Source: Chloroflexota bacterium
Lineage (GTDB): Bacteria > Chloroflexota > UBA11872 > UBA12225
Direction: 5' to 3'
Length of the DNA: 64,000 nucleotides
NCBI GenBank assembly: GCA_030447525.1
Contig: JAUJOR010000016.1
Span: 6,785 to 70,784, forward strand
The notes below the pieces were generated by a model that saw nothing but the letters and a program-made list of their open reading frames with translations, was not told the origin of the DNA and made no database searches. The position numbers were made by a program, and so were the translations under genes. Below are positions 1 to 64,000 of this stretch, one piece after another; within the stretch, counting starts at the first letter, position 1; each line of letters starts with the position of its first letter.

Positions 1-50
1 TCACCGCGGCGGCACCTGGCGCTGGACTACCACTCACCGGCCCAGTTCCC

Positions 51-2228
51 TCAGGCCCCGGCGGGCCGGCGGGCCGCCAGGACTCCCCTCTGGGCGGCGC
101 CGGCGGCCCCCCCCTGGTTTGGCACCGCTGTCTCGGAGACCTCTACCGGCCGGTAGGCGGCGGCCTTGATCACGACACTGAGCTGGAGGATGTCGTAGCT
201 GGCCCAGAAGACGTTTGCCCCGGTGGCAAGCACGTCCCCGTCCACCCCCCATGCCAGGCGAGCCAGCTTCAGGAGTACCGCGCCGGCCAACAGGCCCATG
301 GCCACCAGCTGTAGTCGAACCAGCCCCCAGGGCATGCCCGGCCGGGTCTTTGGGCGAGTCTTGGGCGTGACGACAAAGCCCAGCCTGCGCCCGAAATAGA
401 CGTTCCCCAGGCCGCTGGTCACGGCCTTGATCCACACGGGGAAGAGGGCCAGACTGTACTGCTGTCCCCGCCAGGTGCTGCGGCCCCAGCCGACGATGAC
501 GAACTGCAACTGGTTTACCGCCAGGTACGGGAGCAGGTGGAGGAAAAAGTCCCCGCCGTATGCCCGCACCGGGAGCCAACCAAGGGTGAGGTAGAGCACC
601 GGGGCCGCCAGATAGACCACGGTGGCGAACCCCGAGAGGTACGTCCACATGGTGGCCAGGTACATCAGGCGTTGACCGAGCGACAACCCTCGTACAGTGA
701 GGGGGCTCTCTCGAAACAGGACCTGGATGGTGCCTTGCGCCCAGCGCAGTCGCTGCTGCAGGGCAGTGCGCAGGTCTTCTGGCGCCAGGCCGCGGGCGAG
801 CACCTCGTGGTGGTAGACAGAGCGCCATCCCAGGGCATGCAGGCGCATGGCCGTAGCCATATCTTCGGTGACGGAGATCGTCGCCAGGGGCATCAGCGGC
901 TGTGCCTCGTCGGACCGGTGGACGTCCACGGCCAACAGCAGGGCTCGCACCGCCCCCACAGCGGCCAGGGGCGACGAGTCCCGGGCCGTGAGCGCAGTCA
1001 ACGCCCGGTCGTCGTCCAGGGCTTCTGCCACGCTGCCCTCCGGGTCGGCCGAGTCCAGACCCGGGGTCTCTGCCAGCTCAGCGCGAATGCGCGCCAGGTC
1101 TCCTTGCACCAGCAGGCGCGAAACGGCCGCTGCGCGGCGTTGAAACGCCCACGTCAACTCCTGGACCGGCATGCCGGCGCGGAGGGCGTCGCCGGCATCG
1201 TGCACGGCCGCTCGGAGCTCGCTGAAGGCAGCCCGCATCCGCTCGCCGTCGGACTCGCTGCGCTCGCCTGACCTTGCCAGGTGTCCCTCGGCTGATCGGA
1301 GCACGCGGTCGGCCGCGTCAAGGGCCCGCCGGACGCGCCGCTCCAGGTCGCGGACGTAGTGTGTGATGCCCAGCTGCAGCAGGGCCTCCCGGCGCAGGAC
1401 GGCGTTCGAGCCGCAGAAGAAGGCGGCGTTCCAGCCATCCTTGCCCTGCTGGATCGGCCCGTAGAACAACGTCGCCTGGCTGCCGAACGGGTCGCCGGGC
1501 GGGACGTTGGAAAACCACTGCGGCGTCTGGACGAAGGCCACCTGTGGATCGCGGAAGTACCCCAGCGTGCGGTCCAGGATCTCAGGTGCCGGCACTTGAT
1601 CGGCGTCCAGGACGAGGACAAACTCGCCCTGCGTTTGCAAGATAGCGTTGTTGAGGTTGCCGGCCTTGGCGTGCCGCTGGAGGCCCTCCCACTCGGCCGT
1701 GCGGACGATGTAGTCTGCGCCCTCGGCCTCAACCATGACCCGCATGGCGGCCGAGCTCCCGTCATCCAGGACGTAGGTGCGGTGCGGGGTGTGGATGGCC
1801 AGGGCCGCGCGGACGGTCTCCCGCACCAGCTCCACCGGCTCGTCGTAGCAGGTGATGAACACGTCCACCGTCGCCTCTGGGAGCGTTGGGGGCGCCTCGC
1901 GGCGGCGCAGGCGCCAGATGGTCAGCCCGAACAGCCAGGCGCCGAGGTAGCTGTAGGTCTCCGCGGCCAGCAGGGCCAGGGCCAGCGGCCAGGACTCCCA
2001 GTTGACCGAGTGGAGGTAGCGCCAGCTCAGGTACCAGAAGCCGAGGGCCAGGTTCGCGCCGATCACGAGGCGCAGCAGGCCCAGCCGCAGGGCATGGCGC
2101 GCCGCGGCATCGGCCGGCAATAGCCGTCGCAGCCAGCGGGGCGTGGTCGTGGACTGGGGCGCGATGACCACATTCATCGAGGGGGTTCTCCTCCCTGACG
2201 TCTCATGCCTTTCGGCCCTGTTAGGCAC
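51..2228 (-). CDS. GT2 processive glycosyltransferase, cellulose synthase BcsA-like
   Basis: Motifs DDG, HAKAGNLN, DAD, QTPQ, FFCGS, TED and QRLRW; N- and C-terminal TM helices; no PilZ RxxxR motif at the C-terminus. Start could be the later Met (MNVV). Confidence 0.9.
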   Translation of the reverse strand: MPNRAERHETSGRRTPSMNVVIAPQSTTTPRWLRRLLPADAAARHALRLGLLRLVIGANLALGFWYLSWRYLHSVNWESWPLALALLAAETYSYLGAWLFGLTIWRLRRREAPPTLPEATVDVFITCYDEPVELVRETVRAALAIHTPHRTYVLDDGSSAAMRVMVEAEGADYIVRTAEWEGLQRHAKAGNLNNAILQTQGEFVLVLDADQVPAPEILDRTLGYFRDPQVAFVQTPQWFSNVPPGDPFGSQATLFYGPIQQGKDGWNAAFFCGSNAVLRREALLQLGITHYVRDLERRVRRALDAADRVLRSAEGHLARSGERSESDGERMRAAFSELRAAVHDAGDALRAGMPVQELTWAFQRRAAAVSRLLVQGDLARIRAELAETPGLDSADPEGSVAEALDDDRALTALTARDSSPLAAVGAVRALLLAVDVHRSDEAQPLMPLATISVTEDMATAMRLHALGWRSVYHHEVLARGLAPEDLRTALQQRLRWAQGTIQVLFRESPLTVRGLSLGQRLMYLATMWTYLSGFATVVYLAAPVLYLTLGWLPVRAYGGDFFLHLLPYLAVNQLQFVIVGWGRSTWRGQQYSLALFPVWIKAVTSGLGNVYFGRRLGFVVTPKTRPKTRPGMPWGLVRLQLVAMGLLAGAVLLKLARLAWGVDGDVLATGANVFWASYDILQLSVVIKAAAYRPVEVSETAVPNQGGAAGAAQRGVLAARRPAGA

Positions 2229-2351
2229 ACTGGAGCAGTCCGGAGGAACGGCCTCGCCGCCTCACGTATGAGGTTCCTATCACCCCCGCCGGTCCCCTCC
2301 CCAGCGCGCCCGGGGCGCGGACGGATAGGCGGATAGAAGGACGCATCGTCG

Positions 2352-4511
2352 TCACTGACCGGACTCTGTTGGCCCCGCAGGCGTCTCAGGGCTCCTGAGG
2401 ACGGAGGCCAGGGCGTCATAGAGCTGGGACTGCCGCACCGGCTTGGTGAGGGTGGCCGGGATCCCCAATCGGCGTGCCCCCTCCGCGGCGTGGTCGCCCA
2501 CTGAGGTGAGCAGTATCAGCCGGGTCGCCCCCAGGGCGGGGTCGGCCATGATCACCTGGGCCAGCGCCAGGCCGTCCATGCCCGGCATCTGCATGTCCAG
2601 GATGGCCAGCTGGAACGGCTCTCCCCGCCCTACCCCCGCTCGCAGCAGCCCGAGCGCCACCGGCCCGTCCACGGCCGAGGTGGGATGCATGCCCCACGCG
2701 CCGAGCTGGCGGTCTAAGAGGGCGCGGCTGGTGGCGTTGTCGTCCACGACAAGGACGCGCAGGTTCTGTAGATCCGGCGCGTCGGCGGCAACGAGCCTAC
2801 GGGGCTCGGGGGACGCCCCTGGCTGCGGCGCAAACGGCGCGGTGAACCAGAAGGTGCTGCCGTCGCCCGGCGCGCTCTCCACCCCTATGGTCCCGCCCAT
2901 CAGCTCCACCAGCTGCTTGGAGATGGCCAGCCCCAGCCCGGTGCCCCCGTAGCGGCGGGTAGTCGAGGCGTCGGCTTGCGTAAAGGCCCGGAACAGGCCG
3001 GTCCGGGCAGTGGGCGTGAGCCCAATGCCGGTGTCTCTGACCGCAAAGCGGAGGATCGTCGCCACGGCACCCGTCTCAGCCGCACCTACATGCACGCTGA
3101 CCTCCCCGCGCTCGGTGAACTTGATCGCGTTGCCGAGCAGGTTGCTCAGCACCTGCCGCAGGCGGAACGGATCGCCCTGCAGGGCACGCGGCACCTCGGG
3201 GGCAACCGAGACCGTCAGCTCCAGGCCCTTCTCCTGCGCGCGGGCGGCGAGCGAGCCGGCGACGTGCTCCACCGTGGTCAGCAGGTTGAAATCGATGCAC
3301 TCGAGGCGCACCTGCCCCGCTTCGATCTTGGAGAAGTCCAGGACGTGGTTGATGGTGCGCAGCAGCATCTCTCCCGAGTTCTGCACCGCCGTCGCGTACT
3401 CCTGCTGCTCCTGCGTCAGTGGCGTCTCGAGGAGGAGCTCCGTCATGCCCAGCACCCCGTTCATCGGCGTCCGGAGCTCGTGGCTCATGTTGGCTAAGAA
3501 CTCGGACTTGGCCTGGGAGGCCGCCACCAGGCGCAAACGCTCGCGTTCTGCTCTAACCCGGTCGGTGACGTCCAGGGCCAGCCCGATGGTGCCGGTGATG
3601 GCGCCGCCAGGGCCCCGCAGGGGCTCCACCCGCGCCTCCAGCGTGTGGCCGGCCCACTCCAGCTGGTAGTCCGCCGTTGCCCCGCTGAGGGCCCGCCGAT
3701 GCGCGGCAACGGCCGGGAACGCCGGATCGTCGGTGCGGAAGTACTCGGCGATAGGCTTGCCTACGAGTTGCCCGGCGGCTACGCCCAGGCTGGCCAGCCC
3801 GGCGCCCTGGCTGGAGGTGAACCGCAGGTCGGCGTCCGTTGACCACAGGACGGCGGGCATCTGCTCGGCCAGGAGCCGCACGCGGCCCTCGCTCGCCGCC
3901 GTGCCGGCGCGGGCGACCTCGTTGAGGCGCCAGTTGGCGACGGCGGCCGCGCTCGCGGCGAGCACGAAGGCGCCATGGATCGAGGCCCACTTCCAGGGGT
4001 GCTCCAGGGCGTCTGGATGGTTATAGATAGATGTCGGGTCGAGGACGCCCAGCACGCCGTGGTGCACGATGACGTACCCCAGGGCCACGCCGAAGGGCAG
4101 CCAGTCCTGGTACAGGGCGATAACAGCCACCATCACGAAGAAGTGGAAATGCATCTCTACGAAGCCGCCGGAGAGGTGCACCAGTACCGCCGAGGCGGTG
4201 ATCAGGCCTATGCTTGCCGCGGCGCTGCGCCAGCGCCGCCCGCCGGCGTTGCGGCCGGCGAGCAGGGCCGCGGTGGCCACCAGCGCGCCTTCGGGGACGA
4301 CGTGGGCCAGCCCCTCGCCCATCAGCAAGCCAAAGGCGACTAGCCCTCCGGCGTGGAGCCACAGCAGCACAAGCATGACCCGGTGGCGGGCCCGCCAGGC
4401 CGGCTCCGGCAGCGGGTGCCCCTGGGGCAGGGCCGCCTGGAACCGGTTGAGCAGGCCAGAGAGCTGCGGCCGGAACAGCCCGGCGGGCCCAGCAAGCGTC
4501 CGTGCGGCCAT
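2352..4511 (-). CDS. Membrane-bound hybrid sensor histidine kinase (TM sensor-PAS-HisKA-HATPase-REC)
   Basis: H-box FLANMSHELRTPMNG, N-box NLLGNAIKFT, G-boxes DTGIG and GGTGLGL, receiver VLVVDD...DMQMP...KP. Confidence 0.93.
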   Translation of the reverse strand: MAARTLAGPAGLFRPQLSGLLNRFQAALPQGHPLPEPAWRARHRVMLVLLWLHAGGLVAFGLLMGEGLAHVVPEGALVATAALLAGRNAGGRRWRSAAASIGLITASAVLVHLSGGFVEMHFHFFVMVAVIALYQDWLPFGVALGYVIVHHGVLGVLDPTSIYNHPDALEHPWKWASIHGAFVLAASAAAVANWRLNEVARAGTAASEGRVRLLAEQMPAVLWSTDADLRFTSSQGAGLASLGVAAGQLVGKPIAEYFRTDDPAFPAVAAHRRALSGATADYQLEWAGHTLEARVEPLRGPGGAITGTIGLALDVTDRVRAERERLRLVAASQAKSEFLANMSHELRTPMNGVLGMTELLLETPLTQEQQEYATAVQNSGEMLLRTINHVLDFSKIEAGQVRLECIDFNLLTTVEHVAGSLAARAQEKGLELTVSVAPEVPRALQGDPFRLRQVLSNLLGNAIKFTERGEVSVHVGAAETGAVATILRFAVRDTGIGLTPTARTGLFRAFTQADASTTRRYGGTGLGLAISKQLVELMGGTIGVESAPGDGSTFWFTAPFAPQPGASPEPRRLVAADAPDLQNLRVLVVDDNATSRALLDRQLGAWGMHPTSAVDGPVALGLLRAGVGRGEPFQLAILDMQMPGMDGLALAQVIMADPALGATRLILLTSVGDHAAEGARRLGIPATLTKPVRQSQLYDALASVLRSPETPAGPTESGQ

Positions 4512-4890
4512 CTGTGGGCATGCTCCCCTTTTCGAGGCGGGTCAGCCGCGCGTCCCGCCGTCTCCGCGGACGATCGTGGGCGCAGGCCAGGACTATCGGT
4601 CAGGTGGCGCAAAGCGCGTCGCGCCGGAGCAGCCCGCCCCATGGCACGACCCTCTCCCACGCCTGGTCCCCGTCCCGGCAGTTCCCCCGGTACTGACGCC
4701 GCGCAATTGGCCGCCGCACTCCCGGGGCTCCCGCTGCCGGATACAAGGGCGCCCGCCCTGGCGACGGGATGGGCTGGCGCTGCCCGCGCCAAGTGCCAGG
4801 GCGCTCGGCGGCGGCCCGGCGTGCTGCCTTCAGCCAAACGCCGGCACGGGCGTCCCGGGGACACACCTGTGCCTGAAGACGAGCGCCTGC

Positions 4891-5781
4891 TCAGGCCGCG
4901 CGGCGAGACAGGCCGGCAATCGCTATCAGGAGCGTCCCGGCGATGGCCACAACGCCGTACTCGGCCATCAGACGCCGAGACAGGCGCTCCTGGAGGTGAT
5001 GAGAGAGGATGCCGATGAGAAAGTAGAACGACGATAAGAGGAAGGCCCCGCCGAACAGGCCGTTGAGGGGCCAGTAGTTCAGCGCCCAGGTGATCTCGCC
5101 CACGGCCAGGGCCACGACGGCGGCGTAAAGCAGGGCCCGCGGCCAGGGTGCCGCCGGGACGAGGCTTGCTCGGGGTGAAGACTCCAGCCGGCTGGAGCCC
5201 TCCGACGCCGGCAGGCCCGCACCATCCCCCGCCCCACTCACTCCATCCTGTCCGCCCTTCCCCTGTGAGTCCCCGGCCCCTTCCCGTACCAGCCGGAACT
5301 GCCGGGCCGCTAACAGAAAGGTAATCAAGACGATCCCCGGGGCGGAGATCAGCGTCCTGGCCTTGGCCTGGTAGATGGCTGCGTACAGCGCGAAGGCGGC
5401 CACATACCCGACCATGCTGAGGAGCAGAGTGGCCTGGCGGGGCTCGGCGATTCCCAGTCGTAGACGGTGCTCGGCCCAGAATACGGCGAACAGCAGGGCG
5501 CCAAATGTAGCCAGGCCAAGCACGATAGCCACGCCGTTGTCGAGGAGCTGCAGGAAGAGCACGGCCCCCAGCGCCAGCGTGGCCGGCAGAATGAAGAGGT
5601 CGGGGGAGGGGCGGTAGCGAGCCTCCCCGCGTAGCACCAGGTCAAGCCCGGCCGAGAGGGTCACCACCAGGACGCCCACCAGCAGCACCACCAGCGGCGA
5701 GCGGACGTTTACCGCCAGGGCAACGCCGAGAACGCCCACGGCCACGACGACCGTGATCTTCTCCAAGGTCCGCGAGGTCAT
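4891..5781 (-). CDS. Multi-pass membrane protein (possibly DUF5656-like)
   Basis: About 8 hydrophobic helices; WALNYWPL motif; family assignment from recollection only. Confidence 0.7.
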   Translation of the reverse strand: MTSRTLEKITVVVAVGVLGVALAVNVRSPLVVLLVGVLVVTLSAGLDLVLRGEARYRPSPDLFILPATLALGAVLFLQLLDNGVAIVLGLATFGALLFAVFWAEHRLRLGIAEPRQATLLLSMVGYVAAFALYAAIYQAKARTLISAPGIVLITFLLAARQFRLVREGAGDSQGKGGQDGVSGAGDGAGLPASEGSSRLESSPRASLVPAAPWPRALLYAAVVALAVGEITWALNYWPLNGLFGGAFLLSSFYFLIGILSHHLQERLSRRLMAEYGVVAIAGTLLIAIAGLSRRAA

Positions 5782-5833
5782 GCCACCATACTACGGCCTC
5801 ACCAAGGCTTTGCCACGCCGGGCACGCGGCGCC

Positions 5834-6002
5834 CAGGGCCTTTTCATTAGAGCCGCTCCTGGGGCACCGCCCGCGGCGTGGTCACGCCGAGCCCCGCGAG
5901 GCACCCGGGCCGCCGGTCCACGGACGGTGGGACGACTCGCTGATCCCTCGCTGCCCTCGGGATGACCCGCAACCACCGCCTACCCCTGATGAAAAGGCCC
6001 TG
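5834..6002. mobile_element. 169-bp MITE, copy 1, ISAs1-like ends
   Basis: TIRs CAGGGCCTTTTCATTAG / CTGATGAAAAGGCCCTG; 8-bp direct repeat GCGGCGCC at 5826-5833 and 6003-6010; closely similar copy at 18633-18801. Confidence 0.9.
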
Positions 6003-6133
6003 GCGGCGCCCAGGACTCCCGAGAGGCTGTGCTAGAATCCTGCAGCCGATGTTCTTGTCGGATCGTAGGCGCCGAAGAAGTCAGCAGGCCGGCGGGTATA
6101 GAGCCAGGGCCTGAGCCGAGGTGTACGTTGCAG

Positions 6134-6658
6134 ATGGAGCGCGTGCCCGTGACCGCCGCCGTCCTCGTGCTGAACCAGAACTACGAGCCGCTCAACATCT
6201 GCAACGCCCGGCGCGCCTTCGTCCTCGTCGACCGGGGCAAGGCTGAAGTGCTGGAGCACAGCGCCGTTGGCTTTCGCACGGCCACTACGGTGCTGCCCCG
6301 TCCCAGCGTAATCAAGCTGGCCTACATGGTCAAGCGCCCCCGCCCCCAGGTACGGCTCTCGCGGCGGGAGATCTTCATGCGTGACGATTACACCTGTCAG
6401 TACTGCGGCAGCCGCGCCCGCGACCTCACGCTTGACCATGTGGTGCCAAAGCACCGTGGCGGGGGGCACAGCTGGGACAACCTGGTCAGCGCCTGCCGCT
6501 CGTGTAACCACCACAAGGGCGGGAAGACGGTGGACGAGGCGCGCATGCGCCTGGTGCATCCGCCGCGCCGGCCCCAGCCGGTGCAGTACTTTCTGTGGGT
6601 GCAGCGCCTGCACGGCGAGGCCTATCAGTCGTGGCTCAAGTTCTTGCCCCAGGGGTAG
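6134..6658 (+). CDS. HNH endonuclease (McrA/HNH_5-like)
   Basis: VLVLNQNYEPL N-terminus; RDDYTCQYCG...TLDHVVP...WDNLVSACRSCNHHK. Start ATG 6134 or GTG 6149. Confidence 0.9.
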   Translation: MERVPVTAAVLVLNQNYEPLNICNARRAFVLVDRGKAEVLEHSAVGFRTATTVLPRPSVIKLAYMVKRPRPQVRLSRREIFMRDDYTCQYCGSRARDLTLDHVVPKHRGGGHSWDNLVSACRSCNHHKGGKTVDEARMRLVHPPRRPQPVQYFLWVQRLHGEAYQSWLKFLPQG

Positions 6659-6700
6659 GTCACTCAGAACCGCGCGCTGTCTAGCGTCGGCTCTGCGCCC

Positions 6701-7282
6701 TCAGCTGAGCTCGGCCCCTTCCTCAGCTACTCCGCCTCTGGCCCTTGCAATCCCGGGCGGGCCCTCAGCCCGCTGGGCCAGGAGCTCGATCCGCTCGGCG
6801 GCGAGGTTGCCGGCAATACGCCCGCCGAGCAACGCCGCCAGCGCCAGCACGATGACCAGGGCCACTACGGCACCGGCCGCTCCCTGGTACCAGGACCATA
6901 CCCCCAGGAAGAGCAGGATCATCCCTGCCCACCTCAAGGTCTTGGCGGCAAAGCTCCCCAGCATGGCCCCTCGATCACTCGTACGTACGGCCCACTCCAG
7001 TACCTGCCGCGCCAGCTGAGAGACGATTGTCCTGCCGCCGGCGGCCGCCTCCTCGCGGTCGACCATCGCCTGCCAGTCTTCCAGCGGCCGGCCATCGCGG
7101 ATAAAGCGATCTCGTAGGGCGGCGTAGAGCACCAAGCGCCGGCGCCGCACGCGATCCACGGCCAGGTCCTCTTCGTCGTCGTAGTCCACCGGGCGGCTGA
7201 GCGCGGCGGCTTCGTCCGTGGAGAGAAACGTCCGCTGCCGGCGCAGCTCTTCGCTGGCGATGGAGACGAGCTCAGATCCCAT
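6701..7282 (-). CDS. Hypothetical protein with two C-terminal TM helices
   Basis: Protein-like composition; two hydrophobic segments. Confidence 0.65.
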   Translation of the reverse strand: MGSELVSIASEELRRQRTFLSTDEAAALSRPVDYDDEEDLAVDRVRRRRLVLYAALRDRFIRDGRPLEDWQAMVDREEAAAGGRTIVSQLARQVLEWAVRTSDRGAMLGSFAAKTLRWAGMILLFLGVWSWYQGAAGAVVALVIVLALAALLGGRIAGNLAAERIELLAQRAEGPPGIARARGGVAEEGAELS

Positions 7283-7367
7283 CTCTGAGACTCTAGCGCC
7301 CTCTGAGATTCAAGCACCCTGCGGGTGGCGGTGTCCTTCGGGGGGCAGCCGGCCCGGACGGCCGGGC

Positions 7368-7820
7368 TTAGCGTACGGTGAAGCCCGCCGCCTGCTTGTA
7401 CTCCTGACCCTGGTAGCGCATCACCACCTCAACGCGCACATTCGACCCGCGCGTCGCCGGGGCGACCGGGATCGCCAGGTCCGGGGCGCGGCCGTCCGGA
7501 AAGGTGGTCACCTCGGACGTAAAGGTTTGCGGGCCAGAAGGGTACGCGACCGTGGCCGACACCTGGGCACCGGAGACGGGGCGTTGCTGCCCGCCGGTGA
7601 AGCGAAGAAAGGTGGCCCGCACGATGACGTTCTCGTCCTGCCCAAGGCGGGCTTCCTGGGGAATCATCTGGACGCGCACCTGAAAGGGCGGCGGCGACGG
7701 CGTCTCCGCCGGGGCTGTCACGGCGGCCGCCGGGGCGGCCGCCGGGCCGCTCTCGCAGGCAATCAGTACAGCGGGGCCGGCAGCGGCCAGGCCGGAGAGG
7801 ATCACGCGTCGGTTGACCAT
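7368..7820 (-). CDS. Putative lipoprotein with twin-arginine-like signal and a beta-rich C-terminal domain
   Basis: MVNRRVILSGLAAAGPAVLIAC (RR plus LIAC lipobox), Ala/Pro linker, then alternating beta-strand pattern. Confidence 0.7.
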   Translation of the reverse strand: MVNRRVILSGLAAAGPAVLIACESGPAAAPAAAVTAPAETPSPPPFQVRVQMIPQEARLGQDENVIVRATFLRFTGGQQRPVSGAQVSATVAYPSGPQTFTSEVTTFPDGRAPDLAIPVAPATRGSNVRVEVVMRYQGQEYKQAAGFTVR

Positions 7821-7968
7821 ACCCGCGCTCCTTACCAAACCAGTGGGGACGAGCTCGAATCCCATTCTAGCAAAGGACAGCGGCCGTGCCTGCAGCGCCC
7901 CCGCCCCTTCTTGTCACCCTGGTGACACTCTGGTAGGATTTCATTAGCAGAAGGGGTACATTTGGATC

Positions 7969-8346
7969 ATGGTGGCCTCAGAGACGCAGTTGGTGCAGCT
8001 CACCGGAACGGCCGTTGCCGAGCTCCGAAAGATCATCGCTGAAGAAGGCCGTGATGATATCGGCCTGCGTGTCTTCGTCAGCCCCGGGGGCTGCTCCGGC
8101 CTGTCGTACGGGATGTCGCTCGAAGAGCGCTCCGACGACGGGGATTTCGTCGTCCAGCAAGAAGGATTGAGCGTCTTCGTGGACGAGTTCACCGCCAACT
8201 TCGTGCGGGGCGCGCAGATTGACTTCGTCAAGGGACTGATGGGCGCCGGCTTCACCGTGCACAATCCGAACGCGAAGAAGAGCTGCGCCTGCGGCCAGTC
8301 CTTCGATACGGGGGCCAACGCGGCCACGGCGCAGAAGTGTAGCTAG
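7969..8346 (+). CDS. A-type Fe-S cluster carrier (HesB/IscA/ErpA family)
   Basis: GGCSGLSY and NPNAKKSCACGQSF motifs. Confidence 0.95.
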   Translation: MVASETQLVQLTGTAVAELRKIIAEEGRDDIGLRVFVSPGGCSGLSYGMSLEERSDDGDFVVQQEGLSVFVDEFTANFVRGAQIDFVKGLMGAGFTVHNPNAKKSCACGQSFDTGANAATAQKCS

Positions 8347-8380
8347 ACCGGCGTACTACCCGTTCGACCGGACGCCCTTC

Positions 8381-8412
8381 AAGACCCCCGCCTTAGCGGG
8401 GGTCTTCGTCTT
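8381..8412 (+). terminator. Probable intrinsic terminator after the iscA-like gene
   Basis: Stem AAGACCCCCGC-ctta-GCGGGGGTCTT followed by CGTCTT. Confidence 0.7.
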
Positions 8413-8788
8413 GGCGGCATCGTACCTGGGCTGCCCGGCCCACCTCACCTATGGAGCAGTCGGTCGTGGCTCCATTACAGGAGTTGCGCAGTCCCAGAGA
8501 GGAGCCCATCCCGGCATCCAGGAGGGACGGCGTAGGTTCTGTCCATTAGTTGAGCGTAGTTGAGCGCCGCGCCAAGGCGCACCCTAGGCACGCTCAGGCC
8601 GAAGACGCGGGGAGTGGTGGGAAGCAGGGCAGCGGCCTGTGGCCCGCTCTTACCAGGCTCTTACCACCGGCGCCGGGTCGCCATGGTATAAGAACTGTAG
8701 ATTATGTGACGTGCGGCCCCATCCCCCGGCAACGTTGCCGAGGGGGTCGAGTTGGGCCGGCGAATGACGTTTTCGGAGGCAAGTGGAC

Positions 8789-9481
8789 ATGTTCTTCGAT
8801 CCGATGTACTTCGTCTTCGCCTTGCCGGCGTTGCTGCTGGCGATGTACGCCACCTTCAAGGTCCGGAGCACCTACGCCAAGTATTCGCAGGTGCCGAGCG
8901 CCACCGGCCTCACCGGCGCCGAGGTGGCGCGTCATCTGCTCAATGCCGCCGGGCTCAATCATGTGCAGGTGGAGCGCGTGCCTGGGGATCTGACCGACCA
9001 TTACGACCCATCCCAGAAGGTAGTGCGCCTCTCGGACTCCAACTATGCCAGCTACTCAGTGGCTGCAATCGGGGTCACCGCCCACGAGGTAGGGCATGCC
9101 ATCCAGGATGCAACGGCGTACGCCCCGATGCGCCTGCGTACCGGCCTGGTGCCCATCGCCGGGCTGGGGAGCAACCTGGGCTACATCCTGTTCATGGCCG
9201 GTTTCTTCCTCCAGATGTTCAACCTGGCGATCATCGGTCTGGTCCTCTTCAGTGGGGCAGCCGTGTTCGCCGCCGTGACCCTGCCGGTGGAGTACAACGC
9301 CTCGAACCGAGCCATGGCCCTGTTGGAGGCGAATGGCCTCGTCACCGTCCAGGATGCGGGGATGGCCCGCAAGGTGCTGGACGCGGCCGCCCTCACCTAC
9401 GTAGCCGGCCTGGCGCAGGCCATCTCCCAGGTGCTGTATTTCGCCTTCCTCTTGATGGGGATACGCCGGAGTGAGGACTAG
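8789..9481 (+). CDS. Membrane zinc metallopeptidase, YugP/Zn_peptidase_2 family
   Basis: LTDHYDP, AHEVGHAIQ, TLPVEYNAS, VLDAAALTYVA. Confidence 0.93.
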   Translation: MFFDPMYFVFALPALLLAMYATFKVRSTYAKYSQVPSATGLTGAEVARHLLNAAGLNHVQVERVPGDLTDHYDPSQKVVRLSDSNYASYSVAAIGVTAHEVGHAIQDATAYAPMRLRTGLVPIAGLGSNLGYILFMAGFFLQMFNLAIIGLVLFSGAAVFAAVTLPVEYNASNRAMALLEANGLVTVQDAGMARKVLDAAALTYVAGLAQAISQVLYFAFLLMGIRRSED

Positions 9482-10745
9482 CCCGTCTGACCTCTCGCTG
9501 GGGCCGGGCGCGTCCACAGGCGCGCCCGGCCCGGCGTTGCCAACTGCCCTGCTCATCGCCGAGCCGGCGCCCGGGCAGGACATAACCCCCTCGGCGGGGG
9601 ACGCCGTCCTCAGGCCGATCATCGACCTCCCCCTGCAGGAACTACGGCAGACTGTGGCCGGCATGGGGGAGCCGGAATACCGCGCCGTGCAAGTGGCGAG
9701 TTGGCTCTACCGCAGCACGGCCACCAGCTTTGGCGAGATGACCAACGTCCCCAAGGGCCTGCGCCAGGCCCTGAGCGAGCGCTTCCGCTTTTCTGCCCTC
9801 GCCATCAAGGAAGAGCGTATCGCGGCCGACGGGGAGACGCGCAAAGTGGTGCTCCAGCTGCCGGACGGGGAGCAGATCGAAAGCGTGCTGATGCGCTATC
9901 CCCAGCGCTCGGATGGTACGGGGGCAGACCGGGCGACGGTCTGCGTCAGCACCCAGGTAGGCTGCCCGGTGAAGTGCGCCTTCTGCGCCACCGGTCTGAT
10001 GGGCTTCGGGCGCAATCTCACCTCCGGCGAGATCCTGGAGCAGGCGCTGTACTTCTTGCGCTGGTCTCGCCGGCACCCGCCGGTGGTGCGTAACGTGGTA
10101 TTCATGGGCATGGGCGAGCCAATGCTGAACTACGACGCCACGATGGCTGCCGTGGAGCGCCTCGTCCACCCCGCTGGCGCCGGGCTAGGCGTACACCGGC
10201 TTACGGTGTCTACCTCCGGCTGGCTCCCGGGTATCACCCGCCTGACGCACGACCCCCTGGCCGTACGCCTGGCCGTATCGCTTCATGCCCCCAACGATGC
10301 GCTGCGGGATCAGCTGGTGCCCCTGAACCGCCGCTACCCCGTCGCCGATCTGATGGCGGCCTGTCGCGAGTACCAGGGAGTCACCGGGCGACGTGTGACC
10401 TTCGAGTACACCTTGCTGGCCGGCGTGAACGACTCTCCCGGACTGGCCCTGGAGCTGGTGGCGCTCTTGAAGGGGCTGGACGCCCACGTGAACCTGATCC
10501 CCATGAACCCGGTCAGCGACCTCCCCTTTGCCCCATCCCCGTGGCCGGTGGTGGAGACCTTTCACGACGTCTTGCGCGAGCGCGGCATCATCTGCACCGT
10601 GCGACGGGAGATGGGGCGAGACATCCAGGCGGCCTGCGGGCAGCTGCGCGCCGAGGTTGAGCGCCGGGAGCGCCGCCCCGGTAGCCGCGGCGCCCGCCGT
10701 GGGGTGGAGGCCCCGAGCATTGCCGGTGTCGCCAGCCACGGATAG
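9471..10745 (+). CDS. rlmN: 23S rRNA m2A2503 / tRNA radical SAM methyltransferase
   Basis: CVSTQVGCPVKCAFC, MGMGEP, SLHA, DIQAACGQL; start uncertain. Confidence 0.95.
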   Translation: MRTSPSDLSLGPGASTGAPGPALPTALLIAEPAPGQDITPSAGDAVLRPIIDLPLQELRQTVAGMGEPEYRAVQVASWLYRSTATSFGEMTNVPKGLRQALSERFRFSALAIKEERIAADGETRKVVLQLPDGEQIESVLMRYPQRSDGTGADRATVCVSTQVGCPVKCAFCATGLMGFGRNLTSGEILEQALYFLRWSRRHPPVVRNVVFMGMGEPMLNYDATMAAVERLVHPAGAGLGVHRLTVSTSGWLPGITRLTHDPLAVRLAVSLHAPNDALRDQLVPLNRRYPVADLMAACREYQGVTGRRVTFEYTLLAGVNDSPGLALELVALLKGLDAHVNLIPMNPVSDLPFAPSPWPVVETFHDVLRERGIICTVRREMGRDIQAACGQLRAEVERRERRPGSRGARRGVEAPSIAGVASHG

Positions 10746-11418
10746 CGCGGTCAGGATCGCCCCCTCTATTCTCGCCGCCGACTTCTCCGCCCTGGACCGG
10801 GCGGTACGCCAGGCGACGGCGGCCGGGGCCGACGCGATTCACGTGGACGTCATGGACGGCTGCTTTGTCCCGGAGATCTCTTTCGGCCGGGGCATGGTGG
10901 AAGCCCTTCGAGGGCACACCCATCTGCCGATGGACGTGCACTTGATGGTGGCTGACCCGCAACGGCACATCGCCCCCTTCGCTCGCTCCGGGGCCAGCGC
11001 CATCACCGTGCACGCGGAGGCCTTTGGCGAGACGGGGCTGTTACGCGCCGCCCTGCAGGAGATCAAAGGGGCCGGGGCTAGCGCCGGCGTCGCCCTCAAG
11101 CCGGCGACGCCGGTGTCAGCCATCGACGGCGTCTGGGACTCCCTTGACCGTATCCTGGTAATGACGGTGGAGCCGGGGTACGCCGGGCAGCCATTCCTCG
11201 AGGGGATGGTGCCCAAGATCGCGACCGTCGTTGCCGAGGGGCGCCGGCGCCAGCGAGAGGTTGTGATCGGCGTTGACGGCGGGATAGACGAGGGCAATGC
11301 CCGGGTCTGTGTGGGGGCCGGGGCGACGTGGCTCGTCGCCGGCTCGTCAGTCTATAGCTCCCGCCGGCCGGTGATCGAAGGGATGCAGGCCCTACGAAGG
11401 GCCCTGGGCCAGACCTGA
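10726..11418 (+). CDS. rpe: Ribulose-phosphate 3-epimerase
   Basis: IAPSILAADF, HVDVMDG, DVHLMV, MTVEPGY, VDGGI; in-frame GTG at 10726. Confidence 0.95.
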   Translation: MSPATDSAVRIAPSILAADFSALDRAVRQATAAGADAIHVDVMDGCFVPEISFGRGMVEALRGHTHLPMDVHLMVADPQRHIAPFARSGASAITVHAEAFGETGLLRAALQEIKGAGASAGVALKPATPVSAIDGVWDSLDRILVMTVEPGYAGQPFLEGMVPKIATVVAEGRRRQREVVIGVDGGIDEGNARVCVGAGATWLVAGSSVYSSRRPVIEGMQALRRALGQT

Positions 11419-11501
11419 GCTCGGCCCGGGCAAGGGGGCCTTGGGCAAAGAGCACGCTCTCGCTGTAGGGAGAGCCGGCATCGGCCCGACCGGGTATCGG
11501 A

Positions 11502-11726
11502 TCAGGCCGGCTTGGGGGTCTTCGAGCGGGTGCGCAAGCAGCGGGTACAGATGTGTATCTTGGTCGCCAGCCCATCGACCATAATGGTGGCGTTACGTAT
11601 GTTGGCCTTGAACGTCCGGCTGGTCTTGTGTGCCCTCAGCAACCATCCTTGAGACACGTTACTGCGGATGTTGCGGCCGGTAACGGTGCCTTTTCCACAT
11701 ACTTCACATCGGGTGGCCACGATCAA
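11502..11726 (-). CDS. rpmB: 50S ribosomal protein L28 (Zn-ribbon type)
   Basis: CEVCGK...GRN...TSRTFKANI...ICTRCLR; divergent from the DAK2 gene as is typical; true start may be 2 codons later. Confidence 0.9.
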   Translation of the reverse strand: MIVATRCEVCGKGTVTGRNIRSNVSQGWLLRAHKTSRTFKANIRNATIMVDGLATKIHICTRCLRTRSKTPKPA

Positions 11727-11843
11727 ACCTTTCCAGGCGCGCTCGATGCGCCGTCACTCCCAGGGCGTAGGGGCACCCTGTGCTATGCTACATCCAGTTC
11801 TTGATTATCCGGCGGCGCCCGACAAGGGACGGCAGCGGCGTGC

Positions 11844-13652
11844 ATGGCGCCAAGGGGCCGTGAGATTCGGGTGGCCCACCGCCGATCCCTAAGTCTACCA
11901 AAGATGCCACGCAGCACTGAAGCCCCGGATGCCGGCGCGGTTGTCAGACCGGAGGGGCAGGGACTGGCGCTAGACGGCAACGACTTCCGCCGCCTGCTGC
12001 GATCAGGGACGGCGTGGCTTGAGCGAAACGCGGCGGCGGTGGACGCCTTGAACGTGTTTCCGGTACCGGACGGCGACACCGGCACCAATATGCTGCTGAC
12101 GATGCGGGCCGCTCTGGAAGGGGCGCTCAAGCCGAAGGGCGGCGGTGCGGCGCAGGTAATGAAGGCGGCGAGCCAGGGTGCCGTTATGGGCGCTCGGGGC
12201 AACTCCGGCGTCATCCTCTCCCAGATCATAGCCGGCATCGCTCGCGGCCTCGGCGAGCGGACGACGTGTGACGGACAATCGCTGGCCGGCGCCCTGGCCG
12301 AGGGGGCGGCCACGGCATACCGCGCCGTCTCCCGCCCGGTGGAAGGGACGATCCTGACCGTTGCTCGGGCTGCCGGTGAAGGGGCGGTCGCCGCCGCGGG
12401 ACAAGTCGCCGCCGGGGCGGAGACTTCCTGCTTGAATGTCCTCGACCGTGCCGTCGCCGCCGCCCAGGACGCCGTGCGGCGGACGCCGGAGCAGCTCCCC
12501 ATCCTCCGGCAAGCCGGGGTCGTCGACGCCGGGGGCGAAGGGTACCGCGTCATCCTGGAGGGTATGGCCCTGGCCCTAGCCGGACGGGACTTGCCGGAGA
12601 TGCCGGCCGCCTCTACTCCCACGGCGCCGGACGCGGCAAGGCCGCCGGCGGCCGTGGGCGACGCCGCGCCCGTACCAGGCGAGGAATGGGGCTACTGCAC
12701 GCAGTTTGTGATCCAGGGGAACCGGCTGGATGTGCTTGCGTTGCGACGCGAGCTGCAGGAGATCGCCGAGTCCGCCCTCGTCGTCGGCGACGAGTCCCTG
12801 GTGCGTGTGCACGGCCATACGGAAGACCCCGGGCAACTGCTCTCCTACGCCGTGCGCCATGGCCGGCTGGAGCGCGTCTCCATCGAGGATATGGACGCCC
12901 AGCATGATGCCTGGCTGCGGTCCCAGGTGGAAGCCAGGGCTCCCGATCCCGGCACTGAAGTGTTCACCGCTGCGCCCGGGGCGGCCATGGCCCAGGCCAC
13001 CGTGGCCGTCGCTCCCGGAGCGGGGCTGGCGGCCGTGTTCCGCAGCCTCGGCGTCGGGGAGGTCGTCCCTGGGGGGCAAACAATGAACCCCAGTACAAAC
13101 GACATCCTGGAAGCCGCCGGGCGAACCGGAGCGAGCAGCGTGTTGGTGCTCCCGAACAACAGCCGAATCCTGCTGGCCGCCCAGCAAGCGGCTGCGGTGG
13201 CGGCTGAGCGCGGGCAGCAGCTTCTGGTCGTTCCAACGCGCACCATCCCCCAGGGAGTGGCCGCGCAGCTGGCTTTCGACCTCGCGGCTACCCCGGAAGC
13301 GAACGCCGGGGCCATGGCCGAAGCGGCCGCCCGCGTCCGTACGGTGGAAGTGACGCGGGCGACGCGCTCGGTCACGATCAACGAGATCGCCGTCGTCGAA
13401 GGGGACTACCTGGCGCTCCTGGACGACGTCGTCGTCCACGCCGCGGCCGATCCTCTGACGTCTGCGATGGCGGCCCTCGATCAAGCCGGGGCTGAGCGCG
13501 CTGAGATCATCACGGTCTACCGTGGTGAGTCGCCCGGCGAGGCAGAGGCGCAGGCCTACGTTCGCGCCCTGCGGCAGCGCTACCCGTCTGCCGAGATCGA
13601 GCTGGTCTACGGCGGCCAGCCGCACTATGACTACTCCATCTCGGTGGAGTAG
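11844..13652 (+). CDS. DAK2-domain protein (fatty acid kinase FakA/YloV family)
   Basis: LNVFPVPDGDTGTNM, GARGNSGVILSQ, VVDAGG, YCTQF, GGQTMNPS, GGQPHY; start uncertain. Confidence 0.95.
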   Translation: MAPRGREIRVAHRRSLSLPKMPRSTEAPDAGAVVRPEGQGLALDGNDFRRLLRSGTAWLERNAAAVDALNVFPVPDGDTGTNMLLTMRAALEGALKPKGGGAAQVMKAASQGAVMGARGNSGVILSQIIAGIARGLGERTTCDGQSLAGALAEGAATAYRAVSRPVEGTILTVARAAGEGAVAAAGQVAAGAETSCLNVLDRAVAAAQDAVRRTPEQLPILRQAGVVDAGGEGYRVILEGMALALAGRDLPEMPAASTPTAPDAARPPAAVGDAAPVPGEEWGYCTQFVIQGNRLDVLALRRELQEIAESALVVGDESLVRVHGHTEDPGQLLSYAVRHGRLERVSIEDMDAQHDAWLRSQVEARAPDPGTEVFTAAPGAAMAQATVAVAPGAGLAAVFRSLGVGEVVPGGQTMNPSTNDILEAAGRTGASSVLVLPNNSRILLAAQQAAAVAAERGQQLLVVPTRTIPQGVAAQLAFDLAATPEANAGAMAEAAARVRTVEVTRATRSVTINEIAVVEGDYLALLDDVVVHAAADPLTSAMAALDQAGAERAEIITVYRGESPGEAEAQAYVRALRQRYPSAEIELVYGGQPHYDYSISVE

Positions 13653-13696
13653 GACATCTCCGTCGCCGGGCCGCGGCGGCCTATACTCTAGAACGG

Positions 13697-16198
13697 ATGG
13701 TCGCAACGTCGCCGGCCGAGTCGCCGGCCGGGCTACAGAAAGCGGTGCGAGAACGCCTGCGAAAAGTGTTGCTCCACGAGCAGCGCACGGGGTGTCTTGA
13801 CCGGGCGGCCGTCGGGGGCCTGGAGCGCTTTGTCCAGCAGCTCAGGTCGGCCGCCGATGGCCCCGCCACCTGCTGGTGGATGGGAGTGCCCGAGACGCTG
13901 CACGAATACGGCAGCAAATCTCCTGAGACGCGCCGCCGGCTGGTCGTCCGCGTCCTGGCGCAGCTCGAGGAGGTCGACGCCGTGCCGGCGGCTCCCTCAA
14001 GACCCTCGCCAGCCGCCGGTGCGGGCAAGCTCCAGGGAACTCGCCAGGAGGTGTCCGACGTGGAACGGCCGCCGGTTGCGGCCAAACCATCACCGTCGGT
14101 GACCGCGGGGAAGACCCCCAGCCCGGCGCCCCGGGCTGTTCTGACGCTCTCGCCACAGGCCCCCGTGGGGAGCCTTTCGGGGGTGGGCCCCAAGGCGGTG
14201 GTGGCGTTGGGGCGCCTGGGTATCCACAGCATCAAGGATCTGCTGTATCACTTCCCCCGCCGGCACCTCGACCGGCGCAGCGTCACGGCCATCGCCGATC
14301 TTGCGCCCGGCGTCGAGGCGACCGTCTGCGGCACCGTGTGGCAGGTGCAGACGAAGCGCTCGCCGGTGCAGGGGCTCACCGTCACCGACGCCGTGATCCA
14401 GGACGAGAGCGGCGCCCTTCACGCCGTATGGTTCAACCAGCCGTACCTCGCCCGAACGCTCTCCCGGCCCGGGCGCGTGGTGCTTAGCGGTAAGGTAGAG
14501 ATCGCCGCCGATGGCGCGGTACAGCTCGCCTCTCCCGAGCTGGAGTTCGACTCCAACGACCTGTTGCATACCGGACGGCTGGTGCCGTTCTACGGGAAGA
14601 CGGAGGGCCTATCGGACAAGCAGATCCGTACCTGGGTGCGCCTGGCCCTGGGGGCCACCAGCGGCCAGCTGCGCGAGCCCCTACCAGCAGACGTGCTCCA
14701 GGATTCCGGGCTCCCGGGGCTGGCTGAGGCCCTGTCGCAGGCCCATTTCCCGGACGACGACGCAGCGCTGGCCGGGGCGCGGCGCCGGCTGGCCTTTGAC
14801 GAATTCTTGCTCATCCAGCTGGGGGTGCTCCGCCGGCGGCGGGAGTGGCGTGAGAGCGAGCCGGGAGTGGCCATGCCCGCCGGCCCCCGGGTGCTGCAAG
14901 AGTACTTTGATCTGCTCCCCTTTGAGCTCACCGCCGCGCAACGGCGCGTCATCGATGAGATCCTGGTGGACATGGCCCAGGCCCTTCCGATGAGCCGGCT
15001 GCTGCAGGGGGATGTCGGATCAGGGAAGACGGTCGTTGCGGCGGCGGCCTGTCTGGTAGCCGTGCGCAGTGGGTACCAGGCGGCCTTGATGGCCCCCACG
15101 GAGGTACTGGCACAGCAGCACCACCGCACCGTTGCCCGTCTGCTTGCTCCCTTCGGGCTTAGCGTCGAGCTGGTCAGCGGCAGCCTGCGCCGGGGGGAAA
15201 AGGGGCGGGTGTGGGCGGCCTGCGCCGCCGGGGAGATCGACGTCCTCGTGGGGACGCACGCCCTGATCCAGGAGGACGGGTCGTTCAAGTCGCTGGGCCT
15301 GGCGGTGGTCGACGAGCAGCACCGCTTCGGCGTACGCCAGCGCGGGGCCCTGCGGCGCAAAGGGTATCACCCTGACCTGTTGGTGATGACGGCGACCCCC
15401 ATTCCTCGTACGCTGGCCTTATCGGTGTATGGCGACCTAGACGTCTCGGTGATCGACGCTTTGCCCCCTGGCAGACGCGCGATCAAGACCTTTCCCGTCT
15501 CACCGGACAACCGGCACAGCGCGTACGACTTCCTGCGCAAGCAGGTACGCGGCGGACGCCAGGGGTTCATCATCTGCCCCTTGATCGAAGAGTCGGACAA
15601 GATCGAGGCCCGAGCCGCCAAGGCAGAGCACGAGCGCCTGCAGCGTCAGTTCACCGACCTGCGCCTGGCGCTGCTCCACGGCAAAATGTCCCCCAAAGAA
15701 AAGGACGCCGTGATGATGGCCTTCCGTGACGGCTTCGTCGACGTCCTTGTCTCCACCGCAGTGGTGGAGGTGGGGATCGACGTCCCCAACGCCACGGTGA
15801 TGTTGATCGAAGGCGCCGAGCGCTTCGGCCTGTCTCAGCTTCATCAGTTCCGGGGGCGGGTAGGGCGTGGGGAGCACCAGAGCTACTGTCTGCTCCTCTC
15901 AGACAGCCCAGGGGCAGAAGACAACCCCCGTTTGCGGGCGGTGGTGGAAAACCAGGATGGATTCGCCCTGGCCGAGGAGGACCTCAAGCTCCGCGGTCCC
16001 GGGGAGTTCTTCGGCACGCGCCAGAGCGGCCTTCCCGACCTCAAGGTAGCCAAGCTCTCCGACGTGACCGTCCTGGAAGCGGCGCGGCGCCAGGCCCGGC
16101 GCATCGATGAACGCGACCCCACGCTGGCCCTCCCGGAGCACGCCCTGCTCAAGTCCCTGGTCGACGCGTTCTGGCGGAGCGCCGAAGAAGCGGCCTGA
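13697..16198 (+). CDS. recG: ATP-dependent DNA helicase RecG
   Basis: LLQGDVGSGKT, APTEVLA, DEQHRFG, MTATPIPRT, HQFRGRVGR, EDLKLRGPGEFFGTRQSG. Confidence 0.97.
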   Translation: MVATSPAESPAGLQKAVRERLRKVLLHEQRTGCLDRAAVGGLERFVQQLRSAADGPATCWWMGVPETLHEYGSKSPETRRRLVVRVLAQLEEVDAVPAAPSRPSPAAGAGKLQGTRQEVSDVERPPVAAKPSPSVTAGKTPSPAPRAVLTLSPQAPVGSLSGVGPKAVVALGRLGIHSIKDLLYHFPRRHLDRRSVTAIADLAPGVEATVCGTVWQVQTKRSPVQGLTVTDAVIQDESGALHAVWFNQPYLARTLSRPGRVVLSGKVEIAADGAVQLASPELEFDSNDLLHTGRLVPFYGKTEGLSDKQIRTWVRLALGATSGQLREPLPADVLQDSGLPGLAEALSQAHFPDDDAALAGARRRLAFDEFLLIQLGVLRRRREWRESEPGVAMPAGPRVLQEYFDLLPFELTAAQRRVIDEILVDMAQALPMSRLLQGDVGSGKTVVAAAACLVAVRSGYQAALMAPTEVLAQQHHRTVARLLAPFGLSVELVSGSLRRGEKGRVWAACAAGEIDVLVGTHALIQEDGSFKSLGLAVVDEQHRFGVRQRGALRRKGYHPDLLVMTATPIPRTLALSVYGDLDVSVIDALPPGRRAIKTFPVSPDNRHSAYDFLRKQVRGGRQGFIICPLIEESDKIEARAAKAEHERLQRQFTDLRLALLHGKMSPKEKDAVMMAFRDGFVDVLVSTAVVEVGIDVPNATVMLIEGAERFGLSQLHQFRGRVGRGEHQSYCLLLSDSPGAEDNPRLRAVVENQDGFALAEEDLKLRGPGEFFGTRQSGLPDLKVAKLSDVTVLEAARRQARRIDERDPTLALPEHALLKSLVDAFWRSAEEAA

Positions 16199-16770
16199 TG
16201 CGGGTCATCGCCGGCGAGGCGCGGGGCGTGCCCCTGCTGGCGCCTGCCGGCCATGGGACGCGCCCCACCTCGGATCGGACCAAAGAATCGATCTTCTCCG
16301 CCTTGGGTGACCTGGGCTGCCAGGGACGTGTGCTCGACCTCTTCGCCGGCTCCGGGGCCCTGGGGATCGAGGCCCTGAGCCGCGGGGCGGTAGCCTGTGA
16401 CTTCGTCGAGTCGTCGGCCACCGCCTGCCGGACGATCGCGGCCAATCTGGCGAAGACGAGGCTGTCGCACCTGGGCCGCATTCACCGGCTGCCGGTGGCC
16501 CGCTATCTGGTCATGGCCGGGAAAGCGGGGGCCATCAAGCCGGCCGGGTGCGGGCCCTTTGACCTGATCCTCATGGATCCACCTTATGCCTTGGAAGGGC
16601 TGGATGCCCTCCTGCGTGACCTGGCTGCTGGCTCCCTGGTGGGGCCGCAGACGGCCCTGCTGGTAGAGCACGACCGGCAGCGGACGCTCCCTGCCAGGGT
16701 GGGGGACCTGGAGCAACTCAAGGCGCGGGCGCTCGGAGACAGCGCCTTCACCCTCTATCGGGCCACGTAG
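16198..16770 (+). CDS. rsmD: 16S rRNA m2G966 methyltransferase
   Basis: MRVIAGEARG, RPTSDR, LDLFAGSGALGIEALSRG, DPPY. Confidence 0.95.
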   Translation: MRVIAGEARGVPLLAPAGHGTRPTSDRTKESIFSALGDLGCQGRVLDLFAGSGALGIEALSRGAVACDFVESSATACRTIAANLAKTRLSHLGRIHRLPVARYLVMAGKAGAIKPAGCGPFDLILMDPPYALEGLDALLRDLAAGSLVGPQTALLVEHDRQRTLPARVGDLEQLKARALGDSAFTLYRAT

Positions 16771-16794
16771 CGGACTGCCGTATACTAGGCAGTC

Positions 16795-17409
16795 GTGCCG
16801 CCAGAGAGCAAGCGGGGGCGGATCGCCGTTTTCCCGGCGACGTTTGATCCGCCGACGAACGGGCACCTGGAGATCGCGCGAAAAGCGTCGCGCCTCTTCG
16901 ACCAGGTCGTCGTCGCCGTGTATGCAACGCCCAACAAGCAGACCATCTTTAGCGCCGAGGAGCGCCAGGCGCTGGTGGAGGCGGCCGTAACGGAGTGGGG
17001 CCTGACCAACGTCCGTGTGCGCTCCTTCGGCAGCCGGCTGGTGGTTGACGTGGCCCGCGAAGAAGGGGCGGTGGCCCTGGTGAAGGGCCTGCGCGCCGTG
17101 TCCGACTTTGACTACGAGTTCCAGATGGCGCACATGAACGAGCAACTGGCCCCGGAGATCGTGACTGTGGCCGTGCTCGCCAGCGCCGAGGCCAGCTTTC
17201 TCAGCTCCACGTTGGTGCGCGAGGTCGCTCGCCTCGGCGGCGACGTCGGCAAGTGGGTGCCGGCGGGGGCGGCGGCCGCCCTGCGCCAGCGCTTCGGGGC
17301 GCCGTCGGTCGTGCCCCGGGACACGGGCGCTGCCGGGACGGTGCCGGACGCTGAAGGGGGCGCAGATCGTATCGGGGGGTTCGTCGTCCAAGATGAGGGC
17401 GTGCGGTGA
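16795..17409 (+). CDS. coaD: Pantetheine-phosphate adenylyltransferase
   Basis: FPATFDPPTNGH, KGLRAVSDFDYE, LSSTLVREVA. Confidence 0.95.
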   Translation: MPPESKRGRIAVFPATFDPPTNGHLEIARKASRLFDQVVVAVYATPNKQTIFSAEERQALVEAAVTEWGLTNVRVRSFGSRLVVDVAREEGAVALVKGLRAVSDFDYEFQMAHMNEQLAPEIVTVAVLASAEASFLSSTLVREVARLGGDVGKWVPAGAAAALRQRFGAPSVVPRDTGAAGTVPDAEGGADRIGGFVVQDEGVR

Positions 17410-17933
17410 CCGCTGAAGGGGAGGTGAAGCCCATCGATATCCTATACCTGGTAGATCGCCTGGAGACCGCGCTGAACACCGGGCAGCGCGTGCCCTTCAC
17501 CAACAAGATCATGGTGGACGAGCGGGAGTGTCTGGACATTGTCGACCAGATGCGCATCGTCGTACCGGAGGAGATCAAGCAGGCGCGAAGGGTCAGCCAA
17601 GATCGCGACCGCATCACCGGTCAAGCCCAGGAAGAGGCCGACCGAATCATGAGCCGGGCTCAGGAACAGGCCGAGCGCCTGATGGACGACCGGGGACTGC
17701 TCGACCGCGCCCGTGAGCGGGAGCGAGAGATCGTGGAGGAGGCCGAGCTGCAAGCCCAGCAAGTCCGCGAAGAAGCCGACCAGTACGCCTTTCAGATCCT
17801 GGACGACCTGAACCGGCGCCTGGGACCGATCCTGAGCCAGGTGCAGGCGGGGATCGACGCCTTGCGCCCGCAATCAGCCCCCGCCCCGTCGCGCATTGTA
17901 GAGACCCGCCCGGCCGTCTCCGACGACGACTGA
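17406..17933 (+). CDS. Coiled-coil protein, SepIVA/DivIVA-related family
   Basis: DILYLVDRLE...VPFTNKIMVD...PEEIKQA followed by a long coiled coil; lies in the conserved position between coaD and yceD. Confidence 0.75.
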   Translation: MTAEGEVKPIDILYLVDRLETALNTGQRVPFTNKIMVDERECLDIVDQMRIVVPEEIKQARRVSQDRDRITGQAQEEADRIMSRAQEQAERLMDDRGLLDRAREREREIVEEAELQAQQVREEADQYAFQILDDLNRRLGPILSQVQAGIDALRPQSAPAPSRIVETRPAVSDDD

Positions 17934-18010
17934 CGCCTGGCCATGTCCCGGGGGCGGTGAACGCCTCCTACCCTGCTCTCCTCGTTAGAATGATGACAGG
18001 AGGCAAATAC

Positions 18011-18562
18011 ATGAACGCCTTGCGTTTGAACGTGGCTGGCCTGCTGAAGGAGCAGTCTGGAGCGGCGCGCGATTACACCGTCCAGGTAGCGCCAGAGGAG
18101 CTGGCTGGCATGCTCGAGGATGCCCGGCCGGCTGCGCCACTCGAAGGCGACCTACGTTTGATGCGGGCCCCACGGAGCATCTTCGTCCGCGGGCAGCTGG
18201 GCACCGACGTCAACATCGAATGCAGCCGGTGCCTCGCCGAGGTGGAAACACCGGTGGAGCTGGAGCTCGAGGCAGAGTACTTCCCGCAGATCGACATCTC
18301 CAGCGGAGCCCCTCTCCCGGCCCCGGATGACGACCTGGCATTCACCATCGATGGGAACCACGAGCTTGATCTCTCCGAGATCGTGCGCCAGAGCCTGTTG
18401 CTGGCCTTGCCGATGCACGCCCTGTGCGCTGAGGCGTGCCGCGGGTTGTGCCCGGATTGCGGTGCCAATCTCAATCAGGGCCTGTGTACCTGCGAGCCCG
18501 AACCGGCAGACGAACGCTTGACGCCCCTACGCGCCCTGTTGCAGGGGCGGACGGGGTCCTGA
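18011..18562 (+). CDS. YceD/DUF177 family protein
   Basis: CSRCL, LCAEACRGLCPDCGANLN, DERLTPL; SD GGAGG before ATG 18011; upstream of rpmF. Confidence 0.92.
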   Translation: MNALRLNVAGLLKEQSGAARDYTVQVAPEELAGMLEDARPAAPLEGDLRLMRAPRSIFVRGQLGTDVNIECSRCLAEVETPVELELEAEYFPQIDISSGAPLPAPDDDLAFTIDGNHELDLSEIVRQSLLLALPMHALCAEACRGLCPDCGANLNQGLCTCEPEPADERLTPLRALLQGRTGS

Positions 18563-18632
18563 CCGCGCCTCAGCACGCTCGCGTCTCGAGGCCCGAGGTC
18601 ACCGCTCTGGCCGGGCATCGGGACGTAAGGGG

Positions 18633-18801
18633 CAGGGCCTTTTCATCAGAGCCGCTCCTGGGGCACCGCCCGCGGCGCGGTCATGCCGAGCCCGGCGAGG
18701 CATCCGGGCCGCCGGTCCACGGACGGTGGGACGACTCGCTGATCCCTCGCTGCGCTGGGGATGACCCGGACCCACCGCCCACCGCTGATGGAAAGGCCCT
18801 G
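18633..18801. mobile_element. 169-bp MITE, copy 2, ISAs1-like ends
   Basis: TIRs CAGGGCCTTTTCATCAG / CTGATGGAAAGGCCCTG; 9-bp direct repeat CGTAAGGGG at 18624-18632 and 18802-18810. Confidence 0.9.
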
Positions 18802-18878
18802 CGTAAGGGGAAAGGGGACCTGACTCCGTCCCCCCAAAGCTGCTATCCTGTTCCGGTTGCCATCTGGAGGATCTTGAA

Positions 18879-19073
18879 GTGGGCGCCCTACCAAAAAAGA
18901 AGATCTCGCGGCGCCGGCGTGACAATCGCCGCGGCCACATCCGGCTGAATCCGCCGGTCCTTGTTCAATGCCCAAACTGCCGACGGCCGACCGTCGGCTA
19001 TCAGGCCTGCCCGCATTGTGGTCAGTATCGCGGCCGTCAGGTGCTGCCGATCGAGACCGCCGCCGGCGGGTGA
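18879..19073 (+). CDS. rpmF: 50S ribosomal protein L32
   Basis: MGALPKKKISRRRRDNRR...CPNC...CPHCGQYRGR; SD GGAGG. Confidence 0.96.
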   Translation: MGALPKKKISRRRRDNRRGHIRLNPPVLVQCPNCRRPTVGYQACPHCGQYRGRQVLPIETAAGG

Positions 19074-19146
19074 CCATCTCTGTCAGGCCGCCAATACCCA
19101 CGGAGGTGGCTTCGGTACGTCTTGAGCCGTCCGGGGCGGGGGGTGT

Positions 19147-20151
19147 ATGACGCTGGCCTGGTTGTTCCCCGGCCAGGGGACACAGTCCGTGGGTATGGGC
19201 CAGGACCTCTATGCGGCCAGCCCGGCGGCCCGGCGTGTCCTGGACTCGGCCGACGAGATCCTGGAATTTCCGCTGACGCGTCTCCTGTTTCAGGGTCCGG
19301 CCGAGGCGCTGCAGCTAACGGTCAACGCCCAGCCGGCCATCGTCGCCGTGAGCCTGGCCGCTCTGGCCGCCTTCAAGGAGGCTTGGGAGGCGGCCACCGG
19401 CGCCTCGCCGCCGGCGCCGGTCTTTGTCGCCGGGCATAGCGTAGGGGAATACAGCGCCCTGGTGGCCAGTGGAGCGGCGAGTGCGGCCACCGGCTTGCGG
19501 CTGGTACGTGAGCGCGCTCGCTTGATGCAAGAGGCCGGTCAACAGCTGCCGGGCGGGATGCTGGCCGTACTGGGGCTCGAGCGGGCCACCGTGGAGGCGG
19601 CCTGCGCCGCGGCTCGGGCGCAGGTCCCCGGGAGCTATGTCGCGGTTGCCAATCATAACGCCGCCACCCAGGTGACGATCGCCGGCGATCCGCAGGGACT
19701 GGCCGCCGCCCGTGGCGCCCTTGAGGCCGCGGGGGCGAGGCGCTGCATGCCCCTTCCGGTGAGCGCCGCCTTCCACTCGGCGGCGATGCTCCCGGCAGCC
19801 GCCCCCCTGGCTGCGGCCGTCGCCGCCGCTGAGATCGTTGACGCCGGCGTCCCCCTCGTCGCCAACGTGGACGCCCGGCCCCTCAGCCTGGCCGCCGACC
19901 TGCGTCTGGAGCTCTCCGAGCAGGTGGCCAAGCCGGTGTTGTGGGCCGATAGCATGCAATGCATGATAGACGCCGGCACCACAGCGTTCCTCGAGTTCGG
20001 CGCCGGGCAGGTGCTCACGAACCTCGTCCAGCGCCTGGACAAGGGGCTGGCGGGGCATGCCGTGGGCAATGCCGCCACGGCCCGTGCCGCCATACCGTGG
20101 CTCCTTGGGTGCTGTCCGGCTCCCGTCCCTTTGCCCCAGGCCGGCCCTTAG
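19147..20151 (+). CDS. fabD: Malonyl-CoA:ACP transacylase
   Basis: FPGQGTQ, AQPAI, GHSVGEY, VSAAFHS. Confidence 0.96.
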   Translation: MTLAWLFPGQGTQSVGMGQDLYAASPAARRVLDSADEILEFPLTRLLFQGPAEALQLTVNAQPAIVAVSLAALAAFKEAWEAATGASPPAPVFVAGHSVGEYSALVASGAASAATGLRLVRERARLMQEAGQQLPGGMLAVLGLERATVEAACAAARAQVPGSYVAVANHNAATQVTIAGDPQGLAAARGALEAAGARRCMPLPVSAAFHSAAMLPAAAPLAAAVAAAEIVDAGVPLVANVDARPLSLAADLRLELSEQVAKPVLWADSMQCMIDAGTTAFLEFGAGQVLTNLVQRLDKGLAGHAVGNAATARAAIPWLLGCCPAPVPLPQAGP

Positions 20152-20234
20152 CCGTGCAACGACACGTCCTCCCATACCCGAGCTTGCGTTCTTCGATCAA
20201 GAAGGCGACGTTGTCGTGCTAGGGGAGAGGAGGC

Positions 20235-20993
20235 GTGGTGCAAGACAGGCGGTTTGAAGGCAAGGTAGCCCTGGTGACCGGCGCCTCCGGGGCCATCGGC
20301 GGGGCCATCGCCCGGCGCCTGGGTGCCGGCGGGGCGCGGGTAGCCATCCACTACCGAACGGGAGAAGGGGCCGCCCAGGCCGTGCTGGAGGCGGTGCGCG
20401 CCGCCGGCGGAGAGGGCCTGCTGGTGTCGGCCGACGTGACGTCCGGGGCCGAGGTGACGTCTATGGTGCAGCAGGCGATGGACACCTGGAGCCGCATAGA
20501 CATCCTGGTCAACACTGCCGGCGGCGTGCGGGATAAGCTCCTCCTGCGCATGGAAGAGGATGATTGGGACGCCGTCATCAACACAAATCTACGGTCGGCT
20601 TATCTCTGCACCCGCGCCGTGTTGCGCACCATGATGCGCCAGCGCTGGGGCCGCATCGTCAACATCAGCTCGGTCGTGGGGATCGCCGGCAACGCGGGAC
20701 AGACCAACTACTCGGCCGCCAAGGCAGGGATGTTGGGCTTTACCCGCTCCCTGGCGCGCGAGGTAGCCTCGCGGGGGATCACGGTCAACGCCGTTGCCCC
20801 TGGCTACATCGACGCCGGCCTGACCACCGGCTTGGGGGAAGATATCCGGCAGCGCTTTCTAGAGAGCGTGCCGGTGGGGCGCGCCGGCAACCCGGATGAG
20901 GTCGCGGCCGCCACCGAGTTCTTGTGCAGCGCGGACGCCGGATACGTCACCGGCCAGGTACTGAATGTGGACGGCGGGCTGGTGATGGGGTGA
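20235..20993 (+). CDS. fabG: 3-oxoacyl-ACP reductase
   Basis: TGASGAIG, NISSVVG, GQTNYSAAKAG, VNAVAPGYI, VDGG. Confidence 0.93.
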   Translation: MVQDRRFEGKVALVTGASGAIGGAIARRLGAGGARVAIHYRTGEGAAQAVLEAVRAAGGEGLLVSADVTSGAEVTSMVQQAMDTWSRIDILVNTAGGVRDKLLLRMEEDDWDAVINTNLRSAYLCTRAVLRTMMRQRWGRIVNISSVVGIAGNAGQTNYSAAKAGMLGFTRSLAREVASRGITVNAVAPGYIDAGLTTGLGEDIRQRFLESVPVGRAGNPDEVAAATEFLCSADAGYVTGQVLNVDGGLVMG

Positions 20994-21056
20994 CCTCGAG
21001 GGGCCAGGCTACAGCGCTCGGACGAGGGTCCAGCCACAGGGCCAGGGTGCGGCGGC

Positions 21057-22427
21057 GTGTTTAGCAAGGTACTGATCGCCAACCGCGGCGAGGTGGCTGT
21101 ACGAGTTATTCGCGCCTGCCGGGAGCTAGACGTCCGCACCGTGGCCGTCTTCTCGGAGGCCGATCGGGAGTCCTTGCATGTACGGCTGGCGGATGAGGCG
21201 GTGTGTATTGGCCCGCCTGTGACCCAGAGGTCGTACCTCAACATGCCGAACATCGTCATGGCAGCCCTGATGACCGGGGCCGACGCCATTCATCCCGGCA
21301 CCGGCTTTCTCGCCGAGCGGCACATCTTCGCCGAGATCTGCGCCGGCTACCAGGTGACGTTCGTCGGCCCGCGCCCGGAGACGATCGAGCGCCTGGGCAA
21401 GAAGACGCTCGCCCGGCAGGCAATGCGCGAAGCCGGGCTGGACGTCATGCCGGGATCCTCGGAGCCGGTGCGCAGCCTGGACGACGCCCGTGCCCTGGCC
21501 GAGGCCCTGGGCTACCCGGTGATGCTCAAGGCCGTGGAGGGTGGTGGGGGGATGGGTATCCGGCTGCTACGCGCCGAGCCGGAGCTGGCCAAGGAGTACG
21601 CCGTGGCTCAGATGGAGGCCGAGCGAGCCTTCGGTAACCCCGGCGTCTATCTAGAGAAGTACATCGAAGACGCGCGTCACGTCGAGGTGCAGGTGCTGGG
21701 GGATCACCAGGGTCACGTCGTGCACGTGGGGGAGCGGGACTGCTCCTTGCAGCGACGTCAGCAAAAGCTGATCGAGGAAGCCCCGGCGGTCGACCTGTCC
21801 GCGGCCCTACGGCAGGAGATCTGCGGGGCCGCCGTGCGCGGCGCGCAGGCGGTGGGCTACGTCAACGCCGGCACCTGGGAGTTTCTTGTAGACCGCCAGG
21901 ATCGGGTCTACTTCATGGAGGTGAATACCCGCATTCAGGTGGAGCACCCGGTGACCGAGGCCATCACCGGCCTGGATCTGGTCAGGGCTCAGCTCCGCAT
22001 AGCATCCGGAGAGCCGCTGCTGTGGCGCCAGGAGGACATCACTTCCCGAGGCCACGCGATCGAGTGTCGGATCAACGCCGAAGACGCCGCGCGGGGATTC
22101 GCCCCCGACAGCGGGCAGGTGCAGCGCTACGTCCCGCCGGGGGGACCCGGCGTGCGCGTCGACTCCCACCTCTACTCCGGTTACCAGATCCCTGCCCACT
22201 ATGACTCGCTGCTGGCCAAGGTGATCGTCTGGGGTGAGGACCGGGAAACGGCGCGCTGGCGCATGAAGCGTGCCCTGGCAGAGTGTATGATCGAGGGCGT
22301 GGTAACAACCATTCCGTTCCACCAGTGTCTCCTGGACGATCCGGCCTTCGTCCGCCACGAAGTTTCCACGACGTTTGTGGAGCGCTGGCTGGCCACCACC
22401 GGCGCCGCCGCCCTGGCGACGGCGTAA
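21057..22427 (+). CDS. accC: Acetyl-CoA carboxylase biotin carboxylase subunit
   Basis: LIANRGEVA, ERDCSLQRR, FMEVNTRIQVEHPVTE, RINAED, YDSLLAK. Confidence 0.95.
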   Translation: MFSKVLIANRGEVAVRVIRACRELDVRTVAVFSEADRESLHVRLADEAVCIGPPVTQRSYLNMPNIVMAALMTGADAIHPGTGFLAERHIFAEICAGYQVTFVGPRPETIERLGKKTLARQAMREAGLDVMPGSSEPVRSLDDARALAEALGYPVMLKAVEGGGGMGIRLLRAEPELAKEYAVAQMEAERAFGNPGVYLEKYIEDARHVEVQVLGDHQGHVVHVGERDCSLQRRQQKLIEEAPAVDLSAALRQEICGAAVRGAQAVGYVNAGTWEFLVDRQDRVYFMEVNTRIQVEHPVTEAITGLDLVRAQLRIASGEPLLWRQEDITSRGHAIECRINAEDAARGFAPDSGQVQRYVPPGGPGVRVDSHLYSGYQIPAHYDSLLAKVIVWGEDRETARWRMKRALAECMIEGVVTTIPFHQCLLDDPAFVRHEVSTTFVERWLATTGAAALATA

Positions 22428-22475
22428 TCTCCCCGCTTCGCTCTCCAAGTCGCTCTTCAATCAGGGCAGGGACGC

Positions 22476-22979
22476 GTGACCAGCACAACTCAGCACGATG
22501 AGGCGCGCGAGCCTGACGAGGACGGGTGGCCCAGCGCGGGCCGCCCGCCGGCGGAGAGCGGCCCCCCGGGCGAGCGCCGCCGGGCCCGCATCATCGCCTT
22601 ACAGGCCCTCTACGAGATCGACGCTACCAGCCACGACCCGATGGTCGTCCTGCAGCGGCGTATCGAAGACGAGCAAGTGCCACCCGCGGCCGCCGCCTAT
22701 GCCAAGCGCCTGGTGATGGGCGTGCGGGTCAACCAGCCGGCAATCGACACGCAGATTACCGGCGCCGCGCCGGCGTGGCCCCTGGAGCAGATGTCACGCG
22801 TGGACAAGAGCGTCTTGCGCCTGGCCATTTTTGAGATGCTGTATATGCCGGGCATACCCCCCAAGGTAGCGATCAATGAAGCGGTGGAGCTGGCCAAGAC
22901 CTTCGGGCATGAGAGCGCGCCTAAGTTCGTCAATGGCGTGCTGGGCAGTATCGCGCGAGGGCAGCGCGAGAGCGCCTAG
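22476..22979 (+). CDS. nusB: Transcription antitermination factor NusB
   Basis: RRRARIIALQALY, VDKSVLRLA, VAINEAVELAK, FVNGVL. Confidence 0.96.
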   Translation: MTSTTQHDEAREPDEDGWPSAGRPPAESGPPGERRRARIIALQALYEIDATSHDPMVVLQRRIEDEQVPPAAAAYAKRLVMGVRVNQPAIDTQITGAAPAWPLEQMSRVDKSVLRLAIFEMLYMPGIPPKVAINEAVELAKTFGHESAPKFVNGVLGSIARGQRESA

Positions 22980-23027
22980 TCCCTCTCGGTCGGCCGAACC
23001 GGCGCGCGGCGCGCGGAGGACGCACAG

Positions 23028-23276
23028 GTGAGCGGAAGCACGAGTACCATCTATCGACGGCTTCGTACCTTGATTGCCGAGACGCTCGGCGTCGACGAGG
23101 ACGACGTCGTCCCTGAAGCCTCGTTCGAAGACGACCTCAACGTCGACCACCAGGAGCTAGTGGACATGATGGTCGCCATCGAAGAGGAGTTTGACGTGCG
23201 CATCCCCGATGACCAGGTGCCTGCCTTGCACACGGTGGGGGACGCCGTAGACTACTTAGAGGACAAGCTGGCATGA
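23028..23276 (+). CDS. Acyl carrier protein-like protein lacking the phosphopantetheine Ser
   Basis: AcpP-like sequence (IAETLGV, ASFEDDL, IEEEFDVRIPDD, TVGDAVDY), but DLNVDHQE where DLGADSLD is canonical. Confidence 0.85.
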   Translation: MSGSTSTIYRRLRTLIAETLGVDEDDVVPEASFEDDLNVDHQELVDMMVAIEEEFDVRIPDDQVPALHTVGDAVDYLEDKLA

Positions 23277-24247
23277 CCCTGGAACAGGCGGGGCAGGCCT
23301 GGCAGGACTTCCGCGGCTGGGTGTGGCAGCCAGCCCCCTACACCAGCGCTCCCTGGGCCGCTGTCTTGGGACTGCTGGGGGCCGGACTCCTCGTCCTGGC
23401 GGCGACGATCATCTGGGGCGTGCCCTGGGCGCGTCGCTGGTGGGCGGATGAAACGCCTGGCCCAGATGAGGACGAGCGCGGGGTTTCCACCGTGGAGCTG
23501 ACGCTGCAGGAGCACCTCCTGGAGCTACGTAACCGCCTGGTGGTCTCCCTGATTGCCGTGGCCATTACTACCGCTATTGCGGCTGTATTCTACCGCCGCT
23601 GGTTCGATATCGCCGTGGCCCCCATTCGTGGCCTGGGAAACTGCCAGGCGATCTCCGTGGATACGGCGACGGTCGGTGCAGCGGCGGCAGCAAGTGGCCA
23701 AAAGCTTTGCTTGCAGGCAATTACCCCCACCGAGCTAGTCTTTGCCTACTTCCAGCTGGCGCTGGTCGTTGGCCTGATCATCGCCATGCCCTTGATCGCC
23801 TACCAGCTATGGGCCTATATCGCCCCCGGCCTGACCCGCAAGGAACGGCGCTACGTCATCGCCATCGTCCCCGGAGCCACTATTTCGTTCGTCGTCGGCG
23901 TCCTGTTCGCCTATTACGGCCTCATGCCGGCGGCCCTTGCCTTCCTCTTTGGCTTCAGCAGCGAAGTGGAGATCCGCCCCACGGTGGCCAGCTACATCTC
24001 CTTTGTGAGTCGCCTCCTGATCGCCATTGGGATCATCTTCCAGCTCCCCCTGGTGATGTTCTTTCTCTCCAAGGTGCACCTGGTCAACCCCAAGCTCCTG
24101 GGGGGCATCCGGCGTTACGTGATCGTAGCGGCCTTCATCATCTCTGCCATCGTCACGCCTACGCCCGATCCGCTGAACCAGCTCCTGGTAGCCATTCCTA
24201 TCCTGGTGCTGTATGAGGTCGGCGTGCTATTGGCCCGCGTCGCCTAG
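23273..24247 (+). CDS. tatC: Twin-arginine translocase subunit TatC with N-terminal extension
   Basis: HLLELRNRL, YQLWAYIAPGLTRKER, FQLP, IVTPTPDP, LYEVG. Confidence 0.95.
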   Translation: MTLEQAGQAWQDFRGWVWQPAPYTSAPWAAVLGLLGAGLLVLAATIIWGVPWARRWWADETPGPDEDERGVSTVELTLQEHLLELRNRLVVSLIAVAITTAIAAVFYRRWFDIAVAPIRGLGNCQAISVDTATVGAAAAASGQKLCLQAITPTELVFAYFQLALVVGLIIAMPLIAYQLWAYIAPGLTRKERRYVIAIVPGATISFVVGVLFAYYGLMPAALAFLFGFSSEVEIRPTVASYISFVSRLLIAIGIIFQLPLVMFFLSKVHLVNPKLLGGIRRYVIVAAFIISAIVTPTPDPLNQLLVAIPILVLYEVGVLLARVA

Positions 24248-24321
24248 TGGGTCACGTTGCATTTGACTGGCCATAATCTGATCTGGTGCGAGCACCATTT
24301 CTATGCGGTTTGACCCACTAG
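24244..24321. repeat. Inverted repeat / long hairpin between convergent tatC and rluA-family genes
   Basis: CTAGTGGGTCA (24244-24254) and TGACCCACTAG (24311-24321), extendable with G-U pairs; AT-richer interior. Confidence 0.6.
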
Positions 24322-24365
24322 GGGGCAGGGAGACAGGGCTCTCGGTCGCTCCGGTAGGCTGGGCC

Positions 24366-25337
24366 CTAGGTGCCCTGCAGGGAGCGCAACGTACCGCCCA
24401 GGTCATCCGGTAGGGGCGCCTCGAATGTCCGCTCCTCGGCGGACGGCAGCCGGAAGGTTAGCCGAGCGGCGTGAAGAAAGTGGCGTTCCAGGGAGAGCGT
24501 GGGGTGCTTGCGGCCGTACACCCGATCGCCGGCGATAGGGCAGCCGATGCCAGCCAGATGCACGCGGATCTGATGCGTCCGGCCCGTCACTGGCCGGCAC
24601 TCCACGTAGGTGTGACGGGGGAACCGTTGCAGCACCCGGAAGTGGGTAATGGCCGGCCGCCCCGCGGCGATGATGGCCATCGGGTGCGTGCGTTCGGGGT
24701 GCCGTCCGATCGGGGCGTCCACTGTGCCGCTGTCTGAGCGAGGTGCGCCGTCGAGTAGCGCCAGGTAGCGCTTGTCCATCGTGCGCTCTTGCAGCTGGGC
24801 CGCCAGCAGCCGATGGACACGGTCGTGCTTGGCCACGACTATCAACCCTGACGTCTCCTTGTCTAATCGATGGACGATGCCTGGCCGTAAGTCTCCGCCG
24901 ATCCCGGCTAGGTCTGAGCAGTGGGCCAGTAGGGCGTTCACCAGCGTGCCGCTAGGGTGCCCCGGGGCCGGGTGGACGACGATCCCCGCCGCCTTGTCCA
25001 CCACCAGGAGATCGGCGTCCTCGTAGACGACGCGCAGGGGGATGGATTCCGGCTGCAGGGAGATGCTTGCCGGCAGTGGAATCGCAACGTCGATCTCGTC
25101 ACCGGGCAGGACCTTCGTCGACGCCCGTCCGGTGCGGCCCTTGACGCTGACGTCCCCTGCCTCGATCAGGGCCTGCACCCGGGTGCGGCTCAACTCCGGG
25201 AAGTGCGCCGCCAGGAAACGGTCGAGACGCTCCCCCGCCTGCTCCGGCTCGACCACCAGCCGGCGCTCCTGTGACGCTCCCGTGACGCCGGGCTGCGGCC
25301 CGTCTGGCCGCGGGCCATCAGCCACGCCAGCGCTCAC
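24366..25337 (-). CDS. RluA-family pseudouridine synthase (RluD-like, S4 domain)
   Basis: RLDRFL, VVHPAPGH, IVHRLDKETSG, TGRTHQIRVH, LHA. Confidence 0.95.
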   Translation of the reverse strand: MSAGVADGPRPDGPQPGVTGASQERRLVVEPEQAGERLDRFLAAHFPELSRTRVQALIEAGDVSVKGRTGRASTKVLPGDEIDVAIPLPASISLQPESIPLRVVYEDADLLVVDKAAGIVVHPAPGHPSGTLVNALLAHCSDLAGIGGDLRPGIVHRLDKETSGLIVVAKHDRVHRLLAAQLQERTMDKRYLALLDGAPRSDSGTVDAPIGRHPERTHPMAIIAAGRPAITHFRVLQRFPRHTYVECRPVTGRTHQIRVHLAGIGCPIAGDRVYGRKHPTLSLERHFLHAARLTFRLPSAEERTFEAPLPDDLGGTLRSLQGT

Positions 25338-25338
25338 G

Positions 25339-25968
25339 TCATTCGTCGTTCTGCCTCGTCAGGCAGATGAGCAAGATGCCAACGCCGATCACGATCGCGG
25401 AGTCGGCCAGGTTGAAAACCGGCCAGTGGAAGTTGATGGCGTCAATGTGGAACTCGATAAAGTCCACCACTGCCCCATAGCGTAGCCGATCCAGGAGGTT
25501 CCCCATGGCCCCACCGAGCTGCAGCGCCAGGGCGGTGCGGAGCCACAAGCGGCGCCCGCGCAGGGAGCGGTAATACCCCACGATGATAGCCATGATCACC
25601 ACGGCGATGGGGACAAACACGTCCCCAAAACGCTGGAACAGGCCGAAAGCCACCCCGCGGTTGGTGATGTAGTGGAGGTCTAGCACCGGCGGGAGAACCG
25701 GGATCACGTCGCCCAGCTGCATCGAGGCTTTGACAATGGCCTTGCTCGCCTGGTCGGCGGCGAAGACCAGGGCGCTCACTGCCACCAGGAAGCTGTAACG
25801 TACCTCGGCGCTGTTCCAAGCCGAGCGCGCCGGGCCTGCGGGGCCGCTCGCGTCGAGCCCGGCGATGGGTTGCGCTGCACCTGGACGGTCGTCGGCGACC
25901 GGTACGGCAGGGACGCCGCCGGTGTCCCGCGGATGCGCCGGTCCGGCGCTGTCCACCTTGGCAGTCAT
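25339..25968 (-). CDS. lspA: Lipoprotein signal peptidase II
   Basis: DQASK, NRGVAFG, GGAMGNLLDR, VVDFI, FNLADSAI. Confidence 0.96.
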   Translation of the reverse strand: MTAKVDSAGPAHPRDTGGVPAVPVADDRPGAAQPIAGLDASGPAGPARSAWNSAEVRYSFLVAVSALVFAADQASKAIVKASMQLGDVIPVLPPVLDLHYITNRGVAFGLFQRFGDVFVPIAVVIMAIIVGYYRSLRGRRLWLRTALALQLGGAMGNLLDRLRYGAVVDFIEFHIDAINFHWPVFNLADSAIVIGVGILLICLTRQNDE

Positions 25969-26059
25969 GCCGTCAAAGTGTACCTAGGCAGCTGTCACCG
26001 GCGCAGGCCCCTACCGCAGGGATGCGGTGACTCATGATTCCGCTCCAGGGGCGCTTCGC

Positions 26060-26521
26060 CTACGTTTCGGCGCGCCAGGCATTGGTCGTCGCTACCCGGC
26101 CGGGGGCTGTGCCGCCCCGTTCCGCCTCAGCCTTGTGCTCCAGGCACAGTGTGGTCTCAGGAATGGCATCCAGGCGTTCGGCCCCGATGGGCCGGCCGCA
26201 CTGCTCGCAGGCGCCGTACGTCCCTGCCTCGAGACGTGACAGGGCATGCTTGACCAACCGTAGGTGATCTTGCAACGTTTGCTCGAGGGCGGCGTTCTTC
26301 TCTCGCTCGAACAGCTCGGTCGCGTCATCGGCCAGGTGGTCGCCCAACCCGGAGTGCTCCCAACGCTGGCCCGGCCCCGGTTCGTCCGGTCCGCCGTCCT
26401 GCTCCGCCTCGTCGCGCCGGTAGGCCCCCAGGTCGGCCTCCAGCTGGTCCTTCATCTCTTCCAGCCGCAAGCGGTACCGCTGCACGTCGAGTCCTTCAGG
26501 AGTCTTTGCCGGCCCTGTCAT
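26060..26521 (-). CDS. DksA/TraR zinc-finger protein (YteA-like)
   Basis: HLADDATE coiled-coil tip; GTYGACEQCGRPIGAERLDAIPETTLCLEH. Confidence 0.9.
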   Translation of the reverse strand: MTGPAKTPEGLDVQRYRLRLEEMKDQLEADLGAYRRDEAEQDGGPDEPGPGQRWEHSGLGDHLADDATELFEREKNAALEQTLQDHLRLVKHALSRLEAGTYGACEQCGRPIGAERLDAIPETTLCLEHKAEAERGGTAPGRVATTNAWRAET

Positions 26522-26753
26522 CGTTACCCCTCTCGATCAATCAATCGGCTGCTATGGCGCCATCGCCCCTTTGAGGCTCTGGCGCCATGCGTCACGGGAC
26601 AGGAGCACGCCCTGTGCCATGGTCGCGCAGGGCCCCCTGTCACGCCAGCCCCCGTTTTCGCGTTCAACACCGTAAGGCCGACCTATCGCGTCAAGTACCC
26701 AGGGCCTGCCGGCACGCCACCGAGGGCCTTCTTGCCAGGAGTCCCCCCGGAGG

Positions 26754-26803
26754 CATGTTGAGCGGCGCGAAGGAGCCTGCCCTGAGCGGAGCGAAGGGGT
26801 GAC
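26754..26803. repeat. REP-like palindromic repeats (TGAGCGGAGCGAAGG family)
   Basis: CATGTTGAGCGGCGCGAAGG and GCCCTGAGCGGAGCGAAGGGGTGAC; related to 33310-33365 and to the MITE interior. Confidence 0.65.
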
Positions 26804-26876
26804 TGAGGGCGCCTGACTGCCACCTGGAGCAGCCGCTGATGCGAAGACCCTGCGGCTCCAGCGCTGCCCTTCACCA

Positions 26877-27461
26877 GTGGGGCGAGATCTCGCTGCTATA
26901 GTTTCTGGGGGAGGGATCGTCATCAAGACCGCGCTCCGGGACGTCCTCGAGACGGCCCTGCTGACCCTGGTGATCTTTCTCGGCGTGCGCCTCGGCGTGC
27001 AGAACTTCCGGGTCGAGGGCTTGAGCATGCAGCCGACGCTGCAGAGTAACCAGTACCTCCTGGTGAACAAGGCGGCTTACATGTTCAGTGAGCCGCAGCG
27101 GGGCGACATCGTGGTCTTCCGTCTGCCCCAGGATCCCCGTCGTGACTTGATCAAGCGTATCGTCGCTCTGCCGGGGGAGGAAGTGGAAGTCCGCGGCGGG
27201 GTGGTCTATGTGGACGGCAAGCCCTTGGATGAGCCGTACATCCGGGATCGGCCCCAGTACCATTTCAACAAGAAAAAGGTTCCGGAGAACGAGTACTTCG
27301 TGCTCGGCGACAATCGCAACAACAGCTTCGACTCCCACGTGTGGGACTGGCTACCAAGGGACTACCTGATCGGCCGGGCCTGGGTCTCCTACTGGCCGGT
27401 GGAAACGTGGTCTGTGGTGCAACACAATAACGTCCACTTCACGACCGCCACGGCGAAGTGA
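26877..27461 (+). CDS. lepB: Signal peptidase I
   Basis: GLSMQPTL, RGDIVVF, LIKRIVALPGE, FVLGDNRNNSFDS; true start may be ATC at 26922. Confidence 0.96.
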   Translation: MGRDLAAIVSGGGIVIKTALRDVLETALLTLVIFLGVRLGVQNFRVEGLSMQPTLQSNQYLLVNKAAYMFSEPQRGDIVVFRLPQDPRRDLIKRIVALPGEEVEVRGGVVYVDGKPLDEPYIRDRPQYHFNKKKVPENEYFVLGDNRNNSFDSHVWDWLPRDYLIGRAWVSYWPVETWSVVQHNNVHFTTATAK

Positions 27462-28210
27462 GCATGTCCGGTGATGAACCGGACCTAGCGCGCCTGGCAA
27501 CCGCGCGCGCTCGCCTTGAAGCCGGGGCCACTGCCCTCGGTCTCTCTCTGGATGCAAGCCAGCTCGACCGCTTCGAGCGCTACGCGGCTTGCCTCCGCGA
27601 GGGCAAGCGCCGGCTGAGCTTGACGGCCCTGGTCGATCCCGTCGACGTGGCAGTCAAGCACTTTCTCGATTCCTTGAGCGTCTGTCGAGCCATTCCCCCT
27701 GGCGCCGCGCGCGTGGTCGACGTCGGCACCGGTGCCGGCTTCCCTGGCGTACCTCTCAAGCTGGCCCGCCCCGAGCTGGCGGTCGTCCTCCTGGAGGCAA
27801 CGGGGAAAAAGGCAGCCTGGGTGGAGCAGTCTCTGCGAGAGCTGGGGGTGGAGGGGATCAGCGTCCTCACCGCCCGCGCCGAGGACCTGGCCCACCATCC
27901 GGCGCATCGTGCGGGCTATGACGTCGCCGTCGCCCGTGCCGTTGCCCCGCTCCCCATCTTGTGCGAGCTCTGCTGCCCATTTCTCAAGGCCGGCGGGACG
28001 TTCGTCGCCTTGAAGAGCGCCGCCGGGGCCGCCGTTGAGGTGCCTCAGGCCGCGCGGGCCCTCGAAGTCCTCGATGCGCGACTCAGGGCGGTCGATCCTG
28101 TGAACCTCCCCGACCTGCCCAATCGCGTCCTGGTGCTGATCGACCAGGTGCAAGCGGTGCCCCCTATGTACCCCCGGCGGGCCGGAGTTCCGGCGAAACG
28201 ACCTTTGTAG
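27458..28210 (+). CDS. rsmG: 16S rRNA m7G527 methyltransferase
   Basis: KHFLDSL, DVGTGAGFPG, RAEDL, ARAVA, YPRRAGVPAKRPL. Confidence 0.96.
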   Translation: MSMSGDEPDLARLATARARLEAGATALGLSLDASQLDRFERYAACLREGKRRLSLTALVDPVDVAVKHFLDSLSVCRAIPPGAARVVDVGTGAGFPGVPLKLARPELAVVLLEATGKKAAWVEQSLRELGVEGISVLTARAEDLAHHPAHRAGYDVAVARAVAPLPILCELCCPFLKAGGTFVALKSAAGAAVEVPQAARALEVLDARLRAVDPVNLPDLPNRVLVLIDQVQAVPPMYPRRAGVPAKRPL

Positions 28211-28240
28211 ACGGGAGAGCTCAGGACTCCATCATCCGCA

Positions 28241-29734
28241 CTATGGCCGGCAGCGCACGTGCTCCACAGCGCGCCGCCAGGCGGCCCGTCGCTCCTCTCG
28301 CTCGGCACGGCCCATCGTCGGTTGGAAACGATCCCCCGCGGCCCGCCCGGCGGCAACCTCCTGAGGGGAGGACCAGAATCCCACCCCCAGGCCGGCGAGA
28401 TAGGCCGCGCCGAGGGCAGTGGTCTCCAGTTGGACCGGACGCACCACCGGGCAGCCGAGCAGGTCGGCCTGGAACTGCATCAGGAAGTCGTTTGCCGCTG
28501 CACCGCCGTCGACAGCTATCTGACCCAGGGGCGCCCCGGAGTCCCGTTCCATTGCCTCCACCACGTCTGCCACCTGATGGGCCACTCCTTCCAGGGCCGC
28601 CCGCACCAGGTGAGCCTTGGTTGCGCCCCGCGTCAGGCCAGAGATCACCCCCCTGGCATCCTGGTCCCAGTATGGCGCCCCCAGACCGGTAAAGGCGGGG
28701 ACGAAAACGACGTCCGCCGAGTTGCGAACGGACATGGCCAAGGCCGCCGTCTCCGCGGCCGTGTCAATGAGCCCCAGCTCGTCTCGCAGCCACTGGACGA
28801 CCGAACCCCCGGTGAACACGCTCCCTTCCAGGGCGTACTGCAAGGGCGACGCCTCGCCGAGGCGCCAGGCGATGGTGCTCAGGAGCTGATTGCCTGACTC
28901 TACGCGTCGATCCCCGGTGTTGAGGAGCAGGAAGCAGCCGGTACCATAGGTGATCTTGGCGTCCCCCGGCGAAAGACAGCCCTGACCAAACAGGGCTGCC
29001 TGTTGGTCACCGGCCACTCCGGCCACCGGCACGCCCGCCGGAAAGGGACCGGCCCCTGCTGACTCGCCAATCAAGGCGCAGGAGGGGCTGACCCGAGGGA
29101 GCATCCTCAGGGGGACGTCTAGCACGCCGCAGAGCTCAGGGTCCCAGGTAGCTCCATCTATCTCCAGGAGGAGCGTGCGCGAGGCGTTGGAGACGTCTGT
29201 GGCGTGCGTCGCCCCGCCGGTCAGGTTCCACAAGACCCACGAATCGACCGTGCCGAAGATGGCCGCGCCGGCCTCTGCGCGCGCCCGCAGCCCCGGAATA
29301 TGGTGGAGGAGCCATTCCACCTTGGTGCCGGAGAAGTAGGCGTCCAAGATCAGGCCGGTGCGCCTCAGGAACAGGCCCTCTTGTCCGGCGGCACGCAGCT
29401 CGTCGCAACGACGCGCCGTCCGCCGGCACTGCCAGACGATCGCCGGCCCGCACGGCTCACCGGTGTGCCGATCCCAGACGACGGTCGTCTCCCGTTGATT
29501 GGTCACCCCGATGGCCACGAGACGATGGGAAGGTAAGGGCGCCAGGGCCTGTGCGGTGGCGTCCAGCACCGTCTGCCAGATCTGCAGGGGGTCGTGCTCT
29601 ACCCAGCCGGGCCGGGGGTAGACCTGCTCCACGGCGGCGTAGCCCCGGGACCGGATGGTCCCCGCATGATCGACCGCCAGGACGGTCGTTCCGGTCGTCC
29701 CCTGATCGATGGCCAGGATCATCGGCACTGACAT
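28241..29734 (-). CDS. glpK: Glycerol kinase
   Basis: AIDQGTTGT, GVTNQRETTVVW, DAYFSGTK, GDQQAALFG, TYGTG, YALEGS, VDGG. Confidence 0.96.
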   Translation of the reverse strand: MSVPMILAIDQGTTGTTVLAVDHAGTIRSRGYAAVEQVYPRPGWVEHDPLQIWQTVLDATAQALAPLPSHRLVAIGVTNQRETTVVWDRHTGEPCGPAIVWQCRRTARRCDELRAAGQEGLFLRRTGLILDAYFSGTKVEWLLHHIPGLRARAEAGAAIFGTVDSWVLWNLTGGATHATDVSNASRTLLLEIDGATWDPELCGVLDVPLRMLPRVSPSCALIGESAGAGPFPAGVPVAGVAGDQQAALFGQGCLSPGDAKITYGTGCFLLLNTGDRRVESGNQLLSTIAWRLGEASPLQYALEGSVFTGGSVVQWLRDELGLIDTAAETAALAMSVRNSADVVFVPAFTGLGAPYWDQDARGVISGLTRGATKAHLVRAALEGVAHQVADVVEAMERDSGAPLGQIAVDGGAAANDFLMQFQADLLGCPVVRPVQLETTALGAAYLAGLGVGFWSSPQEVAAGRAAGDRFQPTMGRAEREERRAAWRRAVEHVRCRP

Positions 29735-29804
29735 CGTAGGCGGGCTCCTTGTAGCCGGCCGGATGGCCGGCCGGCGCCCGGACGATGGTAGCGCGCGAGG
29801 ACGC

Positions 29805-29846
29805 AAAAAGCGACGGCCCGCCCCCAAAGGGAGGCGGGCCGTCGCT
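29805..29846 (-). terminator. Intrinsic terminator of the FtsH-like gene
   Basis: Minus strand reads AGCGACGGCCCGCC...GGCGGGCCGTCGCT followed by a T run. Confidence 0.85.
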
Positions 29847-29865
29847 CGTGCGCCCTGAGTCGAGC

Positions 29866-32364
29866 CTAGGTGCGGGGGATGTCGCCGTCCGGGGCGCCAG
29901 ATGGGATGGGGAGCTGCGCCAGCTCCACCGGCGGCGGGGCCAGCACGGCGTCCGCCGTGCGCGGCGGGAGCTTCCCGTTAAGGATGCGCCGCACGTCGTC
30001 CGCCTCCAGCTCGCCCTTTTCCGCCAGAGCCCGGGCCAGACGGTGCACTTCGGTCTCATTCTCCATCAGGAGTCGCTTGACCGCGTCATACTGCTCGCGT
30101 AAGAGGCTATCCACCTGCTGACGCAGGCGCTCGCTTTGCCGGCTCGGCCGGTGTGCCTCACGTCGATCCTCTACCGGCTCGACGTCGTTTCCACCCACCG
30201 CGTTCTCATCGAGCGTGCCCCCCACGCCGGTCGTCCCGGTAGTGCCATTGGCGTGAGACCTACCGTTCCAATGGCCGTCGTCCTCGTCTTCGTCGTTGAC
30301 GAACAAGACGTCGGACGGGTTCATGTAGTTAGCGACATAGCGGGCCAGATCGCGCGCCCGCTTCAGGTCGCTGGCGGACTTGTCCAGCACCGTCCCCAGG
30401 AACAGCTCCTCGGCCGCCCGGCTGGCGAGCTTGATCTGAATCTCGGCCAGCACCTCCTCGCGAGAGTACGTCTGTTGCTCGGTGAGGGGACGCAGCTCAT
30501 TGAAGCTGCTCATCTCCACCGACGAGACGATCGAGACGCGCCCCACCTCACGCCGGCGCGCCAGCAGGGCCTCGGCAATTGCCTGCCCCGCTTCATCGTA
30601 GGCCAGCCGGCGGGTGTCCTCGCGGGCGGTGACGTCCTGGCTCTGACGCTCGCGCTCCTTCTCGTCGATGATGCGCTGGATGTCGTCGCCGATCAGCTCG
30701 CCCTCGGTGAGCAAGGCCTGGGCGACGGCGTGCACCGTCTCGGAATGCACCGAAAGGAGGGTCTTGACGCGCGTGAACTGCTCGTCCAGCAGCTCCTCCA
30801 CCCGACGCTTTTCCGGGAGGCCCATCGGGCCCATGGCGTTACCCATGGCCAGGTAGGAGAAGAAGGAGCCGCCCATGCCGTAGATGCCGAGGTAGGCCAT
30901 GGCCAGGCGGGTGGCCACCTGCAAGTCGCTGGTCACGCCGTTGAGCTGCGTCCCCAGGAACAGCTCCTCGGCCGCCCGGCTGGCCAGGAACACCTGGATC
31001 TCGGCCAGGATCTCTTCCTTGGTCTGGGTATAGCGTTCCTCCACCGGCTTGGGAGCTACCATCCCCAGGGCGCCGCCCTGGCGGATGATAGTGGCCTTGG
31101 CGATGCGCAGGGCGTCCTTCTGGAGCATCGCCGTAGCAAAGGCGTGCCCCGCCTCGTGGTAGGCCAGCCGGCGCTTCTCCTCCAGTTTCATGCCCCGGAT
31201 AGGCTGCTTGATGCCGAACTCGTGCGCCTCGCGTGCCTCGCTGAAGTCCTTGTAGGTAATGGCGTCGTGCCCGCTGAAGTGGGCCACCACCGTCGCTTCG
31301 TTGATGACGTACTTGATCTCTACCGGGGTGTAGCCAATGGTGTCCCCGGACATCCGGTCAAGGGGCATGTCCTCGTGGCGCACCTTGGAGAGGTAGTACT
31401 CGATGATGTCCTTGCGCCCCTCTTCGTCCGGCTTATCGATCGTCAGCTTACGATCGAAGCGCCCGGCACGCAATAAGGCAGCATCAAGCACCTCCACGAT
31501 GTTCGTCGCGGCCATGGTGACCACGTTCGGCCGTACTACCGGCTTGCGACGCAGGCCCAACCGACGCAGCAAGCGGTTCCGCCAGCTTTCGCCGATCCGT
31601 GGCGGGTCCATCTCCATCAGCAGCTGGTTGAGGGCCCCGCCCCCGCCCCCGAACATGCCGCCCAAGCCCATCCCACCGCCCATCGCGGACGTACGCGCCC
31701 CGCCGATGGAGTCGATCTCGTCGATGAACAAGATGCAGGCGCCGTGCTTTTCGGCCAGCTTGCGCGCCCTACGGTACAAACGCCAGACGGTCATCACGTC
31801 CATGCCGATGAACATGGCGCGGAAGGAAGAGGCAGAGCTGTAGCCAAAAGGGACGCCGGCCTCGGTGGCGATGGCCTGCGCCAGGTAGCTCTTCCCGGTG
31901 CCGGGAGGACCTACCAGCAAGAGGCCCTTGGATACCTCGCCACCCATGCGCTTGAACTCTTTGACGCCCCGGAGGAGCGTCACCCAACGGGTGGCCACCT
32001 CCAGCACATCCTTCTGGCCCTTGTAGTCCTTAAAGGTAATACCGGTCTCCCCCGGCATTACCCAGTAGGTACGTCCTCGGCTGAGGAAATAAAAGAGCGC
32101 GCCAAACTGCACCACCATGAACAGCACGGCGAAGAGCAGCTGGAAGAGCAGGGAGATGCCGAACAAGAGGTACGGCATCAGGCTCTCGGCGTTCGGCAGG
32201 AACCAGAAGACGAACGCGCCGAGGATGATCAGCCACAGGAGCAGGCCGCGCCAGTGACGCCCAATGAACCCGGCGAACTTCTCTATCACAACCATGCCGT
32301 GTGGCCCCTCGTGTTGTTGGTTGGCGCCTTGCAGCGCCGGCGCATCCCCCCGAGCGGGGGACAT
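29866..32364 (-). CDS. FtsH-like membrane AAA+ zinc protease with a duplicated M41 domain
   Basis: Two N-terminal TMs; GPPGTGKS; LFIDE; ATN...LLRAGRFD; HEAGH; second M41-like copy with YDEAGQ. Start uncertain. Confidence 0.9.
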   Translation of the reverse strand: MSPARGDAPALQGANQQHEGPHGMVVIEKFAGFIGRHWRGLLLWLIILGAFVFWFLPNAESLMPYLLFGISLLFQLLFAVLFMVVQFGALFYFLSRGRTYWVMPGETGITFKDYKGQKDVLEVATRWVTLLRGVKEFKRMGGEVSKGLLLVGPPGTGKSYLAQAIATEAGVPFGYSSASSFRAMFIGMDVMTVWRLYRRARKLAEKHGACILFIDEIDSIGGARTSAMGGGMGLGGMFGGGGGALNQLLMEMDPPRIGESWRNRLLRRLGLRRKPVVRPNVVTMAATNIVEVLDAALLRAGRFDRKLTIDKPDEEGRKDIIEYYLSKVRHEDMPLDRMSGDTIGYTPVEIKYVINEATVVAHFSGHDAITYKDFSEAREAHEFGIKQPIRGMKLEEKRRLAYHEAGHAFATAMLQKDALRIAKATIIRQGGALGMVAPKPVEERYTQTKEEILAEIQVFLASRAAEELFLGTQLNGVTSDLQVATRLAMAYLGIYGMGGSFFSYLAMGNAMGPMGLPEKRRVEELLDEQFTRVKTLLSVHSETVHAVAQALLTEGELIGDDIQRIIDEKERERQSQDVTAREDTRRLAYDEAGQAIAEALLARRREVGRVSIVSSVEMSSFNELRPLTEQQTYSREEVLAEIQIKLASRAAEELFLGTVLDKSASDLKRARDLARYVANYMNPSDVLFVNDEDEDDGHWNGRSHANGTTGTTGVGGTLDENAVGGNDVEPVEDRREAHRPSRQSERLRQQVDSLLREQYDAVKRLLMENETEVHRLARALAEKGELEADDVRRILNGKLPPRTADAVLAPPPVELAQLPIPSGAPDGDIPRT

Positions 32365-32593
32365 TCACAGGGCTCGGGCAACGCGGCGTCCGCCCCGTCA
32401 AGCAGCCTGCGGCAGATGCCGAGCATAGCGCCAGTATATCCTGACCTCTCCTGGATTTCGTTCAGAATCCTCTTAACTGATCACCGGAACGTCGGCGCCA
32501 GCATGCTCTCTCGCCCGCCGCCGCGCGTTGCCCGCCCGCGGGCGGCCGGGAAACGGTACGGGGACGTGACGCCTGGCGAGAGCGCAGTCGTGA

Positions 32594-33235
32594 CTAGCTT
32601 CCCGCGCTGGACCAGTCTTGCACTCGCGTCGCCGGCGCGAGCTTGCCGCCCGCCTGCACGTCGTACAGGTTGCCCCCGGGCCCACCGATGCGCACTTGGC
32701 GCCCAGGAGGCACGTTGTACACCCCACCGGGATCGGCATCGATCCCCATCACGGCCACGCCTCGGGCGTCGTAGTAGACGCCGTGTGCGTCAACCGTGTC
32801 CCGGGGCGGAGGCTCCTGTGATGGTGGCAGGGGCGTCCTAGCGCCGGCAGAAGTGTCCCCGGCGGCCTTTGACGGACCGGCGGGGGAGTCACGTCCCGAG
32901 CCGCCCACTTGCGCCGCGGACGCTCGCCCCGCGCTCCCGCCGGCCTCCCCCATGGAACCTACAGGGCGGGACGCCCTCAGGGCCGACGGGGGGGGGCGCT
33001 GCACGGCCGCCACCGGGGGGACGCTCACCGCGGGCGGCAGATCCCCCGGCGGTCGCACGCTGGCCGGCCACTGCCAGCCCAGGCCGCGCACAAACAGAAG
33101 GACGTACATTCCCAGGGTAAGCGCGGCCAGCGCAGCCAGGCGGAAGCGGTCGGCCCCGGTGCTACGGGAGATAGAAGCGACCCTGCGCGCGCCCACGCTA
33201 GTGCCTCGCCAACGAGATTTCGCTCCTCCTGCCAA
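32594..33235 (-). CDS. Hypothetical membrane-anchored protein
   Basis: One TM, Pro/Ala/Gly linker, compact C-terminal segment (HGVYYDARG...GGNLYDV); start uncertain. Confidence 0.6.
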   Translation of the reverse strand: MAGGAKSRWRGTSVGARRVASISRSTGADRFRLAALAALTLGMYVLLFVRGLGWQWPASVRPPGDLPPAVSVPPVAAVQRPPPSALRASRPVGSMGEAGGSAGRASAAQVGGSGRDSPAGPSKAAGDTSAGARTPLPPSQEPPPRDTVDAHGVYYDARGVAVMGIDADPGGVYNVPPGRQVRIGGPGGNLYDVQAGGKLAPATRVQDWSSAGS

Positions 33236-33309
33236 CCGGGTACCTCGCCCGCAGAGTCACCGTGATTAGATACCAATGGGTCAGTTGACATACCCATCGC
33301 CGCTGCCGG

Positions 33310-33365
33310 GTCATCCCTTCGCCCGGCTCAGGGCCAGCGCTGACCCTCGAGCGGAGCGAAGGATC
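33310..33365. repeat. REP-like inverted doublet
   Basis: GTCATCCCTTCGCCCGGCTCAGGGC (near reverse complement of 26779-26803) followed by CCTCGAGCGGAGCGAAGGATC. Confidence 0.65.
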
Positions 33366-33411
33366 CGTCTCCTCTGGAGCAGGAACCGTCACGCTCGTGG
33401 CAAGGGTGCCA

Positions 33412-34044
33412 CTAGTCTGGGAAGACCTCCGGCCCCTTGTCCTTGTTCGCGGCGATGAAGCGCCGGATGAAGGGCTCGTCCACGCTATCGAGGTACGCCA
33501 GCTTGCCCCAGGCGGTCAGGGCGATGGGTCGGTTAATGCCCCGGTAGGGGGCCAGGATCACCTTTTTCGGGTAGCTCCGCACGATCGCCTCAAGGGCGGA
33601 GACCATTTCCGGGCAACCGTCCGGGCAGTCGTACTGGATCAGGATCTCCCCATGCTCGAGGTTGTGCACCTGCACCTCATCGGGGATTTGCTGCGCTGCG
33701 ACTCCCGGCGGGGCGACGGCGTCTGCGTAGTGCCAGCCAGACGTGGGTGGGGTGCTGTTATAGGGCTGGTGGGTCTGGCCGCGGGCAATGTGGACACGCC
33801 CTTGGATGGGGAAGGTCTGCACCTGTGGCCCGGGCTCGGGACGGGTCAGCCAGTACACCAGCAGACCGAGGGCCAGGACGCCGGCCCCGATCCCTGCCCC
33901 CCACATCAGCCGGACGCGGCGGCGCCGGGCCGCTTCTTCCCGGCGGCGTGCTTCCAGCTGTGCCTCCAGCTGCTGGCGGCGTTGCTCGCGGCGGGAAGGC
34001 GCCACTCCGTTCACTGACCTTGGGCGTGTCCGCGTCTCGCTCAT
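33412..34044 (-). CDS. DUF3105 domain membrane-anchored protein
   Basis: YNSTPPTSGWH, VHNLEHG, IALTAWG, GPE. Confidence 0.9.
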   Translation of the reverse strand: MSETRTRPRSVNGVAPSRREQRRQQLEAQLEARRREEAARRRRVRLMWGAGIGAGVLALGLLVYWLTRPEPGPQVQTFPIQGRVHIARGQTHQPYNSTPPTSGWHYADAVAPPGVAAQQIPDEVQVHNLEHGEILIQYDCPDGCPEMVSALEAIVRSYPKKVILAPYRGINRPIALTAWGKLAYLDSVDEPFIRRFIAANKDKGPEVFPD

Positions 34045-34334
34045 GCCACTGCTACCACTCGCTCCACGGCGGCTTCACCCAGCACCGCGTTCAATGCCCG
34101 GACGATCTCAGGATTGCAGCGCTCCAGTAGGGCGGCCAGGCGAGAGTCCGGTACGCGCACTGTCAGCACGCCCCCCTGTAGGTCGAGCGCCCGGGATGCG
34201 GATGCCAGCTCCGGCGAGCTTTGCCCGGCGGCAGCCGGCCAGGCGCGAAGCGCCCGCATCGTGCGCAAGCGGTGCAGCAGACCCATCCCCTCCAGCGTCT
34301 GGGGCATGATCTCACCTAAACGCCGAAACGACAT
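34041..34334 (-). CDS. DciA/DUF721 family protein
   Basis: Basic N-terminus; W..AAG...A...GVLTVRVPDS...EIVRALN; downstream of recF. Confidence 0.8.
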   Translation of the reverse strand: MSFRRLGEIMPQTLEGMGLLHRLRTMRALRAWPAAAGQSSPELASASRALDLQGGVLTVRVPDSRLAALLERCNPEIVRALNAVLGEAAVERVVAVA

Positions 34335-34524
34335 CCTGCTCTTACTCCCATACTACCAGCCTCGCCCTCGCAAGGATCGCTCCGGCACCGCGGTGTAATC
34401 TGGTGGCTTTTCTCAGGAACCGGTCTGACGCGCACCTCAGCGCGTGTCATCCGGATTCCCCGCAGACCCCAGACGGCCGACCGAGCCCTGCACCAGGGAC
34501 CTGGCCAGGCGATCTGACCAGACG

Positions 34525-35832
34525 TTAGCGTCTGACCCCCAGACCGTCTCGCGTTACCGCCCCGGCCTCCACTCCATAGACGTCCGCGCGCCCCAAAAAG
34601 TCCTCGGCAAAGAACGTCAGGTCGGTAGCCGTCAGCAGCACCTGCTGCTGCTCGAGCACTACCTCTTGCAGGAAGCGCCGCCGGCGAGGGTCGAGCTCAG
34701 ACATGACGTCGTCGAGCAGGAGGACGGGACGCTCAGTGGTAGAGCGTTGCATCAGCTCCACCTCGGCCAGTTTCAGGCACAGGGCCGCCGCCCGCTGCTG
34801 GCCGCGGGAGCCGTAGACGCGTAGATCTACATTTCCGGCGAAGAAGCCGGCGTCGTCACGGTGCGGCCCTACGAGCGTTACCGCCTGTTGTCGCTCCCGA
34901 GCCCGTCCGGCGGCAAGCTGCGCCGTGAATCGCTCCCGCAGCTCCACCACGGCCGCGCCGGGAGGTCCCTGAAGGGCCGTCCCATCGACCGTCGTCCGCT
35001 GGGACGGGCGGTAGGCTTCCGGATCCCATAGCGCCTCCGACGGCCGGCCTTCTAATGGAACGGTGCAGCGGTACTCAGCGCGAAGATCACCCCCATCGCT
35101 CGCCAGCCGGGGGTAGATCTCAGCCATGGCCTCGTTTAGCCGGTGCATTGCCCGTAGGCGAGCCATGATCATGGTCGTGCCCAGCTCCACCAGCTGCACG
35201 TCCCAGTACTCGAACTGATCCGGGCGCACGGCGCGCTCCCGCCCCTCGCGCAAGAGGGCGTTTCGCTGCTGTAATACCCGCTCGTAACGCCTTGCCGTGC
35301 GCGAGTAGACGTGGTCGATTTGACAGAGGGTGATGTCCAGGTACCGCCGGCGTAAGGCCGCCGGCCCGGCGATCAGCTCCACGTCCTCAGGGGAGAACAG
35401 CACGACGTTGAGCTGGCCCAGCAGCTCCAGCGGCTGCCGCTGCTGTCCGTTGATGCGCACCCGTCGCCGCACCGATGTGGCCGGTGTTTGCAGCAGCCCT
35501 CCAGGTGGGCGCGGCGACAGATCTCCTGCAGCCGGGGCCGGCGCCAGGGGGCTCTCAGCTAAGATGACCTCCAGCTTCGTCGGCGAGGGCAGACGATCCA
35601 CCTCAGCCGCCACGCGAGCGAACACCGGGCCGCCGGCGACGTGCCAGTTGACCATCTCCCGCTCGGCCGCCGTGCGATAAGACCTGGTGGTCGCCAGGAC
35701 GTATAGCGCCTCGATCAGGTTGGACTTGCCCTGGCCGTTGTCCCCCCAGAAGATGCTCAAGTGCGGCGAAAGGGCGAGATCGAGCCGGACGTAGTTGCGA
35801 AAGTTCGTTAGCGTCAGGTGGCGACAATACAT
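34525..35832 (-). CDS. recF: DNA replication/repair protein RecF
   Basis: NFRNY, GDNGQGKSN, RRRYLD, GPHRDD, GSRGQQR, LLLDDVMSELD. Confidence 0.97.
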   Translation of the reverse strand: MYCRHLTLTNFRNYVRLDLALSPHLSIFWGDNGQGKSNLIEALYVLATTRSYRTAAEREMVNWHVAGGPVFARVAAEVDRLPSPTKLEVILAESPLAPAPAAGDLSPRPPGGLLQTPATSVRRRVRINGQQRQPLELLGQLNVVLFSPEDVELIAGPAALRRRYLDITLCQIDHVYSRTARRYERVLQQRNALLREGRERAVRPDQFEYWDVQLVELGTTMIMARLRAMHRLNEAMAEIYPRLASDGGDLRAEYRCTVPLEGRPSEALWDPEAYRPSQRTTVDGTALQGPPGAAVVELRERFTAQLAAGRARERQQAVTLVGPHRDDAGFFAGNVDLRVYGSRGQQRAAALCLKLAEVELMQRSTTERPVLLLDDVMSELDPRRRRFLQEVVLEQQQVLLTATDLTFFAEDFLGRADVYGVEAGAVTRDGLGVRR

Positions 35833-35931
35833 CCAGAGTTCGTCCCAGATCTCAAGTCAGACGCCTCACGTCCCTGGCTGTCGACCGGGGCTTGCTGTCG
35901 CGACGATCGACTAGAGACCGGAGCGCTCGAT

Positions 35932-36834
35932 CTAGGGTCTGGCTCGGACTTCGGTGCCCGTCAGGCGCTCCAAGGGTTTGACCACGGCGGCGATATCTTC
36001 TTCGCCGAACCCCATCTCCCGCGCCTCTTCAAAGACCTGCGCGGCCAGGGCGCTGAGCAGGAGGCGCACCCCGTTGTCCTTGCCTACTTCTAGCCCCAGG
36101 TTGAGGTCCTTGTGCAGTAAATCTACCGAGAACATGGCCTCAAAGCTCCCCTTCAGGATCAGGTCTGGAAAGCAGCGTTGGAGCTGAAAGCTGTTCCCGG
36201 TGGCCGAGGCGATCGTCTCGTAGAGGAGCTGGGCGTCCACCCCGGCCTTGACCCCCAGCACCATCGCCTCGGCGGCCCCGGCAAGGTTGATGCCCACCAG
36301 GAGCTGGTTCATCAGTTTTAGCACCGCCCCGGCGCCCACCGGCCCGGCGTAGACAATCTTCTTCCCCACCTTCTGGAGTATAGGCAGCGCCCGCTCGTAC
36401 TGGCCCTGGTCCCCCCCAACCATGACCGTCAGCGTCCCCGCTTCGGCGCCCGTCGTCCCGCCGGAGACGGGTGCGTCCAGGTAGCCGGCCTGCCGCTCCG
36501 CCAGGGCCGCGGCCACCGAGCGGCAAGTGGACGGGCCGATGGTGCTGAAGTCCACCACGATGCTCCCGGGCCGGATCCCTTCGATCAGCCCGCCCGTTCC
36601 CAGCGTGACCTCCTCCACCGTGGCCGGCATGGGGAGGCACAAGCAGATCACATCCGAGCGGGCGGCCGCCTCTGCCGGGGTGCGCGCCGGAGTGGCGCCC
36701 TCCCCCGCCAACGCCTCCACCGCCGACTGGCTTCGATTGGCCACGGTCAAAGGGAAGCCCCCCTTTAGGACGTTGCGAGACATGGGCTGACCCATCTTCC
36801 CCAGGCCGATAAAGCCGACGCTCAGCTCAGGCAT
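35932..36834 (-). CDS. NAD(P)-dependent beta-hydroxyacid dehydrogenase (3-hydroxyisobutyrate / tartronate semialdehyde reductase family)
   Basis: GFIGLGKMG, DAPVSGG, KLMNQ, KDL. Confidence 0.92.
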   Translation of the reverse strand: MPELSVGFIGLGKMGQPMSRNVLKGGFPLTVANRSQSAVEALAGEGATPARTPAEAAARSDVICLCLPMPATVEEVTLGTGGLIEGIRPGSIVVDFSTIGPSTCRSVAAALAERQAGYLDAPVSGGTTGAEAGTLTVMVGGDQGQYERALPILQKVGKKIVYAGPVGAGAVLKLMNQLLVGINLAGAAEAMVLGVKAGVDAQLLYETIASATGNSFQLQRCFPDLILKGSFEAMFSVDLLHKDLNLGLEVGKDNGVRLLLSALAAQVFEEAREMGFGEEDIAAVVKPLERLTGTEVRARP

Positions 36835-37040
36835 TCCTCAGATCCTCCTCGTTCCCCGTCGAAGGGTACCAGGGTCAGCGACCGGCGAGGCGCTTGCCGT
36901 CAGGGGGCTGTCACCTGGGGCTCTAGAGGGGCCGGCCTGTATTTCGCACGTCGCAGACGGCGGGGCACACAAGAAGGGCGCCTGGCCATCTGGGGCGTGG
37001 AAGCCAGGTGCTCGCGGGATGACCCGCACTTCTCCGGCTC

Positions 37041-37628
37041 TCAGGGGATCACCAGTACCTGGCCGACGCGGAGCGTCTCGTTGCGGCTGCGGAGATTGTT
37101 GGCCGCCACGATGGCGTCTACCGTGGTGGAGTAGCGCTGGGAGATGGCCAACAGGGTGTCCCCCGCCTGCACCGTATGCTCACGCTGGCTCGGGCGCGCC
37201 GTCGGCGTGGGGGCCGGGGGCGGGGTGGCAACCGCCGCCGGCGCCGCGGTCGCAGTTGGGGCTGGCGCCGGGACTTGTCCCCCAGCTGGCGTCGCCGGCG
37301 GCATGGCTGCCCCTGGGGCGGGCGTTGTGCCAGTGGCGACAGTCGGCTGGGGAGCCGCCGCCGGCTGGTTGCCCGGGAGCTGGCCGGAGCCACTCGGGGC
37401 TGTCGCCGCCGCCGGGAGGCGGGAGGGCGGATTGCTGGACTGCCCCCTGAGGGCGCTGCTCGCCGTCCCCACGCCCAGGCCGGCGATGCGGAACATGATG
37501 GCCGCCGAGACGAGCGTAAGCAGGATGACAAAGCCTAGCCCCAGGCGGGCCTTCCAATGCTCGCCGCTGCGGCGCTGCGCGGACGGGCTGGGATAGCGCC
37601 GCTCCGGCGCCGGTAGGTATTCTTCCAT
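37041..37628 (-). CDS. Membrane-anchored LysM domain protein
   Basis: TM, Pro/Ala/Thr linker, HTVQAGDTLLAISQRYSTTVDAIVAANNL...LRVGQVLVIP. Confidence 0.92.
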   Translation of the reverse strand: MEEYLPAPERRYPSPSAQRRSGEHWKARLGLGFVILLTLVSAAIMFRIAGLGVGTASSALRGQSSNPPSRLPAAATAPSGSGQLPGNQPAAAPQPTVATGTTPAPGAAMPPATPAGGQVPAPAPTATAAPAAVATPPPAPTPTARPSQREHTVQAGDTLLAISQRYSTTVDAIVAANNLRSRNETLRVGQVLVIP

Positions 37629-37784
37629 GTCAGCTAGACGTCAGCTGGAGAGTTGCTTCATGGGTTGCACGCCCACCATGGGCGATGCCGTAACCTGTTG
37701 ACGCCACAGCCAGCATACCGCTCCCTTCACAGGAGCCGCAACGTCCCCCATGGAGCAGCCTGCGCTAGGCCTCTGCCACCCCCT

Positions 37785-39125
37785 ATGACGCCCCGGCAAG
37801 AGCACCGACCCTTGCAACGTCCCAGCTACCACGACCAGCGTGCCCTGGTCATGGGCTTGGGCGTCTCCGGCGGGGGCGTGGGCGTCGCCCGCTTCCTCGC
37901 CCGGCGCGGGGCAAAGGTCACCGTCACCGACCTCTCGCCACCGGATCGCCTGGCCGAGTCCATCGCCGCCCTCCACGGTCTCGACATCCACTACGTCCTG
38001 GGCGAGCATCGTGAAGCCGATGTTCTGCAGGCCGACTTTGTGGTGCGTAATCCGGCTGTGCCTCGCACCCATCCCTTGCTGCAGCTGGCCGAGGCCCGCG
38101 GCCTGCCCATCTATATGGAAATGACCTTGTTCTTCCTGGAGTGTCCCAGCTCCCACATCGTCGGCGTTACCGGCACAAAGGGCAAGACAACGACCACCAC
38201 CCTCTTGGGTGAAGTCCTCGGGGGCGCCGGTCGCGACGTCGTCGTTGCCGGCAACCTCCGCATATCCGCTCTTGAGCAGCTCTCGCGGATCGGAGCGGAA
38301 ACGGATGTCGTCTTGGAGCTCTCTAGCTTTCAGCTGGAGGGCCTGGAGGGAATTGCCACGAGCCCGCCGGTGGCGGTGATCACCAATCTGATGAACGACC
38401 ACCTCAACCGCTACCCCTCTCTGGAGGCTTACTACGGGGCCAAGCAGCTCGTCTTCCGCTTCCAGGATCGGAGCGGAATTGTGGCCCTTAACCGTGACAA
38501 TCCACCGTCGCGGGACCTTGCGCGGGAGGCCCCGGGGAAAGTGGTGTGGTTTGGGCGCGACGATGTCGTACCAGGAGCGGATGTTGGCCGGCTGCGAGGG
38601 GAGCACAACCGGCTCAATAGTGCCGCCGCCGCGGCCGTTGCTCGGGCGCTTGGTATCCAGGCCGACGTTATCGCCCGCGCTGTGGCCTCCTTTCGGGGTG
38701 TCCCCTACCGCCAGGAAGTGATCCGGGAGCGAGAAGGGGTGCAGTTCGTGAACGACTCAGCGGCCACCACGCCTGAGGCGGTGCTGGCCGCCCTGGCCGC
38801 CGCCGCCGGGCCGGTGGTATTGATCGCCGGCGGGGCGGACAAGGCCCTGGACTTCAGCGCCCTGGGGGAGGCGGTTGCCGCCCCCTCCAGCAGGGTAAGA
38901 GCCGTCGTCCTGCTGGAGGGCGATGCCACAGACAAGGTGGCCGCCGCCGTAGGACCGAAGGCGGTCGGGCGCTACCGTGATTTCCCGGCCGCCGTCCACC
39001 GCGCCGCCGCCCTGGCCTCGCCAGGAGACGTGGTGTTGCTTTCACCGGGCTGTGCTTCGTTCGGGATGTTCGCCAACGAGTTTGATCGTGGCGATCAGTT
39101 CAACGCCATCGTGCGCCGGCTATAA
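37785..39125 (+). CDS. murD: UDP-N-acetylmuramoyl-L-alanine--D-glutamate ligase
   Basis: GLGVSG, GVTGTKGKTTT, ELSSFQL, DHLNRY, NDSAAT, LSPGCASFGMF. Confidence 0.95.
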   Translation: MTPRQEHRPLQRPSYHDQRALVMGLGVSGGGVGVARFLARRGAKVTVTDLSPPDRLAESIAALHGLDIHYVLGEHREADVLQADFVVRNPAVPRTHPLLQLAEARGLPIYMEMTLFFLECPSSHIVGVTGTKGKTTTTTLLGEVLGGAGRDVVVAGNLRISALEQLSRIGAETDVVLELSSFQLEGLEGIATSPPVAVITNLMNDHLNRYPSLEAYYGAKQLVFRFQDRSGIVALNRDNPPSRDLAREAPGKVVWFGRDDVVPGADVGRLRGEHNRLNSAAAAAVARALGIQADVIARAVASFRGVPYRQEVIREREGVQFVNDSAATTPEAVLAALAAAAGPVVLIAGGADKALDFSALGEAVAAPSSRVRAVVLLEGDATDKVAAAVGPKAVGRYRDFPAAVHRAAALASPGDVVLLSPGCASFGMFANEFDRGDQFNAIVRRL

Positions 39126-39230
39126 CGCCCCGCTCGCAGGCGCCGACATTGCCGGCGAGGCCACCGGCGGGCCTGCAGACCTGTACCGGCCGGTGGCGCG
39201 GTACATGATCGCCTCGCGGCAGGACCTCCC

Positions 39231-39962
39231 TCAGCGTGCCCCGGCGGCGTTGATGACCTCCTGCTGTAACGTCAGGAGCTGCCTGATTCCCCGCTCCGCG
39301 AGATCGAGCAGACCGGCCATCGCCTCCCGGGAGAAGGGTTTCCCTTCCGCGGTGCCTTGCACCTCCACGTACTCCCCAGTCTGCGTCATCACCACGTTGA
39401 AGTCTACTTCCGCACGGGAGTCCTCGACGTAACTAAGATCGAGGATCGGCTCTCCATGGAGTATCCCCACGCTGCTCGCGGCTACGGCCGCCCGCAGCGG
39501 GGACGTGCGCACCAGCCCCCGCCGTTCCAAGTGCCTCAGGGCGAGGGCGATGCCGACGTAGGCCCCGGTGATGGCCGCCGTGCGCGTCCCCCCATCGGCC
39601 TGGATGACGTCGCAGTCGACGAAGAGAGTGCGCGGGCCAATACGATCGAGATCGACCGTCGTGCGTAGCGCCCGGCCGATCAGGCGCTGGATCTCGTGTG
39701 TGCGCCCCCCGACGCGACCCCGGGTGGACTCGCGCGGGCTGCGCGTGTGAGTCGACCGCGGCAACATGGCGTACTCGGCCGTGATCCAGCCCTGCTCCGT
39801 GCGCTGGAGATGCGGGGGCTGAGTCTCCTCGACGCTGACGGCGCACAGGACGCGCGTCTTACCCACCTCGATCAACGCCGAGCCCTCAGCGTGATCGAGG
39901 TAGTGGGGCGTGATCCTTACCGGTCGCAGATCTTCGGGCATCCGGCCGTCGGGACGCGCCAT
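39231..39962 (-). CDS. rph: Ribonuclease PH
   Basis: GWITAEYAMLP, GRTHEIQRLIGR, DCDVIQADGGTRTA, EVQGTAE. Confidence 0.97.
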   Translation of the reverse strand: MARPDGRMPEDLRPVRITPHYLDHAEGSALIEVGKTRVLCAVSVEETQPPHLQRTEQGWITAEYAMLPRSTHTRSPRESTRGRVGGRTHEIQRLIGRALRTTVDLDRIGPRTLFVDCDVIQADGGTRTAAITGAYVGIALALRHLERRGLVRTSPLRAAVAASSVGILHGEPILDLSYVEDSRAEVDFNVVMTQTGEYVEVQGTAEGKPFSREAMAGLLDLAERGIRQLLTLQQEVINAAGAR

Positions 39963-40046
39963 GCATTCCTCCAGTTCTTCGCCAGGCTGACCTGACCCCT
40001 GCCCACCACCGTCGGCCGATCGTTCGGCCGGCGTGGACGTCGTACC

Positions 40047-41723
40047 CTAAGGATCCGGCGGCATCGGGGTGGGCCGGGGGGGGCGCTCTCTCAGGCTGAT
40101 CGACCGGAGCCAGGGGTAGGCCATCGCTGATGTCCCATACCCCTGGACGTACGGCTTCACCAAGACGTAGCGCTTGGAGTGCCAAAGCGGCACCCACGGG
40201 GCGTCGCGCAAGATCAGGCCCTCTGCCTCTTGGTACAGCCGGTAGCGCGCAGCGCTGTCCCGCTCCATGCGCGCCCGTTCCAGGAGCCGGTCGACATCCG
40301 GATTGGCGTACTGCGCAGTGTTCTCATTGCTCCGGCTGTGGAAGAGGAGATCAAGAAAGTTCTGGGGATCGGCATAGTCAGCCAGCCAGCCATAGAAGAA
40401 CAGCTGGAATTGATCTCTATGCCGGGACATGGCGTCCATAAAGCCGTTGCGGTCGAACTGCCGGACGCGGACGTCGATCCCCAGGTTCTGCTTGTACATC
40501 GCCACTATGGCGTTGATCTCCGGCGGGGCGCCGGTACGGTTGCCGGCCAGCGACAGGACGATCTCCGGGAAGTTGCGCACGTCGCGGTAGCTAGACTCGG
40601 CGACCAGCTGGCGGGCGCGAGAGACGTCGAAGTCCAGACCCTTGACGTTGTCGCTCCGCCCGGGCATCCCCGGAGGCAAGATCCCCTCGACCTTGACCAC
40701 CGTCTTCTTCAAGGTCAGGTTGGCGATCTTGTCCCGGTCAAGGGCATGGTTGAAGGCCTGACGCACCTTGGCGTCGTCGAACGGCTTGGCCATGACATTC
40801 ATGCCCAGGTATTGAATGTCCATGTCCGTACGCACCCGCAGCTCCCGCGACAGCGGGTTGCTCTTGTCCGTGACGCGCTCGATCTCGGCCAGCTCAACGA
40901 GGGCGATGTCCAAGTGACCCTCCTCGTACGCCGCTACGGGCGAGAGAGGGACAAACGACGCTTCGGAAAGGGCCGGCCTGGGGCCATAGTAGGCGTCGTG
41001 GCGCACTAAGATCAGACTCTCGTCCGGTTTCGCTTCTCGGATACGAAATGGCCCCGTCCCGTTGGGGTTGGCCCACCAGTTCGCCCCACCGCCCTCGACG
41101 TTCGCGCGATCGACGACATAGGCCACCGGGTAGGTCAGCTTGGCCGGGAAGTAGACCCGTGGCTCGTTAAGCGTGATTTCTACAGTCAGGTCGTCGCGCA
41201 CTTTGACGCCCCCCACTTCTGACGTCGTTCCCTGCAAGCGATCGGTGACGCCAGCGATGTCGCCAAGGTAGGTGGCCGCCACGGGAGACTTGCTGGCCGG
41301 GTTGGCCGCGCGCTCCAGGCTGTACTTCACGTCGGCGGCGCGCACCTCTCGCCCGTCGTGAAACCGGGCCCCTTTTCGCAGGCTAAAGGTGTAGGTCAGA
41401 CCATCCGGGCTCACCTGCCACTTCTCGGCCAGATCAGGGACGACCTCTGCCTTTTCGTTCAGGCCGGTCAGCCCGCTGAAGACCTGCACGACGTACTCCG
41501 CCTCCAGGGCGCCCTGAGTCATGATGGGGTCGAGCGTCTCGAAAGGGTACAAGTAGGTGCGCAAGACCTGGTCGACCGGCGGACGCCGAAAGGGGTTGAG
41601 CTGGCAGGCGGAGAATGCCGTAGCCCCCAGGGCCACCGGCAGGCTCAACGCCATACGGCGGTTCCGGCCCCGGCGAGTGGGTGCTTTGGGCGGGCCAGGA
41701 GGCGTTGCATCAGACCGGGCCAT
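40047..41723 (-). CDS. Peptide ABC transporter substrate-binding lipoprotein (family 5, OppA/DppA-like), orphan
   Basis: Lipobox-like AFSAC; PDLAEKW..SPDG.TYTF.LR, GTGPF, PFDDAKVRQA, WLADYADP. Confidence 0.93.
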   Translation of the reverse strand: MARSDATPPGPPKAPTRRGRNRRMALSLPVALGATAFSACQLNPFRRPPVDQVLRTYLYPFETLDPIMTQGALEAEYVVQVFSGLTGLNEKAEVVPDLAEKWQVSPDGLTYTFSLRKGARFHDGREVRAADVKYSLERAANPASKSPVAATYLGDIAGVTDRLQGTTSEVGGVKVRDDLTVEITLNEPRVYFPAKLTYPVAYVVDRANVEGGGANWWANPNGTGPFRIREAKPDESLILVRHDAYYGPRPALSEASFVPLSPVAAYEEGHLDIALVELAEIERVTDKSNPLSRELRVRTDMDIQYLGMNVMAKPFDDAKVRQAFNHALDRDKIANLTLKKTVVKVEGILPPGMPGRSDNVKGLDFDVSRARQLVAESSYRDVRNFPEIVLSLAGNRTGAPPEINAIVAMYKQNLGIDVRVRQFDRNGFMDAMSRHRDQFQLFFYGWLADYADPQNFLDLLFHSRSNENTAQYANPDVDRLLERARMERDSAARYRLYQEAEGLILRDAPWVPLWHSKRYVLVKPYVQGYGTSAMAYPWLRSISLRERPPRPTPMPPDP

Positions 41724-41917
41724 GGCCGCACTCTACTCCATCATCTGGTGAGAACACGCTCTATCCTTGCGCCGGCCGGAGTGTGGGGCGTTCCGAGCTC
41801 GTGCGGTGCCGGCGCCCCGCCGGGCACGAGTGACTCACGTGTTCATTTCGTGCGCTGGTCATGCGCTGGCACACGGTGTGTCGCGCGGGCGCGCCGGACA
41901 GACCGGATACTCCCGGG

Positions 41918-42535
41918 TCAGGGTCGGCGCCGCCGGCGGGGCGTAGCCGGGGACGCCGTCCTTCCCCTGGGGCTGGCCTTGGGGCCGGCAGCCCCGCCGG
42001 CGTGGCCCAGCAAGGCCAGGGCGCGACGCAAGATGGCCCGTTCGTTCTCGTGGCTGACCATATCCAGGGCATCGGCAGCCGACAGCCAGCGGGCAAAGTC
42101 GTACTCTGCATCGTGTAGGGCCGTGTCCCCGGCTACCGGCCGGAGCAAGAAATGGTAGACGGTCTTGTGGAACCGAGTGTTCGGCGTGGCGGGCCTTACT
42201 TGATCACCACGACCACGCTCGCTGCGCCAGGGGAGGACGACTCCTCGAGGTGGCGTGCGAAAAGTGTAAGAGATACTCCCCAAAGGGGCCACGATCTGCC
42301 CCAGGACGCCGGTCTCTTCGGCGATCTCCCGCAGGGCCGTTTGCTCAATCGTCTCACCGTCTCGCGGCGTCCCCTTGGGCAAAGCCCATAGCGGGGGCCG
42401 GCGCCGACCGACGAGCAGGAACTCCAGCACGTCATCGTGGGCGTAGCGGTAGAGCACACCACCGCACGAAACGAGCCGTCGAGCCGTCCCTATCTCATCG
42501 GCCGGTGGCTCCACGTGATCACGCGTGGCTGCCAC
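41918..42535 (-). CDS. NUDIX hydrolase
   Basis: WALPKG...GETIEQTALREIAEETG Nudix box. Confidence 0.93.
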   Translation of the reverse strand: MAATRDHVEPPADEIGTARRLVSCGGVLYRYAHDDVLEFLLVGRRRPPLWALPKGTPRDGETIEQTALREIAEETGVLGQIVAPLGSISYTFRTPPRGVVLPWRSERGRGDQVRPATPNTRFHKTVYHFLLRPVAGDTALHDAEYDFARWLSAADALDMVSHENERAILRRALALLGHAGGAAGPKASPRGRTASPATPRRRRRP

Positions 42536-43214
42536 GGGTCTTCAGTCGCCGCCCCGGCCGGGCCAGGGCGGCCGCGGCCTCCCGTTCCGGCCCACTCGCA
42601 AGGAGCTCGATGATGTTGCGGAAACAATAGCTCCATACCGCCTGCGCCAGCCAGGTGGCACAGAGCATCAAGAGCAAGAACGCAGGGGCGCCGCGGAGGA
42701 GGCGTTCTACCTGCGTCCAGCCTCCATGGGTGGCAGCGACCCCCAGGGCCAGACTCACCAGCAGGCCATAGATAAAGGCGAACTCTCGAAAGAACGGCCG
42801 GCGACCAAATGCCAGGTCGGCAGCCTCTGCGTGGAGGAAAAGCCAGCGCCGGAACTGGGCCAGGAGCACGCCGAGCAGCCCGGCCGACAAGAGCAGCGGG
42901 GCCTCGTCCACTGCCGGGGCAAAGACGGCTCGGAAGTCTGCCCGGGTCAAGGGTCGCCCAACTCCAACGATCGAGTCCTGCCCTTCGTTGACCAGCGAGG
43001 CGACGTAGGCGGCCAGCAAGCCGCAGGCAAGGATTGCCAGGGGGGCGAAAAAGACACACAGCCCGGCAAGGAAGCCACTGGAGAGGATCGTCCGCTCCCG
43101 CGCCACGGTCACCAGGAGGTCTGCCTGGTATGGCGACGGGCCTGGCACGGGCACTCGAGCGCGGTCGTTCATGGCCTCATGCTGGCGGCCGCCCCTCCCC
43201 TGGGGAAGGAGCAC
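42519..43214 (-). CDS. Hypothetical membrane protein (about 4 TM)
   Basis: Four hydrophobic segments; co-directional and tightly packed between dcd and the NUDIX gene. Confidence 0.65.
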   Translation of the reverse strand: MLLPQGRGGRQHEAMNDRARVPVPGPSPYQADLLVTVARERTILSSGFLAGLCVFFAPLAILACGLLAAYVASLVNEGQDSIVGVGRPLTRADFRAVFAPAVDEAPLLLSAGLLGVLLAQFRRWLFLHAEAADLAFGRRPFFREFAFIYGLLVSLALGVAATHGGWTQVERLLRGAPAFLLLMLCATWLAQAVWSYCFRNIIELLASGPEREAAAALARPGRRLKTRGSHA

Positions 43215-43223
43215 CTCTACCTC

Positions 43224-43796
43224 TTATGTACGCTCGCTGAAGTCGAGGTGGATGCGACTCGCCGTGGGCTCGTCCTGCCCCTGATACTTGCTGCCTAGGG
43301 GTTGCGACCCATAGGGGCGTTCAGCCGGCGTGGTCATCTCCAGAAAAGAAAGCTGGCCGATCTTCATGCGCGGGTAGAGCTGGATGGGGAGGGAAGCGGC
43401 GTTACTCAGCTCCAGTGTCAAGTGGCCACGGAAGCCGGGGTCGACGTATCCAGCCGTGGAATGGATCACCAGCCCCAGCCGTCCCAGCGAGCTCTTCCCC
43501 TCAAGCCGGCCCACAACGTCGTCCGGGAGAGTGACTTCCTCCCAGGTGTTCCCCAGGCAGAACTGGCCGGGCTGGAGGACGAAAGCCTCACCGTCCCCAA
43601 CTGTGACCAGCTCCGTGAGATCCGGCTGCTCCCGCCGCGGGTCGATGTGCGTGTACCGCGTGCTGCGGAAGATGCGAAAGCGTCGATCGAGCCGGATGTC
43701 AATGCTGGACGGCTGGATGGCCAGGGCATCGAACGGCTCGACGCGCAGGCGCCCAGCCTCGATCAGTTCACGGATCGTGCGATCGCTGAGCACCAT
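43224..43796 (-). CDS. dcd: dCTP deaminase
   Basis: [45 protein letters not shown]. Confidence 0.96.
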
Positions 43797-44306
43797 CGCC
43801 AGTGGCTCCCCTGCCCCCGACGGGAGTATACCGCCTGTCTTCATCGAGGCTCTCTTCGGAGGGGCGCCGGCGTGTGTCCGGGGGCAGTGGCGCGGATGAC
43901 GTCTCGTGCCCGGCGTCTGGATCGCCATGCGTTCCCCAGGGACACCGCGGCGCCGGTGTCTGGCAGGAGGTCCGCCATGCCAGGTGAGACGCTGGAGGTC
44001 CTGCAACGTACGGCCGCTGATCCAGGGCTTGGTAGCTTGCTGGCGCAGTGGAACCGCCGTCCATATACTTCGCGTAACACTGCTGTGAAGAAGATGGACC
44101 TGCGCGGGCAAACGGCGTGCCGACACACCCCAGCCGCTGTCTTCGGATCGATCTTCGTGGGGCAGGGCTGGCCCGTCGCCCGCGCTGGCCTTGAAGTGGC
44201 CGGAGTGGCCGGGCTCTCACCGGGCTGCCACTTCGAGGCTGGAATCGCCGGCGCGCCGTATCCGAGGCGTCGCCGGGCCTGGCCCCCAGCACGTCTCGAT
44301 GGGCTA

Positions 44307-44335
44307 TTGCTCTATAGGTTAGATGTCGATATACT
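44307..44335 (+). promoter_or_regulatory. Putative sigma70 promoter of the carbohydrate-uptake operon
   Basis: TTGCTC-N17-TATACT in a locally AT-rich patch. Confidence 0.6.
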
Positions 44336-44342
44336 GGCCCCA

Positions 44343-44362
44343 GGCACGCCAATTGGCGTGCC
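44343..44362. promoter_or_regulatory. Perfect 20-bp palindrome, candidate operator
   Basis: GGCACGCCAATTGGCGTGCC, 7 bp after the -10 box. Confidence 0.5.
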
Positions 44363-44483
44363 CTTTGTACAGGGCATGTGGTGACCGGCCCTAGGGCCGG
44401 CTAGGGCCGGCAGGGAGATCGCCGGCGGAGTAGCCGGTGTGGCGCGCAAAGGCTGCAACGACCGCTGTGTCAGGAGACAGTGC

Positions 44484-47400
44484 ATGAGCTGGATGACCAC
44501 TCCACATTTGCCCGGCGTCCCGCGCCACCAGACTCCCCGCCCGACGGGCTGGGCCTGCAGGAGGCGCGCCCTACGTTGGTCACAGCAGGCGATGGCCGCG
44601 CTGCTGGTCGCCGGAATGCTCCTCCCTGCCTTTCCCCTCCCGGCGGCGGCCGGATCGCTCGATCAGGCGCCGGTGGGCGGCGCCGGGGCCGCCGGTGGGG
44701 CGCCGGCGGCCGGCATAGGGGTAGGGGCCGCCGGGAGCGCGGCAGCTCCCACCAGCGCGGGGGCGGCCGGGGCGCAGCCGGCCCCCGTACAGCCGGCCCC
44801 CGTACAGCAGGTCACCGCGCAGCAGGCGCAGGGCGACCGGCAGCAAAGGCCGATAGAGGAGCTCACCCCCGAGGATCTGTTCGGCCAGCCCATCTACGCC
44901 GACGTCAAGGCCGAATGGGACAAGCAGTTCAAGCCGGTCAGCGCCGGCGTGGAGGTGCGGATCCCGGCCGCCGACTACAGCGCCGCCGGCGGGAATGAGG
45001 GTCTGCAAGTAGTAGACAACTTCCAGGGCAAGGCCGGGCGGACGCTGCTGTGGACGATCGACGACGGCTGGGTGGAGTGGGATGTCACCGTTCCCGAGAC
45101 CGGGCTCTACGAGATCACGGTGGACTACTACCCCATCCCCGGCAAGCGCGCCTCGGTGCAGCGCGACCTCTTGATCGATGGGGAGCTGCCCTTCCGGGAA
45201 GCGAAGCGGGTCGTCTTCCAGCGTGTCTGGAAGGACGCTTACTGGCCCCCGAAGCAAGACAATCAGGGGCAGGACATCCGTCCACCTCAGGTAGAGGCCC
45301 CGCAGTGGGAAACCAAGACCATCGAGGACGCGGATGGGCGCTATGACGCCCCCTTCCAGTTCGCCTTTACTGCCGGGGCGCACAAGCTGCGCCTGCAGAC
45401 GGTGCGGGAGACCGTCGCACTGCACACCATCACCCTCCACACCCCGCGGGTAATCCCCACCTACCAGGAGCGCCTGGCGGAGTGGCGGGCCAAGGGGTAC
45501 AAGGAAGTCACCGGCAACAAGATCTCCAGGGTCGAGGCCGAGAACATCTACCTCAAGGCCGACCCCACCATCCGCGGCGAGGTCAACTTCGACGCCCTGG
45601 CCTCCCCTAACGCCAATGGGGTGTTCCGCCTGAACTCGTTTGGTTGGTGGCGCTGGCGCCTGCCGGGCCAATGGGCGCGCTGGAAAGTCACCGTCCCGGA
45701 GGACGGCCTGTATCAGATCAGCATGGACGTCTGGCAGGGCTGGGCCGGGCGCCGGCCCCGAATTCGCACCCTGCGCATCGATGGCGAGGTGCCCTTCCGG
45801 GAGATGCGCAACATCCTGTTTCGCAGCGACCGTCTGTGGCGCCTGGAGACAATGCGCCAGGACCAGCTGCCCGAAGGAGAGCCCTATCTCTTCTATCTCA
45901 GCAAGGGCGAACACATCCTGCAGATGGAAGTCACCCTGGGGTTCATGTCTGAGACGCAGCGGGTGCTGGATCAGACGCTCGGCGAGATGAGCGCCATGAA
46001 CCGGGAAATGCTCATGATCACGGGGGCCAACCCGGACCGGAACATGGATTGGGACCTGCACGAGAAGATCCCCACCCTTGTCCCGCGCCTGCGGTCGATC
46101 GTCGAGCGCCTAGAGACGCAGGCGACGCGCATGGAGGAGATTGGCAAGTCGCGCAACGACGCCTCTGCCGCCTTCCGCGTCGTGGTCGACCAGGTGCAAC
46201 GAATGGTCAATCAGCCGGCGGACATCCATCGCCTGCTAGACGACTTCACTCGCAGCCAGGGCATCCTGGCGGCGCAGATCGTCGCTCTCCAGAACCATCC
46301 GCTGGCGGTGGAGTGGTTCGCCGTGCACTCCCCTGACGCCAAGCTCCCGCGGGTGCAGGCCAACGTGGTGGAGCAGACCATAGCGTCCACCAGGACGTTC
46401 ATCATGTCCTTCTTCCGTGACTACACCGGCCTGGGGAGCAGCTACGGCAAGAACGAGAAGCCCCTGGAAGTGTGGGTCGGTCGGGGCTCCGAATGGGGCC
46501 AGATCATGAAGGATATGGCGGAGGATGACTTCACACCGGCCACGGGCATCAAGGTTAACCTCCACGTCATCCCGCCGGCCAACCTCGGAGAGGGCGCCGG
46601 CTCCGTGCTCCTGCTGGCTGCAACGGCCGGGGAAGCCCCCGACGTGGCCGTCGGCGTCCCTTCGCAGCTCCCGGTGGACTTCGCCGTACGCAAGGGACTG
46701 GTCAACCTGAACGAGTTCCCGGACTACGCCCAGGTGGCGGAGCGCTTCCGGCCGGGCGCCCTGGTGCCCTTCCGCTACAAGGTCCCGTTCACGAATCAGG
46801 TGGGGGACTGGGCGCTGCCGGAGACGCAGGACTTCGCCATGCTCTTCTATCGCACGGATGTGCTGACCGAGCTGGATATCAAGCCCCCGGACACGTGGGA
46901 GGACTTGTATGACGCCCTGCTCAAGCTGCAGCAAAATGGCCTGGACTTCTACTACCCGCCGCCGACCGGCGTGGCGGTGACCGAGGGGGCCGTGGGGTTC
47001 ACCCCCTTCCTGTTCCAGAACGGGGGCGACTACTACACCTGTGACGCTGAGGGGTCGTGCAAGTCGTCGCTGAACACTCCCGAGGCCCTGGCCGGCTTCC
47101 AGGAGTGGACGGAGCTCTATAGCAATTACAAGATCCCCCGCGAGGCTAACTTCTTTACCCGCATGCGCACGGGTGAGCAGCCCATCGGCGTCTCAAACTA
47201 CTTTGTGTACATCCAGCTCTCCACGGCGGCCCCGGAGCTGACTGGGCGCTGGGAAATGCGCCCCATGCCGGGGCACCGCTGCGGGTCAGTCAACAACACC
47301 ACGGGGATGATGATCCCCTGCCCCCCGGGTGAGCAGCCCGGCACCGTCATCCGCACCAGCGGGGGCACCGGCCAGGCGGTGGTCATCTTTAACCAGAGCA

Positions 47401-47789
47401 CGCAGAAAGACGCCTCGTGGGAGTTTCTCAAGTGGTGGACGTCCAAGGACGCCCAGCAGCGCTTCGGCGGTGAGCTGGAGGCGCTGATCGGGGTTGAGGC
47501 GCGCTGGAACACGGCCAACCTGGAAGCCCTGCAGGCCCTGCCGTGGCCCCGCCGCGATATCGCCTCCATCTTGGAACAGTGGCGCTGGTTCCGGGAGCCC
47601 CCGGTGGTCTTGGGAGGCTACTTCACCGGCCGTCACGTCCTGAACGCCTGGAACCGCGTGGTGCTGCAGGGGGTCAATCCCCGCGAGTCCTTGGAGGATG
47701 CCATCTTCGACATCAACAAGGAGCTGGCCAAGAAGCAGGAGGAGTTCGGGATCAAGGTTGATCCCTCTATGTACCGGCGCGGAGGCTGA
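44484..47789 (+). CDS. Very large extracellular solute-binding protein (family 1 SBP domain with N-terminal CBM-like beta-sandwich repeats)
   Basis: Signal peptide ...LLPAFPLPAAA; two repeats WVEWDVTVPETGLYEI / WARWKVTVPEDGLYQI; C-terminal FTPATGIKVN, APDVA, LFYRTD, PDTWEDL, SWEFLKWW; SD AGGAG before ATG 44484. Confidence 0.9.
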   Translation: MSWMTTPHLPGVPRHQTPRPTGWACRRRALRWSQQAMAALLVAGMLLPAFPLPAAAGSLDQAPVGGAGAAGGAPAAGIGVGAAGSAAAPTSAGAAGAQPAPVQPAPVQQVTAQQAQGDRQQRPIEELTPEDLFGQPIYADVKAEWDKQFKPVSAGVEVRIPAADYSAAGGNEGLQVVDNFQGKAGRTLLWTIDDGWVEWDVTVPETGLYEITVDYYPIPGKRASVQRDLLIDGELPFREAKRVVFQRVWKDAYWPPKQDNQGQDIRPPQVEAPQWETKTIEDADGRYDAPFQFAFTAGAHKLRLQTVRETVALHTITLHTPRVIPTYQERLAEWRAKGYKEVTGNKISRVEAENIYLKADPTIRGEVNFDALASPNANGVFRLNSFGWWRWRLPGQWARWKVTVPEDGLYQISMDVWQGWAGRRPRIRTLRIDGEVPFREMRNILFRSDRLWRLETMRQDQLPEGEPYLFYLSKGEHILQMEVTLGFMSETQRVLDQTLGEMSAMNREMLMITGANPDRNMDWDLHEKIPTLVPRLRSIVERLETQATRMEEIGKSRNDASAAFRVVVDQVQRMVNQPADIHRLLDDFTRSQGILAAQIVALQNHPLAVEWFAVHSPDAKLPRVQANVVEQTIASTRTFIMSFFRDYTGLGSSYGKNEKPLEVWVGRGSEWGQIMKDMAEDDFTPATGIKVNLHVIPPANLGEGAGSVLLLAATAGEAPDVAVGVPSQLPVDFAVRKGLVNLNEFPDYAQVAERFRPGALVPFRYKVPFTNQVGDWALPETQDFAMLFYRTDVLTELDIKPPDTWEDLYDALLKLQQNGLDFYYPPPTGVAVTEGAVGFTPFLFQNGGDYYTCDAEGSCKSSLNTPEALAGFQEWTELYSNYKIPREANFFTRMRTGEQPIGVSNYFVYIQLSTAAPELTGRWEMRPMPGHRCGSVNNTTGMMIPCPPGEQPGTVIRTSGGTGQAVVIFNQSTQKDASWEFLKWWTSKDAQQRFGGELEALIGVEARWNTANLEALQALPWPRRDIASILEQWRWFREPPVVLGGYFTGRHVLNAWNRVVLQGVNPRESLEDAIFDINKELAKKQEEFGIKVDPSMYRRGG

Positions 47790-47960
47790 GGCCAGCCGTG
47801 CCTGTGGGGCGGGTCAGCCGGCGGGTGTGTCCCCCGTCGCTCTGGCCCGCTCCCTACTCGGTCATGACCCTGTAGTGGTGAACTCAGCAGGCGACACCGG
47901 GAAGTAGGGCCAGTGTCGCCGCTGCCGGCGACGGCAAGCGCATAAGGAGGATGTGAACAA

Positions 47961-48917
47961 ATGGCTACCCGACCAGAAGTATTTGTCCCAGCAAGGGCAA
48001 TACCGGCTCCCCACGCGCGCCGCTCTCCGCTGAGCGCCTTCTGGTACCGATGGGGTGTCTACTACCTCTTCATGGCCCCCTTCATGACCATGTTCACCGT
48101 CTTCATCATCGCCCCCGTGCTGGTGGCCATCTACCTATCATTCACCTACTTCAACGTCCTGGAGGCACCGCGCTGGATCGGGTGGAGCAACTACAAGCTC
48201 TTGTTTCTTGAGGACGACGTCTTTATCACGGCCATCGCCAATACCCTGACATTTGCCGTGATCACTGGTCCGGTCGGCTTCTTTATCTCCTTTTTCTTTG
48301 CCTGGTTGATCAACCCGCTGAAGGCCAAGACCGTCCTGGCTTTGTGTTTCTACGCGCCCTCTATCGTGGGCGGCATCGCCATGAGCGTGGTATGGAAGAT
48401 CGTGTTCTCCGGCGACCGCTATGGCTACTTGAACAACTATCTGCTCAATATCGGGGCCATCGACGAGCCGTACCAGTTTCTCTCCGAGCAGGCGTCGATC
48501 ATGCCGGTGATCATGTTCGTTTCCTTGTGGATGGGCATGGGCACCGGGTTCCTGGTGTTCCTCGCCGGCCTGCAGACGGTGAATACCGACCTGTATGAGG
48601 CAGGCAAAGTGGACGGCATCTCCAATCCACTACAGGAGGTGTGGTACATCACCCTGCCGTCGATGAAGCCCCAGCTCCTGTTCGGCTCGGTCATGGCCGT
48701 TGTCGCGGGGTTCTCGGTATTTGAGGTGGCTACGGCGCTGGCCGGCCTACCTAGCCCCTTGTATGCCGGGCACACCATTGTGTCTCACCTGTATGACTAC
48801 GCCTTTATTCGGTTTGAGATGGGCTATGCGGCCACTGTGGCTGTGATTCTGTTTCTCTGGACCTTCGGCCTGGGCCGGCTCCTGTTCCGGATCTTCTCGT
48901 CCAAGAACGAGTACTAG
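47961..48917 (+). CDS. Carbohydrate ABC permease (MalF/UgpA-type)
   Basis: LSFTYFN, IGWSNY, FLAGLQ...LYEAGKVDG (EAA loop), ITLPSMKP. Confidence 0.95.
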   Translation: MATRPEVFVPARAIPAPHARRSPLSAFWYRWGVYYLFMAPFMTMFTVFIIAPVLVAIYLSFTYFNVLEAPRWIGWSNYKLLFLEDDVFITAIANTLTFAVITGPVGFFISFFFAWLINPLKAKTVLALCFYAPSIVGGIAMSVVWKIVFSGDRYGYLNNYLLNIGAIDEPYQFLSEQASIMPVIMFVSLWMGMGTGFLVFLAGLQTVNTDLYEAGKVDGISNPLQEVWYITLPSMKPQLLFGSVMAVVAGFSVFEVATALAGLPSPLYAGHTIVSHLYDYAFIRFEMGYAATVAVILFLWTFGLGRLLFRIFSSKNEY

Positions 48918-49034
48918 CTGGATGCGTGCTATGTTGGGGTTTGACGTGACTATCCCGGTGTGCGGTTCGACAGAAGGATCGGTGATGACGTCTGCGGGCT
49001 TGCGTCCTGGCGTGCATCCTAAGGAGGGTTTGTA

Positions 49035-49940
49035 ATGGCAGTGCTGGCCCGCCCCCGCTCGGTGCCGCGCGTCCCGGTGCTCTTCGGGAGGCGTATCCGG
49101 ATACAGTGGCCTTCGGCACAGTATTTCTTGTTGGTGCCGCTGGCGGTGTTCGCCGTGTTGCCCATCGTGTACGTCATATCCACGGCGTTTAAGCCCCTGG
49201 AAGAGCTGCTGATATTTCCGCCACCCTTCTTCGTCCGTCGGCCCACGATGGACAACTTCCAGGACTTGCTGCTAGCGACGAACGCCCTGGCCGTGCCATT
49301 CTCGCGCTACCTGTTCAACAGCGTCTTCGTCACGCTGACCACGGTGCTCCTACAAGTATTGATCTGCTCGATGTGCGCCTACCCACTGTCTAAGGCGCGG
49401 GGGCTGCCGGGCGCGAACATCGTCTTCGCCATGATTATCGCCGCCTTGATGTTTGCCCCCCAGGTGACCCGCATCCCGCAGTACCTGGTGGTGCAGAAGC
49501 TGGGCATGATCGATACCTATTGGGCCCTGATCGTCCCGGCCCTGGCGTACTCGTACGGACTGTTCATGATGAAGCAGTTCATGGATAACTCGGTAGATAT
49601 GGCGCTGATCGAGGCGGCGCGGATTGATGGGGCGAACGAGTGGACGATCTTCTGGCGGGTGGTGATGCCAAACGTCGCCCCGGCGTGGAACACGCTGCTC
49701 ATCTTCGGCTTTATCCAGCAATGGAACGACTCGTTCAGCCCGCTGGTATTCACGCGCAGCGAGGCGATGAAGACGGTCTCGGTGGCCATGATCTCCCTTA
49801 CCAACGGGCCGGCGACGGTGGCCCGCCTGGGGGCGCAGTCGGCGGCGGCATTCCTGATGACCGCCCCGACCATCATCGTCTTCTTGCTGCGGCAGGCGAA
49901 GGTGATCCAGACCATGGCCCACTCCGGGATCAAGGCCTAG
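49035..49940 (+). CDS. Carbohydrate ABC permease (MalG/UgpE-type)
   Basis: STAFKP, YLFNS, LIEAARIDGA, QWND. Confidence 0.95.
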   Translation: MAVLARPRSVPRVPVLFGRRIRIQWPSAQYFLLVPLAVFAVLPIVYVISTAFKPLEELLIFPPPFFVRRPTMDNFQDLLLATNALAVPFSRYLFNSVFVTLTTVLLQVLICSMCAYPLSKARGLPGANIVFAMIIAALMFAPQVTRIPQYLVVQKLGMIDTYWALIVPALAYSYGLFMMKQFMDNSVDMALIEAARIDGANEWTIFWRVVMPNVAPAWNTLLIFGFIQQWNDSFSPLVFTRSEAMKTVSVAMISLTNGPATVARLGAQSAAAFLMTAPTIIVFLLRQAKVIQTMAHSGIKA

Positions 49941-50090
49941 GCGGGCGCCGCTGCATCAGTCGGCAGTGAGCGGCCGTCCGTGGCACGGGGCCTGGCATGG
50001 CCCGGCGGGGTGAGGTGGTGAGGGATCTAGCAGGAATGGCTGGCCAGGCAGGCAGGCGGATTAGGTAGGGACAACGTGTTGAAGGAGGCG

Positions 50091-51596
50091 ATGATGGCGG
50101 TCGACACAGCGCGGTTCGGCCGGCGGGGCGTCGGTCGTGACCCGAGAGGCTGGCTGCGCGCCGGTGCGGCTGCGCTGCTCTCCCTTAGCTTGATGGTGAC
50201 CACGGTAGCCACGGCCAGCGCTGATCGGGAGTATTCCTGGACGCTGGACAAGGACGGGCAGCAGCTGCGGTCTCCGATGCCATACATCTACGACTTCGAG
50301 GTCGATGGGATGTACAAGCCTTCGGGGACATTCAAGAACCCGGCCGATATCTTCATCGACAAGGAGTACAACGTCTGGATCGCCGACACCGGGAACAACC
50401 GCCTGCTGAAGTTCGACGAGCGGGGGAACTATCTACGGGAGTTCGGTACGGCAGAAGATGAAGGGAAGCTGAACGCCCCGGAAGGGATCTACGTCACCGA
50501 GCGCGGTGACATCTGGGTGGCCGACCGTGGTAACGGGCGGATCGTGCAGTACGCCCCGGACGGGACGTTCTTAAAAGCCCTGGGGAAGCCCCGCTCCCGG
50601 CTGCTGGAAGAGGACCAGGTCTACCAGCCGAACAAGCTGGTGATCGACCGACGGGGCTATATCTACGTCCTGAACGGCGGGGGAGATTACCGCGGGATCT
50701 TCCTGCTGGACTCCGAGGGTGAGTTCCGCGGCTTCTTTGGCGCCAACCGGCTCAGCTTCAACCTGGCGCGCCTGCTCGTGCGGTCATTCACCACGGACGC
50801 GCAGAAGAAGCAGATCTCCAAGGTGCTGCCGACGCACCACGCCAATCTCTTCGTCGATCCGCGGGGCTTCATCTACACCGTTTCGCCCCTGTCCCAGCAA
50901 GATCAGATCAAGAAGCTGAACTCAGTTGGGAACAACGTCTACACCACGAGCGCGAAGGCCTTTGGCGAGCGCGAGCGACGCGGGACGCAGATCGTCAACC
51001 CGCAGTTTGTGGACGTGACGGTAGACGAGCAGGGAATTGTCTCCGCCCTGGACTTCAACAGCGGGCGGATCTACCAGTATGATCAGTCGGCGAATCTCCT
51101 GGCCATCTTCGGCGGCCGGGGAGCCCAGCGGGGCCGGTTCGAGCTCCCGCAGAGCCTGGCCGTAGGGCGCGAAGGACGTATCTTCGTCCTGGACGCAAAC
51201 CGCAATAACATCCAGATTTTCCGGCCCACGGAGTTTGCCAATCTCCTGCACGACGGGAGCAAGCTCTACTTCGACGGCAAGTACAACGAGGCGGCCACGA
51301 TCTGGGAGGAAGTCCTGCGGCGTAACAGCTTCTACGAGCTGGCCCATACGGGCCTGGGCAAGTCGTTCTTCAAGCGCGGTGACTACGTCACGGCGATGGA
51401 GGAATACAAGATCGCGCGGAACAAGGACGGTTACTCACAGGCATTCGGTGAGTGGCGCCACGACTTCCTGCGTGAGAACTTCGGCTGGCTGTTGCCGATG
51501 GTGATCTTTGCCATCTGGGTATTAACCACGGTGATCTCCCGTACGATGAAGCGCGTGATGAGCATGAAGCTTGAGACGGAGGGGGGACCAGCATGA
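50091..51596 (+). CDS. Secreted NHL-repeat beta-propeller protein with TPR and C-terminal TM anchor
   Basis: Signal peptide; FKNPADI...IADTGNNR, LNAPEGI...VADRGNGR repeats; TPR-like EAATIWEEVL...AHTGLGK; C-terminal TM. Confidence 0.9.
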   Translation: MMAVDTARFGRRGVGRDPRGWLRAGAAALLSLSLMVTTVATASADREYSWTLDKDGQQLRSPMPYIYDFEVDGMYKPSGTFKNPADIFIDKEYNVWIADTGNNRLLKFDERGNYLREFGTAEDEGKLNAPEGIYVTERGDIWVADRGNGRIVQYAPDGTFLKALGKPRSRLLEEDQVYQPNKLVIDRRGYIYVLNGGGDYRGIFLLDSEGEFRGFFGANRLSFNLARLLVRSFTTDAQKKQISKVLPTHHANLFVDPRGFIYTVSPLSQQDQIKKLNSVGNNVYTTSAKAFGERERRGTQIVNPQFVDVTVDEQGIVSALDFNSGRIYQYDQSANLLAIFGGRGAQRGRFELPQSLAVGREGRIFVLDANRNNIQIFRPTEFANLLHDGSKLYFDGKYNEAATIWEEVLRRNSFYELAHTGLGKSFFKRGDYVTAMEEYKIARNKDGYSQAFGEWRHDFLRENFGWLLPMVIFAIWVLTTVISRTMKRVMSMKLETEGGPA

Positions 51597-52426
51597 CCGC
51601 CCGCTCGATTCCGGCCGTTGCTACTCCGGCGGTACCGCGCCGACGTGTAGCGCGCCCTGGTGCGGGACGCGCCGGGACGGCGGCGCGCTGGCGTGCCGCC
51701 GCCGGGCGTGTGCGGTGGTACCTGACCAAGTGGTTCCGCCAGATGCTGTTCGTCCTGACGCATCCGACTGAGGCGTTCTGGGAGCTGAAGCGCACGGGAG
51801 ACTGGGCGTCCGTTGCCTTCCTGGTGTTCCTGGCGGTCATGGCGCGCATGTTGCTCATGAGCTTCATGAGCTTCCACTACATCTTCCAAGGCGTGGAGCG
51901 GACGAAGTGGAATCTCGAACGCGTCATGCAGCAGTTCACCGCCACGATGACGCTGGGCATGACCAACTTCATCTACAACGGTAACCCAGAGGACACCTCG
52001 GTCATCCAGGAGGCCCTGCGCATCTTGATCCCCTTCGTGACCTGGTGCCTGGCGCACTACGCCATCGCCATGATCTTTTACGGTGAAGGGGGCCTGCGCG
52101 ACATTATGGTGTCGGCCGCCTTTTCCCTTTCCCCTTACATTTTCTTCTCCTGGCCGGCGTCTCTGATCCTGACCAACGTGACCACCCTGGCGGAGCGTTC
52201 GCTGTACTTTAGTATCAGTTGGCTGGTCAACTTGTGGGTCTTCTACTTATTCTTGACCCATATCCGCATCATTCACGACTTTACATTCAAACGCACGGTG
52301 GCAACGTACATCATCTCGCTGATCACGGTAATCATCATCTGGTCGCTGGTGGCTCTGGTGTATGCCCTGACCAGCAACACGTACGAGTTCTTCTACGAGC
52401 TGTTCTACGAGTTGACCACGCGCTAG
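51593..52426 (+). CDS. YIP1-family membrane protein
   Basis: HPTEAFWELK, GEGGLRDI, SLSPYI, IHDFT; 5 TMs; ATGA overlap with the NHL gene. Confidence 0.85.
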   Translation: MTARSIPAVATPAVPRRRVARPGAGRAGTAARWRAAAGRVRWYLTKWFRQMLFVLTHPTEAFWELKRTGDWASVAFLVFLAVMARMLLMSFMSFHYIFQGVERTKWNLERVMQQFTATMTLGMTNFIYNGNPEDTSVIQEALRILIPFVTWCLAHYAIAMIFYGEGGLRDIMVSAAFSLSPYIFFSWPASLILTNVTTLAERSLYFSISWLVNLWVFYLFLTHIRIIHDFTFKRTVATYIISLITVIIIWSLVALVYALTSNTYEFFYELFYELTTR

Positions 52427-52502
52427 GCTGCCGGGTGCTGGGAAAACGCACCGTCGGCTATGAGTTGGGCATAGGCCCCGGAAGATGCAAGGAGTCACGT
52501 CC

Positions 52503-54863
52503 ATGAGGCGTCGGTTGTTGTCGCTGGCGGCGGGTGCCGCCCTGCTCTTCCCGGTAGTGCTGGCCCCCGCCGGGGCCGGCGCAGCCGGGGCGCGGCTTGT
52601 CCCGGCGGCCGGCCCGGCCGCGCCGGCCCCGGCTGCGGCGGGAGCGACGCTCCAGTCTGTCGTGTCCGCGCCGAACCCGCAGGTGCCCGGGGAGTACGAG
52701 CCGGTGGCGGAAACGCCCGGCCTGCGCATGTATGTGAATCGCGCGGACTCGAAGTTGATCGTCGAAGATCGACGCAACGGGAAGTTGTGGTCGAGCAATC
52801 CATTGCGTCCGCTGAGTGACCAGAAGACAATCCTGGACGATGCAGTTTTCCAGCTCAACTACACCAACGCCCGGCGCCAGATGACGAATCTGGCCAGTTC
52901 GGCGTCGGAGAGGCCGGAGCTGTCGTTCCAGAACATCCAGAACGGCGTTCGTGTCATCTATGACATTCAGAAGCTCAAGCTGAAGATCACGGCGGACTAC
53001 TCCTTGAAGGAGGAGCCGCGGGTCGACGGGCAGGGGACGGTGGGCTACCTGGAGGTGACCATTCCGGAAGGTGGGGTGCAGGAAGGGGGCGACTGCTCGT
53101 CGCCGACGAGCACCTCCTGCTTCATGGTGGTGACGTTGGAGCTCTTGCCCCTGTTCGGCGCCGCGCCGATAGGGAGTGAAGGCTACCTGATGGTCCCTGA
53201 CGAGTCCGGGGCTATTGTCACCTTCAAGCCCGAGTACCCTCAATACCGGCAGCGCTACTCGGCCACCATCTACGGGGCCGACGCCGCCGCGCAGGCCTTT
53301 CAGACCGGCTCAGGCAGCACCTTCCGTAACGATCGGCCGCGTATGCCTCTCTGGGGCCTGAAGGAGGGGGACGCCGCCTATGCCGGGATTGTGACCAAGG
53401 GGCAGTTCCAGGCCAACATCAACGGCTACCTGGCCGGATACATCACGAACGCCAATCGCGCTTCGACGGAGTTCATCTTCCGGCGTCAGGCCTCCATCCC
53501 GCGCCGCCGGACGCTGTTCGTCAACCGTATCGAGGACAACCTGATACCCGGCGACCGACAGGTGCGCTACGTCCTGCTGAACGGGGAGGACGCCAACTAC
53601 GCCGGGATGGCCAAGGCGTACCGCGACTACCTCATGAAGTCGCGGGGGATGAAGAAGCTCCCGGATCAGCCGGCACGGCCATTGATCGACCTCTACATGG
53701 GCGCCCTGCGTCGGTCGTCTTTCCGCGATGACTTCCTGCCTATGACCACGTTCGATCAAGGCATCTCCATCATGCAGTCCTTCCTGGATCGGGGGGTCAA
53801 GGACTTTGACGTTCAGCTGATCGGCTGGAATGACGGGGGGGAGCGGGGCTACTGGCCCCGTCGTTACCCCGCAGAGGAGGAGCTCGGCGGCAACGCCGGG
53901 CTACGCCGGCTGACGGATTTCGCCCACAAGAACGGCCTGCGCGTCTACCTCCAGGACAATTACTTGTACGGCTACACGATCTCTTCGGGGGGGATCTTCG
54001 GCCAGATCCCCATCGTGCGTAACATCTGGCCCAACTGGAGCTACGGCTTCAATACCCGCTTCGACACGATGCGCGGGGTGAACAAGCTCCCGGTGTTCTC
54101 AGGTAGCCGCACCGGTGGGAGCACCAATATCGGCTTCTATCTCATCAACCCGATCGTTTCCCGCCAGAGCTACGTCGAGCGGGACTACCCGAAGCACAAG
54201 TCGCTCGGCGCGGACGGCGTCAGTCTGTTGCTGATGGGCACCATCATCGCCTCGGACACCAATGAGCGCTACCCGCTCAGCCGTGAGGGTGTGGCCGAGG
54301 AATGGATGAAGATGGCGGATCGTTCTCGGGAGCTGCTGGGCGGGGCTATCGTCACCGGATCAAACGACTACGTCCTGGGGCGCACAGATCGGGTGTATGA
54401 CGCCCCGGTGGACAGCACGGATGCCTTCGGTGATGTGGCGGTGCCGGTGTACCACATCGCCACTCAGGGCCTGGTCGTACGCAACACGTTCGCCGTGAAT
54501 CTCCGCAACGACCCCAAGACCGAGATCCTGCGACAGATCGAGTGGGGGATGCAGCCAGTGTACATGCTGACTAGCCAGCCCACGGCCGACCTTATCCGTA
54601 CCGGCTTCAATCGCCTCTACAGCGGCGAGGCTTCGGAATGGCTCGAGCCCGCGGCCAACGAATACAAGCAGATGCGTGATGAGTTCGGGTACCTCAGCGG
54701 GAAGTTCATCACCAACCATGAGATCCTTGCCCCGCGCGTCAATCGCGTAACCTACGAAGACGGCTCACAGGTGACCGTGAACTACAACCCCGTGCCGTAC
54801 GAAGGCCCCGGTGGACGGGTCGATGCCTTTGGATACACCCTCCGCAAGGGCGGCGGTCGCTGA
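52503..54863 (+). CDS. DUF5696-like secreted protein
   Basis: Signal MRRRLLSLAAG...; WSSNP, LLPLFGA, GYLMVPDESGA, YAGMAKAYR, MTTFDQ, GWNDGG, LGG..GL, HEIL...V..VTYEDG...VNY. Confidence 0.8.
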   Translation: MRRRLLSLAAGAALLFPVVLAPAGAGAAGARLVPAAGPAAPAPAAAGATLQSVVSAPNPQVPGEYEPVAETPGLRMYVNRADSKLIVEDRRNGKLWSSNPLRPLSDQKTILDDAVFQLNYTNARRQMTNLASSASERPELSFQNIQNGVRVIYDIQKLKLKITADYSLKEEPRVDGQGTVGYLEVTIPEGGVQEGGDCSSPTSTSCFMVVTLELLPLFGAAPIGSEGYLMVPDESGAIVTFKPEYPQYRQRYSATIYGADAAAQAFQTGSGSTFRNDRPRMPLWGLKEGDAAYAGIVTKGQFQANINGYLAGYITNANRASTEFIFRRQASIPRRRTLFVNRIEDNLIPGDRQVRYVLLNGEDANYAGMAKAYRDYLMKSRGMKKLPDQPARPLIDLYMGALRRSSFRDDFLPMTTFDQGISIMQSFLDRGVKDFDVQLIGWNDGGERGYWPRRYPAEEELGGNAGLRRLTDFAHKNGLRVYLQDNYLYGYTISSGGIFGQIPIVRNIWPNWSYGFNTRFDTMRGVNKLPVFSGSRTGGSTNIGFYLINPIVSRQSYVERDYPKHKSLGADGVSLLLMGTIIASDTNERYPLSREGVAEEWMKMADRSRELLGGAIVTGSNDYVLGRTDRVYDAPVDSTDAFGDVAVPVYHIATQGLVVRNTFAVNLRNDPKTEILRQIEWGMQPVYMLTSQPTADLIRTGFNRLYSGEASEWLEPAANEYKQMRDEFGYLSGKFITNHEILAPRVNRVTYEDGSQVTVNYNPVPYEGPGGRVDAFGYTLRKGGGR

Positions 54864-54896
54864 GCTCGGGATACTGCGAGGAGGACACATATAGTC

Positions 54897-55859
54897 ATGA
54901 AGATGCGCGTTACCCGCAAGGAACCGCAGCTTGCCGTGGCCGGCGCCGGCGTCGGGGATACGGCCGCGACGGCGCCGGTGCGGCGCCGTCGCCGGATGAC
55001 ACTGAGCGTCCAGCGGACGCTCGAGGGATACTTCTTCGTCTCCCCCTGGGTGCTCGGCTTCATCGTCTTTCTGGCCTGGCCCTTGTTCCAGAGCTTCTTC
55101 CTGAGCTTTCACGAGCTCCAGGCCACCTCCCTGAGCGATCTGAAATTCCGGGGCATTGACAACTACAAAGAAGCATTCTTTATCGATGCCCGCTTCTTAC
55201 CCCGGCTGAGGGACACCCTGCAGCAGAATCTGCTCGACGTTCCGGTGATCATGATCTTCAGTCTTTTCAGCGCCATCCTGGCCAACCAGAAGATCAAGGG
55301 GGTGATGGGCTTCCGGGCCGTTTTCTTCCTGCCCCTGGTGATTGGCTCGGCCCAGGTGATCCAGCAGCTCTTCAGCCAGGGTGTGGGTGGCGCCGTCCTC
55401 AGCCGGGGAGTGAACGTTCAGGAGCTAGCCTTCCAGTACCTGGGACCGGACGCCGCATCCGGTGTCGAGCAGTTGCTCAACCGGCTACTGTTCGTGCTCT
55501 GGAAGACGGGCGTGCAGATGCTGATCTTTCTGGCCGGGTTGAATAGCGTCTCCCCAGTACTCTATGAGGCGGCGCGCGTTGATGGCGCCACCGACTGGGA
55601 CCGGTTCTGGAAGGTAACGCTGCCCCTCTTGTCACCGGTCATTCTCGTGAACCTCGTCTACACTATCGTCGACTCCTTCACGGACACGTTCAACCAGGTA
55701 CTGCAGTACATCCAGCAGACGGCCTTTGCCGGGGGCTTCCGCCTTGGATACGCCGCCTCCCTTGGCTGGATCTACTTCGCCATCGTGTTCATCATCCTCG
55801 CCACCGTCGTGCGAGTCACAAACCGCTACGTCTTCTATGCCGGCGAACGGAACTCGTAG
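54897..55859 (+). CDS. Carbohydrate ABC permease (MalF-type)
   Basis: GYFFVSPW, FRAVFFLP, FLAGL...LYEAARVDGA, VTLPLLSP. Confidence 0.95.
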   Translation: MKMRVTRKEPQLAVAGAGVGDTAATAPVRRRRRMTLSVQRTLEGYFFVSPWVLGFIVFLAWPLFQSFFLSFHELQATSLSDLKFRGIDNYKEAFFIDARFLPRLRDTLQQNLLDVPVIMIFSLFSAILANQKIKGVMGFRAVFFLPLVIGSAQVIQQLFSQGVGGAVLSRGVNVQELAFQYLGPDAASGVEQLLNRLLFVLWKTGVQMLIFLAGLNSVSPVLYEAARVDGATDWDRFWKVTLPLLSPVILVNLVYTIVDSFTDTFNQVLQYIQQTAFAGGFRLGYAASLGWIYFAIVFIILATVVRVTNRYVFYAGERNS

Positions 55860-55889
55860 GACCCCGCAGCGCATCTTGGAGGTAACGCT

Positions 55890-56831
55890 ATGGCAGTCGT
55901 TTCCCAACAGTGGGTCCAGCGTCGTCCGGTCTGGCTGCGGGACACCCAGGTGTTCCGCCGGCGCGCGGTTACGTTTATCCAGCGTGCCTTTACGTATATC
56001 GTGCTCATCGATATCGCCTTCGTCTTCCTCGTCCCGATCTTCTACATCCTGGCCACATCCCTCAAGACAGCCCAGGACTTGACTGATCCGACCATCGTCT
56101 GGATCCCCTCCGGGTTCTTCTGGATCAACTACCCCCTGGCCTTCCTGGCCATGAACTACCCTCGGTCCCTATCTAACAGCCTGTGGATCTCATTAGGTTC
56201 GGCCTTTGGGCAAACGGTCAGCTGCGCCTTCGTCGGCTATGGCTTCGCCCGGATTCGCTTTCCTGGGCGCGACCTACTCTTTGCCCTCGTCCTTTTCACC
56301 TTCCTCGTCCCACCACAGACGATCATTGTCCCTTTGTTCATTCTGTACAAGAACCTGGGGTGGATCAACTCCTATAACCCGTTCATCGTCCCTAGCTTCT
56401 TCGGTCATGGTCTGAAGGGCGCCTTGTTCGTGGTCGTGTTCCGCCAGTTCTTCAAGACCCAGCCCTGGGAGCTCGAGGAAGCGGCCCGCATCGACGGGGC
56501 CTCCGCCTTCGCCACCTGGTGGCGCATCATGCTCCCCATGTCCACGGCGGCCATCGTCGTCGTCTTCCTCTTCAGCGTGGTGTGGCACTGGAACGACTTT
56601 TTCGAGCCTTTCATCTACCTGAACCGCATGGAGCATTTCACCCTGCCCATGCGCCTCTCGGTGCTCTCCCCTTCATTGGATCAAGTGACCGGCGGACAAG
56701 CGGGTGACCTGTTCAACGAGGCGCTGGTGATGGCCGCCGTCTTCCTGGTGATCCTTCCGCCCCTGGCGATCTACATGTTCACCCAGCGCTTCTTCGTGGA
56801 GTCGATCGACCGTACTGGCCTGGTGGAGTGA
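55890..56831 (+). CDS. Carbohydrate ABC permease (MalG-type)
   Basis: GYGFAR..FPGR, ELEEAARIDGA, WHWNDF, QRFFVES. Confidence 0.95.
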   Translation: MAVVSQQWVQRRPVWLRDTQVFRRRAVTFIQRAFTYIVLIDIAFVFLVPIFYILATSLKTAQDLTDPTIVWIPSGFFWINYPLAFLAMNYPRSLSNSLWISLGSAFGQTVSCAFVGYGFARIRFPGRDLLFALVLFTFLVPPQTIIVPLFILYKNLGWINSYNPFIVPSFFGHGLKGALFVVVFRQFFKTQPWELEEAARIDGASAFATWWRIMLPMSTAAIVVVFLFSVVWHWNDFFEPFIYLNRMEHFTLPMRLSVLSPSLDQVTGGQAGDLFNEALVMAAVFLVILPPLAIYMFTQRFFVESIDRTGLVE

Positions 56832-56871
56832 TCCCGGACCGGTAGCAAAACTCCAGGTCCTGGTCCCAAGT

Positions 56872-56907
56872 ATCGACTTCTCAGAGATCCACCTCTGAGA
56901 AGTCGAT
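56872..56907. terminator. 15-bp perfect hairpin after the ABC operon (possible terminator or processing stem)
   Basis: ATCGACTTCTCAGAG-atccac-CTCTGAGAAGTCGAT; no clear U-tract. Confidence 0.5.
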
Positions 56908-57499
56908 CATCAAGGCCCGCGCAGGGGCGCGATAGCAACTAACAGGTGCGGCCGTCAGCCCCTCTGTGATGAGAGGAGGGGCCGCCGGCCGCACCTGTGT
57001 GGCGATCGTAGAAGGGGAGAGGGACTTGACCTGGTCCAGGCCGTCCCGTGGCTCTGCGATCGCCTGGCTGCAGGCGGGCGACGGGGCCTCTCCTGCCTGC
57101 AGCCAGGCGATGGGGCCTATATGAACGCCTCGCCTGCCATCTGCAGATGGATGGGCCGTGTTGACCCGAGCTGTATGGCTGCGCCCCACCCCCGGCCGGG
57201 TACAACCCCCTGCCGGGTACAACCCGCTATAACCCCCGGAGCGTCGCACTAGTGCGACTGACGCAGGACGTCAGGCTTGCGGGTGGCGATCAGGACCGGC
57301 AGACAGCTCCCATCACCGGGCCATCGGCATGGCTTCACTCGCTCCCCCTGGGAGGAAGCTACCCAACAGGTTCACCGTAGTCACGCCCCACCGGGTAACG
57401 CACCTGAGCCGGCAACGGATCGGAGATAGGACCTGATCATCAGGCATACAGCGGTTCCGTTGCCTCCAGGTGCGACCGGCATGATCCCGGCATGACCCG

Positions 57500-58036
57500 C
57501 TAGCAGTTGATCGTCGGGCTAGGTGCGGCTGTCTGCCCTCCGGGCGTTGTCGCGCCGGCTACGGTGGGGCTGCGCACCGCCCCCAGGGCCGGGCTGGGCG
57601 TTGCGGTACAACGCGGCGTGGCCGTCGCGGCCGCGCCCACGGTGGGGACCTGCGCTGTGGTGGGCGACGCAGGGGCCTGCGCCGCCGGTGCAGCGACCGT
57701 TGCCTGCGAAGCGAGCGTGGGCCCGGGCGCCGCCGGCGCTTGCCTTACCGCGGTCGCGGCCGCCGGCGCCGCCCCGCCCGTGATAGGGGCCGCCGTGGTG
57801 GGCGCGGCCGCCGAGCGGGTCGGCGCACCCGCCAGGGCCCCTGCCGTGGGTGATGGCCGACCTGCATCCACGGCCACGTTTACGTCTGTGGGGCGCGACC
57901 CCGCGCGACTGGCCAGCAGTCCGATCAGCCCCAACAACAGCACGGCGGCGATGCCGCCCAGCGTGTAGATCGTCATGCGGCGCCGGCGCGCCTCGGGAGA
58001 CTCCCCAGTGGGTGGATTGACGTTGATTTGACTCAT
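57500..58036 (-). CDS. Hypothetical membrane-anchored Ala/Pro/Thr-rich protein
   Basis: SD-like GAGGGA then MSQINV; RRRR followed by a TM and a low-complexity tail containing two Cys. Confidence 0.65.
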   Translation of the reverse strand: MSQINVNPPTGESPEARRRRMTIYTLGGIAAVLLLGLIGLLASRAGSRPTDVNVAVDAGRPSPTAGALAGAPTRSAAAPTTAAPITGGAAPAAATAVRQAPAAPGPTLASQATVAAPAAQAPASPTTAQVPTVGAAATATPRCTATPSPALGAVRSPTVAGATTPGGQTAAPSPTINC

Positions 58037-58514
58037 GATTTCCCTCTTGTACGAAGCAAGATGAGATGCACAATTCATGCCACGTCCAGAGAATGGGGCG
58101 TTGTCAAGAGGTCAGAGCCAGGAGTGGGAGCTGGATGTAACCCCCAGGACACCACTTCAGGCGCGCGAGAGCGGGCGTAGCCTTGGCTCGGGGGCAATCA
58201 CCGGCACGCCGGCCCGGCGACCGCCCTCGGTGACGATCGACGTCCGGGGGACCTGCGTCACCTCGCACGTGCCGGTGGCGTATTCAAGACGGTGATGATC
58301 TTCTACGCCTCGTTGGCGTCAAATGACGGACGATGGATATTGAGGACGAGGGCGGGGCGTGGCGAACAGGCATTGTCGAAGAGGATGGGTCCCGCGCCGG
58401 ACCCCTGGTTGGCATCAAGCAAACCTTCCTAAGGCGCTCTCAACCGGACGTCCCTACAAGCGGGTGAGTTCTCATGGGTGTCGCCGTTGCGGAGCGTCAG
58501 GCGAGCTCGGCATC

Positions 58515-58897
58515 TGGACGCTGCCGACACGGTCCTCCATTGTTACCGCTGTTACCGCCGGCCGTAAACTGGCAGCGGCTCAGGCGTGGTGCTGGGCGCG
58601 GGGGGCGTAGTGACGAGCCACCACGTCGTAGATGGAGCCACCCGCCTTACGGTGCGCTTCCCCGACCAACGCAGCTCGCCTGCCCAGGTGGTGCGTGTCG
58701 ACCGCCGCCGCGATCTGGCCCTCCTCGCCGTGGAGACGAACGAGGTCCCCGCATCTCTAGGCGACACCGGGACGCTGCAACCGGGAGTTCCGCTCCTGGC
58801 CGCAGGCTACCCTCTATCCTCGACCATCGGTAGTCGCACCGCCTCTGTCACGCGGGGGTCATTCTCCAGCCTGTGGCGCTCCCCTCACGTTTGTTGA
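58515..58897 (+). pseudogene. Frameshifted, truncated trypsin-like (HtrA/S1C) serine protease
   Basis: GSGSGVV...VTSHHVV (catalytic His), DLALL (Asp), AGYPL, SVTRG; frameshift near 58566; stops before any GNSGG motif. Left boundary approximate. Confidence 0.75.
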
Positions 58898-59146
58898 AAC
58901 TGAGCGCGCCCTCCTGGCACCAGGCGTTCAACGCACCGACGACGCGGTGTGGAAGCAACTCGAGGCGCAGGGCAACCTGGCCGGCGCCAGGTTCGACTCC
59001 TTTAAGGCCCGCTACGAGACCGTCAGACGGGGATGAACCGGGTCGAGGCCGGTTCATAGCCGATGGTCGTCAGACCGGCCGTCTCAAGTAGCGGAGACCC
59101 CCGGGGAACTCTTTGTCCGGGCGCTGCTCGATCTGCTGCTGGCGGG

Positions 59147-59219
59147 TGACCCCCCCGGGACTCGAACCCGGAACCAAGTGATTAAGAGTCACTTGCTCTG
59201 CCAATTGAGCTAGAGGGCC
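59147..59219 (-). tRNA. tRNA-Lys (anticodon CTT)
   Basis: Minus strand GGCCCTCTAGCTCAATTGGCAGAGCAAGTGACTCTTAATCACTTGGTTCCGGGTTCGAGTCCCGGGGGGGTCA; cloverleaf; CCA not encoded. Confidence 0.96.
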
Positions 59220-59401
59220 TTCCACGGTCACGTCGCTAGCGGGATGATGACCACAGCATAGCGCCGCTACATCGGCGGCCGTGACACAGGAATAGTAGCA
59301 CAACGGAACACCCGGCGAGGCGCCCGTGGCGCCTCGCATACTAGGGCAAGGGATGGGGACTTCTGAGGGTGCTGCTGTCTTGGCGCCGGCTCAGCGCCGG
59401 G

Positions 59402-59887
59402 CTACCACTGCAGGGAGTCGCGCCCGCGCCGCCCGGGACGGCCGCCCCCGCGGGTGAAACGGGAGAGGAGCCGGCGCCACCACACGCGCAGGGCGTGCAT
59501 GGGACCACCCTGTCGTGGCAAGTGGATCACCTGTCCACGCCAGCGAGTTTCCCCGGAGGTGGTACCAAGGCCCCGGCTGAAGGAGCCACCACGCACCAGC
59601 ATGATCAGGGCGACGACGAAGAGGACGATGCTGGCGAGGGAGATGTACCCTGCCATGGCGACGATCCAGGGGGAACTGACCGCCCATGGCCCCCGCAGGA
59701 TCCAGGCGGAAAGCATCAAGATGAGGGCGCCGCCCATGATGCGGTGGGCGTCAAGGTGGGCCAGAGGGCGTCCCGTTCCCGTACCCAGGGAAGGGAACCT
59801 CCAGCGCCGCCGTCGGCGCTGCTCGCCGGGGAACTCGTTCATCCCCCGCAAGAGGTCGCGTATCTCGTCTTCGTAGCGCTTCGGCAC
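59402..59887 (-). CDS. Hypothetical membrane protein (2 TM)
   Basis: (M)PKRYEDEIRDLL...two TMs...WRGQVI; start at GTG 59887 inferred. Confidence 0.7.
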   Translation of the reverse strand: MPKRYEDEIRDLLRGMNEFPGEQRRRRRWRFPSLGTGTGRPLAHLDAHRIMGGALILMLSAWILRGPWAVSSPWIVAMAGYISLASIVLFVVALIMLVRGGSFSRGLGTTSGETRWRGQVIHLPRQGGPMHALRVWWRRLLSRFTRGGGRPGRRGRDSLQW

Positions 59888-59955
59888 CTTCGCCAGCCCT
59901 CTGACATTGTACCACCGGCTGCCGGGCGCGGGTGGCGTGGAGGGGCCAGGGAGCG

Positions 59956-60190
59956 TTACCGGCGCACGGCCACCAGATCCTGGTCGTGGAGCAGGACGAG
60001 CTTTTCGCGCTCCCGTGGCTCTGGCTCCCGTGGCTCTGGCTGCAGCCCCTGCGCCCGGCGCCACGGGGTGACGAGGTGCCAGCGGGCGACGCCGAGGTCG
60101 ATGTGGTCCCAGGGGAGGATCTCGCGCACGTCGCGCTCCCGAGACGTATAGCTGGTCTCTGGCCGAGACAGCGCCGGATCGAGCCCTGAC
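59956..60190 (-). pseudogene. 3' remnant of a TIGR03960-like B12-binding radical SAM gene
   Basis: Own translation: SGLDPA...YTSRERDVREILPWDHIDLGVARWHL...RR*; in-frame stop at 60244-60246 and no start upstream of the motif. Confidence 0.6.
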
Positions 60191-60220
60191 CGCGTGAGTG
60201 AAATGAGTCCAGGAGCGTCA

Positions 60221-60250
60221 TTGACATTCTCCCAGGGCCGACACTACAAT
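60221..60250 (+). promoter_or_regulatory. sigma70 promoter of the ileS leader
   Basis: TTGACA-N18-TACAAT. Confidence 0.8.
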
Positions 60251-60257
60251 CGCAACC

Positions 60258-60628
60258 AGCGGCGCAGACGGAAACGAGTACGCCGGTGGGGCGCTTCCAG
60301 AGAGTTCGGGGTGACGCGCAAGGGCGCACGGCACACGCCTGTGATGTGGCGTGGCGGCACGTCGGGCGCCGTCCGAGGGTGAGACCGAACAGCGTCCGGC
60401 GGTGGAAGATCCTTCCCGAGCCGCCTCCTGAACGTCGTCCCAGGCTGCACAACCGGGACGGCAAGTAGACGAGGCCGGGCTGGCCCCCCGTTACCGGGGC
60501 ACGGATGTGATGGCATCCGGTGGAGTGAGCCGGTGCGTGCCCCCACTTGTGGGGGCACGCGCAACGGCTAAGTGGGGTGGTACCGCGGGGTTGGCAGAAC
60601 CTCGTCCCCAGTGGGGACGGGGTTTTTT
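60258..60628 (+). ncRNA. T-box riboswitch (Ile, specifier AUC) with intrinsic terminator
   Basis: AGTA, AGAGA bulge, GGTGAGA distal loop, specifier GAAG-ATC (60409-60411), stem II GAA/AGTA, CCGTTA, T-box GGGTGGTACCGCG, terminator CCTCGTCCCCA-G-TGGGGACGGGG-TTTTTT. Confidence 0.93.
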
Positions 60629-60748
60629 GTTGCTGTTTTTGGTGCAGGAGAGGCGGACGCCTCACCCTCGGCAGGGCAGGGACCAGGGCGTGCCGGGCTG
60701 GCACCGGGGCGGGGGACTGGATCACTTGGAGCGGTTGGAGAGGGATAG

Positions 60749-63700
60749 ATGTTTAGGGAAGTAGCGGCCGGCGTGGACTTTCCTGCGCTGGAGCGTGACG
60801 TGCTGGGCTTCTGGAAGGAGCACCGAGCGTTCGACACGCGGGTGGCCAAGAACCGCGGCAAGGCCCGCTGGTCGTTCATCGACGGGCCGATCACGGCCAA
60901 CGGCCCAATGGGCGTGCACCACGCCTGGGGCCGCACGTACAAGGACCTGTTCCAGCGCTACAAGGCGATGCAGGGCTACGACCTGCGCTACCAGAACGGC
61001 TTCGACTGCCAGGGCCTGTGGGTCGAGGTGGAGGTGGAGAAGGAGCTGGGCTTCAAGTCCAAGCGGGATATCGAAGCCTATGGGATCGCCCGGTTCGTCG
61101 AGGCGTGCAAGGAGCGGGTGCTGCGCTTCGCCCAGATGCAGACCCAGCAGTCCGTCCGCCTGGGGTACTGGATGGACTGGGACAACTCCTATTACACCAT
61201 GTCCGACGAGAACAACTACACCATCTGGCACTTCCTCAAGAGGTGCCACGAGCGGGGGCTGATCTACCGCGGGCACGACGCCATGCCGTGGTGCCCGCGG
61301 TGCTCCACCGGTATCTCGCAGCACGAGATCGCCACGGAGGGCTACGAAGAGGTCACCCATACGGCCGTGTTCCTCAAGCTCCCGCTCCTGGATCGCCCCG
61401 GGGAGTCGCTCATGGTGTGGACGACGACGCCTTGGACGCTGGCGGCGAACGTCGCCGCCGAGGTGCACCCGGAGCTGACGTACGTGAAGGTACGCCAGGG
61501 TGAGAACGTCTTCTACGTGTCCAAGGGCGCCCTGCCAAACGCCGTGCGGGGGACGCACCAGGTGCTGGAGGAGCTGCCCGGAAGCAGCCTGGAGGGCTGG
61601 CGCTTCCGCGGGCCGTTCGACGAGCTGCCGGCGGTGCAGCGTGCTGGGGCAGCTGAGGCGCACCGCGTCATCCTCGGCAAGGACGTTTCCGAGGACGAAG
61701 GGACCGGCATCGTCCACATTGCCCCAGGATGCGGCAAAGAAGACTTCCAGCTGGGTCGGGAGTACAGCCTCCCGGCCATCGCCCCGCTGGACGAGTTCGG
61801 CGTCTACGTGGAGGGTTTCGGCTTCCTCAGCGGCCAGGAGGCCGAGGCGGTGCCGGCCGCCGTTGTCCAGGCCCTGGAGGAGAAGGGGCTGCTCTACCGC
61901 GCTGAGCCGTACACGCACCGCTACCCCGTGTGCTGGCGGTGCCACACGCAGCTCGTCTTCCGGCTGGTGGACGAGTGGTTTATCAGCATGGACGGTCCCA
62001 AGACAGAGGAGGCCCGCCGGCGTACCGCCGATCAAGAGCGACCGCCCCTGCGAGATCAGATCATGGCGGTGGTCAAGAAGGCCCGCTGGATGCCTGCCTG
62101 GGGGCAAGAACGCGAGCTGGACTGGCTGCGCAACATGGGCGACTGGATGATCTCCAAGAAGCGCTACTGGGGCCTGGCCCTGCCCATCTGGACGTGCGAG
62201 GCCTGCAGCTGGTTCGACGTGGTTGCGGGCGAGGACGAGCTACGGGATCGAGCCACCGCCGGCTGGGACGAGTTCGCCGGGCACTCGCCACACCGGCCCT
62301 GGATTGATGCGGTGACGATCCCCTGCCCGCGGTGCGGCGCCCAGGCCAGCCGCATCCCAGATGTGGGCAATCCCTGGCTGGACGCGGGAAGCGTCCCCTA
62401 CTCCACGCTGGGCTACCGCCGTGACCGGTCCTACTGGGCGCAATGGTTCCCGGCGGACTTCATCACCGAGAGCTTTCCCGGTCAGTTCCGTAACTGGTTC
62501 TACTCCCTGTTGACCATGAGCACAGTGCTGGAGGACCGGGAGCCATTCCGCGCCGTGCTCGGCTATGGGACGGTGCGAGACGAGCGCGGCCGGGAGATGC
62601 ACAAGAGCTGGGGCAACTCCATCGAGTTCAACGAGGCCGCCGAGCGCATCGGGGCCAGTGTGATGCGCTGGATGTTCGCGGCGGCGAATCCCGAGACGAA
62701 CCTGAACTTCGGCTACACCCTGGCTGATGAGGTCAAGCGCCGGCTCCTGACCCTGTGGAATGTGTACGCCTTTTTCGCGAACTATGCCCGGCTGGATGGC
62801 TTCGACCCCACCACGGTGACGGTCGACGTGGCCCGGCGCCCGGCGCTCGACCGCTGGATCCTGGGCGAGCTGCACGCCCTGGTGGACGTGACTACCAAGC
62901 GCTACGACGACTTCGACGCCATGACCGTTACCCGCCGGATGGAGGGCTTCATCGACGACCTGTCCAACTGGTACATCCGCCGGGGCCGGGCGCGCTACTG
63001 GAAGAACGAGGCCGACGCGGATAAGACGGCGGCCTACGTGACTCTGTGGGAGGTGCTGGTCACCCTGTCCAAGCTCCTGGCGCCGAGCATGCCGTTCCTG
63101 GCCGAGACGATGTACCAGAACCTCGTCCGGGCGGTGGACCCCGAGGCGCCACTATCCGTGCACCACTGCGAGTGGCCCAAGGCCGACCTCACGTTGCTCG
63201 ATCCCCAGCTCCGCGCGGCCATGTCCCTGGTGCGACAGATCGTTGGCCTGGGGCGCGCCGCCCGCAACAACAAAGCGAAGATCAAGGTGCGCCAGCCCCT
63301 CCCGGCGTTGCTCGTCCGAGTCAAGGGGCCGGCCGAGCGCGAGGCCCTGCAGTCCCTGACCGACCAGGTACTGGAGGAGCTGAACGTGAAGCGCCTGGAG
63401 CTCGTGGACGACGCCTCGCAGTTCGTCACCTACCGGGTGAAGCCTAACTTCAAGCTCCTGGGTCCCTTGTTCGGCCCGCGGGTGAATGCCGTCGCCAAGG
63501 CCCTGCAGAGCGCCAATCCGGCTCAACTGGCCGGCCACCACGCCGCCGGCGAGCCGGTGACGGTCGTGGTCGACGGACTGGAGCTGGAGGTACCCGCCGA
63601 GGACTACGACGTGGAGGTTCTAGACGCCCCGGGGTACGCCGTGGTCGACGAAGGGGGCTACCTCGTGGCCCTAGACACTCGCTTGAGCCCGGAGCTCGTC

Positions 63701-63976
63701 CAAGAAGGCCTGGCGCGCGAGCTTGTCCACCGCCTCAACGCCATGCGTAAGGACGCCGGGTTCCGCGTAGACGATCGTATCGTCACCTACTATCAGGCCG
63801 CCGGGGAGCTGGCCGAGGTCTTCGAGCGCTTCGGGGACTACATCCGCCAGGAGACGCTTTCGCTGCGTCTGCAGGCGGGGGAACAGTCGGCCGGAGCTGA
63901 CGGCACGGTTCAGGCGCAGGAGGTCCGGCTAGACGGGCACCTGGTCACCCTACGGGTGGAGCGCGCCACGGCCTGA
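60749..63976 (+). CDS. ileS: Isoleucine--tRNA ligase, type 2 (archaeal/eukaryote-like IleRS2)
   Basis: DGPITANG, WTTTPWTL, GTGIVH, YPVCWRC, DWMISKKRYWG, LSNWYIRR, EGLARELV C-terminus; Ile T-box upstream. Confidence 0.97.
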   Translation: MFREVAAGVDFPALERDVLGFWKEHRAFDTRVAKNRGKARWSFIDGPITANGPMGVHHAWGRTYKDLFQRYKAMQGYDLRYQNGFDCQGLWVEVEVEKELGFKSKRDIEAYGIARFVEACKERVLRFAQMQTQQSVRLGYWMDWDNSYYTMSDENNYTIWHFLKRCHERGLIYRGHDAMPWCPRCSTGISQHEIATEGYEEVTHTAVFLKLPLLDRPGESLMVWTTTPWTLAANVAAEVHPELTYVKVRQGENVFYVSKGALPNAVRGTHQVLEELPGSSLEGWRFRGPFDELPAVQRAGAAEAHRVILGKDVSEDEGTGIVHIAPGCGKEDFQLGREYSLPAIAPLDEFGVYVEGFGFLSGQEAEAVPAAVVQALEEKGLLYRAEPYTHRYPVCWRCHTQLVFRLVDEWFISMDGPKTEEARRRTADQERPPLRDQIMAVVKKARWMPAWGQERELDWLRNMGDWMISKKRYWGLALPIWTCEACSWFDVVAGEDELRDRATAGWDEFAGHSPHRPWIDAVTIPCPRCGAQASRIPDVGNPWLDAGSVPYSTLGYRRDRSYWAQWFPADFITESFPGQFRNWFYSLLTMSTVLEDREPFRAVLGYGTVRDERGREMHKSWGNSIEFNEAAERIGASVMRWMFAAANPETNLNFGYTLADEVKRRLLTLWNVYAFFANYARLDGFDPTTVTVDVARRPALDRWILGELHALVDVTTKRYDDFDAMTVTRRMEGFIDDLSNWYIRRGRARYWKNEADADKTAAYVTLWEVLVTLSKLLAPSMPFLAETMYQNLVRAVDPEAPLSVHHCEWPKADLTLLDPQLRAAMSLVRQIVGLGRAARNNKAKIKVRQPLPALLVRVKGPAEREALQSLTDQVLEELNVKRLELVDDASQFVTYRVKPNFKLLGPLFGPRVNAVAKALQSANPAQLAGHHAAGEPVTVVVDGLELEVPAEDYDVEVLDAPGYAVVDEGGYLVALDTRLSPELVQEGLARELVHRLNAMRKDAGFRVDDRIVTYYQAAGELAEVFERFGDYIRQETLSLRLQAGEQSAGADGTVQAQEVRLDGHLVTLRVERATA

Positions 63977-64000
63977 GGCGCCGGGTGTCCAGGATCGGCG

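Follow-up and report, generated by a model that had tools for sequence, protein, structure and literature searches.

A conserved eight-gene operon of Chloroflexota and Firmicutes for a putative dual CUT1-type sugar importer with three accessory envelope proteins

Sugar importers of the CUT1 class (MalEFGK2 type) can draw on a shared orphan ATPase, as in the MsmX/MsiK-type sharing of Gram-positive bacteria, and several binding proteins may feed one translocator, as HisJ and LAO do with HisQMP. The locus described here consists of eight open reading frames, all on the + strand at positions 44484–56831 of the window, a 64,000-nt stretch of contig JAUJOR010000016.1 (Chloroflexota bacterium; assembly GCA_030447525.1); the co-directional eight-gene cluster claimed in the sequence-only reading is borne out. 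The cassette resembles CUT1 importers in its MalF/MalG-type permease pairs with EAA loops and its MalE-fold binding domain, and the ATPase-sharing systems in that a MalK-type ATPase bearing an OB/TOBE tail is encoded outside the locus. Unlike these systems, it fixes two channels in one operon, here without a second binding protein, has a binding protein of 1101 residues that is tethered to the membrane and carries CBM-like modules, and encodes three extra conserved proteins without counterpart in described CUT1 systems. With SusC/SusD of Bacteroidota, of which the sequence-only reading proposed that the cassette may be a monoderm counterpart, a surface machine possibly threading long glycans, it shares the combination of glycan-binding surface modules and an importer, and its Firmicute copies lie in polysaccharide loci; however, neither a TonB-dependent barrel nor a SusD-like protein was found among the eight genes (Pfam), and energy source, membrane, and protein families all differ. 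A literature search found no paper describing the cassette, which seems, as had been supposed, to be undescribed. Our preferred reading, with a probability of roughly 0.55, is that the operon encodes a dual CUT1-type ABC sugar importer together with three fixed accessory envelope proteins, and likely works as a shared gateway.

The first gene (44484–47789) encodes the giant tethered solute-binding protein, which would comprise 1116 residues if translated from an alternative upstream GTG at 44439. In Pfam searches, in which all four families named in the sequence-only reading (SBP_bac_1, NHL, Yip1, and DUF5696) were matched at the locus, the SBP_bac_1 match covers only residues 685–900 (E = 4.5e-19), and the SBP_bac_1/SBP_bac_8 matches are confined to residues 685–1009. 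Hydropathy and termini indicate an N-terminal anchor followed by ~70 low-complexity residues. The AF2 model (pLDDT, 86.9; pTM, 0.82) arranges the chain as a transmembrane helix (residues 23–49), a linker of ~70 residues (disorder at 51–119), two CBM35/6-like β-sandwiches (strands at 157–319 and 347–483), a long-helix region (488–603), and a CUT1-type binding domain. Residues 659–1088 resemble a β-1,2-glucooligosaccharide-binding protein (PDB ID: 5ysb; Z-score, 35.3; root-mean-squared deviation, 2.6 Å; 373 aligned residues), and a profile of the N-terminal tandem matches the CBM35 part of 5x7g (E = 1e-5) as well as 2vzp (E = 0.002) and 2w47 (E = 0.006). As modeled, the binding protein is membrane-tethered, with two CBM35-like modules preceding a MalE-like domain, and the full architecture is preserved in 276 database proteins.

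The four permeases flank the accessory genes as two pairs, P1 (47961–48917) and P2 (49035–49940) upstream, and P3 (54897–55859) and P4 (55890–56831) downstream. All match BPD_transp_1 (Pfam), P1 with 23.4 bits, slightly below the 26.4-bit cut-off, and P2, P3, and P4 with 39.3, 46, and 38.7 bits, respectively. Among NCBIfam models, P1 matches those of UgpA/MalF type (E = 1.7e-20), P2 the GlcU model (E = 1.9e-31), and P4 both GlcU (E = 2.4e-27) and UgpE (E = 1.6e-26). A coupling loop is recognizable in each, as EAG-VDG in P1 and as EAA at residues 193, 224, and 197 of P2, P3, and P4. Judging from these models and motifs, P1/P2 and P3/P4, each pair having a MalF/UgpA-type and a MalG/UgpE-type member, are two complete MalF/MalG-type channels with an EAA-type coupling loop each. 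Because P1 and P3 (28%), like P2 and P4, share an identity of only 26–30%, lower than that of the permeases to their positional Firmicute orthologues (30–51%; P1, 45–51%; P3, 30–40%), the doubling of the pairs is old. No ATPase was detected in the 64-kb window by tblastn with the host genome's own MalK-type ATPase as query (E ≤ 1e-3), as had been claimed, and no ABC ATPase was found among 63 flanking ORFs scanned at 15 loci. The host genome has two orphan OB_MalK (MalK-type) ATPase genes, both amid unrelated genes and away from the cassette, and four complete relatives likewise have their MalK-type gene at a distance of 0.24 to ~1.5 Mb or on a separate contig, which upholds the earlier suggestion that the ATPase is supplied in trans.

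Between the permease pairs, the first accessory gene (50076–51596) encodes an extracytoplasmic NHL propeller (NHL, E = 2.4e-19) with a TPR region (TPR_16, E = 3.6e-5, below its cut-off). Its nearest solved sequences are the PknD-sensor-derived 'Pizza' propellers (E = 4e-42) and PknD itself (1rwi; E = 7.6e-14), and those nearest to residues 394–451 are consensus TPR proteins. An N-terminal signal (residues 29–47) and a C-terminal transmembrane anchor (469–487), followed by a basic tail, are evident from hydropathy and termini. The next gene (51593–52426) encodes a Yip1-family membrane protein of five predicted transmembrane segments (43.2 bits; cut-off, 28.6), with five peaks in its hydropathy profile and an N-terminus rich in Arg; a 14-sequence profile found no solved relative of it. 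The stop codon of the NHL/TPR gene overlaps the Yip1 start codon as ATGA (51593–51596), by which the Yip1 gene is predicted to be translationally coupled, and in all four ORFs tested from Clostridia the two are fused into a single protein. From this gene structure, NHL/TPR and Yip1 are one unit, encoded by overlapping genes here and as a single polypeptide in Clostridia. The basic tail after the transmembrane helix and the Arg-rich Yip1 N-terminus give a topology compatible with the fusion. In Bacillus YknWXYZ, a Yip1-family protein is likewise encoded with an ABC transporter, and YknW is reported to modulate YknXYZ assembly (PMC4887032). However, YknYZ belongs to the MacB-type exporters and has a membrane-fusion protein, whereas in the cassette the partners would be importers of type I, and Yip1, unlike YknW, is tied to an NHL/TPR ectodomain.

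The third accessory gene (52485–54863) encodes a DUF5696 ectoprotein (PF18952, E = 4.1e-132) with an N-terminal signal or anchor followed by a Pro/Ala linker. Its AF2 model (pLDDT, 90.6; pTM, 0.90) consists of a β-sandwich, a TIM barrel, and a C-terminal β domain, the three-domain fold of GH129. Over ~580 residues it superposes on NagBb from Bifidobacterium bifidum (5wzn; Foldseek, 3.7e-29; VIA-align Z-score, 33.9, 578 aligned, root-mean-squared deviation, 3.9), followed by GH129-like DagB from Zobellia galactanivorans (5opq; Foldseek, 2e-30; Z-score, 30.6), the next family reaching a Z-score of 22. Homology is also detectable at the sequence level (family profile against PDB, NagBb E = 2e-17; hhalign against a GH129-like protein of a relative, 99.8%), and because one protein of a relative (L034) scores above the Pfam cut-offs of DUF5696 and Glyco_hydro_129 alike, the two families grade into each other. 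On the basis of this model, the protein is a GH129 homologue with a glycoside-hydrolase fold. It differs from GH129 enzymes in its low identity (~16%), in being anchored or secreted at a monoderm surface, and in being always encoded between two permease pairs. Two independent alignments place the GH129 acid/base column at T624, which holds an acid in just 20 of the 97 family members; the nucleophile column falls at L582 (acidic in 37/97) or G585 (0/97), depending on the alignment, the two being three residues apart in a region of low posterior confidence in the HMMER alignment. Under either alignment, the protein of the window has no acid at either GH129 catalytic position. The earlier statement that the cassette has no recognizable hydrolase thus stands as regards Pfam names alone, because the fold of DUF5696 is that of a glycoside hydrolase, albeit one lacking the GH129 catalytic residues.

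It is conceivable, since D239 (92/97), D591 (90/97), and E686 (96/97) are near-invariant and DagB also requires an Asp of its N-terminal domain (PMC5698469), that the catalytic apparatus of DUF5696 may be shifted. Along this line, the protein could be catalytically active outside the cell, as a glycosidase from a new GH129-related family, trimming captured chains to importable size with its own acids, D239 in the N-terminal domain and D591 after barrel strand 4, while the other components act as in the preferred reading. The complete fold, the bridging protein L034, the further near-invariant residues R333, R380, R600, W448, N672, and H745, suggestive of a kept pocket, and the difference in acid/base residue reported between DagB and NagBb (PMC5698469) are in its favor; we nevertheless consider it doubtful, as the family conserves neither of the GH129 catalytic columns, E686 sits at a helix end ahead of a strand in the AF2 model, an unusual place for a catalytic residue, and most members of the Chloroflexota clade replace H661 (85/97 in the family) with Gln or Asn, few keeping His, and Y666 (87/97) with Arg. 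Moreover, one protein type accompanies fructan, arabinan/xylan, and mannan loci in Firmicutes, and specificity for a single linkage is unlikely because the cassette there adjoins different GH genes. DUF5696 is probably a non-catalytic, glycan-handling subunit. That it is instead a substrate receptor feeding the second permease pair in place of a binding protein, as the sequence-only reading proposed, would suit its non-catalytic appearance, its position 33 nt upstream of P3, and the absence of a binding-protein gene after P4 in the window and in all five Chloroflexota loci with sequence. This role is improbable, however: such a gene lies directly 3' of P4 in five of seven Firmicute loci with sequence and one gene further downstream in another (L014), all six retaining DUF5696; the fold is a GH129 barrel rather than a two-lobed binding protein; and ~129 orphan binding proteins are available as alternative feeders.

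The joint reading of the eight genes has also to be weighed against two independent importers that merely flank unrelated envelope genes. The gaps in the first half of the operon (171, 117, and 135 nt) leave room for internal promoters, the remaining ones being 58, 33, and 30 nt. Gene order is, however, identical in all 18 related loci fetched from Chloroflexota, Paenibacillus, Lachnospiraceae, Oscillospiraceae, and other Clostridia (nine complete; nine broken by contig ends, with the portion present agreeing), so that the clustering, judged by gene order, is far beyond chance. The accessory genes, 24–40% identical in protein sequence across the two phyla, are syntenic with both permease pairs throughout, as the sequence-only reading anticipated; together with the NHL-Yip1 fusions and a DUF5696 gene that, in every relative checked, is single-copy and never found outside the cassette, this makes mere neighborhood the most far-fetched of the readings. 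Very improbable, too, is a cassette devoted mainly to recycling or sensing glycan of the cell's own envelope, the propeller and GH129-like protein acting on wall material. The Chloroflexota copy, single and vertically kept, does have housekeeping genes (dCTP deaminase, IleRS) as neighbors and neither a regulator nor a degradative enzyme nearby, but Firmicute cassettes sit within plant-glycan loci, adjoining GH32, GH43/GH51, or GH26/GH5 genes and AraC-type two-component regulators, and the binding protein carries CBM35-like modules.

Returning to the importer reading, the host genome contains ~139 binding-protein-like ORFs, 129 of which are orphans lying >6 kb from any permease match, as against just four CUT1 permease pairs, of which the cassette supplies two; one 45-kb stretch lacks permeases altogether but holds nine binding-protein genes, six sulfatases, and catabolic genes. 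As with HisJ/LAO and HisQMP, binding proteins outnumber channels and their genes lie beside catabolic genes, but the scale differs, with ~130 binding-protein genes per four CUT1 pairs here and at least 33–43 per two pairs in sister families. In family f2, eight of nine genomes have exactly two MalG-like matches, the cassette P2 and P4, against 33–43 SBP_bac_1 matches, and in family f4 six of nine have two, against at least 41; no such permeases beyond the cassette pairs were found in these genomes. Families without DUF5696 (f5 and f6) have 2–8 MalG-like and 5–10 SBP_bac_1 matches. The cassette alone does not imply a gateway role, because two cassette-bearing genera (g4 and g5) show ordinary ratios (8–16 MalG-like against 18–38 SBP_bac_1 matches). 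All BPD_transp_1 matches number 17 in genome G014 and 16 in G026, and some SBP_bac_1 proteins could partner non-CUT1 permeases. In Firmicutes the cassette lies in loci specific for a substrate and has a second binding protein of its own, which speaks against a gateway.

In the proposed mechanism, the giant binding protein would use its CBM-like modules to catch glycan chains at the surface and would pass oligosaccharides to one of the channels, both powered by a shared ATPase. The Yip1 membrane domain may hold the propeller/TPR ectodomain beside the channels as an assembly scaffold, comparable to YknW, and DUF5696 would bind or position glycan instead of cleaving one particular linkage; for these three helper proteins we infer roles only. 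The eight genes are a widely conserved, unstudied sugar-uptake operon, and the lack of a post-P4 binding protein in the Chloroflexota version, together with the ~130 orphan genes beside catabolic genes in this genome, suggests that its channels likely serve as a shared entry gate for many orphan binding proteins.

The eight genes at 44484–56831 on the forward strand of the window encode, in this order, a giant binding protein, a first permease pair (P1 and P2), an NHL/TPR protein, a Yip1 protein, a DUF5696 protein, and a second permease pair (P3 and P4). The gene-by-gene description in the sequence-only reading proved correct, with eight co-directional open reading frames (ORFs) of the families it had named and no ABC ATPase anywhere in the 64-kb window. 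The giant binding protein (1101 aa, start ATG at 44484, + strand) matches Pfam SBP_bac_1 and SBP_bac_8 only in its last ~430 residues, and P1 and P3 are MalF/UgpA-like and P2 and P4 MalG/UgpE-like in Pfam and NCBIfam. Pfam further assigns NHL repeats and a TPR stretch to the 506-aa NHL/TPR protein, Yip1 to the 277-aa product of the gene directly following it, and DUF5696 (E = 4e-132) to the 792-aa product of 52485–54863 (+). The NHL and Yip1 genes are joined by an ATGA overlap, and the last four genes are spaced by 58, 33, and 30 nt. From hydropathy and termini, the binding protein, the NHL/TPR protein, and the DUF5696 protein are predicted to be extracytoplasmic, the first anchored at its N-terminus, the second anchored at its C-terminus and ending in a basic tail, and the third starting with a signal or anchor.

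The window is GC-rich (~65% around the cluster). A promoter scan of 43900–57600 gave one promoter-like site against 2.7 expected, and a terminator scan of the same region gave ten terminator-like sites against 7.4 ± 3.4 expected, none of them convincing after P4; an Rfam search of 43000–61000 returned a tRNA as the sole match. A search for sequencing runs listed eight DNA runs from three studies of soil and rock metagenomes, with no RNA run among them. The neighbours of the cassette are housekeeping genes, namely a dCTP deaminase gene on the opposite strand upstream (43224–44126, −) and the IleRS gene downstream. Farther upstream lies a gene for an SBP_bac_5 (peptide/oligosaccharide-type) binding protein (40047–41723, −) without adjacent permeases; this gene and that of dCTP deaminase also precede the cassette in two other fetched loci (L002 and L009), and only the SBP_bac_5 gene of the pair was recognised in L005 and L008. 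The ~3.9 kb between the cassette and the IleRS gene (56881–60725) contain several ORFs without a Pfam match and a tRNA-Lys(CTT) gene (59145–59219, −), and in related Chloroflexota loci this interval is occupied by a radical-SAM gene and a DUF1697 gene.

A pattern scan with one genome per species yielded 18 loci encoding a DUF5696 relative, which were annotated by ORF mapping and Pfam after a tblastn search using the eight proteins of the window as queries. The full eight-gene set occurs in identical order in nine of them, four from Chloroflexota (L005, L007, L008, and L009) and five from Firmicutes (L011, L013, L014, L015, and L018); contig ends truncate the remaining nine, the genes still present being in agreement with the cassette order, and no deviating order was found among the 18. 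The accessory genes, which the sequence-only reading expected to stay with the permeases if they form one system, are thus syntenic with them across the 18 loci, favouring a joint system. One locus labelled as Verrucomicrobiota (L010, from a Candidatus Udaeobacter MAG) shows 73–79% DNA identity to the Paenibacillus locus L011 over the cassette and a two-component regulator; its contig was probably mis-binned or recently transferred, and on that identity we grouped it with Paenibacillus and rejected Verrucomicrobiota as a third cassette phylum. Sequence identity between P1 and P3 and between P2 and P4 is only 26–30%, and each permease is nearer to the orthologue that occupies the same position in loci of the other phylum; therefore, the two-channel design is old. 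The DUF5696 gene is single-copy in the source genome (G000), 28 of the 41 related genomes examined encode a protein above the DUF5696 cut-off of Pfam, and an all-against-library search found relatives in 4133 representative clusters (50% identity) at E ≤ 0.001 and in 1281 at E ≤ 1e-30. Within the literature outside subscription journals and supplements, we found no published work on DUF5696 (PF18952), no relevant publication on the combination of NHL and Yip1 with a permease or solute-binding protein, and nothing on orphan solute-binding proteins in Chloroflexi. Altogether, the cassette is a further copy of a widespread variant of the CUT1 importers that is apparently undescribed.

The flanks of the cassette were scanned in 15 loci (63 of 82 candidate ORFs, the omitted 19 being mostly short and from loci otherwise represented, with the seven flank ORFs of L007, up to 737 aa, wholly outside the scan), and none of the 63 ORFs encodes an ABC ATPase. 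The Firmicute cassettes adjoin glycan loci of differing chemistry: three GH32 genes and a sugar kinase gene in a Paenibacillus locus, GH43 and GH51-type arabinofuranosidases in L013, L015, and L018, and GH26 and GH5 enzymes with CBMs in L012. Histidine-kinase and AraC-type regulators are encoded upstream in L010 and L011. A gene for a normal-sized binding protein lies directly 3′ of P4 in five of the seven Firmicute loci that extend this far, and in L014 it is found one gene further on, two of these proteins being identified by BLASTP to the others only. No such ninth gene, glycosidase, or regulator is present in the window or in any of the five Chloroflexota loci with downstream sequence, and the housekeeping flanks are likewise conserved among the Chloroflexota loci.

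Both permease pairs consist of two different MalF/MalG-type subunits with BPD_transp_1 and an EAA coupling loop, as in CUT1 importers (TC 3.A.1.1). P1 scored 3 bits below the Pfam cut-off, yet it matched UgpA with an E-value of 1.7e-20 and has an EAG-VDG loop, and the coupling loop is kept in all four permeases. An ATPase of the MalK/MsmX type with C-terminal OB/TOBE is encoded outside the operon and the window. Two OB_MalK-type genes are found elsewhere in G000, one between cell-shape and nickel-insertion genes and the other between GlmS-like and MutS-like genes, and there is no permease gene within 8 kb of either. The distance between the MalK-type genes and the cassette is 0.24 to ~1.5 Mb in four relatives with complete or near-complete genomes, unless the two are on different contigs. 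Because MalK-type genes are orphans both here and in the relatives and the coupling loops are kept in the four permeases, a shared ATPase acting in trans on the cassette is the simplest reading, and we infer that the two genomic MalK-type ATPases serve it. The cassette thus shares with CUT1 importers its permease pairs, a MalE-like binding protein, and a MalK-type ATPase, uptake itself being predicted from these likenesses. It differs from SusC/SusD in that none of the eight proteins matches a TonB-dependent outer-membrane barrel or a SusD-like lipoprotein in Pfam and NCBIfam.

The AF2 model of the giant binding protein (pLDDT, 86.9) shows, from the N-terminus, a transmembrane helix, a disordered linker of ~70 residues, two β-sandwiches, a region of four long helices, and a MalE-like domain. 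Residues 659–1088 of the model superposed on a β-1,2-glucooligosaccharide-binding protein (PDB ID: 5ysb) with a Z-score of 35.3, in agreement with the MalE-like SBP_bac_1 fold of CUT1 receptors; the whole-model fold search was filled by MalE-like chains and covers the C-terminal part of the protein. The same N-terminal architecture recurs in 276 proteins of the database. CBM35 modules of solved enzymes were matched by a profile built from both sandwiches (E = 1e-5 to 0.006, both repeats), and among the 120 homologues listed, 16 have CBM_35, Golvesin_C, or GH115_C in precomputed Pfam annotation. Pfam gave nothing significant with the N-terminal 672 residues alone, and the Atlas search with residues 125–650 returned same-family fragments only, plus weak GH115_C and CBM_35 leads at 0.76.

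The NHL domain of the NHL/TPR protein (Pfam E = 2.4e-19) matches six-bladed designed propellers derived from PknD (E = 4e-42, four to five matched stretches), and by this sequence likeness the propeller is of the PknD-sensor type; no enzyme family was found among its close solved matches. The next gene product is assigned to Yip1 (PF04893) with 43.2 bits against a cut-off of 28.6 and has five hydropathy peaks, and its profile had no match among solved structures. There is good evidence that the NHL/TPR and Yip1 proteins function as one unit, because the NHL and Yip1 domains are fused in a single ORF of 682–690 aa in four of the four Clostridia loci tested, the two genes abut or overlap in Paenibacillus and Chloroflexota, and the predicted topology of the split form is compatible with that of the fused protein. 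The Yip1-family protein YknW has been reported as a modulator of the assembly of the ABC transporter YknXYZ (PMC4887032), and by this analogy a scaffold role may reasonably be proposed for the NHL/TPR–Yip1 unit.

The DUF5696 protein scored 442 bits against PF18952 (cut-off, 25.6), covering model positions 3–612. The single sequence gave weak hints only when compared with the PDB, and a 97-sequence family profile matched the GH129 enzyme NagBb of Bifidobacterium bifidum (PDB ID: 5wzn; E = 2e-17) and the GH129-like DagB of Zobellia galactanivorans (PDB ID: 5opq; E = ~2e-15). Its AF2 model (pLDDT, 90.6; pTM, 0.90) matches both along the whole length and contains the GH129 domain set, consisting of an N-terminal β-sandwich, a TIM barrel, and a C-terminal β domain. 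Foldseek gave 2e-30 for DagB and 4e-29 for NagBb, and VIA-align gave Z-scores of 33.9 for NagBb (578 residues; rmsd, 3.9 Å) and 30.6 for DagB, with the next chains (GH101, GH36, GH31, and GH13) at ≤ 22. A protein encoded in a related genome (L034 locus) is similar to DagB (E = 9e-54), keeping the YLD nucleophile and the acid/base Glu, and matches the DUF5696 profile with 99.8% probability. Since the profile, the whole-length fold match, and this bridge protein agree, the homology of DUF5696 to GH129 is solid. Two proteins, that of L034:1039–3246 (G007) and that of L035:1557–3521 (G006), exceed the Pfam cut-off of DUF5696 as well as that of Glyco_hydro_129 and, at the level of sequence profiles, link the two Pfam families. 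No additional Pfam domain was found in any of 14 longer DUF5696 homologues (812–1243 aa). Weak profile matches to the 4F2 heavy chain (E = ~0.9) were not significant and were set aside as evidence.

For DagB, Asp202, Asp486, and Glu517 have been described as essential, with Asp435 of NagBb as the counterpart of Asp486 (PMC5698469). In the window protein, this nucleophile (NagBb D435, DagB D486) aligns to G585 by hmmsearch with low posterior confidence, and to L582 by hhalign when bridged through the L034 protein; the L582 column is acidic in 37 of 97 DUF5696 members and the G585 column in none of the 97. The second catalytic residue of NagBb, which we take to be E478 as the counterpart of DagB E517, is the acid/base Glu, and it aligns to T624 in both alignments, in a column that is acidic in 20 of the 97. 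From these alignments, the window protein appears to lack both the nucleophile and the acid/base of GH129. The statement of the sequence-only reading that the cassette holds no recognisable hydrolase needs qualifying, as the DUF5696 protein is a GH129 homologue, though one that appears to have lost the canonical catalytic residues. On the other hand, D239, D591, and E686 are kept in 90–96 of the 97 members, and a number of Arg, Trp, Asn, and His residues are conserved as well. Compared with the family consensus, the Chloroflexota clade of the window protein has Glu at G240 in the closest members, mostly Val or Thr at E651, mostly Gln or Asn at H661, and Arg at Y666 in most members, the latter two positions being conserved elsewhere in the family.

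Three points bear on the role of the protein: its canonical residues are lost, the glycan loci in which it occurs are chemically unrelated to one another, and polar positions are conserved in the family. On balance, we favour a DUF5696 protein that binds or positions glycan, with a probability of about 0.6. Catalysis at a shifted active site, for which a glycosidase-type fold with almost invariant acidic residues could be adduced, is the alternative, and with neither canonical residue in place we regard it as unlikely. The sequence-only reading had let the protein serve the second permease pair, the genes of which follow it directly, and a role as the receptor of that pair is likewise unlikely.

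G000 has 129 SBP_bac_1 matches against only 34 BPD_transp_1 matches. An HMM trained on 20 binding proteins of this genome detected 139 non-overlapping binding-protein-like ORFs, 129 of which are separated from every permease match by more than 6 kb. By tblastn with the four cassette permeases, the number of CUT1-type pairs is only four, and the cassette accounts for two of these. The orphan binding-protein genes are often arrayed beside catabolic genes, for example in the contig regions C29:215000–260000, C3:176–186 kb, C7:62–102 kb, and C27:199–230 kb. The 45-kb C29 stretch (L031–L033) has nine binding-protein genes interleaved with six genes for sulfatases without signal peptides, together with ROK, SDR, ThuA, xylose-isomerase-like TIM, LarA-like, and GntR genes and no permease gene, which suggests that sulfated sugars are taken up and desulfated in the cytoplasm. 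A comparison of the orphan binding proteins with the binding domain of the giant protein and with the second binding protein of Firmicutes was uninformative, as 119 of 138 matched, 79 on one side and 40 on the other, at median scores of just 41–45 bits.

We surveyed 40 relatives, which, being related, are not independent samples. In the cassette-bearing sister family f2 (nine genomes, 91–99% complete), exactly two MalG-like matches were found in eight genomes and one in the fragmented G020, the two being the P2 and P4 of the cassette among the matches listed, and each genome has 33–43 SBP_bac_1 matches. The second such family, f4, has two MalG-like matches in six of nine genomes and three in the other three, with at least 41 SBP_bac_1 matches, scoring being capped at 42, and 77–112 unscored candidates per genome. 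The closed genomes G014 and G026 have 17 and 16 BPD_transp_1 matches in total, four of them in the cassette. Two families without DUF5696 (f5 and f6) have 2–8 MalG-like and 5–10 SBP_bac_1 matches. The genera g4 and g5 carry the cassette, yet have 8–16 MalG-like and 18–38 SBP_bac_1 matches, which counts against a simple link. Many orphan binding proteins probably share the cassette channels in several Chloroflexota lineages. We put forward, as a speculative and rather improbable proposal, that the Chloroflexota cassette is a common sugar gate: dozens to more than 100 interchangeable orphan binding lipoproteins, whose genes adjoin the respective catabolic genes, would dock on the two channels, where the NHL/TPR–Yip1 scaffold and the GH129-derived pseudo-enzyme would organise the traffic of binding proteins and glycans.

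ABC sugar importers are textbook four-part machines, and in the present case two channels are accompanied by three additional proteins, the gene order being constant in bacteria as different as soil Chloroflexota, Paenibacillus, and gut Lachnospiraceae. If the trio belongs to the transporter, models of plant and host glycan uptake by monoderm bacteria miss a component. If 33 to more than 100 binding proteins have no sugar-type channels other than those of the cassette, the cassette would be a clean natural system for studying translocator sharing and would allow carbohydrate uptake to be addressed genetically through one locus in a phylum that is poorly cultured. Should the shared gate be real, the trio would represent a new class of ABC importer accessory complex, with a loose parallel in eukaryotic heteromeric amino-acid transporters, the heavy chain of which resembles a glycosidase but is inactive.
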